From: Oculatellaceae cyanobacterium bins.114
GTDB lineage: Bacteria > Cyanobacteriota > Cyanobacteriia > Elainellales > Elainellaceae
Direction of reading: 5' to 3'
DNA: 37,768 bases
Assembly (NCBI GenBank): GCA_033764315.1
Contig: JANRJA010000251.1
Coordinates: forward strand, 1-37,768
Part shown: positions 1 to 37,768 of the stretch, piece by piece
Layout of the letters: the number at the start of each line of letters is the position of its first letter
Numbering within the stretch: position 1 is the first letter of the stretch
Translations under genes and position numbers: made by a program
Notes under the pieces: model-generated
What the model was told of the DNA's origin: nothing
The model's input: the letters and a program-made list of their open reading frames with translations, nothing else
Databases searched by the model: none

Positions 1-112
1 CGAATAAATTCGCGGCTATCAGAGCGAAGTTCGCCTTCGCGAACTACAGAAAATCAAGGGTTGAGTGAACCGACGCAGGTCGGTTTTGCTCCTGTAGTTG
101 CGGTTTCAACCG
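1..112. repeat. REP-doublet-like element: two inverted 45-nt double-hairpin units
   Basis: 1-45 has hairpins CGAAT-aa-ATTCG and AGTTCGC-cttc-GCGAACT. 68-112 has the mirror layout AACCGAC-gcag-GTCGGTT and CGGTT-tc-AACCG, with GTAG at 94-97. May be cut by the window edge. Confidence 0.65.
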
Positions 113-355
113 CCAAAATCCTTATCCCGAATTCACGTTAATTTACCCTCATTCCAACCCTTCCCTCAGAAACCAGTTAGTCCTTCACCCTCAGCACGAC
201 CGCTTCCCCTGCCACTCTCCCAATAGACCCCACTCTATGCACTATTAGGTGCGAGTTCAATGCCCAGCATCACCAGATATTGTGAAAAAAGAGTAACATT
301 AATATTGGTTTGACTATGACTCACGATTTAACCCACTCTCAGCGGTGACTTAACG

Positions 356-718
356 GTGTTTGTTCTTAGCGGCTACGAATATTTCTTAGGCTTTTTACTG
401 ATTTGTGCCTTCATTCCTGTGGCAGCACTGGGCACAGCCTATGTGCTCTCTCCTCACCGTAAGGGAGTTGAGCGACGCCTGACGTATGAATCGGGAATGG
501 AACCGATTGGTGGTGCTTGGATCCAGTTCAATATTCGCTACTATATGTTTGCGCTGGTTTTCGTCATCTTTGATGTTGAAACCGTATTTCTTTATCCTTG
601 GGCTGTTGCTTTTAACCGATTGGGGTTACTAGCGTTTATTGAAGCCCTCGTCTTTATCGCAATTCTAGTCGTTGGTCTTGTTTACGCTTGGCGGAAAGGA
701 GCCTTGGAATGGTCATGA
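356..718 (+). CDS. ndhC: NDH-1 subunit C (NdhC/NuoA)
   Basis: MFVLSGYEY start (GTG), [31 protein letters not shown] end. Confidence 0.98.
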
Positions 719-1431
719 ACCTCACTACCCAAGATGGGATTACTAGTCCAATTGGGCGACCTGAGGTCACTCAAGATTTGTCAGAAAACGTCATCTTGAC
801 GACTGTTGATGACTTGCACAACTGGGCACGTCTCTCTAGTCTTTGGCCTCTGTTATATGGCACTGCCTGTTGCTTTATCGAGTTTGCAGCTTTGATTGGG
901 TCGCGGTTTGACTTCGACCGCTTTGGTCTGATCCCTCGTTCTAGCCCTCGCCAGGCTGACTTGATCATTACCGCAGGCACGATCACCATGAAAATGGCTC
1001 CGGCTTTGGTGCGGTTATATGAGCAGATGCCTGACCCAAAATATGTGATCGCGATGGGGGCTTGCACCATCACAGGGGGCATGTTTAGCTCAGACTCGCC
1101 TACGGCTGTGCGTGGGGTAGATAAGTTGATTCCGGTAGATGTCTATATTCCCGGTTGTCCTCCTCGTCCAGAAGCGATCATTGACGCCATCATCAAGTTG
1201 CGGAAAAAGATTTCTAACGAAGCGATTCAAGAGCGGGGAAGCTTTGATCAAACGCACCGCTACTATACGCGATCGCACAAGTTGAAGCCCACCTCCGACA
1301 TCTTGACAGGTAAGTATCTGCGTGCTGAGACTCGTCAGGCTCCTCCTAAAGAGCTCATGGAGGCAATGGGTCTACCTGTTTCTCCCGCACTAGAAGAAAC
1401 GCGGAATAAGGAGGCTGTCGATCGTGGCTGA
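709..1431 (+). CDS. ndhK: NDH-1 subunit K (NdhK/NuoB)
   Basis: [17 protein letters not shown] and PGCPP Fe-S motifs. Start placed at ATG 709 (715 possible), overlapping the ndhC stop. Confidence 0.97.
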
Positions 1432-1963
1432 AGAAACCCCAAATCAAGAGTCTTCTCTTGCGACTAGTGAGTCTAGTAGTGCTGTAGAAGCGGGAAAGAC
1501 TTCGCGCTGGCTGACTGAGAATGGCTTTGAACACGAATTTTTAGAACTTGATCACAGTGGGGTCGAGGTTCTAAAAATCGATCGCGATTTCTTAGTTCCC
1601 TTTGCAACGGCTCTCTATGCTTATGGCTTCAACTATTTGCAATGTCAAGCAGCATATGACGTTGGCCCAGGTGATCAGCTCGTTAGCACTTATCATTTGA
1701 TCAAACTCAGCGATAACGCCGATCGCCCAGATGAAGTTCGGGTCAAGGTTTTCTTACCTCGCGAAGATCCTCGAGTTCCGTCTGTCTACTGGATTTGGAA
1801 GGCAGCTGACTGGCAAGAGCGTGAGAGCTACGACATGTATGGGATTGTCTATGAAGGACACCCCAACCTCAAACGTATTTTGATGCCTGAAGATTGGGTG
1901 GGTTATCCTCTCCGTAAGGATTATATCTCCCCTGATTTCTACGAACTGCAAGACGCTTACTAA
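1424..1963 (+). CDS. ndhJ: NDH-1 subunit J (NdhJ/NuoC)
   Basis: [14 protein letters not shown] and GYPLRKDY motifs; ndhCKJ gene order. Confidence 0.97.
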
Positions 1964-2087
1964 GTACTGTTTACAGATAGGGTTCGGAAATAAAACCAAG
2001 GGGGGTTTGAGGGCTTTGTCCCCAGCCGGGGGTTTTACCCCTGCACCCCTCATTCCGTATCCCTTTCAGGGTGACGGGTACTAAGTA
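1958..2087. mobile_element. Candidate MITE at the ndhJ stop codon
   Basis: TACTAAGTA at both 1958-1966 and 2079-2087; imperfect inverted ends (GATAGGGTTCGGAA / TTCCGTATCCCTTTC); G/C-run hairpins inside (GGGG-tttta-CCCC). Confidence 0.5.
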
Positions 2088-2106
2088 AACGTTAGTGGCT
2101 TCAGCA

Positions 2107-2140
2107 AAAAATCCCGGTTCCTTAAAAGAACCGGGATTTT
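2107..2140. terminator. Bidirectional terminator-like hairpin between convergent ndhJ and GNAT genes
   Basis: AAAATCCCGGTTC-cttaaaa-GAACCGGGATTTT, a perfect 13-bp stem with A/T tails. Confidence 0.7.
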
Positions 2141-2143
2141 GCA

Positions 2144-3109
2144 TTACACCAGTGGTTTGACATAGGACAAGCGGGTGTGTAACTGCCGAAATCCGACAGA
2201 TTCATACAACTGCAAAGCCTGATTTGGGTTTTGAGTATCAACCCCCAATTTGGCGGTGTCTATTCCAGACTCCCAGAGACGGTGCATTCCCGCCAACAAC
2301 ATGGCACGTCCTAAACCCAAACGACGAAAGCCGCGCCGTGTCCCCAATATGTCAATCCACCCTTCATGGCATTGGTGATGACTGTTATATTCGCGATTGA
2401 TATAGCATGAGCAAAACGCGGCAAAGGTGCCATCGGGGGCGATCGCCACTAGATCAAGCTCTGAGCAATAGTTAGGATTATTCTCTAACCAATAAGAGTG
2501 CTCTTCAACGGTTAATGGGTGGTGGTTCCAGTGGTCAATAAAGGATTGGTTATACGCCTCGACCCAAGCGGTTACATCCCCTAGACCCTGGCAATGGCGG
2601 ATTGTAAACCCTTCTAACACCTGCGGCTCTGGAATCGGTGGAATCAGCGATTTAATCATGGTGAGAAATTGGCGATCGACCGTAAACCCAGCTTTTTCTA
2701 ACAGCCGTATGGTATCGAGTTGATCGCTTCGACAACCAACTCGCAGATGAACTGGTATTCCTTTGAGTCGTCCTATCTCTCGCAAGCGTTGTTCACCCCA
2801 CGCCATCATATCTGTCTCAATATGACTCCCACGTACCTCAGGGTGAACTCGAAACCACAACCAACCATCTACATCGGTAGTTGCTTGAGGCACCCAAATC
2901 TGGGTAAACCCAATTAATCTGTCTGTCTCGTCATACCACAACCGCAAGTCACGGCTTTGGTCTAACAAAGGATCGTTAAACTCAACCCGTAATTCAGTTG
3001 GAGTGTAGTACTGATCTAGCTGATCGACGGCTGCGCAGTGATTCAGCAAATCTGCGATCGCCTGTAGATCAGTGTCTCCGGCATAGGGGCGTACCGATAA
3101 GGTCAACAT
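2144..3109 (-). CDS. Tandem GNAT-domain N-acetyltransferase
   Basis: Two acetyl-CoA-binding-type motifs (VHPEVRGSHI; GTRRGFRRLGLGRAML) and ALQLYESVGF. Confidence 0.88.
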   Translation of the reverse strand: MLTLSVRPYAGDTDLQAIADLLNHCAAVDQLDQYYTPTELRVEFNDPLLDQSRDLRLWYDETDRLIGFTQIWVPQATTDVDGWLWFRVHPEVRGSHIETDMMAWGEQRLREIGRLKGIPVHLRVGCRSDQLDTIRLLEKAGFTVDRQFLTMIKSLIPPIPEPQVLEGFTIRHCQGLGDVTAWVEAYNQSFIDHWNHHPLTVEEHSYWLENNPNYCSELDLVAIAPDGTFAAFCSCYINREYNSHHQCHEGWIDILGTRRGFRRLGLGRAMLLAGMHRLWESGIDTAKLGVDTQNPNQALQLYESVGFRQLHTRLSYVKPLV

Positions 3110-3305
3110 AATGCATTACCATCCAAACCGTTGGATTGTTCTTGCTACTACCACACCCATCCAGACCATTACAGAAATCACTCTCTAACCCCAGCAGACT
3201 TCAGCCTGAGTTAAGCTGTTTGCAGCATGAACCAAACACGTCTCAGCATAAGTTAGGGCGATCGCCACAATCCCAGACGGAAGGAGGATAGCCTTTCACC
3301 TCAAT

Positions 3306-3335
3306 ATACTACATAAATACTACAAAAATGTAACA
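3306..3335. promoter_or_regulatory. Candidate regulator site: three direct repeats with 11-bp period
   Basis: ATACTACA 3306-3313, ATACTACA 3317-3324, ATGTAACA 3328-3335 in a divergent intergenic region. Confidence 0.35.
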
Positions 3336-3516
3336 CCTTTAAAAACATGGCTCATCTCGATAGCAACCCTAAATCAGGATTGAGATGCGTGAGTTGCTGA
3401 TCGATTTGTGCTCTATTTTGAATAAGTGGGCATCTTTACCTTATATGGCTATAACTTTTAGGCAGCGTTGCCCCTCTGCTAATCATTTCCCCACCCCCGG
3501 TATTTGAGTTGTTGTC

Positions 3517-6459
3517 ATGCCATCAGACGTGTTACCAATTGACGCAACTGATTGGGAGCAGGTGATTGAGTTTCACCCATTAACCCTTGCTCCTACAACC
3601 CTCGTGGTTGATGCTCTTGCTGACTTCAATCACTCCGACTCGATCGTTGCAACATGTGCTTTTGTCATTTCCGATACCCAACACCTGCTGGGGGTTTTGA
3701 CTGAGCATACTATCTTGCGTTTAGTGGCTTTAGGCATTGACTTACACCAGGTGACAGTTTCCGAGGCTATGTCTCAACCTGCCGTAACTCTGTGTCGTGC
3801 AGATCTCAAAGATTTTTCTACGTTGTCAGCCTGCTTCAACCTTCAAAGCACTGATATCGTTGCCATTGTAGACCAGCACAGGCGATTAGTAGGCGCAATT
3901 TATCCTCATCGCTGGCAATCCTATTTATGTTCTCATTTCAGTCAATTGCAACATCAAATTGTGCAATTACAAACTGAAAATGACTATTTAAGGCGATCGC
4001 ACCCTCTCGATTTAAGCTCAAATTCATCCTCGATAGGCTTAGCGTCAAGTCAGCCTAAAACTGATCGAACTGTATTAGAAACGATTCCTGATTTGATGAT
4101 CCGAATGACAAGAAGGGGATTGTATCTTGATTTTTTGCCAGCCAAAAATTTCAAAACGATTATGCCCTTCTCGAGCATGACGGGCAAAACGATTTTTGAA
4201 ATATTGCCCCTGCCTCTAGCCGCGCAACGCATGCACTATGTAGAACAGGCTCTGCAAACGGGTGAAACTCAAGTTTATGAATTTGAAATCACAGTGGATG
4301 GAACTCTGGTTTATCAAGAGGCACGCATCACTCCCAGTGGGGCTAACGAAGTTATCGTCATGGTGCGAGATATTAGCGATCGCAAACAACGCGAAGCTCT
4401 TATCGAACAGATCAAAGTTGACCTATGTCAGGCTAAAACCAACCTAGAGGTACAGGTCAAAGAGCACACTAATGCGCTTGAAGCTGCCAATCAACGACTG
4501 CAATACGAAATCGCAGAACGCAAACGAATTGAGCGAGTCTTACGTGAAAATCAAATTTACCTCCGAATTATCAACAAAATTGCTACGTGTCTGACCTCTA
4601 ATTCATCGATTGACCAAATTATTCAGACAACCATTGAACAACTTAGAAAGTATTTCAAAACCCTACGTGTAGCCTATTTTGTTCTAGACGAAGACAACGT
4701 CATCTCCGTTGTCCATCAGTCTCAACCCGTCAGCCTACCCACCATCACTTCAGAAACCGATATTTCAACAGCCACTGAATGGGTCACTGCTCTCCGGCAA
4801 TTTGAGCCTGTCATTATTGAAAATGTTAACCAGTCTTTTATCTCGACTTCTCAAAAGAGGGCTTTGTTAGCCGAGAAAACTCAAGCATTACTAGATATCC
4901 CACTCAAGCACTCTGATACCGAGATTGGTATCTTAAGTTTTGAGTCGCCTGAGCCTCGTCGTTGGAGTGAATATGAGATTGCCACGCTCTTGGAGATTGC
5001 TAACTATCTCTCATTAGTCTTGCAGGAGGCAAACACTCAAAAACTCTATGAGTGGATCGAAGCTGCTTTATTGCAATCTCGGCAAACTAATGCACTATTA
5101 GCAACAGCGTTAGAGAAAGCAGGAGATGCGATCGAGATTACCAATGCCGAGTTGATGATTGAATATGTCAACCCTGCTTGGGAAAAGATGACAGGCTATA
5201 GCCGTACAGAGGCCATTGGCAAAAATCCAGGTACGTTGTTACAGGGTCATGAGCACAATGCTGCGCTGACTCGCCACATCGAAACTACTCTTGCCGCAGG
5301 ACAGGTGTGGCGCGGTGAAAGCACTGCCCACCGTCCAGATGGCACCTTGTTTTACCAAGACATCACTATTTCTCCAGTCCTAAACAGCATCGGCAAAATC
5401 GAGCATTATGTAGCTGTTAGACGTGACGTCACTGAGCGACGACAAGCAGAAGAGCAGTTGCAAAGCACTAATGCTGAAATGGCAGCCTTGTTTGCGGCTA
5501 TGACAGATCTAATCTTGGTATTTGATGCTCAGGGGTGTTGTCTCAAAACCCCAGTGCAACATAAAGGGTTACATGGATCAGGCAGCGATCGCCTTGGCAA
5601 AACGTTGCATGATACCTTTTCTCCCGATCTCGCAGATTATTTTCTGAGCTGTATTCAGCAATGCCTGAGTTCTCAAGAAACAATTAATGTTGAATACAGT
5701 TTGACCTTAGAAGATAACCAGACTCGCTGGTTTGATGCCAGCATTTCACCTATCAATGAAACCAGGGTGATTTGGGTTTCTAGAGATACGACCGAGCGTA
5801 AACAATCAGAGGAACAGCTAAAAGCATCTCTTCACGAGAAGGATTTGCTACTCAAGGAAGTCCATCATCGCGTAAAAAATAACATGCAGGTGATCTCTAG
5901 TATTTTTTCACTCCAGGCACAACATGTTACAGACCCCAATATTTTGTCCATCTTGGCAGATAGCCAAAATCGCATTCGTTCGATGGCATTAATCCATGAA
6001 AAGCTTTATCAAGCCAACTCACTTGCCAAGATTAATTTTGCTGACTATGTTCGTAGTTTGATTCAAAATTTATTTTCTACTTATCGAAATAAAGCCAATA
6101 AAATTCAACTTAATCTAAACATTTCAGATATCCCTTTGAATATTGATACGGCTATTCCCTGTGGACTGATTATTAATGAGCTTGTTTCAAATTCTTTGAA
6201 ACATGCATTTAGATCACAGCAAGCAGGAGAAATTATGATTTCCCTTGTCAGCCCAATTGAAGAGCAACTGCATTTAATCGTTAGAGATAATGGTATTGGT
6301 TTGCCTGCCGACTTGAATATTCACAAAACCGATTCATTAGGATTGCGATTAATTCGAGCGTTGAGCCGTCAATTAAATGGGCAATGGGAAATCTATAATG
6401 AGCATGGAACTGTCTTCAAAATCATCTTTCCTAAACTGACAGAACATTACTTGTCCTGA
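3517..6459 (+). CDS. Multi-sensor histidine kinase (CBS pair, PAS/PAC, GAF, HisKA_2, HATPase)
   Basis: CBS-like N-terminus; PAS/PAC ends (RDISDRK, RDVTERR, RDTTERK); H-box EVHHRVKNNMQ; NELVSNSLKHA, DNGIG, LGLRLI. Confidence 0.92.
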   Translation: MPSDVLPIDATDWEQVIEFHPLTLAPTTLVVDALADFNHSDSIVATCAFVISDTQHLLGVLTEHTILRLVALGIDLHQVTVSEAMSQPAVTLCRADLKDFSTLSACFNLQSTDIVAIVDQHRRLVGAIYPHRWQSYLCSHFSQLQHQIVQLQTENDYLRRSHPLDLSSNSSSIGLASSQPKTDRTVLETIPDLMIRMTRRGLYLDFLPAKNFKTIMPFSSMTGKTIFEILPLPLAAQRMHYVEQALQTGETQVYEFEITVDGTLVYQEARITPSGANEVIVMVRDISDRKQREALIEQIKVDLCQAKTNLEVQVKEHTNALEAANQRLQYEIAERKRIERVLRENQIYLRIINKIATCLTSNSSIDQIIQTTIEQLRKYFKTLRVAYFVLDEDNVISVVHQSQPVSLPTITSETDISTATEWVTALRQFEPVIIENVNQSFISTSQKRALLAEKTQALLDIPLKHSDTEIGILSFESPEPRRWSEYEIATLLEIANYLSLVLQEANTQKLYEWIEAALLQSRQTNALLATALEKAGDAIEITNAELMIEYVNPAWEKMTGYSRTEAIGKNPGTLLQGHEHNAALTRHIETTLAAGQVWRGESTAHRPDGTLFYQDITISPVLNSIGKIEHYVAVRRDVTERRQAEEQLQSTNAEMAALFAAMTDLILVFDAQGCCLKTPVQHKGLHGSGSDRLGKTLHDTFSPDLADYFLSCIQQCLSSQETINVEYSLTLEDNQTRWFDASISPINETRVIWVSRDTTERKQSEEQLKASLHEKDLLLKEVHHRVKNNMQVISSIFSLQAQHVTDPNILSILADSQNRIRSMALIHEKLYQANSLAKINFADYVRSLIQNLFSTYRNKANKIQLNLNISDIPLNIDTAIPCGLIINELVSNSLKHAFRSQQAGEIMISLVSPIEEQLHLIVRDNGIGLPADLNIHKTDSLGLRLIRALSRQLNGQWEIYNEHGTVFKIIFPKLTEHYLS

Positions 6460-6575
6460 TCATTCTAGTTCTGCTCAATTTCATACTCAATCAAGATTCA
6501 GTGTTGCCAATCCTATCTCTTTAGGAGCAATCAGAGTCAAGGTTAATTAATTTTTATTTCTCAGACTCTCTGCAT

Positions 6576-7727
6576 ATGTTAGCCACTAAAATTCTAATCG
6601 TTGAAGATGAGGCAATTGTAGCCGAAGATATCGCGAGTTGTCTGGAAAAGATGGGTTATCTCATTGTTGATATTGTGGCGTCAGGCAAGGCAGCGATCGC
6701 AGCAGCTATGAAACACTGTCCTGATTTAGTATTAATGGACATTGTGTTGCAAGGAGAGATGGATGGGATTGAAACCAGCCAATCTATTTGCTCAAAACTC
6801 AACATTCCCGTTGTCTATCTCACCGCTAATGCGGATGATGGCACTTTAAATAAGGCAAAAGAAACTGGACCTTTTGGCTATATTATTAAGCCGTTTAAAG
6901 ATCGAGAATTGCGGGCGGCGATCGAAATTGCCCTATCTCGATATCAAACAGAAATAGAAACTCAAAAAGCATTAGCCGCTGCGGAAGCATTAAGACAAAA
7001 AGCAGAAGAGATTAGTGAGTTAAAAAGTCGCTATCTATCTATGGCATCCCATGAGTTTCGGACTCCGCTTTCCATTATTCGGATGGCGGCAGAAATGTTG
7101 CAAAACTACAGTAATCAGATGCCAGAAGGTAAGAAACAGCAAAATCTTCAACGCATTCAATCAGCGACAGATAGCATGAGTTTTCTGTTAGAAGATGTTT
7201 TGATGCTAGGACAGGTGGAATCGGGCAGCGTAGAGATTTTATTAGTGCCCATTGAGTTGGTCAGTTTTTGTCAAGAGATGATCGAAATGTTGCAACTCAA
7301 TGCAGGTGAAAAGCATTGTTTGCAATTTCATTGTTCTAAACACAGAATTGAGGCGATGTTAGATGAGAAATTGTTGTGGTATTTGTTAAACAATTTATTA
7401 GTGAATGCCATTAAGTATTCTCCTGAAGGGGGCAGTGTCATGCTAACCCTTTGCCACCAGGACGATACCCTTTACTTTAAAGTGCAGGATTGGGGGATTG
7501 GCATTCCCCTGGAACACCAAGACCAAATATTTGAGCCTTTTAAGCGAGCTAAAAATGTGGGCAAAATTCCAGGCACTGGTTTAGGCTTGGCGATCGCCAA
7601 ACGGTCAGTTGATTTGCATGGGGGCAAAATCAGTGTCACTAGTACTCTAGGAGAAGGGACAACGTTTACAGTTCAACTTCCCTTCCACCCCATTTCGCTA
7701 CAACCCTCTCATGAATCCGTGGCTTGA
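6576..7727 (+). CDS. Hybrid receiver-histidine kinase (REC-HisKA-HATPase)
   Basis: ILIVEDE, DLVLMD and KPF receiver motifs; SHEFRTPL H-box; NAIKYS, DWGIGI, GTGLGLAI. Confidence 0.93.
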   Translation: MLATKILIVEDEAIVAEDIASCLEKMGYLIVDIVASGKAAIAAAMKHCPDLVLMDIVLQGEMDGIETSQSICSKLNIPVVYLTANADDGTLNKAKETGPFGYIIKPFKDRELRAAIEIALSRYQTEIETQKALAAAEALRQKAEEISELKSRYLSMASHEFRTPLSIIRMAAEMLQNYSNQMPEGKKQQNLQRIQSATDSMSFLLEDVLMLGQVESGSVEILLVPIELVSFCQEMIEMLQLNAGEKHCLQFHCSKHRIEAMLDEKLLWYLLNNLLVNAIKYSPEGGSVMLTLCHQDDTLYFKVQDWGIGIPLEHQDQIFEPFKRAKNVGKIPGTGLGLAIAKRSVDLHGGKISVTSTLGEGTTFTVQLPFHPISLQPSHESVA

Positions 7728-7758
7728 TCTTTACTTAATTTGCCTAAACGCTTCACTT

Positions 7759-8679
7759 CTACAAGCACCGCTCAATCGTAGCGGCTACTGATTGAGCCAG
7801 CGCATCAAAATGATATCCCCCTTCTAAGCCAAATAAAACCCGACGGGTGACGCTCAAGCAATAGTCTGCCAACACTCCATAATCTTGTGGTTGTAGACAA
7901 ATCCCTGCTAACGGATCCTCTCGATTGGCATCATATCCTGCACTAACGATCAGCAGGTCAGGCTGAAATCGCCTCAACGTTGGTACTACTTGGGTTTCAA
8001 AGAGAGGTTGATAATCGGTTAGGGTGCTGCCCGATGGCATCGGAAAATTGATGACATTATTATGAACCCCCTGCTCTTGGATAGACCCGGTTCCTGGATA
8101 TTGGGGGAACTCATGCAACGAGCAAAACAAAATATTGCGATGGGTCTCAACGATCGCTTGAGTACCATTGCCGTGGTGCACATCCCAATCTAAGATGGCG
8201 ACCCGCTCTACCCCAGACTGTTGTAAAGCATAGAGAGCCGCGATCGCCGCATTAGAAAAAATGCAAAACCCCATGCCCAACTCTGGTAAAGCGTGATGTC
8301 CTGGTGGACGAGCAATGACAAAGGTAGGAGCGTTTGTTTCTAGAACGCGATCGATGCCATCAAGCCACGCACTGACGGCTAACAAGGCCACATCATAGCT
8401 ACGAGGCGAGACTGGCGTATCGGGGTCAATGTGCCCACCACCACGATGGGCTAACGCTTTGACAGCCGAGACATAACGAGGCGGATGCACCGCATACAAT
8501 GCATCGGTCAGACGGGTTCCTTGGGCATCCACCGCAGTGGGCGATCGCCAATCTAATTGATTTGCCCAAGATGCTGACTTTAAAGCGGTTGTAATCGCCT
8601 GTAACCGCCCTGCATTTTCAGGGTGATAGTAGCCAGTGTCGTGCTGCAAAAATTCGTCGCTGTAGACGATAGAAACCAT
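7759..8679 (-). CDS. Histone deacetylase family protein
   Basis: HPE, RPPGHHA, GFCIFSN, DWDVHHGNGTQ, SAGYD, LEGGY. Start trimmed to ATG 8679 (8691 possible). Confidence 0.93.
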   Translation of the reverse strand: MVSIVYSDEFLQHDTGYYHPENAGRLQAITTALKSASWANQLDWRSPTAVDAQGTRLTDALYAVHPPRYVSAVKALAHRGGGHIDPDTPVSPRSYDVALLAVSAWLDGIDRVLETNAPTFVIARPPGHHALPELGMGFCIFSNAAIAALYALQQSGVERVAILDWDVHHGNGTQAIVETHRNILFCSLHEFPQYPGTGSIQEQGVHNNVINFPMPSGSTLTDYQPLFETQVVPTLRRFQPDLLIVSAGYDANREDPLAGICLQPQDYGVLADYCLSVTRRVLFGLEGGYHFDALAQSVAATIERCL

Positions 8680-8829
8680 AGAGTGTGTCATGGGGAGCTT
8701 TTTTCCCATCCTAAACCCAACCTCGCGCTTTCTCTTCATCCGCTGTTAACCAAATTGGGCTAGTTCTGTGGCAATCTGGACAGTAGAACAAAAAAATTAG
8801 TTATCGCTGTATATCTTCACTCACAGCAT

Positions 8830-10053
8830 ATGCAAACTCTGCCCACTCCTGTTGCCTCTACTCCATCCCTTCAGTTCTCAACTGACATGGCGATTCCTCG
8901 ACGGAAAACACGCCCTGTGCCCGTTGGTGACCTCTTTATTGGTGGAGACTACCCCGTCGCTGTGCAATCCATGATTAACGAAGACACGTTAGACATTGAT
9001 GGCTCAGTGGCGGCGATCCGACGGTTGCATGAGATCGGCTGTGAAATTGTCCGGGTGACAGTGCCCAGCATGGCTCACGCCAAAGCGATGGAAGAAATTC
9101 GGCAGAAGTTATATAGTTCCTACAAGCCTGTGCCGCTAGTGGCAGATGTGCACCACAACGGCATGAAAATTGCGTTAGAAGTCGCTAACTATGTCGATAA
9201 CGTGCGGATTAATCCGGGTCTGTACGTGTTTGAAAAGCCTAAGAGCGATCGCACCGAGTATACCGAAAGCGAATTTAACGAGATTGGTGAAAAAATACGC
9301 GAGACTTTAGAGCCGCTGGTTGTTTCCCTGCGGGAACAGGGCAAATCCATGCGCATTGGGGTCAACCACGGCTCTTTGGCAGAACGCATGCTGTTTACCT
9401 ACGGCGACACCCCAGAAGGTATGGTGGAGTCAGCGTTAGAGTTCATTCGCATCTGTGAATCGCTTAACTTTTACAATATTGAGATTTCCCTTAAAGCCTC
9501 CAGGGTTCCAGTGATGATTGCGGCTAATCGCCTGATGGTGCGCCGCATGGATGAGTTTGGCATGGACTACCCTCTACATCTCGGCGTTACTGAAGCTGGA
9601 GACGGTGAGTATGGGCGGATTAAGTCAACCGCTGGAATTGGCACTCTCTTAGCCGAAGGCATCGGAGATACCATTCGAGTATCGCTCACAGAAGCCCCTG
9701 AAAAAGAAATTCCGGTTTGCTATAGCATTTTGCAAGCTCTGGGCTTACGGCGCACGATGGTTGAATATGTCGCCTGTCCCTCTTGTGGTCGCACCTTATT
9801 TAATCTCGAAGAAGTGCTTCACAAAGTCCGAGAGGCAACTAACCATCTCACCGGGCTAAACATTGCCGTCATGGGTTGCATTGTCAATGGCCCTGGTGAA
9901 ATGGCAGATGCCGATTATGGATATGTCGGCAAACAAGCGGGCTATATCTCACTTTATAGAGGTCGAGAAGAAATTAAAAAAGTCCCCGAAGATCAAGGAG
10001 TGAGTGAGTTGATTAACTTGATCAAAGCGGATGGTCGTTGGGTTGAGCCTTGA
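8830..10053 (+). CDS. ispG: (E)-4-hydroxy-3-methylbut-2-enyl-diphosphate synthase
   Basis: [43 protein letters not shown]. Confidence 0.98.
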
Positions 10054-10222
10054 TCAGGCTCAATGGCAGTTCGCCCAATCGAGTATAATCAGCTTTTTCT
10101 GGTAAATTTCTCCGATCAAATTCTTAATGGTCTAATCTACCCAATGATCACGTTCTAGAGAAGTCTATGCTAGATTGGGCGTACTAACTTTAACCCTTGT
10201 CTCTCCTCCCTTCATGCAAATT

Positions 10223-11512
10223 ATGGCTATTTCAAAGCGTGGCTTCGTCTTGGGCGCAACTGCGGTAGCTGTTACCGCTGTCACCGTTACTGGAGCAGGA
10301 ATGCATTTGTCGCAAGGGCAAGCATTTTTTCAGGAGAGCCCCAAGGAGTTGATTGATGAAGTCTGGCAACTGGTCAACCGCAACTATGTTGACGCCACCT
10401 TTAACCAGACAGATTGGCAAGCCGTTAGGCGCGAATATTTAGGGCGGTCTTATAACAATCAAGAAGAGGCTTACACTGCTATTCGGGAAATGTTAGAGCG
10501 GTTGGAAGATCCATACACCCGCTTTATGAATCCAGAAGAGTTTCGCAGCATGCAGGTTGAGACCTCAGGAGAGTTGACCGGGGTTGGAATCCAGCTTTCT
10601 CAAGATGAGGAAACCAAGGAACTGGTTGTGGTTTCTCCCATCGAAGATTCACCGGCGTTTGCAGCGGGTATCACCGCTAGAGATGTGATTACAAAGATTG
10701 ATGGTCAGACAACAGAAGGCATGGATGTCAACCAAGCGGTATCCCTGATTCGGGGGCCGGCAGGAACAGCCGTGACTTTAACCATCAAACGAGGCGACCA
10801 AGAATTGGAGTTTCGCTTGGAGAGAGCACGCATTGAACTTCACCCGGTTCGCTATTCGCTGCAAGATAGCTCTGTGGGCAAGATTGGTTACATTCGCTTG
10901 ACCCAATTCAGCGCGAATGCAGGAGATGAGATGAAATCTGCGATTGAAGATTTAGAATCTCAAGGAGCAACGGGTTACGTCTTAGACCTGCGGGCTAACC
11001 CCGGTGGCTTGCTCTACTCCAGCATTGACATTGCTCGCATGTGGATCGATGAAGGCACGATTGTCTCAACGGTCGATCGTCAGGGCGTCTCTGATCGTCA
11101 AACGGCTAATGGAACTGCCCTTACTGATAAACCGTTGGTTGTATTGGTGGATGTCGGCTCTGCTAGTGCCAGCGAAATCTTGTCAGGAGCGTTGCAAGAT
11201 AACCACCGGGCTATGTTAGTAGGAACTCAAACCTTTGGTAAAGGGTTGGTGCAATCGGTGCGAGGTTTGGGGGATGGCTCTGGACTGGCAGTCACTGTTG
11301 CAAAATATTTAACCCCTAGTGGACGAGATATTAACCATGCTGGGATTGCTCCTGATGTGGTTGTAGAGCTAACAGATGAGCAGCGACAGGAACTTTTCCG
11401 CGATCGCGAAGCAATTGCCACCTCGGCTGATTTGCAATATTCTCGAGCCTTAGAAGTGCTAGGTCAGGGTATTGCAGCGCGGCAACAACAGCAGGCACAA
11501 ACGACGCCTTAG
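10223..11512 (+). CDS. ctpC: S41 carboxyl-terminal processing protease (PDZ), CtpC-like
   Basis: DPYT, GVGI (PDZ), DLRANPGG, SASASE, TFGKG. Paralog call from the N-terminus is less certain than the family call. Confidence 0.85.
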   Translation: MAISKRGFVLGATAVAVTAVTVTGAGMHLSQGQAFFQESPKELIDEVWQLVNRNYVDATFNQTDWQAVRREYLGRSYNNQEEAYTAIREMLERLEDPYTRFMNPEEFRSMQVETSGELTGVGIQLSQDEETKELVVVSPIEDSPAFAAGITARDVITKIDGQTTEGMDVNQAVSLIRGPAGTAVTLTIKRGDQELEFRLERARIELHPVRYSLQDSSVGKIGYIRLTQFSANAGDEMKSAIEDLESQGATGYVLDLRANPGGLLYSSIDIARMWIDEGTIVSTVDRQGVSDRQTANGTALTDKPLVVLVDVGSASASEILSGALQDNHRAMLVGTQTFGKGLVQSVRGLGDGSGLAVTVAKYLTPSGRDINHAGIAPDVVVELTDEQRQELFRDREAIATSADLQYSRALEVLGQGIAARQQQQAQTTP

Positions 11513-11548
11513 ACCACTGTCTTCAACCGATATCCTAACCTCGATAGC

Positions 11549-12097
11549 TTAAGCAATCGTCAGCGGAAACTCCTGTTCAACCCGCCAATGTTTCCCTGTG
11601 TGAATTAATAGGGTCAAGCGATCGCCCACAAATTCAAATTCTACTGGGTGCGATCGCAACTCTTCCCATGCTTGATTAAACGTCTGCCGAGTCAGGTTGC
11701 GAGAAGCCACAGTGAGATGCGGTGAAAAGGGACGCTGTTTTGATTGAGGGTTTGCGATCGCCAACTGCGTTTCAAGCGTTGCCATTAAGTTGGTTTGTAG
11801 TGCCAATAACTGGGGAGTTTTAAGAACATTGATGTAGAGCACCCGTGGTGGAAAGGCACCAAAGCCTGATAATTGAACGGGCACAGCATTGTGCTGTATG
11901 GCAAAGCTACTCAAACAGGTTTCTAAATCAGGTTGACGTGCCACACTCCACTCAAACGGAGGTTGTAGCGTCACATGAGGAGGAGCTTTTGAGACACCTG
12001 TGTGGTAGCGATCGCCCAACGATTGAATGACTTCATTAGCATAGTCTTGGATCGTTTGAGGAGGTAAAAGGGCTATAAAAAATCGAGATTGAGACAT
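11549..12097 (-). CDS. 2H phosphoesterase (2'-5' RNA ligase family)
   Basis: Two HxT motifs: PHVTL and PHLTV. Confidence 0.88.
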   Translation of the reverse strand: MSQSRFFIALLPPQTIQDYANEVIQSLGDRYHTGVSKAPPHVTLQPPFEWSVARQPDLETCLSSFAIQHNAVPVQLSGFGAFPPRVLYINVLKTPQLLALQTNLMATLETQLAIANPQSKQRPFSPHLTVASRNLTRQTFNQAWEELRSHPVEFEFVGDRLTLLIHTGKHWRVEQEFPLTIA

Positions 12098-12174
12098 TCT
12101 ACAAAACTCAACAGTCTTCTACACAGGGGATAATTCGCGCTATCCTTGAAATCCGATAGCAGAATACGATTGCA

Positions 12175-12441
12175 ATGCCTTGGTTTGTCAAAATCGAAAA
12201 GGGACTTGTTGATAAATCGATCTTTGATCAGTTCGTACCCGCTCACAGAGCCTTTGTCAAAGACCTGATTGCCCAAGGACATCAGGCAAAGACAGGATAT
12301 TGGGCTGAACGGGGTGGGGGGATGTTGTTATTTCAAGCGGCGTCGTTAGATGAAGCAAAGGCGATCGTGGCACAAGATCCTTTGATTCAAAATGGTTGTG
12401 TTTCCTATGAACTGCATGAGTGGCGGGTTGTAGTGGAGTAA
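12175..12441 (+). CDS. YciI family protein
   Basis: 88 aa with PAH, GGGMLLF and EAKAIVAQDP motifs. Confidence 0.82.
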   Translation: MPWFVKIEKGLVDKSIFDQFVPAHRAFVKDLIAQGHQAKTGYWAERGGGMLLFQAASLDEAKAIVAQDPLIQNGCVSYELHEWRVVVE

Positions 12442-12540
12442 AAAAATCGTATCAGTTGTTCCCCATCATCCAATGTAGGAATAGAACCTGGAGTGCCCCC
12501 CAAATTTTGATAAAAGTCCACCTAAGTATCTTGGTTTAGC

Positions 12541-13008
12541 ATGAGCGACAGCAGCGACGGTTATAAAATTGTCAGTGATAATCGACAAGCCCGGTTTCTC
12601 TACGAAATTCTAGAGACCTATGAGGCTGGAGTTGAGCTATTGGGCACAGAGGTCAAATCGATTCGTCAGGGCAAGGTCAATCTGCGCGATGGCTACGGTC
12701 TCATTCGCAATCATCAAGTGTGGTTGCACAACGTTCATGTCTCTCCTCATGACACCACCAATCGGGTCTACAACCATGACCCCACTCGGACACGCCGATT
12801 GCTCTTGCATAAAGACGAGATTCGTAAGTTGATTGGTCAGGTAGAGCAGAAAGGGTTAACGTTAGTACCTTTGAAGCTCTATTTGAAGCGGGGTTGGGTT
12901 AAGGTGACGTTGGCGTTGGTGCGGGGTAAAAAGTTACACGACAAGCGTGAAGACTTAAAACGCAAACAAGAGAAACGTGAGATTGAACGCGCTATTAAAT
13001 CGCGATGA
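12541..13008 (+). CDS. smpB: SsrA-binding protein SmpB
   Basis: NRQARF, EAGVELLGTEVKS, RRLLLHK, GKKLHDKRE. Confidence 0.98.
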   Translation: MSDSSDGYKIVSDNRQARFLYEILETYEAGVELLGTEVKSIRQGKVNLRDGYGLIRNHQVWLHNVHVSPHDTTNRVYNHDPTRTRRLLLHKDEIRKLIGQVEQKGLTLVPLKLYLKRGWVKVTLALVRGKKLHDKREDLKRKQEKREIERAIKSR

Positions 13009-13029
13009 ATCTGATGAATCTGTCGATTA

Positions 13030-13130
13030 TAGCCGTAGCCACATTCGATAAGGCGGAGGCGAGTCAGAAAGCTTTCCCAGCATTAGGGTTTGAGCCATTG
13101 CCTTTGCTGTAAGCTTTCTGACCAAAGCTA
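13030..13130. mobile_element. 101-bp MITE family A, copy 1
   Basis: TA|TAGC...GCTA|TA ends; internal inverted repeat GTCAGAAAGCTT/AAGCTTTCTGAC; 95/101 identical by eye to 18939-19039. Confidence 0.9.
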
Positions 13131-13330
13131 TAAGATCTGATGTTTTAAGAGCAAAAAAGGTTGCTATGGCAATCGTCAAGACAGTTGATTTAGTACCGTT
13201 TTTAATGAGCTTGCGTCAAATGCACCATTCTTGAACAAAAGGCTTAAGCCCCTTGTCCCAAAGCAGAAAGTGCACCTCACTTAGCCCAAATTTTCTGTAT
13301 CTCTACCTGTATCGTTGCAATGACCTATTT

Positions 13331-13444
13331 TCACGCATGTGCGATTTAGAGGTTTAGCTCCCCGGTTTCTTGTGAAGCATCCTCCGTGGGGTTGATAATC
13401 ATCATCAGAAACCAGGGATGTGGAGGAAATCGCACCTGGAGTTA
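13331..13444. mobile_element. MITE-like element family B, copy 1
   Basis: Inverted ends GTGCGATTT/AAATCGCAC and inner TCCCCGGTTTCT/AGAAACCAGGGA; its reverse complement aligns with 19626-19730. Confidence 0.7.
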
Positions 13445-13459
13445 TTTTAGAAGTCGGAA

Positions 13460-14989
13460 TTACACCGATGTTGAAGCAGGAACAGGCTTTTCTAAGATCA
13501 ACTTCGATCGCTTAACCAACTCTGGCACATCAATCGGATAGTCGCCTGTAAAGCACGCTGAGCAAAAACTTTGTGGATCTTCACCCGTTGTCTTTAACAT
13601 GCCATCCCAACTGAGATATGCCAGCGAATTAACCCCAATTTGGGACTCAATTTCCTGGACAGTTTTAGTTGCCGCAATTAACTGATCTTGGCTATCCGTG
13701 TCAATGCCATAAAAACAGGGATGAGTCACCGGGGGAGATGAAATGCGCATGTGTACCTCAGTTGCCCCCGCTTCACGCAAGGCCTTGACAATTTTACGGC
13801 TCGTTGTGCCCCGCACTAATGAGTCATCGACGATGAGAATTCGTTTGCCATTGAGCACATCTTTAAGCGGGTTGAGTTTCATGCGAATGCCTGATTCCCG
13901 CATACTTTGAGTGGGTTGAATGAAGGTCCGCCCGACATAGCGGTTTTTGATCAATCCCTCAGCGTAAGGAATTCCAGATTGTTGAGAAAACCCGATCGCC
14001 GCTGGAATGCCTGAATCTGGAACGCCCAAGACCAGATCTACATCTGCTGGAGCTTCGATCGCCAATTGCCGCCCAATTCGCATGCGATAGCTATACAAAC
14101 TCTCTTCATTCATGACGCTATCGGGACGCGCAAAATAGATCATCTCAAAAATACACAGTTTGCGTTTGACTTGAGGTGCCCAGTGGAACGAGGCCATGCC
14201 TTCTTCCGTGATCCACACTAATTCACCTGGCTCCACATCCCGTAGATAGTTTGCTCCAATAATATCCAGTCCACAGGTTTCTGAAGCAACTACATAGCGG
14301 ATTGAGCCGGTACTGTCTTCGTCTTCAAGGGTGCCAATCACCAGAGGTCGAATGCCGTTAGGGTCACGCGCTGCTATTAACCCATCGGGTGTGCCGATCG
14401 CCAGACTAAATGCCCCCTGGCAACGACGGAACGCCCGGGCTGCTCCTTCTAACCAATCATTGCCTGCATTCACTTCTTGCGCGATCGCCAGAGCAATCAT
14501 CTCAGAATCAGTGGTGGTTAAAAAAGGTGCATTAGAGCGGATCAACTCTTCTCGTAGGACGGTGGTGTTCACCAGATTGCCGTTATGGGCTAATGCCAAA
14601 ACCCCCAAACGGGTATCCACAATTGCGGGTTGGGCGTTGACCACCCGACTAGACCCGGTTGTTGAATAGCGGGTATGCCCCACCGCCAAGCTGCCCACTA
14701 GCTCATTGAGAACGTGTTCGTTAAATACCTGAGAGACCAACCCCATGTCTTTGTGAATATGAACACTGCCGTTATCAAAGGTTGCAATCCCTGCGGACTC
14801 TTGCCCGCGATGTTGTAAGGCAAACAGACCAAAGTAGGTCAGCTTGGCTACATCTTCTCCGGGAGCATAAATGCCAAACACTCCGCAAGCTTCTTCTGGC
14901 TTATCAGAAGGATTTAGTGTGGGTTGAGATTCGTCAAGGTCGGCAGAATGAGCACTGGGAGATCGAGGATCTGCGGAATTTGGCATCAT
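13460..14989 (-). CDS. purF: Amidophosphoribosyltransferase
   Basis: Propeptide-CGVFG, QHRGQES, GHTRYST, PRPP site VDDSLVRGTT, CFYGID, CSAC. Confidence 0.98.
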   Translation of the reverse strand: MMPNSADPRSPSAHSADLDESQPTLNPSDKPEEACGVFGIYAPGEDVAKLTYFGLFALQHRGQESAGIATFDNGSVHIHKDMGLVSQVFNEHVLNELVGSLAVGHTRYSTTGSSRVVNAQPAIVDTRLGVLALAHNGNLVNTTVLREELIRSNAPFLTTTDSEMIALAIAQEVNAGNDWLEGAARAFRRCQGAFSLAIGTPDGLIAARDPNGIRPLVIGTLEDEDSTGSIRYVVASETCGLDIIGANYLRDVEPGELVWITEEGMASFHWAPQVKRKLCIFEMIYFARPDSVMNEESLYSYRMRIGRQLAIEAPADVDLVLGVPDSGIPAAIGFSQQSGIPYAEGLIKNRYVGRTFIQPTQSMRESGIRMKLNPLKDVLNGKRILIVDDSLVRGTTSRKIVKALREAGATEVHMRISSPPVTHPCFYGIDTDSQDQLIAATKTVQEIESQIGVNSLAYLSWDGMLKTTGEDPQSFCSACFTGDYPIDVPELVKRSKLILEKPVPASTSV

Positions 14990-15087
14990 GGGAGAATTTA
15001 GCTCCTGTGTGGTATGAACGATGGACGGTGAGTAAGACCGGAAGCCGTAAACGGAATAAGGAATTCAAATGGGTGTTATAAGGGTCT

Positions 15088-15135
15088 CTTAATCTCGCTT
15101 AACCCTTCTTTAATACATTACTTAACAGTATGGCA
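15088..15135 (-). promoter_or_regulatory. Putative purF promoter with four YTTAAY repeats
   Basis: Minus-strand TGcCATACT extended -10 at about 15127-15135; plus-strand CTTAATCT 15088, CTTAACCC 15098, TTTAATAC 15109, CTTAACAG 15121. Confidence 0.4.
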
Positions 15136-15388
15136 GGCTTGAGGAGTAACAGAACCTCAATTTGTAACATTCAGAATTGGGGCTATTCATCAGACCCAAC
15201 CCTAGAGGAGACAGTGCACAGTTGAGTAAGTAGGTCTACATTCATTTGGGGGATTTTTTGTCCAAAAGAATGGTTGAATGGGTTCAAACCAACTGAGATT
15301 TGCAACACGCCATCCTTTATCTCGTTCACTCAACACAGCTTGATAGGCTAGTGAGAACAGCCTCTTTAAAAACGCTTTAGTGAAAGCA

Positions 15389-17779
15389 TTAATCCACTTT
15401 CATACGCCGCTCAATAGCATTAACCCAGCGATCGCTCATTGCCTCCATGCTAACGTCAATCACTGAGAGCCGGTCTGCGGTCGAGATTTTTAGAGCAGTA
15501 TCAAATTCGCTCACCTGACCGAGGTGTTGCCAGTGATTTCCGAGGTGTTCTTGCAAATAGGATTCCCAGGTTTGACGCTGTTGAACAGTGACTGACACTA
15601 AGATACGAGCACCTCCCTCGGCAAACAGTAGGTGATCCCAGCGCACCGTTGCTAAATGGTTATCCACGGTTAATTTAATATCGGCTCCCCGTTGACCGCT
15701 GATACAACATTCTGCCAGGGCGATCGCCAATCCCCCTTCAGCACAGTCATGCGCCGATCGCACCCAACCCTGTCGAATGCCCTCTCGACAGACCGATTGC
15801 ACCTGCCGCTCTACGTCAAAATCAATCACTGGAGGCATTCCTGCAATGGTGTTGTGAATTGCAGCCAGGTATTCAGATGCACCCAAAGTAACCCCCTCAG
15901 AGAGCGTTTCTAGATCTGCCCCCAAGAGATAAATCAAATCTCCGGGCGATCGCCATCCCTGCCCACAGATCTGTGTTAGATCAGAAATCAAGCCCACCAT
16001 GCCCACAACTGGAGTGGGATAGATCGGTTGAGGATTGCCTGAGGCATCCACTGTCTCGTTATACAGAGAGACATTACCCCCTGTAACGGGAGTATTAAAC
16101 TCTCGACAGGCGTCAGCAATTCCCCGACAGGCTTCTGCTAGCTGCCAATATCCGATCGGTTTTTCGGGACTACCAAAATTGAGATTATCGGTCACGGCTA
16201 GCGGGTCAGCCCCTACACAACTGAGGTTACGCGCCGCTTCTGCGACGGCTGCCTTTGCCCCTTCATAGGGATGCAGATAGACATACCGTCCGTTGCAATC
16301 GACGGTTGCCGCTACACCTGATGACACTGAAGGGGGTGTTACTTCCGTGCTGTGAAGCAGTTCCTTGGGTGGGGCGATCGCCTCTTGAGGGCGCAGACGA
16401 ATGATGGCGGCATCGGCTCCACCCGGCAACATCACGGTGTTGTTTTGCACTTGATGATCGTATTGGCGATAGACCCAACGTTTTGAGGCGATCGTTGGGG
16501 TATCCAACAAAGTCAGCAAAATGTCGTTCCAGCTTTGCAACTGTCCTTGGATCTCAATGCCTTCTACAGTGCAATTGGGTAAATCAGTCACTTGCCAAGC
16601 CCAAGCTTGACGAGCATAGGCAGGCGGTTCGGCTAACAACTCACGGTGGTAGATGGGGGTGTTGTCTGCCAGTGCTGTTGCCGGAATCTCAGCCGCCACT
16701 TTGCCTTGAAAGAAAATCCGCACAATTGGTTCTGCAATCACGGTTCCAGCGACAACGGCGTGCAGGCCCCAGCGTTCAAAAATATCAATCAGCTCTTGCT
16801 CTCGCCCCTGATGAGCCACAAACAACATGCGCTCTTGTGACTCCGATAATAGGTACTCATAGGGCACCATTCCGGTTTCGCGGACGGGAATTAAATCCAG
16901 GTCTAGCTCAATGCCGACTCCGCCTTTGGCTGCCATCTCTGAAGTGGAACAGGTAATGCCTGCGGCTCCCATGTCTTGAGCGGCTACGACAGCCCCCGTT
17001 TTAAACGCTTCCAAACAAGCTTCGATCAAAGATTTTTCCAAAAACGGATCACCCACTTGCACAGCTGGGCGATCGCGCTCTGATTCATCGGTCAATTCAG
17101 CACTGGCAAAACTAGCTCCTCCCATACCATCGCGTCCGGTGGTTGACCCAACGTACAACACTGGATTACCAATGCCTGAAGCCCCTGATTTGACGATCTC
17201 TGAGGTTTCCATTAAGCCTAACGCCATTGCATTCACCAGAGGATTGCCCGCATAGGCTGGGTCAAAGTAAACCTCACCGCCCACCGTGGGCACACCCACT
17301 GAGTTGCCATAATGGGAAATGCCTGAAACCACGCCACTAAACAACCGTCGTGTGCGGGCATCGTCTAAACTGCCAAACCGGAGGGAATCAAGCACCGCGA
17401 TCGGGCGTGCCCCCATTGTAAAGATGTCCCGTAAAATGCCACCGACCCCAGTCGCGGCTCCTTGAAACGGCTCCACCGCAGAGGGATGGTTGTGAGACTC
17501 GATCTTAAAGGCTAGGCGTAGGCCATTGCCAACATCCACTACACCTGCGTTTTCACCAGGCCCCACCAAAATGCGATCGCCCGTTGTGGGAAACTGTTTT
17601 AACAACGGACGAGAATTTTTATAGCAACAGTGTTCTGACCACATCACCCCAAACATACCTAACTCGGCTTTGTTGGGATGACGATCTAACCGTCTGACGA
17701 TTTCTTCGTATTCATCAGGCTTTAACCCCTCAGCAGCAATTTCATCAGGGGAAAACGGAGCAGAGGAAACGGCAGACAT
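15389..17779 (-). CDS. purL: Phosphoribosylformylglycinamidine synthase subunit PurL
   Basis: [40 protein letters not shown]. Start trimmed to ATG 17779. Confidence 0.98.
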
Positions 17780-17989
17780 AACAGCCTCGATCAATACGAC
17801 AAGATTTATTCTAGTGGACAAAACCTCACCCCTATTTCTACTTGGGATATTTGAAGGGAGTCGATATGATGGGAACGGCAATTGATGCTGACTCTAAAAA
17901 TCTAGAGAGATTGCTAAAAATGCGCGTTATCGCGGCTTAGCTATCTGGTTCATGCGCCCATTTCACTGTTCTCAATCTTGATTTTTGCT

Positions 17990-18586
17990 ATGCGTAACCC
18001 TGTGCGATCGCCCTTTATCCGCGTTTCACTCATCTCACTGGCTACTGTCGGGTTGTTTGCCCCTGCCCCCGCTTCGGCTCAAATCTCGACCCGCGTTAGA
18101 ACAATTCACTATCAAACCTGCGCCAGCAGTTTAACAGGGGCAGGAATTTCTGAGGCCGATGCGGCTGAAGCCTGTGCAGCCGCACTCTATCCTCAAGATT
18201 TGGCTTCCTGTGTGACTCGCATTGACAACGGTACTGAAATCGCAGCGACCGATGCGCTGTCTGGCTGTCGGCAGGTGCGTCGCCCAATCGAGTTAGCCAC
18301 TTGTGTGAATGACATTGACGACACCGCTACGGGTGCTGAGTCGTTGGTAGTGCTCGACAACTGCCGTCGCAGCCTATTGCCCATTCGCTTCTCAGCTTGT
18401 GTGGTCGGCTTGAGCCGTGAAGTTGACTTTGCCCCAACAGAAGCTCTGGAAACTTGTATTGCGGCTGGCGATCGCCCTAGCAATTTGCGTCCTAACTTCA
18501 TTCCAGTTGGACAAGAACCTGTCACTCCCCTAATTGATCCTACGGTTCCTCCAGAGTCAACTCCAGTTTTGCCCCCGTCTCCCTAG
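17990..18586 (+). CDS. Exported Cys-rich repeat protein, function unknown
   Basis: Signal-peptide-like N-terminus (ASA|Q), 8 Cys in roughly 28-aa repeats, Pro-rich tail. Confidence 0.75.
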   Translation: MRNPVRSPFIRVSLISLATVGLFAPAPASAQISTRVRTIHYQTCASSLTGAGISEADAAEACAAALYPQDLASCVTRIDNGTEIAATDALSGCRQVRRPIELATCVNDIDDTATGAESLVVLDNCRRSLLPIRFSACVVGLSREVDFAPTEALETCIAAGDRPSNLRPNFIPVGQEPVTPLIDPTVPPESTPVLPPSP

Positions 18587-18619
18587 CTTGCACCCTGACT
18601 CGCTTTAAGCCTCAAACTG

Positions 18620-18656
18620 GGGGAGGAACTTCAGCCTTTTGTTTGGGTTCCTCCCT
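18620..18656. terminator. Hairpin between convergent genes
   Basis: GGGAGGAAC ... GTTCCTCCC inverted repeat with a long loop. Confidence 0.4.
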
Positions 18657-18713
18657 TTCCAGCGACTTGTTAGCTGGCTTATCTCACCGATAACCTTTAA
18701 GTACGAAGAGGGT

Positions 18714-19215
18714 TTAAGGTTGAAAACGAAGGCTTTGAAGGGGGCGCACTTGGGCAATGGCCTCAAAGTCACGATCATTGTGAATCAAAAGCAAATTGTT
18801 TTCTAGTGCTGCTTGAGCAATACAGCAATCGATTGGGCTGCGAACAGTAAGTCCTTGGCGGCGTAGGTCAAAGTAGATACGAGCTGCTGCTTGCCAAGAC
18901 TGATTTGTAAGCTCGGCGTAATCTTGTGTTTCGAGGTATAGCCGTAGCCACATTCGATGGGGCGGAGGCGAGTCAGAAAGCTTTCCCAGCATCAGGATTT
19001 GAGCCATTGCCTTTGCCTTAAGCTTTCTGACCAAAGCTATAAGTGGAAAGGAGATCCCATTCTTGCTCATTCAAGCTGCCTTGAAGCAGTTCAAGCTGAG
19101 TAAATCGAGTGATTAGAACTTCTCGATTGGCAATCAGAGTTGCGAGTTGCTGGCGAACTTGACCACTGCGATCGCGAAATACGCTAACCCAAACAGATGT
19201 GTCAATCAGCAGCAT
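18714..19215 (-). pseudogene. vapC: VapC (PIN-domain) toxin frameshifted by a MITE
   Basis: MLLIDTSVW...ELLQG...LSTY | 103-nt insert | LETQDY...IDCCIA...HNDRDF. Removing the element plus one TA restores a 399-nt, 132-aa frame. Confidence 0.92.
18939..19039. mobile_element. 101-bp MITE family A, copy 2 (inside vapC)
   Basis: TA duplication at 18937-18938 and 19040-19041; near-identical to 13030-13130. Confidence 0.92.
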
Positions 19216-19414
19216 GACGAGTTTCGCGCAGGGCTTTATGGTCAAAATCTGGGGAAAGCTGAATTTGCCCCGCTAAGTCGAGCAAGTTTTTCTTACGACG
19301 CGATCGCACAAATTCTTGCAAAGCAAACTTGATCAACTCTTCCTGAGTTGCTAGGTCAGTGAGTGCAAAGGCTTCGTTAAGGAGAGATTCATCAAGATTG
19401 AGGACTATTTGCAT
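19202..19414 (-). CDS. vapB: VapB family antitoxin
   Basis: 70 aa with ribbon-helix-helix-like N-terminus (LNLDESLLNEA...ALQEFVR); overlaps the vapC start by 14 nt. Confidence 0.85.
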   Translation of the reverse strand: MQIVLNLDESLLNEAFALTDLATQEELIKFALQEFVRSRRKKNLLDLAGQIQLSPDFDHKALRETRHAAD

Positions 19415-19625
19415 AGTGACACACTCAGGTTCTAAGGAAAAATCATCAAATTTCTGAATTGTGAAGCTTTTAAGTGTCTGTATCAGGATTTAAGTGACAA
19501 TAACTTCGACTGCTCGACTGGGTTGAAACTCGCGTATAGACATAGGCATTACTCTGGAATTTCGTCACTTCCTATTAGCACTGGTTTTCCATCGTAGCGA
19601 ACAGGTTTAAGAGGAATGGTTACTT

Positions 19626-19730
19626 TAACCCTGTGTGCGACTTTCCCCAGATCCCCGGTTGCTGTGACGCAAATCAAACTACTTTGAGGATGCTGAACGA
19701 GCAACCGGGGATCTAAACTTCTGACTCGAC
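19626..19730. mobile_element. MITE-like element family B, copy 2
   Basis: Perfect 15-bp inverted repeat AGATCCCCGGTTGCT (19649-19663) / AGCAACCGGGGATCT (19700-19714); colinear with the reverse complement of 13331-13444. Confidence 0.7.
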
Positions 19731-19933
19731 TAACTCCCTGCGTAATGCTGCTATCGTCTCCTGTAAGCCAATTCGGCCTGCGTTTTCTCCCGTCACTTAT
19801 CCTTAGTGGTCGCCTACAAAATTTTTCTGTACTGAGATCTTCGCACATAAAATTTTGCTTTGGGCGTGTTGCACCTTGCGGAGCTAGCTAACTCCTGTGT
19901 ATGCAGATCTGGAGAGAGTTCAAAATTTGACTT

Positions 19934-20034
19934 GATCCCCCTCAATTCACCTTATAAGCAACCGTGTATACCCATTTTTCAATGAGATACTCGGTTGCTT
20001 GGATAAGTTTGAAAACCAGGTATTGGGGGAATCT
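19934..20034. repeat. Nested inverted-repeat remnant
   Basis: Outer GATCCCCC...GGGGGAATC; inner AAGCAACCGTGTAT (19956-19969) / ATACTCGGTTGCTT (19987-20000), 13/14 match. Confidence 0.45.
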
Positions 20035-20146
20035 CTCCCAAAAACCTAGCAGAAGGTGTTTGGGTTAATTCACAGGTGCGGCTTCGCATCTATCCTAAGT
20101 TTGAGTGCTTCTAGTTTTCCCAAAATTAAGGTTTCCTTGGACTAAA

Positions 20147-21097
20147 CTAGCCCTGACGCTGTCGCTCTAACAACGGATCACAGTTGCGTCCACGGCCTCG
20201 CACTCGATTGCGAGTACGACATTCTTCCCAGGCAATCTGGTTGACCAAATTTTGAGGCAGTTGAGCTTGTTGGGCTAGAGCCTGTGCAAAAACGCGCAAA
20301 CTTTGAGCTTCTTGCCCCTGGCGCACTAAAATTTGAGCTTTTAAGTAGAGCAAGTCTGGATTGTTGGGGGTTTCACTCAGGGCACGTTCGACCGCAGCAC
20401 GGGCTAACTCAGGTTGGCGGAGATCGCGATAGCCGAGGGCAATGCCGCGTTGGGCTAAATAGGTGGGAGCCGCATAGTTTTGTAACCGGGCGATCGCGTC
20501 GTCAGGGTCTGAGAAGGGCAAGTTCACCGCCAACATCAAATCCATGTAGCCCCGGATCAGATTTAACTCTGGGTCATTAGGATCGATTGCCTCTGCTTGG
20601 TCTAGCTCGTCAAACACCTGTTGCAGCTTGCCTAAAATTGCTGGAGTGCCTGCCAGCGTTCCCTGTGTTGTGAGGATGTGTGCTCCTTCTAAAAAGTGAC
20701 CCACCGCTAGATAGAGATGTCCTCTTAAGGGATCTGTCTGAACGAGTTGGGCGGCACTTGCGCTAGTTTGAGTCGCACTGCTGCCCAGGGTATCCCAATC
20801 TTGATCAATATAAGCTAGAGAGGCTCGCAGGGCATGAGCCAGAGGTTCGTTGGCAGTCGGTCGTTCTAGCAGGTTGGCTGCTTCAACATAATCACCCTGC
20901 TCAAACATGGCTCGAAATGCGGTTTCGGTTCGGCTATCAATCGGGCGTGGGTTGCTATTGCGAAAGGGATCGCCCGCCCAAGCCGGAGTGGTGAATAAGC
21001 TCAGAGCGATCGCCAGACTGCCTGTTGCAGCGGCAATCAAGCGTTTTGTAGGGAAGGAGTGACGACGAGAATGCTGCGTAGGGCACACGGATGCCAT
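20147..21097 (-). CDS. Sll0314/Alr1548-family TPR protein, exported
   Basis: Signal peptide then AWA|GDPFR; DPLRGHLYLAVGHFLEG, DPELNLIRGYMDLMLAVNLPF; TPR-like helices. Confidence 0.8.
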   Translation of the reverse strand: MASVCPTQHSRRHSFPTKRLIAAATGSLAIALSLFTTPAWAGDPFRNSNPRPIDSRTETAFRAMFEQGDYVEAANLLERPTANEPLAHALRASLAYIDQDWDTLGSSATQTSASAAQLVQTDPLRGHLYLAVGHFLEGAHILTTQGTLAGTPAILGKLQQVFDELDQAEAIDPNDPELNLIRGYMDLMLAVNLPFSDPDDAIARLQNYAAPTYLAQRGIALGYRDLRQPELARAAVERALSETPNNPDLLYLKAQILVRQGQEAQSLRVFAQALAQQAQLPQNLVNQIAWEECRTRNRVRGRGRNCDPLLERQRQG

Positions 21098-21391
21098 AGG
21101 ATTTCCTTATCAGTAATTACGAATTATAAGGGTGATAACTTTGGAGTGAGCGGTCAGCTATTGCAGGTGACTAGTGCTTCAAGAGCAACGGCAGCAAGAA
21201 GGTATGCTTAATTACACTGACAATCTGGCTTGCGCGAATCAAGATACCACTAACTTTCTTACACGTCTACTCAATAGGGTTCAGCCTAACTTGGGGTGAA
21301 CTATGTGCCATGACGCGATCGCCCAGACTAGGTTCCTTTCAGATTCCACGCAGAGCTGAGTAAACTAAAGATCCGTACTTCTCGATGCCGA

Positions 21392-22069
21392 ATGCTCTAT
21401 ATCAAGAATCTGGTTTATCATCCAGCCGCCACCCCAACTGCGATTTTAAAGTCCATCAACTTAGAATTGGCTCCGCAACAGATGGGGTTAATTATTGGCC
21501 CTAGTGGATCTGGCAAAAGCACTTTGTTAGAAATTTTGGCAGGGCTTGCCCAACCGACATCGGGCACGATTCACTGGCGCAATCAAGACCTCACCCCCGA
21601 ACATTTACAGCAACTGGGTGGGCTGGTGTTTCAGTTTCCAGAGCGACATTTTTGCGGCAACACCCTTTTAGATGAACTGCGGTTGGGGCACCCCGAATTA
21701 GGCAAAGAGCGGATTGAGCAGGCACTCGAAGCAGTAGGCTTAGCCCACCTGCCTCTCAGCACTTCTCCCCGATCGCTCAGTGGCGGACAGCAGCGACGAC
21801 TGGCTCTAGCGGTGCAACTGATTCGTCAACCCTTTTTGCTGTTATTAGACGAACCCACGGCTGGGCTAGATTGGTCAATGCGACAGCAACTCGTCAGCCT
21901 GTTAGCCAAACTCAAGACGGAGTGGAGCTTGTTGATCGTGTCTCATGATGCTGGTGAGTTAGCGGCGATCGCTGATTGTGCTTGGACGCTAAATCATGGA
22001 GAATTGCAACCTGCCAGTGTAAAATCACTGGCTCCTAAAGCTCAACCCGTTGCTGTCGATGAAGCGTGA
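21392..22069 (+). CDS. ABC transporter ATP-binding protein (CbiO/EcfA-like; no adjacent permease)
   Basis: GPSGSGKS, VFQFPE, LSGGQ, LLLLDEP, SHD. Confidence 0.92.
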   Translation: MLYIKNLVYHPAATPTAILKSINLELAPQQMGLIIGPSGSGKSTLLEILAGLAQPTSGTIHWRNQDLTPEHLQQLGGLVFQFPERHFCGNTLLDELRLGHPELGKERIEQALEAVGLAHLPLSTSPRSLSGGQQRRLALAVQLIRQPFLLLLDEPTAGLDWSMRQQLVSLLAKLKTEWSLLIVSHDAGELAAIADCAWTLNHGELQPASVKSLAPKAQPVAVDEA

Positions 22070-22868
22070 ACCTGAGGGAACCGATATTACCAATGAACCA
22101 CAAGCACTGCCACAGGCAAACGAGATCTGGCAAACGACAGTGCACTGGCAACCCACCGAAACCCAACAAACTCAATTTCAAACGCTCTATGAGCTAATTC
22201 TGTCGGGCAATCGTCAACTCAACCTGACCCGCATTACAGAACCCAACGAATTTTGGGAGAAGCATGTGTGGGATTCACTTCGAGGCATCGCGTCGTGGCA
22301 GACTGCCCCAGAGACATTAACCTCTGGTCAAACCTTTCCCTCGCTTCCGATTTCTGCCTCCGCTCAAGTGATTGATATTGGCACAGGGGGAGGGTTCCCT
22401 GGTATTCCTGTGGCGATCGCTCAACCTGACTGGCACATCACTCTGCTCGACTCGACCCGCAAAAAAATGGCATTTCTCGACACGGTCATCACTGCACTAG
22501 GGTTGCCGAATGTTGCAACTATGAGCGATCGCGCCGAATCTCTAGGACAGCATTCTCAACATCGTGCCCACTACGACTTGGCACTGGTGCGAGCTGTGGC
22601 AGAAGCAGCCGTCTGTGCCGAATATGCGCTGCCTCTGCTAAAACTGGGTGGATTTGCCGTCCTCTATCGCGGCCAATGGGCTGACTCAGACACCCAAGCC
22701 TTAAAGTCTGCCGTTGCTCAATTGGGAGGGGCGATCGCCCAGGTTGTCACCTTTACCACACCCCTCAGTCAGGGCATCCGACACTGCATTTATCTGCAAA
22801 AAATGGCTCGTACCCCCGGTCGATTTCCTAGAGCGATCGGCATTCCGGTAAAACAGCCGTTGGTATAA
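22059..22868 (+). CDS. rsmG: 16S rRNA m7G527 methyltransferase RsmG
   Basis: NLTRIT, KHVWDS, DIGTGGGFPG, LLDSTRKK, RAE, RAV, FPRAIGIP. Confidence 0.96.
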   Translation: MKREPEGTDITNEPQALPQANEIWQTTVHWQPTETQQTQFQTLYELILSGNRQLNLTRITEPNEFWEKHVWDSLRGIASWQTAPETLTSGQTFPSLPISASAQVIDIGTGGGFPGIPVAIAQPDWHITLLDSTRKKMAFLDTVITALGLPNVATMSDRAESLGQHSQHRAHYDLALVRAVAEAAVCAEYALPLLKLGGFAVLYRGQWADSDTQALKSAVAQLGGAIAQVVTFTTPLSQGIRHCIYLQKMARTPGRFPRAIGIPVKQPLV

Positions 22869-22919
22869 GGTAGCCAGCAACGCTTGAGATGACCCAGAAA
22901 CCGTCCAATTGAGTGACGA

Positions 22920-23678
22920 TTAACCTTGAGGTATGACCTTGGCGATCGCGGATTCACTCAGACCTGTAATCCTGGCAACCTGTTCTACGGTCATGCCCTC
23001 TGCGAATAGGTTATGAGCCGTTTGTAATAGCTGTGCCTCTGCTCTGTCAGCTCGTTGGCGTTCCTGTTCTTCCGGGGTTGGCAGCACTTCTCCCTCCAAC
23101 GTTGCCCAGCGCAGCCAAATCGCATTGATCCCTTTGTAAGTGCCCTGCCAACGCTGCAAGCTTAGCCCTAACGCCTCACTCACAAATTGTTGGCGATCGC
23201 CCAGCCCTAAAGCTTTGTATCCCCCTTTATCCCAGGAAAATCCTGCCCAATCCTCTGGATTAAAGGGGTCATACCAGAAGTATTCGGGCACGCGCATCTG
23301 ATTCTGATAAATTAGCTTTTTCTCAGTTTTGTCGTTAGTAGCTGTACTGTCGGATAGCAACTCAATCACAACATCGGGGGCTTTCCCTTCTTCCCAGACC
23401 ACCCAACTTTTACGCTCTCCTTGAGGAACCCCCAACACCACAAAAACATCTGGCCCCTTAAAGTCTTGATTCCGTAGTTGAGCAGAACTGTAATAGACAA
23501 ACATATTGCCGCCAACAAACCCATCGTTTCGCTCAGCCAACCAGGGAGTTAGCGCATCCATTAGCAAGTCCATTTGGGCTTTGTGCCGCGCACTTTCCAT
23601 AGGCACACCATCATCATAGGGAAGGTCTTCCTGAGTGGGAGGAAGTTCGACGTAAGGGGCAGATAGGGTGTCTGACAT
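22920..23678 (-). CDS. Uma2 family PD-(D/E)xK endonuclease
   Basis: DDGVPMESARH, GPDVFVV, PDVVIELLS, EYFWYDP; HTH-like tail. Confidence 0.92.
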   Translation of the reverse strand: MSDTLSAPYVELPPTQEDLPYDDGVPMESARHKAQMDLLMDALTPWLAERNDGFVGGNMFVYYSSAQLRNQDFKGPDVFVVLGVPQGERKSWVVWEEGKAPDVVIELLSDSTATNDKTEKKLIYQNQMRVPEYFWYDPFNPEDWAGFSWDKGGYKALGLGDRQQFVSEALGLSLQRWQGTYKGINAIWLRWATLEGEVLPTPEEQERQRADRAEAQLLQTAHNLFAEGMTVEQVARITGLSESAIAKVIPQG

Positions 23679-23766
23679 AGCTTTTTCACCAATGGAGTCG
23701 CCCGCAGCGAATATCTTTTATAGTACTGGATTGGGCTGAGAGAGTCAGGGAATAGAGGAGTAAGCC

Positions 23767-23810
23767 ATTGCAGGGCAGAAACGCGATTAATCGCGTTTCT
23801 GCCCTGCAAT
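23767..23810. repeat. Perfect 44-bp palindrome (REP-like)
   Basis: ATTGCAGGGCAGAAACGCGATT|AATCGCGTTTCTGCCCTGCAAT with no spacer. Confidence 0.9.
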
Positions 23811-23818
23811 CCCTCACC

Positions 23819-25240
23819 CTATCGACCATTATCTGGAATCATCTTCTCCAAGGCTGTCTGCACCTCTCGCGTTAACTCACTCACGGCTTGCTTTGCAGAC
23901 TGGCGATCGCGCTCGTACAACGCCCAGCGATCGCTTACTGAAATGGGTTGACCTACCGTTAAATGAACTCGCCGCCAGCCCAACCGGGGACGAGCGGGAA
24001 CATGATCTCCCTTGATTCGGGCAACCAAGTCAAACATTAGCATTGCCATTTCAGCCAGTCGCTCAACCGAGGGTTGCTCGTCCACATAGGTTTTTGTGAC
24101 GGCAACAAAGCTTTCGACCAATCGCATATGGCGCGATCGCATCTCTGCTGTTTCGGCGATCCAATCTGCCAACCCCCGTTCAAATGGTGATAAGTGGTTG
24201 AGATTCGATAAATCTTCTCGATAAATATCTCGCCAACTGGCTTCTTCTAAGCGGCGGCACCGCTCAACCACACTGCCTTGAGGTGACACATTAAAGTACT
24301 GTTCTGCGGTTTGTAGTGCCCGATCTAAAACGATCTGAAGCCGTTCATCAAAACTGTTCTCTAGAGGCGTGTTTGGCTGCAAAGGAGTGGGGCGATCGCT
24401 GTGAGTAAACCGTTGATAAAACTGCTCCATTTGAGTCAGCAAATGCTCACCCAACTGGCAAATCCGTTGATAGCATCTCTGCGCGATGTCTGCCGTGGCA
24501 GTTGAACGAGTCGGTTGCACAAGTAATCCTGTATCTGACTCCAATTGGCTTAGCAACCGATCTAAATTGGCCCAGGGTGGCTCTACATAGTGATAATGAA
24601 TACCAATTGGCACCACGATCACAGGCTCAGTACGCTTTTCTTTAATCAGATCTTGAACACACCAAAAGCTGAGCTGTGCTAATCCCGGTTCTAACGGGCT
24701 GACAATCTCACTATGTCCGTTGGTTTGCCCCTCTGGAGCCATCGCAAACGGTAGCTTGCCATGCGTCAATAGTTTTCGAGTTGCCCGCACTGCCGCTCGA
24801 TCAAGTTGTTTCCCACGATGGACTGGAACGCCACCCAGCCGCGCAAACAACCAACCCAACCAGTCGCCTGCCCACAACGTCATACCGCGATCGTACATAT
24901 AGTGGGCATGCAGAGGATATTGCAGCGTGATTCCTGCTTGACGAGCCGCTTGAGGAATCGCACGAGAGCACAAAAACATCAAACTCAATGGATCATCCAC
25001 CTCAACGTGGCGAAACGCCATGATCAGCCGAATCTTACCTGCTTGAAATTGTTGATAGAGATCAGCCAATCCCTCTGCGTTGGTGACATCTACTCTGGCA
25101 ATCCCTGCTGGAAGCCACGATCGCAACCGCACCTGCATCACCACTGGCAAGACCCAATGAGCAAACCTCAACAAGAGTGGATTAAAGCGTTCTGGAATAA
25201 ATTCCAAAGGAGGTTGGGCACGCTGACGGGAATGGGACAA
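23819..25240 (-). CDS. PlsC-like glycerolipid acyltransferase family protein
   Basis: HxxxxD motif (RHVEVDD), APEG, PIGIHY. Start placed at TTG 25240 with upstream GGAG rather than 25432. Confidence 0.8.
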   Translation of the reverse strand: MSHSRQRAQPPLEFIPERFNPLLLRFAHWVLPVVMQVRLRSWLPAGIARVDVTNAEGLADLYQQFQAGKIRLIMAFRHVEVDDPLSLMFLCSRAIPQAARQAGITLQYPLHAHYMYDRGMTLWAGDWLGWLFARLGGVPVHRGKQLDRAAVRATRKLLTHGKLPFAMAPEGQTNGHSEIVSPLEPGLAQLSFWCVQDLIKEKRTEPVIVVPIGIHYHYVEPPWANLDRLLSQLESDTGLLVQPTRSTATADIAQRCYQRICQLGEHLLTQMEQFYQRFTHSDRPTPLQPNTPLENSFDERLQIVLDRALQTAEQYFNVSPQGSVVERCRRLEEASWRDIYREDLSNLNHLSPFERGLADWIAETAEMRSRHMRLVESFVAVTKTYVDEQPSVERLAEMAMLMFDLVARIKGDHVPARPRLGWRRVHLTVGQPISVSDRWALYERDRQSAKQAVSELTREVQTALEKMIPDNGR

Positions 25241-25569
25241 GCTACTTCTCCAAAGACAAAAAATGCTGAGCCTGAGACGGAGGGCAAAGCTAGTGATTCT
25301 GTTGGTGTTGCTGATCGCAGTATGAATTTTGTCAGAGCGTTTTGCAAAAAGCCCCTGCTGTAACAAGCAGCGTGAGTTCAGGATCGGAATTTTGACGGTT
25401 ATAACCGTAGACTTCGTCTTGATAGCCGCCAATGTGTTGGCTAGGGGCTTAACTCAAATGGACGTTCACCACCGTCCATGCATCGTACCCGTATTCAGCA
25501 ACGTTATTTTGTTGATCCTAGCGTTTAGGATGACCTAACTGATATAGCAACTGTTGCAGGAAATGATGG

Positions 25570-26433
25570 TTAGAGCATAGGCGCAATGGCAGGTGAGAGA
25601 TGCCGTTCTAGCCAGTTCTCCAAATCTGCTAGAACCACTTGATGATCTAAATCATCAAATAATTCATGATAAGCGTCGGGGTACTCGTGCTGCTCTTTGT
25701 CGAGACATCCCGCCTGTTCAAAAAAACGTCGTCCCCCGTCGGGCAGGGCAACGCGATCGCTCCCTCCTTGCAAGATCAATAGCGGCAACTGCCAATCAGT
25801 TGCATGAGCGTGAACCCATGCCACTGTTGTCAAAAACTCTGTGCCAAAGCGAGCCGTTACTTGAGAATGGCGCAGCGGATCAGTGCGATATCTCTCGACG
25901 ATCGCCGGATCGCGTGCTCCCAGGTCAGACCTTAACCCGGTGCTGAGACTAAATCGAGGGTAAATGTTTGAAAGCAACTGCCCCAACCCAATCTTGATGG
26001 GTGAAACGCCCGTCGAACCAATAATGGGAGCCGATATAATCACCCCTTGTAGAGTTTTTGCTTGTTGAGGACAACGCAAGCCATAGTCCAACACGACGAC
26101 AGCACCGACGCTGTGCCCTAACAAAAACACAGGACGCTCTGGTTGCTTTGTCTTGACCCACTGCACAAACAATCCCAAATCTTCTCGAAATTCTGACCAA
26201 GCGTTGATATACCCCCGTTGACCGAGCGATCGCCCATTGCCTCGTGCATCATACCCAAACACTGCATAGCCTTTGGGTACTAACGCTTGCACAACGTTGC
26301 CAAAGAGTCCACTATGACCCCCCATGCCGTGAGCGATCGCCAGCACCGCCCGCACGGGTGTCTCTGGATGCCAATATTGGTAATACAAACGAAGGTCATC
26401 GCTGCTCTGAAAGGTGCCTTCCTGGTAATACAT
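25570..26433 (-). CDS. Alpha/beta hydrolase (lysophospholipase/monoacylglycerol lipase-like)
   Basis: HGMGGH, DARGNGRS, GHSVG nucleophile elbow, GGSD, YHEL. Confidence 0.92.
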   Translation of the reverse strand: MYYQEGTFQSSDDLRLYYQYWHPETPVRAVLAIAHGMGGHSGLFGNVVQALVPKGYAVFGYDARGNGRSLGQRGYINAWSEFREDLGLFVQWVKTKQPERPVFLLGHSVGAVVVLDYGLRCPQQAKTLQGVIISAPIIGSTGVSPIKIGLGQLLSNIYPRFSLSTGLRSDLGARDPAIVERYRTDPLRHSQVTARFGTEFLTTVAWVHAHATDWQLPLLILQGGSDRVALPDGGRRFFEQAGCLDKEQHEYPDAYHELFDDLDHQVVLADLENWLERHLSPAIAPML

Positions 26434-26489
26434 TGGGAAATCTACGACACGTTGAAATTACTGATAGCAGTGTAAAAGAAATTGCAGGG

Positions 26490-26522
26490 AGATCTTCGGT
26501 TTTTGTGCAAAGCCGAAGATCT
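26490..26522. repeat. Hairpin resembling the family B core
   Basis: AGATCTTCGGTTTT-tgtgc-AAAGCCGAAGATCT. Confidence 0.6.
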
Positions 26523-26530
26523 GTTAAGTA

Positions 26531-26601
26531 CAAGACGCTATAACAGAGTCAGCAGAAAACCTGGGTGAGAGACTATGGCATGAGACAAAGCTTACAAAGA
26601 G
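26531..26601 (+). pseudogene. Relic copy of the Roco gene promoter and first codons
   Basis: 26531-26558 identical (28 bp) to 27367-27394; then GGGTGAGAG and ATG 26575 reading MA*DKAYKE, versus MVRDEAYQE in the intact gene. Confidence 0.8.
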
Positions 26602-26646
26602 CGTTGGGAGGATGATTCTTGCAGTTGAGTCAGTTGATGGGGAGAA

Positions 26647-26988
26647 TCAGGAACTCTGGGTGGGTAGCAAAGGCTCAATCATAGATAGTAGCTGAGGAAT
26701 ATCATCCTGAATTACATCCCAAATTTCATCCACTTCGACGCGATCGTACTGATGAGTAAGGATGTCTCGCATTCCAGCAATTTCTCGCCACGGGACTTGT
26801 GGATGCTGATTGCGGAAGTCAGCAGATAATCGCTTGACGGCTTCTCCAATAACGACGATTTGATAGAGAATGGCAGACTGCTTCTCCAGATTTACTGCCA
26901 GTTCTGGCTTCTCTAAGCCTTGGGCGAATTCCAGGATAAGCTGGGCAGATCTGGCAATATCCAATAGTGAAGCGTTATCTCGCAACAT
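26647..26988 (-). CDS. hepT: HEPN (DUF86) ribonuclease toxin, HepT-like
   Basis: IGEAVK, PWREIAGM and Rx4HxY motif RDILTHQY. Confidence 0.92.
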   Translation of the reverse strand: MLRDNASLLDIARSAQLILEFAQGLEKPELAVNLEKQSAILYQIVVIGEAVKRLSADFRNQHPQVPWREIAGMRDILTHQYDRVEVDEIWDVIQDDIPQLLSMIEPLLPTQSS

Positions 26989-27292
26989 AAATGACCTGAG
27001 CCGTTCCCAAAATCTCGTTGCGTCGAATCCAGTTATGGCTCGTTTCGACAGCGTGCTTGCTGACCAAATCTACTTCGCGCCCCAACATATCCTCCAACTC
27101 GTACTTCATCTTTACTAAGGTCAATAACCCGCGTTTCGCATCTGAAGCAAAAGTAATTAGAACATCAATATCGCTGTCAGGGCGAAAATCGTCTCGGAGG
27201 ACAGAACCAAACAGAGCAAGCTCACTCACCTTCCAACGTTGGCAGAATGCAACGAGCTTGTCTTCAGGAAGTTGAATGTTGAGCGTGAGCAT
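26975..27292 (-). CDS. mntA: Minimal nucleotidyltransferase antitoxin, MntA-like
   Basis: GSx10DxD motif (FGSVLRDDFRPDSDID) and GREVDLV; overlaps the HEPN gene by 14 nt. Confidence 0.92.
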   Translation of the reverse strand: MLTLNIQLPEDKLVAFCQRWKVSELALFGSVLRDDFRPDSDIDVLITFASDAKRGLLTLVKMKYELEDMLGREVDLVSKHAVETSHNWIRRNEILGTAQVIYVAR

Positions 27293-27366
27293 GATTTAGC
27301 CTCCCAAATTAGCAGGTGGTTCAGCTATTCTGCCTTTATTTTATGCCTTGGCTCGATTTACTAGAG

Positions 27367-27409
27367 CAAGACGCTATAACAGAGTCAGCAGAAATAGGGG
27401 TGAGAGCTT
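27367..27409 (+). promoter_or_regulatory. Putative promoter/5' UTR of the Roco gene
   Basis: TATAAC -10-like hexamer at 27375-27380 and purine-rich GGGGTGAGAG before the ATG; preserved in the duplicate copy. Confidence 0.5.
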
Positions 27410-30400
27410 ATGGTGCGAGACGAAGCCTATCAGGAAGCAGAACGACGGATTGAAGCAGCCCGCCGGGAGGGAGCTACAGAACTCGACCTCAGAAACCTAA
27501 AATTGACAGAGTTGCCTGAATCAATTAGTCAACTTAACAATCTGAAAAAACTTGATCTTGGTGGAGACTCTTGGAAAGATTCTAAAAACCAGCTGACGGA
27601 AGTGCCAGAGGCGATCGCATCCCTCACCCAGTTGCAAGAGCTTGATCTCTCCGGTAACAAATTGACAGAGTTATCAGAGGCGATCGCATCCCTCACCCAG
27701 TTGCAGTCGCTTGACCTCTCCAACAACCAATTGACGGAGTTGCCTGAGGTGATTACCTCTCTGACTCAGTTGCAATCACTTGATCTTGGAAAAAATCAGT
27801 TAGAAATCCTACCGAATTCCTTGACAAATCTGACGAAACTTACCGCCCTTCACCTCTGGAGAAATCCTCTTTCACTAGTCCCTAATATAATTTTTCACCT
27901 GAAAAGCTTGGTATCACTTCAACTAAATAGTATTGGACTGCATGAACTTTCATCAGAAATTGCACTGCTAGAGAATTTGGAATTTCTTCATCTATTCAAC
28001 AATGAACTAAGGAGGATACCACCAGAAATTGGTCAACTCAAGAAGTTGAAAGTGCTTGAAATTGGTGTTGAAATTGTAGGTGGCAATTTACTGAACAGTT
28101 TGCCGGAAGAAATTGGACTACTAAGCGAACTCGAATCACTAAGACTTGACAGAAATGAGCTGACTACACTTCCAAATTCACTTTCATATCTACATAAGCT
28201 GAAGACACTGAATCTTGCTAAGAATCCCCTTAATCCTGATGTTGCCGCTGCTTATAAACAAGGTATTGAAGCCGTCATGCAATACTTGCGGGCAAGATCA
28301 GCAGGAGAAGTGATGCTAAATGAAGCAAAGCTAATTTTGGTGGGCGAGGGTGAGGTAGGAAAAAGTTGTTTATTAGGGGCATTACGGAGAGATGAATGGG
28401 TTGATGGTCGTCCCACGACGCATGGAATTGAGATTAAACCTGTCATTGTTACTGCTCCTGACAGCGGAACGAAGATTACGCTGAATGGTTGGGATTTTGG
28501 GGGGCAGAGGGTTTACCGTCCAACCCATCAACTATTCTTTAGTTCATCAGCGGTTTATCTAGTAGTGTGGAAGCCACGGGAGGGGCCACAGCAGGGGTTT
28601 GTCAAAGAATGGATCACGCTGATCAAGCATCGAGAGCCCGATGCAAAAGTGCTGGTGGTGGCAACCCACGGTGGTCCCGGACAGCGACAACCGGATATCG
28701 ATCGACAGGAATTGATTGATCTGTTTGGCAACGATACCGTTGTTGATTTCTTTCACGTTGATAGTCTGCTGAGTACTGGGATTACCGAGTTGAGAGATGC
28801 GATTGCCAACACTGCCGCCAACTTACCCGGAATGGGTCGTCTTGTGCCTACTAAATGGCAACGCATTCGGGAGTTGTTGGAGGAGTCTGGCAAAACCTAT
28901 TTGCCTTACAACGAGATCATTGCCCTTTGTGAAGAACAAGGACTTGAAGGCTTCGCTGCCGAACTGTTTGTTCGTGTCTCTCACACCCTGGGATATTTGA
29001 TCCACTACCATTACGACCCCATCCTGCAAGATATTGTCATCCTCAAACCCGACTGGTTAGCCAAAGCCATCAGTTTTGTCCTGGATGATGAAACCACTCG
29101 TTGCCGTAACGGGTTGGTCGAGTTTGCCCACCTTAGCCAGTTGTGGAGCCATCCCCCCTTTGCAGGTGAAGAGGGTTATCCCAAAGCTCTCCATCCGGTA
29201 TTTCTGCGGTTGATGGAACGCTTCGATTTGTCTTACAAAGTTGTTCTTGATCCAGCGTCTAGAGAAGAAAGCACCACCAGCCTGATTGCTCAACTGGTGC
29301 CCGACAATCGCCCAGAGCAATTGCCCAATTGGGGCGAACAACCCGACGAGGGTGACAGACAACAGGTGCAAATCTGCCGGATTGTGGACGATCGCGGTCA
29401 GAGTGCCAATGCTGAAGGATTGTTCTATCAACTCATTGTGCGGCTCCACAAATACTCGCTAGGACGCAACAACTACGAAAACAGCATTCACTGGCAACGA
29501 GGGTTAATGCTCGACAACGACTACAACGGTCGCGCCTTGCTCGAACACATCGGCAATGATGTCAAAATCACCGTCCGAGCCGCCTATCCAGAAAGGTTTC
29601 TCGCTTATCTCACCGAAGAGGTGAAATGGCTGGTGGAGAGCTTTTGGGAAGGGTTGAACTGCAACATCATGGTGCCTTGTATTGCTCCCTGTGGCATGGA
29701 GACCCCCGGACATGGACTCTTTGAGGTACAAAAACTAATCGAAAGCAAAAAGAAAAATCGACCTGAATTTCCCTGCCCGATATCAGGTTGTGATGAGTGG
29801 CAAAACATTGACCAATTGCTAAATAATGCTCCTGCGGCACAGCCTACCGTCCAGGAAGTCTTAAGCGAGAAACTGACCGACGTACAGGAAACATTACAGG
29901 TCATTCGTAAAGAAATACGAGTTAAAGATCAGCGGGATCAACTACGATATCAAGACCTGAGCAAAAAGCAGCTTGCTACTATGAGCTTAGTTGATCAGCA
30001 ATTTGCTGATCTGATGCAGATGCTGACTGATGAAGCCAAAGATGGCCCACGTCTGTTTAGTTTCAAACCTGTTGATCCAAAATTCTTCGATCGCCCTAAA
30101 TGGATCAGCGAAAAGTTTCAACTCACCCTCTGGTGTGAACACTCGCGTAAACCTCTCCCGGCCCTCAATCCTCCGGGTAGCAAGCAGGGTGTTTACGTAT
30201 TAGAACTCAATCGTGAGTGGTTCACAAAAGCGGTTCCCTACTTCAAACTGCTGACTGGAACCTTGAGCCTAGTTTTACCTGTTGCCGCTTCAACAACTCA
30301 ATTCATGCTGGACGATGCGACCTACAAAGGCATTCAAGAGGAATTAGATCTGGGTCAAAAAAGCCTTGAATTTGGCATTAAAGGCAGTAATATGGCGATC

Positions 30401-30589
30401 GATTGGCAAACCAAACGGGACTCGCAGGAGTTTGAACAGGGTGAAGCCATTCGTGCTCAGGGTTCTATGCTACGAGAACTTCATGCCATGTTGAAGGAAA
30501 AAGACCCCAGCTTTGGTGGGTTGGTACAAGTGCAAAACAAACGCCGTGAGTTCCTCTGGGTTCATCCGCAGTTTGTCAATGAATACTAA
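27410..30589 (+). CDS. Roco protein: LRR-Roc GTPase-COR with Zn-ribbon-like, coiled-coil and uncharacterised C-terminal regions
   Basis: About 10 23-aa LRRs; P-loop GEGEVGKS, TTHGI, WDFGGQ, THQLFF; COR-type VILKPDWL. Confidence 0.93.
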   Translation: MVRDEAYQEAERRIEAARREGATELDLRNLKLTELPESISQLNNLKKLDLGGDSWKDSKNQLTEVPEAIASLTQLQELDLSGNKLTELSEAIASLTQLQSLDLSNNQLTELPEVITSLTQLQSLDLGKNQLEILPNSLTNLTKLTALHLWRNPLSLVPNIIFHLKSLVSLQLNSIGLHELSSEIALLENLEFLHLFNNELRRIPPEIGQLKKLKVLEIGVEIVGGNLLNSLPEEIGLLSELESLRLDRNELTTLPNSLSYLHKLKTLNLAKNPLNPDVAAAYKQGIEAVMQYLRARSAGEVMLNEAKLILVGEGEVGKSCLLGALRRDEWVDGRPTTHGIEIKPVIVTAPDSGTKITLNGWDFGGQRVYRPTHQLFFSSSAVYLVVWKPREGPQQGFVKEWITLIKHREPDAKVLVVATHGGPGQRQPDIDRQELIDLFGNDTVVDFFHVDSLLSTGITELRDAIANTAANLPGMGRLVPTKWQRIRELLEESGKTYLPYNEIIALCEEQGLEGFAAELFVRVSHTLGYLIHYHYDPILQDIVILKPDWLAKAISFVLDDETTRCRNGLVEFAHLSQLWSHPPFAGEEGYPKALHPVFLRLMERFDLSYKVVLDPASREESTTSLIAQLVPDNRPEQLPNWGEQPDEGDRQQVQICRIVDDRGQSANAEGLFYQLIVRLHKYSLGRNNYENSIHWQRGLMLDNDYNGRALLEHIGNDVKITVRAAYPERFLAYLTEEVKWLVESFWEGLNCNIMVPCIAPCGMETPGHGLFEVQKLIESKKKNRPEFPCPISGCDEWQNIDQLLNNAPAAQPTVQEVLSEKLTDVQETLQVIRKEIRVKDQRDQLRYQDLSKKQLATMSLVDQQFADLMQMLTDEAKDGPRLFSFKPVDPKFFDRPKWISEKFQLTLWCEHSRKPLPALNPPGSKQGVYVLELNREWFTKAVPYFKLLTGTLSLVLPVAASTTQFMLDDATYKGIQEELDLGQKSLEFGIKGSNMAIDWQTKRDSQEFEQGEAIRAQGSMLRELHAMLKEKDPSFGGLVQVQNKRREFLWVHPQFVNEY
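27593..27799 (+). repeat. Three tandem 69-bp LRR-coding repeats
   Basis: Units start at 27593, 27662 and 27731; units 1 and 2 share a 31-bp identical block containing HIP1 (27611, 27680). Confidence 0.9.
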
Positions 30590-30608
30590 AAATTAGGAGG
30601 GAAATTTC

Positions 30609-30983
30609 CTGAGTATTCATTCAGATGACCCCGCTATTGCCGCTCTCTACGAAGAAATTGGCAATCTCGTTATTCGTTTCCCACTATTACAATGCGAAGA
30701 ATGCGCCAACACTCTTAAACAATGGCTTAAACAACGTGGAATCCCTGGAAAACTCTGGCGGCTAACAACTCGCTATGATGGAGAAGACTTCATTCTTAGC
30801 GATCGCCTTGAACAGAAGGGTTGCTTTGAAACAATAACTGAAAACGGCGTCCATTACGGGGTTGAGGTATATGGAAAGATATTTGACAACCTTTCCAAAC
30901 AGGGACTGTTTCCAGACGATTGGGTTAAGGATTTTACATCTCTATCTAATGAATTTGATGTCGAAGTGATTGAAGAACTCTAG
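30609..30983 (+). CDS. Papain-fold toxin (Tox-PL-2-like), 124 aa, CTG start; absent from the ORF track
   Basis: AGGAGG at 30595-30600, 8 nt before CTG. Open frame (M)SIHSDDPAIAALYEEIGNLVIRFPLLQCEECANTLKQWLKQRGIPGKLWRL...FILSDRL...ITENGVHYGVEVYGKIFDNLSKQGLFPDDWVKDF...EEL*, with a Cys/His/Asp triad pattern. Confidence 0.85.
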   Translation: MSIHSDDPAIAALYEEIGNLVIRFPLLQCEECANTLKQWLKQRGIPGKLWRLTTRYDGEDFILSDRLEQKGCFETITENGVHYGVEVYGKIFDNLSKQGLFPDDWVKDFTSLSNEFDVEVIEEL

Positions 30984-31010
30984 AAGTTTGATGAGTGGAG
31001 CTAGTTAAGT

Positions 31011-31379
31011 ATGGGCACATTATTTGACTTACTTGAAAAAATTAAAGCTAAGCCAGGGCTTTATATAGGAACTGCCTCTATCACACATTTACGAATGTTC
31101 ATCGTTGGGTATCAATTTGCTCGCTCAGAAATGAGAATTGCCAATACCGATGCTGAAAGTGATTTTTATAAAAACTTTCAACCGTGGTTACAAAATCGCC
31201 TATCGATTCGCACTGTAAATGCTTGGGATAAAATTATTTTGCTGACGTGCATCGATGAAAAAGCTGCATTTGATTACTTCTTCCAGCTTTTAGAAGATTT
31301 TCTCCAGCGTGATAAGAGTCAGGATATTGACCCCATCTTGGTGGAATCATCCTCTAAAAACGTTGAACAAGCTGCATAG
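31011..31379 (+). CDS. Hypothetical protein, putative immunity/antitoxin partner of the papain-fold toxin
   Basis: 27 nt after the toxin gene; GGAG RBS; KPGLYIG, FQPWLQ and AFDYFFQLLEDF segments. Function inferred from position. Confidence 0.75.
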   Translation: MGTLFDLLEKIKAKPGLYIGTASITHLRMFIVGYQFARSEMRIANTDAESDFYKNFQPWLQNRLSIRTVNAWDKIILLTCIDEKAAFDYFFQLLEDFLQRDKSQDIDPILVESSSKNVEQAA

Positions 31380-31455
31380 AAGGAACGTTAGAATTAAATG
31401 AATCTATTCACATATCGCCCCCCGATCGCACCCTTTTTTTTCAAGGAGTCGGGCT

Positions 31456-31809
31456 ATGCGTCAATCAAAAGTTCAATCAATTATTCAACGCCGTTTGTTA
31501 GGAATCGCGATCGCCACTTCGCTAACTCCCACCATCCTTGTGTCACCCAGTTTTGCCTTGTCGATTTCGCCTCAAGCCTTGTCTCAAATCAACGCTGCAC
31601 TCAACTATCCCAATGCCTCACAGCGATTTTTTGAAGAGGGACAGGAGCGGTTTGAGGACGAAGTTCAGCAACTCCAGGAACCTGCTACCAATGCAACTGA
31701 GCCACTGCAAGTGGACGAAGACTTACCAGACACACTAAACCAGCAACGCTTGCAACTTGAACAACCTGATGAGCGATCGCACGACAGAAGAGAGTCAGGA
31801 AGTCTATGA
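31456..31809 (+). CDS. Hypothetical exported protein
   Basis: AAGGAG RBS, signal-peptide-like N-terminus (SFA|L), SQRFFEEGQERFEDE segment. Confidence 0.7.
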   Translation: MRQSKVQSIIQRRLLGIAIATSLTPTILVSPSFALSISPQALSQINAALNYPNASQRFFEEGQERFEDEVQQLQEPATNATEPLQVDEDLPDTLNQQRLQLEQPDERSHDRRESGSL

Positions 31810-31922
31810 ATCTTGAATTATGAGTTTTGAATTTTGAGTTGAGGTATCAATTTAGAATTCAAAACTCATACCTCCAAACTCATACCTCCAAACTCATAAC
31901 TTAACTCCAAACTCATAACTCC
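31805..31922. repeat. Short tandem (7/14-nt) repeat tract with inverted arms between convergent genes
   Basis: TATGAGTTTTGAATT (31819-31833) / AATTCAAAACTCATA (31856-31870); repeated AAACTCATA(C/A)CT. Confidence 0.8.
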
Positions 31923-31927
31923 CTCTC

Positions 31928-32746
31928 CTACACTGCCACCTGCAACATCGGAGCACGCTTGGCTAGATCAAACTTGTAGCCATTTGGCAGAATGTGTAGC
32001 TTTGCCCCACAAATGGCCAGGTTCTCATCCCGCAGCAACTCATCCACGTTGGTATGGGTGATATTGGCTACATCAATCACCGTCACCGCACCCCTGCCAA
32101 TCACCTCGACCTCTGCTCCATTAATGGCGATCGCGGTGTCTTCATCAATGCCAAACCCCAAAATAGCGGGCTGTTGCGCTAAAGCTGAGATCAAACGCCC
32201 CAATCGTCCACGTTGAGCAAAATGCTGATCAATCACGACTCCTGGCAAAAACCCCATCCCTGGCCCCATTGTCACCACTTCCATCCGGGGATTCGTTTCT
32301 GACTCCCCTTCGACAATCATCACATCTGGCATCATGGCCGCACCTGCACTGGTTCCAGCAATCACAATTCCCTGCTGAAACCGCTCGTGCAATTTGGCAT
32401 CCAGTTCAGTGTCTTTGAGATATTCGGTGATGCGGGCTTGATTGCCACCTGTAAAAAACACGCCTGTTGCCTGATCAATCTTGGCTAACGCATCAGTATT
32501 GCTGGCATCTTCGCGTCGTTCGGTGTCAACTACTTTGACATTCTCTACGCCCAATCGCTCAAATGCTCGAATGTAATCAGAGCCGACTTCCCCTGGCAAC
32601 TCAGTCGCTACAGTCATCACGACAACTTGGGCTTGCAATCCACCTGCCCGTCGCACAAACTCTCGCAGAACCTTGCATTCCCCTTCTTTTTCCTCTGCTC
32701 CACCGATAATTACTAACTGACCATGAGACTCATCTAAAGCTGCCAT
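31928..32746 (-). CDS. cphB2: Cyanophycinase (CphB2-type by context)
   Basis: IIGGAE, TGGNQ, GTSAG, DQHFAQRGR, GIDEDT; divergent from cphA2. Confidence 0.92.
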   Translation of the reverse strand: MAALDESHGQLVIIGGAEEKEGECKVLREFVRRAGGLQAQVVVMTVATELPGEVGSDYIRAFERLGVENVKVVDTERREDASNTDALAKIDQATGVFFTGGNQARITEYLKDTELDAKLHERFQQGIVIAGTSAGAAMMPDVMIVEGESETNPRMEVVTMGPGMGFLPGVVIDQHFAQRGRLGRLISALAQQPAILGFGIDEDTAIAINGAEVEVIGRGAVTVIDVANITHTNVDELLRDENLAICGAKLHILPNGYKFDLAKRAPMLQVAV

Positions 32747-32842
32747 ATCAATTTCTGTACTTTTTTAATTCTATTTCCACTCAATCACGGCAGCAGTTAA
32801 GGCTTAACGTCCCTTAGATAGATTTAAATCAGAGCGATAGAC

Positions 32843-32886
32843 AGAGGGCAGAGCGACGATGAGATGACATCTCACTCTTACCCTCT
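32843..32886. terminator. Imperfect hairpin between the small ORF and cphB2
   Basis: AGAGGG...TGAGATG-a-CATCTCA...CCCTCT. Confidence 0.35.
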
Positions 32887-32899
32887 TGATTCCTTGTTT

Positions 32900-33118
32900 T
32901 TACAAAACGGCTTGCTCATCTAATTGATTGAGCAAAATTAGTGTTCTTAATAGATTTTGGGCGTATTCCAGATTCAAATGTCTGGGTTTGCCTTTATAAA
33001 CAATTTGGTATTCTCCTTCGTATTCACCATCTCCATAACCAGAAATAAGTTTTTGATGAAACGCTTCTTCAGCCAGGTGTTGCACAGATTCTCTTAGAGC
33101 AGCTTGAGTCGTATTCAT
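32900..33118 (-). CDS. Small hypothetical protein (72 aa) in the cph2 cluster
   Basis: AGGAG RBS then ATG 33118; MNTTQAALRESVQHLAEEAFHQKLISGYGDGEY... Confidence 0.7.
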   Translation of the reverse strand: MNTTQAALRESVQHLAEEAFHQKLISGYGDGEYEGEYQIVYKGKPRHLNLEYAQNLLRTLILLNQLDEQAVL

Positions 33119-33328
33119 GAGGCTGTCTCCTACATATGTTTTGTTTCTTATTAGATCTGTTATAGAAACATAATGGCTTAACTTCAACCTTCGAAGGTTG
33201 TAATACTTTGCGAGAGAAAACCTGCTTTATGAGCAGTTTGGAACCCTTTAAAGCGTTGTCTCTAGATAGAGGAAGCAAGTTAGCGATCGCGCTAAACTCA
33301 GGCTTGAACTGAACACAAATTTAAGGTC

Positions 33329-35239
33329 ATGGTGCTAGAACAAAGCTCCAATACATACAGCGTGAATGCCCGCAAAACGGATGCATTTGACGTTTTCAAT
33401 TGCAATACGTACATCGGTTCAAATCCATATTTAGATGCAGCTGCATTCGTGTTTGATGTTGCACTAACTGGATACCGTGAACCGCTGCCAATTGAAGAAT
33501 ATGTGGCTGTTATTGGCGATCGCTATCCTCAGTTGCGTGATCACGTCTTTGATTCTTATGCTCATTTGTTTGCTCAAACAGCCCTCGAAGTCAGCAAATT
33601 AGAGATGGACTTGCACTTTCACCGCTATAGCTTGCATGCTTTAGAAGGTCGCATCCGCATTGCCGTACAAGCGTTGCACGGGCGCACTAGTCGGGCTGTG
33701 GTCTATTGTGTGTGGGATTGGTTTGAGGCAATTACAAAGGATCAATCCTTTAACCTAGATGATCAGATCGAAGTCATGCAGGGCATGTTTCGGCAATCGG
33801 TCTATGGCGGCCCAACAGTGTATGCATTGCTGAGAACTGCTTATGAAAAGGGCATTCCCACCTTTTATTTGTGGGATGAAGGATTAATGCAATATGGCTA
33901 TGGCAAAAAACAAGTCCGGGGAGTTGCCACAACATTTGACGGTGATAGTCATCTAGATTCTGATTTCACCACCCGCAAGGATGACTGCAAAGCCTTTCTT
34001 AGTACATTAGGGTTTCCGGTTCCCAGAGGAGAGATTGTCATCTCCGTAGATGAGGCCACTTCCGCGGCGCGACGAGTTGGCTATCCGGTTGCAATTAAGC
34101 CTGTGGTAGGGCACAAAGGACATGGAGTAACCACTGATATTCAAGATGCCGATAGCATTGAGATTGCGTTTGAACGGGCAGTCGAGGCGATCGCAGAGAG
34201 TGACCCCATTCGCGTCATTGTCGAGCAAAGCGTTACTGGGTCGGACTACCGCTTGCTCTGTGTTAACGGTCGCTTTGTCGCCGCAACTGAGCGTCGTCCA
34301 GCGTTTGTGGTCGGAGATGGAGACTCGACCATTGAGGAGTTGATTAACCAAGAAAACCGTCAGCTTGCTCGGACTGACACCCCCACATCTCCTTTGGGTA
34401 AGATCCGCATTGATGAGGCAATGGAGAACTACCTGGATGAGCAAGGATTATCATTGGATAGCATCATAGAGAGCGATCGCACGGTTTATCTCCGCAAGGT
34501 TGCCAACCTCTCCGCCGGGGGATTGAGCATTGATGCCACTGCAACGGTTCACCCTGACAACATCATCCTGGCACAAGATATTGCTCAACACTTTCGCCTG
34601 ACCTGTCTGGGCATTGACGTGATTGCCCGTGATTTAACTCGCTCTTGGAAAGACGGCAACTTCGGTATTTTAGAAATCAATGCGGCTCCGGGCATCTATA
34701 TGCACTTAAAGCCTGCTCAAGGAGACAGCATTGATGTGCCTTCTGCCATTCTCGGCACGTTTTTTGAATCGGGAGCAGCGGCACGCATTCCCATCATTAC
34801 CTTTAACCGGGTTTCAGTTTCAGAACTGCAAGAAACCATCGACCATATCTTGTTTCAACACCCCACTTGGACAATTGGGGCAGTGTGTCGAGATGGCGTG
34901 TTTGTTAACCGCGCCGAAAAAGTGTTACATCCTGACTACAATATCAATGTGCAAAATCTCGTCCGCAACCCCAAACTGGATGTCCTAATTGTGGAATATG
35001 CAGACAGCCTCTTAGAACGAGACGGCATGTTTTACTACGGCAGCGATATTGTCGTACTTAACAATCCTACAGAGACTGAGTTGACCCTTACCCGCGATGT
35101 CTTTGAACATTCCACCATTGTTGTCAAAGAAGGAGACACGGTCTCTATTCGTCGTCAGGGCTTAATGGAGCAATATCGCTTGGGTGGCTCAGAACCCTTT
35201 CAACGGGTTTATCTCAAAGAGCTTGCCACAATTCTATAA
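33329..35239 (+). CDS. cphA2: Cyanophycin synthetase 2 (beta-Asp-Arg dipeptide polymerase)
   Basis: 636 aa; YGGPT, ATP-grasp motifs (KPVVGHKGHGV, DYRLL, ANLSAGG, EINAAPG), truncated Mur-like C-terminus starting RIPII. Confidence 0.92.
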   Translation: MVLEQSSNTYSVNARKTDAFDVFNCNTYIGSNPYLDAAAFVFDVALTGYREPLPIEEYVAVIGDRYPQLRDHVFDSYAHLFAQTALEVSKLEMDLHFHRYSLHALEGRIRIAVQALHGRTSRAVVYCVWDWFEAITKDQSFNLDDQIEVMQGMFRQSVYGGPTVYALLRTAYEKGIPTFYLWDEGLMQYGYGKKQVRGVATTFDGDSHLDSDFTTRKDDCKAFLSTLGFPVPRGEIVISVDEATSAARRVGYPVAIKPVVGHKGHGVTTDIQDADSIEIAFERAVEAIAESDPIRVIVEQSVTGSDYRLLCVNGRFVAATERRPAFVVGDGDSTIEELINQENRQLARTDTPTSPLGKIRIDEAMENYLDEQGLSLDSIIESDRTVYLRKVANLSAGGLSIDATATVHPDNIILAQDIAQHFRLTCLGIDVIARDLTRSWKDGNFGILEINAAPGIYMHLKPAQGDSIDVPSAILGTFFESGAAARIPIITFNRVSVSELQETIDHILFQHPTWTIGAVCRDGVFVNRAEKVLHPDYNINVQNLVRNPKLDVLIVEYADSLLERDGMFYYGSDIVVLNNPTETELTLTRDVFEHSTIVVKEGDTVSIRRQGLMEQYRLGGSEPFQRVYLKELATIL

Positions 35240-35458
35240 CTGATACCGATTGAAACAGTCTTGACGACAGATCATCGCCCCGAACTCTCAGTCACCCTTA
35301 TTAAGAGGGATATTCGGAGGCGGGAGGAGCTGATGTGTCGCATTCGTAACTCAAGTTGGGATGCAATAAGGCAGAGTGGATGGGTGAATAAGTGGGCGTT
35401 GCTCTAACCCTTCTACTGCTCCACCCACCTACCGTCTACCCATTTCCCTGTCTACTCA

Positions 35459-36058
35459 TCACGCTTCCCCTAACCACACCAACCACGCTGACCAGTTTTG
35501 CACTAACAGAGCTAGTTCTGCATAGCCACCCGCTAGGGGATGAGCACCGTCATTTTGAGCAGCTTCTTGCAGCCAAATTTTAGAGGCTTGCAATGGAGTA
35601 AAAACATCTAAAAACGGTATCTTAAGTTGAGTACAAACCTCAGCCAGCTTTTCAGTTAGGTACGCCGATCGCCAGTTTTGTTCTCGATCAGCGATCGGCA
35701 CAGGACTCAGCATCAACACTGGAAACATCTGCCGTGCTTTGTTCAGAATGGCATAGGCATTCTGGGCAGACTCGTCTAGTTCGATGCGAGGTTTGCCTGC
35801 TTCGATCGTGGTGTCATTGACCCCAAACGAGAACACAATTCTGCCTTGATCGGGGTCAGGCAAACGGCAGGACACTTCTGATTGCCACCGTTGTTGAATA
35901 TCAGCGGTGGTTTCTCGGCGCACACCCAGGTTGTAATGGGTGATGTCATGTCCTCGATCGCGGGCTGCCGCACAGACGCGCCCTGTCCAACCCAGATAGG
36001 TTGGATCACCCGTGCCATTTACAAACGAGTCGCCGACAAAACAGATACGCAGTTCCAT
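35459..36058 (-). CDS. GDSL/SGNH hydrolase
   Basis: VGDSF, NLGV, GVND, DGAHP; start trimmed to ATG 36058. Confidence 0.92.
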   Translation of the reverse strand: MELRICFVGDSFVNGTGDPTYLGWTGRVCAAARDRGHDITHYNLGVRRETTADIQQRWQSEVSCRLPDPDQGRIVFSFGVNDTTIEAGKPRIELDESAQNAYAILNKARQMFPVLMLSPVPIADREQNWRSAYLTEKLAEVCTQLKIPFLDVFTPLQASKIWLQEAAQNDGAHPLAGGYAELALLVQNWSAWLVWLGEA

Positions 36059-36071
36059 AAGATGGATGGGG

Positions 36072-37253
36072 TTATTGCTGGGAAATTCGTTTGCCTTCTG
36101 GCCCACTTAAAAGTTGATGAGCATCAACTAGCAACGCTGGAATTTTGTCAGCGTGAGGGCTACGAGCAAGGCATTGATACAGGTCGAGTTGGGTAAGGGG
36201 ATTAACTTTGTTACCAGGAAACCAGTGACTGGCATTCCCTAGCATGTTGTAGCGCACTCTAGCATAGTCGATCATGTCATAGGCGATCGCCAAATTACGC
36301 AACCACAAGATGGCTCGAATGTTTACTTGCCCTGGTATTTCTTCGAGTTTGGGTAAGCCCACCTGCCACGTCTTCACCCAGTTTTCGCCCAGACAGTTGA
36401 TTGCTTCTTGCTCTAGCCGTTGCAAGATTGGAGGTAAAACTTCATCAGCCCGATCTAGATAATCTAGCACTCGCAGATGTTCATCAAAGTCAGTCGGGCG
36501 GGCTGCCCCAATGCTCAGAGTATGCACCTGTGAATGGCTCAGGCAAAACAAGTTATTAAACACAATTGGACTCAGGGGTTGGCACAATTCCACTAGTTTT
36601 TGAGGTGGTTTATAGAGCATTCCTCCTTTGTCAGAGGGGCTAATGATAAACACCCCCATATCGTGAGCATGAGCCGCTGCGATCGCCTGCCAATTAACCT
36701 GATTAATGTAATACCAGTGCAAGTTGACATAATCAAACTGATTTGTGGCGATCGCTTGAATAATCACATCCGTTGGGGCATGGGTCGAAAACCCAATAAA
36801 CCTCACCTTTCCCTGGTCTTGAAACCGCTGAGCTACCTCTAAACAGCCACCCGGACGCAAGCTGTACTCTAGCAACTCTGGAGTATTAATCCCATGCAGC
36901 CCTAATAAATCTACATAGTCAAGCTTGAGATTGGCTAACGACTGCTCTAGCGTCTGCTGAAACTCAGTTGCATCTGCCACCGGAGAAACCTTGGTTTGCA
37001 CAATTAACTGCTCTCGCGGCAATTTTGGCAAAATTTTCCCTAATTGCACCTCAGAGGTGCCATAGCCGCGGGCTGTCTCGATATGACAGATGCCTAATTC
37101 AACGGCTCGACGAATCGTTGCTTCTAAGTTGTCTTGGCTACTTTGAGGAATTTCCTCAGTTGAGATATCCTGCCATTTGTACTGATACCGCATTCCTCCA
37201 CAGGAGAAAATGGGCATTGACAATCCTGTTCGTCCAAATCGTCGATACTGCAT
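36072..37253 (-). CDS. Aldo/keto reductase family protein
   Basis: YRRFGRTG, ETARGYGTSE, QTK, SLANLKLDYVDL, FIGFSTH. Confidence 0.92.
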   Translation of the reverse strand: MQYRRFGRTGLSMPIFSCGGMRYQYKWQDISTEEIPQSSQDNLEATIRRAVELGICHIETARGYGTSEVQLGKILPKLPREQLIVQTKVSPVADATEFQQTLEQSLANLKLDYVDLLGLHGINTPELLEYSLRPGGCLEVAQRFQDQGKVRFIGFSTHAPTDVIIQAIATNQFDYVNLHWYYINQVNWQAIAAAHAHDMGVFIISPSDKGGMLYKPPQKLVELCQPLSPIVFNNLFCLSHSQVHTLSIGAARPTDFDEHLRVLDYLDRADEVLPPILQRLEQEAINCLGENWVKTWQVGLPKLEEIPGQVNIRAILWLRNLAIAYDMIDYARVRYNMLGNASHWFPGNKVNPLTQLDLYQCLARSPHADKIPALLVDAHQLLSGPEGKRISQQ

Positions 37254-37634
37254 AAAAAATTACAAAGCAGCGATAGAAATCAGTTCTTTTACGAATGCCC
37301 TAGAGGGGACAAAACTCGCAATAATAAGGTTAGTTAACTTTTCCGCGAGTCAGCAAGCCTTGTAACGTACACCTCCCCCCATTAGCGGCAGAATTGATGC
37401 AGTTACAAACATTATCTAAAGCTAGGAGAAGTACGGATGTGCTGGCTTTGGCATTTTGGTTACATCTTCGATAGGTGAATTCGAGACAATAGACAGGTTG
37501 GGCAATTATAACGCTGTGAAAGCTAAGCCAATCCTGTTGCCATCCTCCTCAGATTGGCATTTTTCTCACTTCCTGATAAACCATTCAGGATAATTGTCCG
37601 TCTTTTTAATTGATTCTTCAAACTGAGATTGCAT

Positions 37635-37768
37635 ATGGACTTTACTGACCTAGATGATATAGAGACTTCTGTTAAAGATTTGTTATCACTTGCAAAAGTT
37701 GAATTAGAAGAGAAACGGTTACAACAACAACGAGATGAACAGATTCAGCAGAAAGTAACGGAGATTCA
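37635..37768 (+). CDS. Partial hypothetical protein running off the window
   Basis: ATG 37635 open to the edge: MDFTDLDDIETSVKDLLSLAKVELEEKRLQQQRDEQIQQKVTEI, coiled-coil-like. Confidence 0.6.
   Translation, partial: MDFTDLDDIETSVKDLLSLAKVELEEKRLQQQRDEQIQQKVTEI

Follow-up and report, generated by a model that had tools for sequence, protein, structure and literature searches.

Independent accumulation of a HepT-MntA pair, a Roco GTPase gene and a Tox-PL-2/immunity cassette probably accounts for a defence-like locus in an Oculatellaceae cyanobacterium

In the 37,768-nt contig of Oculatellaceae cyanobacterium bins.114 analysed here (the window), there is one 4.85-kb stretch that encodes HepT and MntA, an LRR-Roc-COR (Roco) protein, a Tox-PL-2 protein, and a 122-aa partner (Table 1). 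The original prediction had named an MNT-HEPN pair, an LRR-Roc-COR GTPase, a papain-fold toxin and a partner at these positions, and all four were confirmed, by Pfam except for the partner, which is unmatched in Pfam and NCBIfam. The Roco, toxin and partner genes are co-directional on the plus strand, with gaps of 19 nt between Roco and toxin and 27 nt between toxin and partner, and the hepT-mntA pair lies directly upstream of Roco in divergent orientation, 117 nt away. A terminator scan of positions 26300–32000 returned 3 sites against 5.2 expected, none of them between the Roco, toxin and partner genes, and RNA folding of 31376–31450, 3′ of the partner gene, gave no terminator-like hairpin (z +2.0). 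The coordinates and the scan agree with the spacing, orientation and lack of a terminator originally described. Likewise, the block is embedded among metabolic genes, as had been stated, the flanks encoding by Pfam an alpha/beta hydrolase, an acyltransferase, an S51 cyanophycinase-like peptidase, and an ATP-grasp protein. In the one same-family genome available (G017), just the cyanophycinase-like gene and a single further protein have matches; synteny is almost nil, and therefore no empty site is definable.

Table 1. Genes, domains and sequence features of the locus (window positions)
Feature	Position	Strand	Evidence or remark
hepT, HEPN-type RNase toxin, 113 aa	26647-26988	-	PF01934 E 3.5e-25
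mntA, minimal nucleotidyltransferase antitoxin, 105 aa	26975-27292	-	PF01909 E 2.8e-18; PADLOC PDC-S09 E 1.2e-23
Direct-repeat copy A, duplicate of Roco leader/start region	26531-26594	.	just beyond hepT 3′ end
Direct-repeat copy B	27367-27429	.	includes Roco ATG at 27410
Roco protein, 1059 aa	27410-30589	+	Pfam
Roco LRR	27497-28279 (about aa 30-290)	+	
Roco Roc GTPase	28328-28669 (aa 307-420)	+	PF08477 E 3.4e-21
Roco COR-A	28847-29299 (aa 480-630)	+	PF16095 E 6e-33
Roco COR-B	29414-29827 (aa 669-806)	+	PF25497 E 3.5e-28
Roco conserved C-terminal domain, 250 aa	29837-30586	+	fold unannotated
AGGAGG, Shine-Dalgarno-like	30595-30600	+	8 nt 5′ of CTG 30609; read from sequence
Tox-PL-2 papain-fold toxin gene, 124 aa from CTG	30609-30983	+	PF15643 E 1e-31
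Toxin conserved residues Cys29; His82; Asp93-Asn94	30693-30695; 30852-30854; 30885-30890	+	
Partner, 122 aa, all-alpha	31011-31379	+	homologue 3′ of 78/80 toxin matches

The Roco protein shows the domain order of its family in Pfam, with Roc followed by COR-A and COR-B. Its sequence contains GEGEVGKS and DFGGQ, which fit the P-loop and switch II motifs, respectively. The C-terminal domain, which includes a hydrophobic stretch, has 1045 homologues; COR domains are present in all of the 120 listed, most of which also match Roc and LRR families, and its identity is 64–94% among the 119 relatives listed. More than 1000 members of this Roco family share a highly conserved, uncharacterised C-terminal domain. 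No known output domain, kinase included, was found in the Roco protein, and the AF2 model of the C-terminal domain, with a pLDDT of 54, is too poor for a fold search. When 400 other genomes were sampled, 13 proved to have orthologues of this domain (58–81% identity), with neighbours that include GST, hydantoinase, methyltransferase, patatin, AbiEii, PIN, and BrnA. The Roco protein belongs, with nothing to set it apart, to a large cyanobacterial LRR-Roc-COR family whose neighbours elsewhere are not fixed.

In the hepT-mntA pair, the MNT gene comes first and the HEPN gene second, with a mutual overlap of 14 nt. In type VII toxin-antitoxin systems, MntA adenylylates HepT; the HepT sequence here contains RDILTH, which fits the Rx4H motif. 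The hepT product scores 35.8 bits against NCBIfam HepT_toxin and the mntA product 47.7 bits against MntA_antitoxin, neither reaching the cut-off of 60, and by these matches the two proteins are members of broader families, outside the curated NCBIfam equivalogs. Furthermore, the pair is bracketed by the two direct repeats, in which 28 nt of copy A (repeat D6) are 100% identical to 27367–27394 and 32 nt (repeat D5) are 78% identical to 27398–27429. A duplicated Roco leader on both sides of hepT-mntA is a signature of insertion, and the pair was probably inserted just 5′ of Roco, with duplication of ~64 bp of the leader and start.

This signature bears on the reading that MntA-HepT and Roco form a functional unit, in which the toxin-antitoxin pair would regulate or guard Roco and the cassette of toxin and partner genes would be a later addition. 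A block of hepT, mntA, leader and Roco 3′ end is indeed common to the window and a Scytolyngbya locus (L168), which matches 26663–27394 and then directly 30338–30589 at 83–84% DNA identity. In that locus, however, Roco is almost wholly deleted, hepT is interrupted by a stop in frame, and a frameshift disrupts mntA. Beyond the Roco stop the same locus has no match to the window, and the cassette is absent. A match to either of these MNT and HEPN proteins is present at none of the 35 other Roco-orthologue loci, and the toxin-antitoxin genes beside other Roco orthologues (AbiEii, PIN, BrnA) are unrelated to this pair. Together with the leader duplication, these observations make a MntA-HepT–Roco unit very improbable.

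The toxin frame is missing from the ORF list because it has no ATG, GTG or TTG start; none of the three occurs in frame 5′ of the catalytic Cys. Its translation matches PF15643 with 109.6 bits against a gathering cut-off of 25, covering profile positions 3–103 of 103. Across 60 sequences the residues C29, H82, D93 and N94 do not vary, and the window protein reads N79-G-V-H82. The product is predicted to be a small enzyme of papain fold with Cys-His-Asp residues, acting as a peptidase or in the manner of a transglutaminase, and is encoded by a stand-alone frame; it does not form the C-terminal end of a longer, secreted polymorphic toxin. The frame opens after an in-frame TAG at 30594–30596, the GTG that starts close homologues is GGA here, and the only plausible starts in the sequence would be CTG 30609 or ATT 30615. 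Full-length copies that lack a canonical start are present at three other loci (L008, L009, L095), which suggests that non-canonical starts are tolerated.

The all-alpha partner is helical throughout in its AF2 model (pLDDT 87.7). Searches of Pfam and NCBIfam, in which an Imm73 model may be lacking, gave no family for it even with E relaxed to 5; Foldseek of the model against the PDB returned nothing at E ≤ 0.001; the best Z in a wide VIA-align search, 5.1, is within helical-bundle noise; and the ESM Atlas matches are unnamed 'hypothetical' clusters only. PDB sequence searches with the toxin profile and with the partner profile gave nothing significant. The partner family joins a confident all-alpha model to the lack of a solved relative. 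In one foreign locus (L109), two partner domains lie within one 304-aa frame. In the sections of Zhang et al. (2012, PMC3482391) that deal with this toxin, Tox-PL-2 has the motif 'C, NxxH, DN' and its immunity partner Imm73 is all-alpha, found in cyanobacteria, and sometimes present in 2–3 tandem copies. Because of its position 3′ of the toxin gene, its all-alpha model, its cyanobacterial host, and the tandem domains of L109, the partner is most likely an Imm73-like immunity protein. It would neutralise the toxin by direct binding; complex prediction for the two proteins scored 0.28 (mark 0.32), a value that carries no weight for or against binding.

Our survey of cyanobacterial genomes reveals that the cassette is common as a stand-alone pair. 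Of 401 genomes sampled, 50 contain PF15643, a single genome having as many as 6 matches, and the 76 cassette loci considered (2 in this genome, 14 and 60 foreign) hold 80 toxin HMM matches. A partner homologue lies directly 3′ of 78 of these matches, and for the remaining two (L060, L109) the partner frame is an overlapping one. In the set of 60 foreign loci, the scan covered the first or the first two ORFs upstream that reach 85 aa, two loci (L077, L091) giving none scannable. The upstream ORFs encode pyruvate:ferredoxin oxidoreductase (3 loci), fatty-acid desaturase (5), ketoacyl synthase (2), EPSP synthase, RecJ, ABC transporters, GUN4, and UDG, as well as toxin-antitoxin or restriction-modification proteins (Phd, Barstar, PIN, ParE, BrnT/A, Uma2, GmrSD). 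In 45 of 77 cases the closest ORF on the upstream side runs in the same direction as the cassette, and in 28 of 77 it is no more than 150 nt away, so a short gap after an unrelated gene is usual.

Tox-PL-2 is also found near the C-terminus in each of 41 longer proteins scanned, some of which carry in addition eCIS_core (4), PT-HINT (4), RHS (2), or DUF637, DUF6443 and TSP3 (1 each). These longer proteins were missed by a word-based search and recovered by a full HMMER search. A fused Roco-toxin form arising by frameshift was also considered; no such form was present among the 41, and the idea was dropped. One locus (L170) encodes an RHS-Tox-PL-2 protein. eCIS_core genes lie just 5′ of the cassette in 5 of the 14 closest loci, all in Nostocales. 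Fusion and neighbourhood alike tie the almost always paired Tox-PL-2/partner cassette to eCIS cargo; the window has no eCIS gene, and the single eCIS_core match of this genome is on another contig (C75).

The missing toxin start can be read in two ways, which we infer to be roughly balanced: weak initiation at CTG or ATT, or a silent toxin beside a working orphan immunity gene. The second way has a developed form, nested within the reading of three independent modules, in which the toxin is dead and the partner protects against Tox-PL-2 delivered by RHS or eCIS proteins from neighbouring cells. In its favour are the missing start, the place of Tox-PL-2 at the C-terminal tip of delivered toxins, the eCIS_core genes in front of 5 of the 14 closest cassettes, and six foreign loci (L016, L018, L019, L020, L062, L084) in which a broken or truncated toxin accompanies an intact partner. 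The toxin frame in the window, however, is intact over 125 codons, keeps all catalytic residues, and is 73–84% identical to relatives in 12 loci matched across most of its length; the strong AGGAGG and the full-length copies with no canonical start elsewhere point the same way. We regard this variant as tenable, if rather doubtful.

The original prediction had further inferred an immune-type system of sensor (LRR), switch (Roc-COR) and effector (toxin). In the fuller form of this model, Roco, toxin and partner make up one immune operon, in which the LRRs would sense a ligand, Roc-COR would switch, and Tox-PL-2 would be the effector, released or activated and otherwise restrained by the partner. 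The 19-nt gap, the missing terminator-like site, and the lost toxin start are compatible with toxin expression tied to Roco. In addition, the second cassette of this genome (contig C47) lies 215 nt 3′ of an AAA_35-TPR gene, with a TIR-AAA_35 gene nearby, so both Tox-PL-2 cassettes stand just 3′ of a large repeat-bearing NTPase, and foreign cassettes follow kinase-WD40 proteins (L088, L097) and TPR ORFs (L090), all of which counts against a reading of independent modules. Roc-COR GTPases also figure in some cyanobacterial conflict systems, as the pertinent parts of Kaur et al. (2020, PMC7159879) describe. The neighbourhood of Roco and Tox-PL-2 homologues across cyanobacteria, a check set beforehand, speaks otherwise: none of the 74 foreign cassette loci has Roc or COR among the upstream ORFs scanned, none of the 36 Roco-orthologue loci has Tox-PL-2 or the partner nearby, and the Roco-toxin adjacency, found in this genome only, is not kept across lineages. 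An adjacency confined to this strain had been named beforehand among the signs that would refute the prediction. Four genomes (G206, G320, G316, G080) carry both Roco and the cassette in separate places, and none of 80 loci of AAA_35 relatives has a cassette. Among the 41 longer Tox-PL-2 proteins, none is fused to an NTPase. A shared adaptor is not indicated by hhalign, which, for the Roco C-terminal domain only, gave a probability of 0.8% against the partner and 0.07% against the toxin. In PADLOC-DB 2.0, the MNT protein goes to PDC-S09, Roco and the toxin are unmatched, and the partner reaches only E 0.0026 to PDC-M38B, leaving the three proposed components with no meaningful model. Finally, the Roco family is highly conserved, unlike a fast-diversifying sensor. 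Because the modules adjoin only in this strain, a new immune system is most likely not what the locus represents, and we consider the operon reading very improbable.

We conclude that the locus probably consists of three independent modules (MntA-HepT, Roco, and the Tox-PL-2/immunity cassette) that are together only in this strain. Accumulation of modules had been offered originally as an equally live alternative; the varied contexts and the unlinked Roco and cassette loci favour it, with known module types gathered independently. The Tox-PL-2/immunity cassette is of the polymorphic-toxin kind, autonomous and mobile, and is often found no more than 150 nt past the stop codon of a host gene that runs in the same direction, whatever that gene's function. 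Its expression would probably come by read-through from the host gene, which here would be Roco, the two being presumably co-transcribed.

There is also a slim chance that NTPase sensors of this strain (Roco; the AAA_35-TPR STAND protein) have taken over polymorphic-toxin cassettes as their outputs, with expression or release of the toxin slaved to the sensor. If so, the locus would mark an early, lineage-specific step toward a sensor-effector immune operon made from a mobile toxin-immunity pair. On the favoured reading of independent modules, the locus serves mainly as a warning: closely spaced genes with a plausible sensor-switch-effector account do not suffice for calling a cyanobacterial defence system, given that small toxin-immunity and toxin-antitoxin cassettes in cyanobacterial genomes settle behind genes of any function.

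Each module has a counterpart among known systems. The Roco of Chlorobium tepidum is a structural model for LRRK2; the window protein resembles it in LRR-Roc-COR order and in its P-loop-like and switch II-like motifs, but adds the highly conserved 250-aa C-terminal domain. The hepT-mntA pair resembles MntA-HepT type VII toxin-antitoxin systems in gene order, overlap, and matches to both Pfam families, whereas its proteins score below the NCBIfam equivalog cut-offs. The toxin is related to eCIS cargo toxins (eCIS_core, DUF4157) through the 4 of 41 longer proteins that join eCIS_core to a C-terminal Tox-PL-2, although eCIS genes are lacking around it. As in the NTPase-centred conflict systems with effector-associated domains (EADs) described by Kaur et al. 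(2020, PMC7159879), a cyanobacterium of the multicellular type here has a repeat-bearing NTPase beside a gene that is toxin-like; the window differs from those systems in that the Roco C-terminal domain shares no EAD with toxin or partner, MoxR/vWA and other core components are absent, and the adjacency is not conserved. The cassette also resembles the Tox-PL-2/Imm73 pairs of polymorphic toxin systems, as characterised in the corresponding sections of Zhang et al. (2012, PMC3482391): although the window toxin is free-standing at 124 aa and lacks a trafficking or repeat region and a canonical start, it shares with them a strong Pfam match, the C/NxxH/DN residues, a small all-alpha downstream gene, a cyanobacterial host, and, in one relative, tandem partner domains.

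Coordinates, Pfam matches and a terminator scan agree with the layout of the original prediction: the Roco, toxin and partner genes are co-directional, with gaps of 19 nt (Roco-toxin) and 27 nt (toxin-partner), and a consensus scan of 26300-32000, which returns 3 terminator-like sites versus 5.2 in shuffles, places none between these genes. The predicted divergent MNT-HEPN pair, hepT-mntA, indeed lies directly upstream, 117 nt from Roco, and the flanking genes are metabolic, as claimed. The contig, one of 251 in a 6.6-Mb genome, has relatives that, judged by protein name, are filamentous cyanobacteria.

Coordinates of the genes and other features of the locus
Feature	Position	Strand	Remarks
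Direct repeat (~64 bp), first copy	26531-26594		reads ATG-GCA-TGA
hepT	26647-26988	-	14-nt overlap with mntA
mntA	26975-27292	-	14-nt overlap with hepT
Direct repeat, downstream copy	27367-27429		includes Roco ATG
Roco protein, 1059 aa	27410-30589	+	LRRs, Roc (aa 307-420), COR-A (480-630), COR-B (669-806), unannotated last 250 residues
Roco C-terminal domain (aa 810-1059)	29837-30586		not annotated by Pfam or NCBIfam
Toxin frame, 125 codons	30609-30983	+	Tox-PL-2 (PF15643), E 1e-31
Partner, 122 aa	31011-31379	+	no family match
ORF, 117 aa	31456-31809	+	signal-peptide-like N-terminus, Q/E-rich tail, no family match
Inverted repeats and tandem 14-nt repeats	31805-31922		tandem repeats of 'CTCCAAACTCATA' type, after the 117-aa ORF
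Peptidase S51 (cyanophycinase-like) gene and 636-aa ATP-grasp gene	31928-35239		divergent

The peptidase S51 and ATP-grasp genes may be a pair of cyanophycin-type metabolism.

Toxin and partner together make up a self-contained cassette. With HMMs built from the locus sequences, a partner homologue is found directly downstream of 78 of 80 toxin matches, and in the other two (loci L060 and L109) the partner frame overlaps the toxin end; L109 carries two partner domains within one 304-aa frame. The cassette set comprised 76 loci, namely 2 from the window's own genome, 14 close relatives and 60 chosen in rank order from the PF15643 matches; matches from very short contigs were excluded, as were the fragments with the lowest scores. 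Of 401 genomes sampled from across the phylum, 50 have PF15643 matches, at most 6 in any one of them, and a word-based search returned 138 stand-alone toxin relatives, of which the 120 listed are 65-89% identical and all bear cyanobacterial source names. The structure model of the partner is all-helical and confident (pLDDT 87.7), and residues C29, H82, D93 and N94 are invariant in 60 toxin sequences. These residues correspond to the Tox-PL-2 signature 'C, NxxH, DN' of Zhang et al. 2012 (PMC3482391), who also name Imm73 as the immunity protein of Tox-PL-2, an all-alpha protein that occurs in cyanobacteria, in some cases as 2-3 tandem copies. The libraries searched, in which the presence of an Imm73 model is unconfirmed, returned no Imm73 match for the partner. 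The N-terminal consensus of the partner (aa 4-30; 31011-31100), ..KIKxRPGMYLG.., resembles the DNA gyrase B N-terminal segment 'RKRPGMYIG'; the likeness falls short of significance (E 0.42; Foldseek probability 0.15) and may be due to chance.

The surroundings of the cassette are varied. Scans covered 41 neighbouring ORFs at the 14 close loci; at the 60 further loci, they covered one or two upstream ORFs, the closest ones with 85 aa or more (111 of 113 listed; the two left out encode the toxin and the partner of L066's tandem cassette), together with the N-terminal parts of three WD40 proteins. Housekeeping neighbours include pyruvate:ferredoxin oxidoreductase (3 loci), fatty-acid desaturase (5), ketoacyl synthase (2), EPSP synthase, RecJ, ABC transporters, GUN4, UDG, PPDK, FtsH and others, while toxin-antitoxin or restriction-modification neighbours include Phd, Barstar, PIN, ParE, BrnT/A, Uma2, GmrSD and methylase/endonuclease pairs. 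Co-directional large signalling proteins lie upstream in few loci only (kinase-WD40 in L088 and L097, TPR ORFs in L090), and Roc or COR was found among the scanned ORFs of 0 of 74 foreign loci.

The original prediction had joined these genes into one immune-type system, with the LRRs as sensor, Roc-COR as switch and the papain-fold toxin as effector. The tight gene spacing speaks for such a system, as does the fact that both cassettes of the genome follow repeat-bearing NTPases. The second cassette lies on another contig (C47), in a second cluster of conflict genes (6429-12280 of locus L006) that contains TIR-AAA_35 (split into two ORFs), AAA_35-TPR (898 aa), Tox-PL-2, a partner homologue 47% identical to the window partner, and an MNT fragment; a Uma2 gene is close by. 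At 80 loci of AAA_35 relatives, the cassette was never found within 4.5 kb. Of 77 nearest upstream ORFs, 45 run in the same direction as the cassette and 28 lie no more than 150 nt away, indicating that the cassette usually sits a short distance behind an unrelated gene.

The Roco side of the comparison gives the same picture. For the last 250 residues, 1045 homologues reach E <= 0.001; among the 120 listed, all have COR domains, most also have Roc and LRR families, and the C-terminal regions, the window's own protein excepted, are 64-94% identical, indicating that Roco is a typical representative of a large and conserved Roco family in cyanobacteria. Roco orthologues (58-81% identity) occur in 13 of 400 other genomes sampled, and none of 36 Roco-orthologue loci (13 taken with wide flanks and 23 more, some being the same place reached by two routes) is matched by the toxin HMM or the partner HMM. 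Their neighbours are GST, hydantoinase A/B, methyltransferase, patatin, AbiEii, PIN and BrnA, and four genomes have both a Roco orthologue and Tox-PL-2, at separate places. In the C-terminal domain, motifs of the TLWCEH and GFGGL type are invariant, and one stretch, LTGTLSLVLPVAAS, is hydrophobic; the AF2 model of this domain is too poor to use (pLDDT 54), and profile-profile comparison found no domain common to it and the toxin or partner. At 28640-28670, where the guanine-specificity motif N/T-K/H-x-D (Roc G4) would be expected, the window protein reads T-H-G-G, without the Asp. Given the absence of Roc and COR from the ORFs scanned at 74 foreign cassette loci and of the cassette from the 36 Roco-orthologue loci, the integrated system is not supported and is very improbable. 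The varied cassette contexts and the cassette-free Roco loci instead argue for the independent accumulation of modules that the original prediction had also entertained, and the locus is likely to consist of three independent modules.

HepT/MntA, the first module, would work as a type VII toxin-antitoxin pair. The direct repeats (28 nt identical, the next 32 nt 78% identical) lie on both sides of hepT-mntA, so that duplicated Roco leader sequence encloses an 836-bp unit; from the sequence, this duplication looks like the mark of an insertion of the pair. In a Scytolyngbya sp. contig (L168, 3752-4752), a block with 84% DNA identity to window 26663-27394 (hepT-mntA-leader) joins directly to the equivalent of 30338-30589, the last 252 bp of Roco, the rest of which is nearly all deleted; an in-frame stop interrupts hepT, and mntA carries a frameshift. 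The similarity stops at the Roco stop codon, with other genes beyond. This common block indicates that the TA-Roco junction predates the window strain and that the Tox-PL-2 cassette lies outside it. These TA genes occur at 0 of 35 other Roco loci, and that MntA-HepT and Roco form a functional unit is even harder to credit than the integrated system.

The toxin frame contains no ATG, GTG or TTG upstream of the catalytic Cys codon and is therefore missing from the ORF listing. An in-frame TAG (30594-30596) directly precedes its opening, the window has GGA where close homologues start with GTG ('(M/V)LFL...'), and the sole candidate starts are CTG 30609, 8 nt past an AGGAGG, or ATT 30615. A canonical start is also absent from three other full-length copies (L008, L009 and L095), and in six foreign loci (L016, L018, L019, L020, L062 and L084) the toxin is broken or truncated and the partner intact, the pattern expected of toxin-immunity pairs. 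If the three modules are independent, the toxin might equally well still be made from CTG or ATT or be silent, with the immunity gene persisting.

In a full HMMER search, 877 of 1.84 billion representatives matched Tox-PL-2 at E <= 0.001. Among the 150 matches listed, 41 longer proteins (at least 282 aa) were scanned; all 41 carry Tox-PL-2 near the C-terminal end, and 0 of 41 fuse it to an NTPase. Co-occurring domains are eCIS_core (4), PT-HINT (4), RHS (2), DUF637 (1), DUF6443 (1) and TSP3 (1), and 28 of the 41 have no other family at E <= 1e-6; in L170, a small gene comes after that of a cyanobacterial RHS-Tox-PL-2 protein. Such proteins have the classic architecture of delivered polymorphic toxins. 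An eCIS gene set (Pvc16_N, AAA+ ATPase, tape measure protein and eCIS_core proteins) adjoins the cassette in 5 of the 14 close loci. In these Nostocales loci (L009, L011, L013, L014 and L016), probably one orthologous locus, the cassettes sit at the eCIS locus end, right after eCIS_core (DUF4157) proteins. The long-protein architecture links such stand-alone cassettes to the diversification of eCIS cargo; because they follow eCIS_core genes, and separate proteins fuse eCIS_core to a C-terminal Tox-PL-2, the arrangement suggests that they are spare toxin cassettes for eCIS cargo.

In the preferred reading of three modules, Roco would act on its own as a GTP switch, probably with the protein's C-terminal domain as its output; the toxin would be a Cys-His-Asp papain-fold enzyme, neutralised through putative binding by its all-alpha partner; cassette expression, if any, would come by read-through from the Roco gene. 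The PADLOC check gave the original prediction no backing, with no meaningful match to Roco, toxin or partner, and among the papers listed by full-text literature searches none was on a Roco-toxin defence system. The conflict systems described by Kaur et al. 2020 (PMC7159879) include rare cyanobacterial Roc-COR modules and rely on shared adaptor domains and conserved neighbourhoods; neither was seen for the window locus. The toxin and partner are of the kind of the Tox-PL-2/Imm73-type pairs of Zhang et al. 2012, hepT-mntA is of the kind of described MNT-HEPN TA pairs, and Roco is of the kind of described bacterial Roco proteins. Every part of the locus thus belongs to a described kind, and only the members are new.

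Follow-up and report, generated by a model that had tools for sequence, protein, structure and literature searches.

A probable mobile toxin-immunity module of cyanobacteria whose Tox-PL-2 gene appears to start at a conserved CTG codon

Positions 30595-31379 of the window (the whole 37,768-nt stretch of DNA that was analysed) probably constitute a mobile cyanobacterial toxin-immunity module in which a weak CUG start limits the toxin. In the mechanism we propose, the first gene would encode a 124-aa Tox-PL-2 enzyme with Cys-His-Asp residues in a papain/transglutaminase-like fold, most likely acting as a deamidase, transglutaminase or peptidase on a protein target. Its translation would begin at a CUG that a strong Shine-Dalgarno sequence precedes by 8 nt, and, because CUG is a poor initiator, little toxin would be made. 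The second gene, equipped with AUG and a Shine-Dalgarno sequence of its own, would yield an all-helical, Imm73-like immunity protein in excess, sufficient to neutralise the toxin, and the pair would act inside the producing cell in the manner of toxin-antitoxin systems. We infer a toxic first protein that is bound and blocked by the second inside the producing cell; the proposal is built on the gene structure, the protein family, the conservation of the CTG and its Shine-Dalgarno sequence, purifying selection, pairing, and decay confined largely to the toxin. The locus would be a toxin-immunity pair of the known Tox-PL-2 type, set apart by its conserved CTG start and stand-alone form from the published cassettes as the relevant passages of their founding paper (PMC3482391) describe them. 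Features of the locus are collected in Table 1.

Table 1. Locations of the features discussed, in window coordinates
Feature	Position	Strand	Basis or remark
LRR-Roc-COR (Roco) gene, context only	27410-30589	+	Pfam LRR, Roc, COR-A, COR-B
In-frame TAG closing the toxin frame upstream	30594-30596	+	Overlaps first bases of the Shine-Dalgarno sequence
Toxin Shine-Dalgarno sequence, AGGAGG	30595-30600	+	8-nt spacer to CTG; same spacing in orthologues
Proposed CTG (CUG) initiation codon of toxin gene	30609-30611	+	Conserved in orthologues
Toxin gene, stand-alone Tox-PL-2 papain-fold protein, 124 aa	30609-30983 (stop codon included)	+	PF15643, model, conservation
Candidate catalytic residue C29	30693-30695	+	Residue conservation
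Candidate catalytic residue C32	30702-30704	+	Residue conservation
Candidate catalytic residue H82	30852-30854	+	Residue conservation
Candidate catalytic residues D93-N94	30885-30890	+	Residue conservation
Toxin stop codon, TAG	30981-30983	+	Frame read
Partner Shine-Dalgarno core, GGAG	30997-31000	+	10 nt before partner ATG
Partner gene, 122 aa, all-helical, proposed immunity protein (Imm73-like), ATG start	31011-31379	+	Pairing, model

The toxin gene occupies a stop-to-stop frame of 128 codons (30597-30983, + strand) that opens four codons ahead of the CTG and contains no in-frame ATG, GTG or TTG. Re-reading of the sequence bore out an earlier note on this DNA, which had reported an open frame devoid of ATG, bounded by TAG and preceded by AGGAGG 8 nt before the CTG; the motifs it had picked out, QCEEC (C29, C32), NGVHYGV (N79, H82) and IFDN (D93, N94), are all present in the translation. 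That note had left the start undecided between the CTG and an ATT, of which the CTG is retained by virtue of its conservation; the ATT (30615-30617) was rejected, its distance from the Shine-Dalgarno sequence being 14 nt and the codon not being conserved among orthologues. A frameshift fusion between the toxin and the upstream Roco gene is ruled out by two stops, the in-frame TAG and the TAA (30587-30589) with which the Roco gene ends, in a frame other than that of the toxin and 19 nt before the CTG. No Roco homologue was found upstream of the toxin in 47 other loci, and by this comparison the Roco gene is outside the conserved module.

The toxin frame is omitted from the default ORF listing of the window. 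Moreover, the protein database contains the window's partner protein and lacks its toxin (best match 82-89% identity), so that gene calling evidently skipped the toxin gene, and database relatives of the toxin include entries of 108 and 99 aa that represent shortened annotations. A scan of 30200-31900 for promoters and terminators found none upstream of the toxin gene. Orthologues share a TACAAT-like box that precedes the Shine-Dalgarno sequence by 20-25 nt; the leader of the window copy is shortened relative to theirs, so that transcription of its toxin gene may come from the Roco gene. Among public sequencing runs, none was listed as containing the locus. The 3' end of 16S rRNA was not found when searched for in the assembly, which is 90.7% complete, rRNA often being unassembled; complementarity of the toxin Shine-Dalgarno sequence to that end is a matter of general knowledge.

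The CTG was found at the start position in 33 of 33 close orthologues with a surviving 5' end (31 of 31 aligned loci, plus L026 and L031), and is thus a conserved feature and no inactivating mutation; the opposite outcome envisaged by the earlier note, in which close orthologues would have ATG and the CTG would be a lesion, did not emerge from the survey. AGGAGG or a near variant precedes the CTG by 8 nt in all of these orthologues except L024, and in most is extended to AGGAGGTG. Such invariance is unlike that of conserved leucine positions within the gene, where 17 of 196 codons (8.7%) in eight columns are CTG and none of the columns is invariant for CTG. Of 42 columns in which the amino acid never varies, just two keep a single codon, and saturation is seen at synonymous sites across the toxin orthologues; these codon counts were made on 25 sequences that are related (16 of the 25 are mutually below 93% nucleotide identity by our own comparison), so that the invariance counts overstate independence. 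No conserved RNA fold was detected that would account for conservation of the CTG (-0.09 kcal/mol, no covariation). From these comparisons of sequence we infer that CUG is the codon really used for initiation of the toxin.

Eight of the 31 aligned loci (the window, L001, L005, L006, L007, L012, L017 and L028), from different genera, lack a canonical start before the domain. Their frames are intact, with a median pN of 0.11 against a pS of 0.61 and dN/dS of 0.04-0.2 over 28 pairs. These loci weigh against an alternative in which the true start is a GTG three codons upstream, the window copy is a start-less, decaying pseudogene, and the CTG is kept for some other reason. A GTG does occupy position -3 in 20 of 31 loci (with ATG in one and TTG in one), and it is the basis of most database annotations, which consequently describe 127-aa forms. 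This GTG, however, abuts or overlaps the Shine-Dalgarno sequence, so that the spacing between them is zero; the eight loci without it keep catalytic residues as well as full frames under the constraint just given; the CTG is invariant where conserved internal leucine columns are not, with no RNA structure to explain it; and the window toxin keeps every conserved residue. We regard this alternative as quite improbable, although in the 20 orthologues that possess it the upstream GTG could be used, perhaps alongside the CTG. Two NCBI records, P0019 (= L005) and P0045 (= L007), already begin at the CTG codon.

A weak start for the toxin, as the earlier note had envisaged, gains support from an even sample of the phylum, in which 40 loci were fetched out of 96 places listed. 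Of the 40 toxins, 20 have ATG as their nearest canonical start (nine have GTG, eight TTG and three none), as against 38 of 40 partners; a Shine-Dalgarno core was found at none of the 20 toxin ATG starts, and for the partner at 32 of 40. A second clade (L063, L070, L075) has the arrangement GGAG-N8-AUU without any canonical start, and this sister clade seems to do with AUU what the first does with CUG. The gene infC offers a parallel, having a conserved AUU start that serves autoregulation by IF3. The present locus resembles it in keeping a weak near-cognate start across species, apparently setting translation low, but here the codon is CUG, the Shine-Dalgarno sequence ahead of it is very strong, the gene is that of a toxin, and feedback is not known. 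In E. coli, CUG initiates at 1-2% of the level of AUG, according to the figures given in bioRxiv 10.1101/063800.

Assignment of the first protein to a family is straightforward. Its match to Pfam PF15643 (Tox-PL-2) covers profile positions 3-103 of 103 with 109.6 bits, where the cut-off is 25 (E 1e-31), well beyond chance, and was recovered also by a genome-wide profile search; the earlier note's assignment to Tox-PL-2 is in this way substantiated, by structural neighbours of papain/transglutaminase-like type as well as by profile. NCBIfam yielded no match for toxin or partner, and PADLOC models none for toxin, partner or Roco. The signature ascribed to Tox-PL-2 (C, NxxH, DN), with Cyanobacteria among its hosts, appears in passages of Zhang et al. 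2012 (PMC3482391), and the cluster III section of Ozhelvaci and Steczkiewicz 2023 (PMC10318531) discusses the family together with other transglutaminase families for which a role as bacterial toxins has been described. In the literature searched, the family was met in two bioinformatic papers and two environmental surveys only. Among 41 aligned sequences C29, H82, D93 and N94 occur in all, and C32 and N79 in 39. C29, the residue chosen for the mutant suggested in the earlier note, is located at the N-terminus of a predicted helix (29-42); C29 and C32 are both candidates for the nucleophile.

The structural model of the toxin (pLDDT 91.6) agrees with this assignment. Its structural matches comprise protein-glutaminases (Z 8.0-8.5), NTAQ1 (6.7), LapG (6.2), the C3 domain of Pasteurella toxin (5.5) and SseI (5.1); the best VIA-align match has Z 8.5 and an rmsd of 3.8 over 111 aligned residues, a Z near 8 being middling. 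Judged by their names, the first 11 VIA-align matches are mostly papain/transglutaminase-like cysteine enzymes, and the top Foldseek match is a protein-glutaminase (probability 0.94). The order Cys-His-Asp is the same in the toxin as in the deamidases protein-glutaminase (2zk9, 8z3i), NTAQ1 (3c9q), Pasteurella multocida toxin C3 (2ebf) and SseI (4g29). Identity to papain/transglutaminase-like deamidases is only 9-17%, with the middling Z values of 8.5 to 5.1, and the chemistry of the toxin is a predicted one.

The toxin stands alone, as the earlier note had observed. Neither a trafficking domain nor a long N-terminal extension is present, about seven residues only precede the fold, and the protein is not the C-terminal part of a multi-domain secreted polymorphic toxin. 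This raises the alternative of a silent orphan cassette, in which the toxin domain would go untranslated and serve as recombination stock for a full-length polymorphic toxin, the immunity gene alone being expressed. Passages of PMC3482391 describe toxin cassettes that stand alone in polymorphic toxin systems, the toxin gene has no canonical start codon, and in four loci (L012, L020, L024, L026) the gene upstream encodes an eCIS_core toxin-type protein. Yet the frame opens only four codons before the CTG, and so provides no 5' homology arm to share with a longer gene; no longer relatives were scored among 51 candidates (weak evidence); open frames measure about 120-146 aa at most of the 96 places of the phylum sample; and the Shine-Dalgarno sequence and CTG are conserved, with strong selection on the protein. 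We consider a silent cassette highly improbable.

The partner gene begins 27 nt after the toxin stop codon. It starts with ATG in 46 of 46 loci, and the spacer between the genes is 23-31 nt in 22 resolved intergenic regions, most of which keep (A/G)TGGAG 8-11 nt before the partner ATG; L004, L015 and L028 deviate at this core. The model of its product has six helices (pLDDT 86). The partner family numbers 2,843 representatives, with many tandem duplicates, and among the best 150 of these many are 190-270 aa long with two matched stretches. Imm73 is portrayed, in passages of PMC3482391, as an all-alpha protein encoded beside Tox-PL-2, in cyanobacteria among others, and sometimes present as two or three tandem copies per polypeptide. 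The partner fits this published description, and is likened to Imm73 by description rather than by a reference profile; the earlier note was correct in placing a 122-aa gene downstream, but its label of "unknown" gives way to membership in a large family of this kind. Pfam and NCBIfam models gave no match to the partner and 25 of its relatives, nor was a DNA-binding domain detected in them by Pfam, a divergent fold being possible. Foldseek and VIA-align returned no convincing fold match for the partner (best Z 4.7), and in the ESM Atlas it falls in unnamed clusters only. Prediction of a complex of toxin and partner (score 0.12, mark 0.32) weighs neither way on binding.

The two genes occur together with great regularity. 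The survey of 3' neighbours proposed in the earlier note placed the partner immediately after the toxin in 46 of 47 loci (the remaining one ends at a contig edge) and in 40 of 40 loci of the phylum sample. Their decay is unequal: 16 of 46 loci have a broken toxin (five by nonsense mutation, two by frameshift, nine by deletion) and one of 45 a broken partner, and among the loci examined none had an intact toxin and a lost partner. PF15643 is present in 50 of 401 sampled cyanobacterial genomes (about 1 in 8) and in 30 of 156 genera, with up to six matches per genome; the window's own genome carries a second toxin-partner pair. Flanking genes vary from locus to locus and are rich in mobile and defence-type genes, and on these genomic comparisons a mobile module is the best reading of the pair.

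Toxin and partner retain 65-92% identity across cyanobacterial orders, which is unusually high for a conflict system. This very high conservation under strong purifying selection, along with the occurrence of the non-toxic protein-glutaminase and NTAQ1 among the closest structures, would suit a conserved enzyme (e.g. a protein deamidase) and its regulatory or chaperone subunit, having an ordinary cellular role and no toxicity. The patchy distribution among genomes and genera, the copy number of up to six, the variable context rich in mobile and defence genes, and the fact that the first gene is often lost by itself (16 of 46 loci) argue against such a role, and we think it very doubtful.

Among toxin-antitoxin systems, the type II pairs HigBA, MqsRA and HicAB are toxin-first, the toxins being RNases and the antitoxins having DNA-binding domains. 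The present locus shares with them a layout of two small genes in the same orientation, led by the toxin, a mobile, multi-copy and patchy occurrence, and a toxin that decays more readily; it differs in the fold of the toxin and in the partner's lack of a detectable DNA-binding domain. Resemblance to the Tox-PL-2/Imm73 cassettes, as passages of PMC3482391 depict them, extends to PF15643 itself, the C/NxxH/DN residues, an immunity gene directly downstream, cyanobacterial hosts, and an all-helical partner of a family that is often tandem. Unlike those cassettes, the toxin here is alone, with no domain for secretion or processing and no RHS domain; its gene carries a Shine-Dalgarno sequence of its own and the conserved CTG, and belongs to a multi-copy, highly conserved pair.

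Six of 46 loci (L008, L012, L020, L024, L026, L045) lie no more than two genes from contractile-injection genes (eCIS_core, CIS_tube, CIS_spike_tip, sheath, Pvc16). Injection clusters make up a tiny share of the genome, so this frequency is far above chance, and it points to export of the toxin in at least some lineages. The corresponding alternative is that of an exported effector with its immunity protein, the toxin serving an extracellular contractile injection system as payload or accessory, or using another export route, while the partner protects sister cells. In passages of the founding paper (PMC3482391), secreted polymorphic toxins are the setting in which the Tox-PL-2 domain is defined and treated, the window's genome contains an eCIS_core gene, and immunity genes kept beside broken toxins fit export too. 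On the other hand, 40 of 46 loci have no injection neighbour; among the 31 window ORFs scanned there was no member of a contractile-injection family, and the single eCIS_core match of the genome is on another contig; the toxin has neither trafficking domain nor long N-terminal extension; and a conserved weak start would be odd for a payload loaded in quantity. Export as the general function of the pair seems to us unlikely, though more than a formal alternative.

At this locus a near-cognate start behind a strong Shine-Dalgarno sequence appears to be maintained by selection to hold the toxin below its antidote, giving a comparative case that can be tested at the bench; the choice of start codon suggests that the cell keeps toxin output low. 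To our knowledge, very few bacterial genes have a conserved CUG start, and such starts are passed over by standard gene callers. Annotation pipelines that truncate or drop these genes, as the 108-aa and 99-aa entries illustrate, would gain directly. Tox-PL-2 and its partner would here provide a compact, readily studied system of two genes.

A more elaborate joint proposal, which we consider improbable, is that the initiation codon sets the ratio of toxin to immunity protein and has arisen in this capacity more than once (the CUG and AUU clades), that the partner mimics the target, and that the toxin, as a deamidase or peptidase, attacks the N-terminal region of GyrB. The N-terminus of the partner family has a conserved helix-loop-helix motif resembling the N-terminus of DNA gyrase subunit B, and weak PDB sequence matches of the partner were to GyrB or ParE in 11 of 11 cases. 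Local structural matches of the partner show about 30% identity over some 40 residues, and alignment of the partner with GyrB of the same genome by hhalign gave a probability of 68% over 25 columns.

The frame described in the earlier note, in which an in-frame TAG, AGGAGG and CTG precede a coding sequence with no ATG, is confirmed on the sequence: it comprises 128 codons and holds no ATG, GTG or TTG. It is absent from the default ORF listing of the window. A large protein database contains the window's own partner protein (P0121) and lacks the toxin, whose best matches there show 82-89% identity; gene calling on the assembly thus skipped the toxin gene. A frameshift joining the toxin frame to that of the preceding Roco gene was excluded by the Roco stop, which lies in another frame, together with the TAG seven bases later.

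Coordinates of the toxin gene, its partner and their neighbours in the window
Feature	Position	Strand	Remarks
HepT-like ribonuclease and nucleotidyltransferase (MNT)	26647-27292	-	toxin-antitoxin pair just upstream of Roco; MNT matches PADLOC candidate PDC-S09
Roco gene	27410-30589	+	1,059 aa; Pfam LRR, Roc, COR-A, COR-B; C-terminal ~250 aa without Pfam match; ends 19 nt before toxin start
Roco stop codon	30587-30589	+	
Leader of toxin gene	30569-30600	+	compared with L009:3964-4003
In-frame TAG	30594-30596	+	upstream closure of toxin frame; from sequence
Shine-Dalgarno AGGAGG	30595-30600	+	from sequence
Open frame of toxin	30597-30983	+	ends with TAG 30981-30983
CTG, proposed toxin start	30609-30611	+	8 nt after AGGAGG
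Partner gene	31011-31379	+	122 aa
N-terminal motif of partner	31011-31110	+	partner residues 4-31; also L051:820-1119
Small ORF	31456-31809	+	117 aa, directly beyond partner gene; signal-peptide-like N-terminus; without Pfam match
Cyanophycinase (Peptidase_S51)	31928-32746	-	adjoins ATP-grasp gene
ATP-grasp, cyanophycin-synthetase-like	33329-35239	+	636 aa, short; presumably resembles truncated cyanophycin synthetase CphA2

The assignment to Tox-PL-2 proposed in the same note was upheld by a match of the 124-aa translation across the whole Pfam profile (PF15643), which scored 109.6 bits where the cut-off is 25 (E 1e-31). The family signature of C, NxxH and DN, with cyanobacteria among the hosts, is given in PMC3482391; the corresponding residues here are C29, C32, N79-x-x-H82 and D93-N94, and among 41 aligned cyanobacterial sequences C29, H82, D93 and N94 occur in all and C32 in 39. 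The AlphaFold model, for which 29 sequences were aligned (mean pLDDT 91.6) and in which a helix begins at residue 29, was compared with 48,161 solved chains. The top three matches were protein-glutaminase entries (Z 8.5, 8.2 and 8.0, middling on the scan's own scale), followed by NTAQ1 (6.7), LapG (6.2), the Pasteurella toxin C3 domain (5.5), vasohibin (5.4) and SseI (5.1). Nearly all of the first eleven are papain/transglutaminase-like cysteine enzymes, several of them glutamine deamidases, and Foldseek agreed. The toxin could be a peptidase, deamidase or transglutaminase; a 2023 classification (PMC10318531) treats Tox-PL-2 together with other transglutaminase families that have been described as toxins of bacteria.

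The co-occurrence with a downstream partner predicted earlier extends well beyond the window. Of 47 related loci taken from reference genomes, 46 have the partner gene directly after the toxin gene, the exception (L030) ending at a contig edge, and the pairing is kept even at 41-56% toxin identity. A further pair, more divergent, lies on a different contig of the bins.114 genome (L049:1067-1812, contig C47); its toxin has a GTG start that no clear Shine-Dalgarno sequence precedes. Among 401 genomes sampled evenly across the phylum, 50 contain PF15643, with a maximum of six matches in one genome; it is present in 30 of the 156 genera, and at most of the 96 listed places the open frame spans ~120-146 aa. 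Forty of these, hand-picked among higher-scoring entries without internal stops, were fetched, and in each a gene of the partner family comes immediately after the toxin gene in the same orientation (E <= 2.7e-31).

Comparison of 5' ends among the 47 loci bears on whether CTG is a start codon or a lesion. The codon aligned with the window CTG is CTG in all 31 close relatives with the N-terminal region recovered (window counted) and also in L026 and L031, making 33 of 33; with the exception of L024, all have a Shine-Dalgarno sequence (AGGAGG, usually lengthened to AGGAGGTG) at a distance of 8 nt before it. Three positions upstream of CTG, 20 loci have GTG, one ATG and one TTG, and this codon is the annotated start in most records; it directly touches the Shine-Dalgarno sequence with zero spacer, and in our reading is better taken as that sequence extended on its 3' side. 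A canonical start before the domain is missing from eight loci, all with full-length frames: the window, L001 (Leptolyngbya), L005 and L007 (Symploca), L006 (Stigonema), L012 (Calothrix), L017 (Nostocales) and L028 (Jaaginema). Pairwise comparison of the eight toxins (28 pairs) gives medians of 0.11 for non-synonymous and 0.61 for synonymous differences, the latter near saturation, with dN/dS of 0.04-0.2 where computable, which indicates that the genes are translated. The aligned CTG is exceptional in this setting: in a set of 25 sequences, of which 16 share less than 93% nucleotide identity, CTG accounts for 17 of 196 codons (8.7%) at eight conserved internal leucine columns, each using 2-5 different Leu codons, and just two of 42 amino-acid-invariant columns are codon-invariant, both for two-codon residues. 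RNAalifold with 16 representatives found no RNA structure around CTG (-0.09 kcal/mol, zero compensatory pairs) and CTGA as the sole fully invariant run. Two NCBI records (P0019, from L005, and P0045, from L007) begin at this codon. With invariance in 33 of 33 and purifying selection in eight start-free loci, the non-canonical initiation first suggested for the window is favoured over a lesion, and translation of the toxin gene most probably begins at CTG; dual use with the upstream GTG is possible in loci having it. In E. coli, CUG initiation is put at 1-2% of that from AUG in bioRxiv 10.1101/063800.

The partner start is ATG in 46 of 46 loci, preceded in most of the close, CTG-bearing clade by a conserved (A/G)TGGAG at 8-11 nt. 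Because the sequences are related, counts of this kind are purely descriptive. In the phylum sample, 38 of 40 partners have ATG as their nearest canonical start and two have GTG, one with an ATG one codon upstream, and a Shine-Dalgarno core is present in 32 of 40; for the toxin the nearest start is ATG in 20, GTG in nine (four being CTG-clade members), TTG in eight and none in three, with no recognisable core at any of the 20 ATG starts. The three toxins without a canonical start (L063, L070, L075) have GGAG, 8 nt, then ATT, an ATT also found in L052, L072 and L078; a second Tox-PL-2 clade may therefore initiate at AUU. Decay is similarly uneven, and both asymmetries speak for a toxin-antidote relation. 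The toxin gene is broken in 16 of 46 evaluable loci, by nonsense codons in five (L010, L011, L013, L026, L042), frameshifts in two (L031, L035) and deletions in nine, mostly with loss of the catalytic Cys region (L029, L032, L033, L037, L038, L040, L045, L046, L047). The partner is broken in one of 45 (L046), that of L005 leaving its contig, and no locus combines an intact toxin with a lost partner. Independent nonsense codons fall at invariant or conserved toxin tryptophans, codon 105 in L010 and L011 and codon 39 in L026, with the partner intact.

The partner itself matched nothing in Pfam or NCBIfam. It is modelled confidently as a six-helix protein (pLDDT 86) with no solved structural relative (best Z 4.7). 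A profile search gathered 2,843 cluster representatives (E up to 0.001), many of about double length with two copies and one a Tox-PL-2-partner fusion. Imm73, as portrayed in PMC3482391, is an all-alpha family whose cyanobacterial members accompany Tox-PL-2, in some cases as 2-3 tandem copies; the partner agrees with this published description in helical content, pairing and tandem copies. The partner family's N-terminal motif is invariant (LLEKIKAKPGLYIGTASITHLRMFI in the window) and is similar to the start of the DNA gyrase B protein. The 11 PDB profile matches at this position are all GyrB or ParE, though weak (E 0.2-1.6), local Foldseek matches are GyrB ATPase domains (~30% identity over ~40 residues, E ~3), and hhalign against the GyrB of the same genome gives 68% probability over 25 columns; the likeness is clearer still in diverse family members. 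It may be convergence, and it offers a lead to the toxin's target.

Flanks differ in nearly every locus, comprising IS200 transposases, PIN, TumE, Uma2, restriction-modification or housekeeping genes, which suits a mobile, self-contained pair that would act within its own cell. In six of 46 loci (L008, L012, L020, L024, L026, L045) contractile-injection genes (eCIS_core, tube, spike tip, sheath, Pvc16) are found no more than two genes away, three pairs directly following an eCIS_core protein and one directly preceding it. This is too frequent to ignore, and export of the toxin in some lineages is a possibility. In L024 the pair directly follows an eCIS_core-Ntox4 protein. The scan of 31 ORFs in the window revealed no contractile-injection gene, and the single eCIS_core match of this genome is on another contig.

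Overall, we regard it as fairly probable that this is a mobile toxin-immunity pair in which a weak CTG start limits a predicted toxin that its partner would neutralise. The gene families are already known from one comparative-genomics paper (PMC3482391). In the literature library searched, Tox-PL-2, papain fold toxin and Imm73 led, beyond PMC3482391 and PMC10318531, just to unrelated or survey papers, and CTG/CUG starts with cyanobacteria or toxins to none on this system. New are the stand-alone Tox-PL-2 with its own promoter and Shine-Dalgarno sequence as the cyanobacterial norm, the invariant CTG start with a clade that may use AUU, the unequal start codons of toxin and immunity genes, the decay specific to the toxin gene, and the partial link to injection systems.

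In the window, the HepT/MNT pair and Roco gene lie to the left of the module, and no other locus has a Roco gene upstream; to the right are the small ORF, cyanophycinase and the short ATP-grasp gene. Orthologues share a TACAAT- or TAAAAT-like box 20-25 nt ahead of the Shine-Dalgarno sequence. The window leader is ~17 nt shorter, so that the box abuts the Shine-Dalgarno sequence, and transcription here may be by read-through from the Roco gene.
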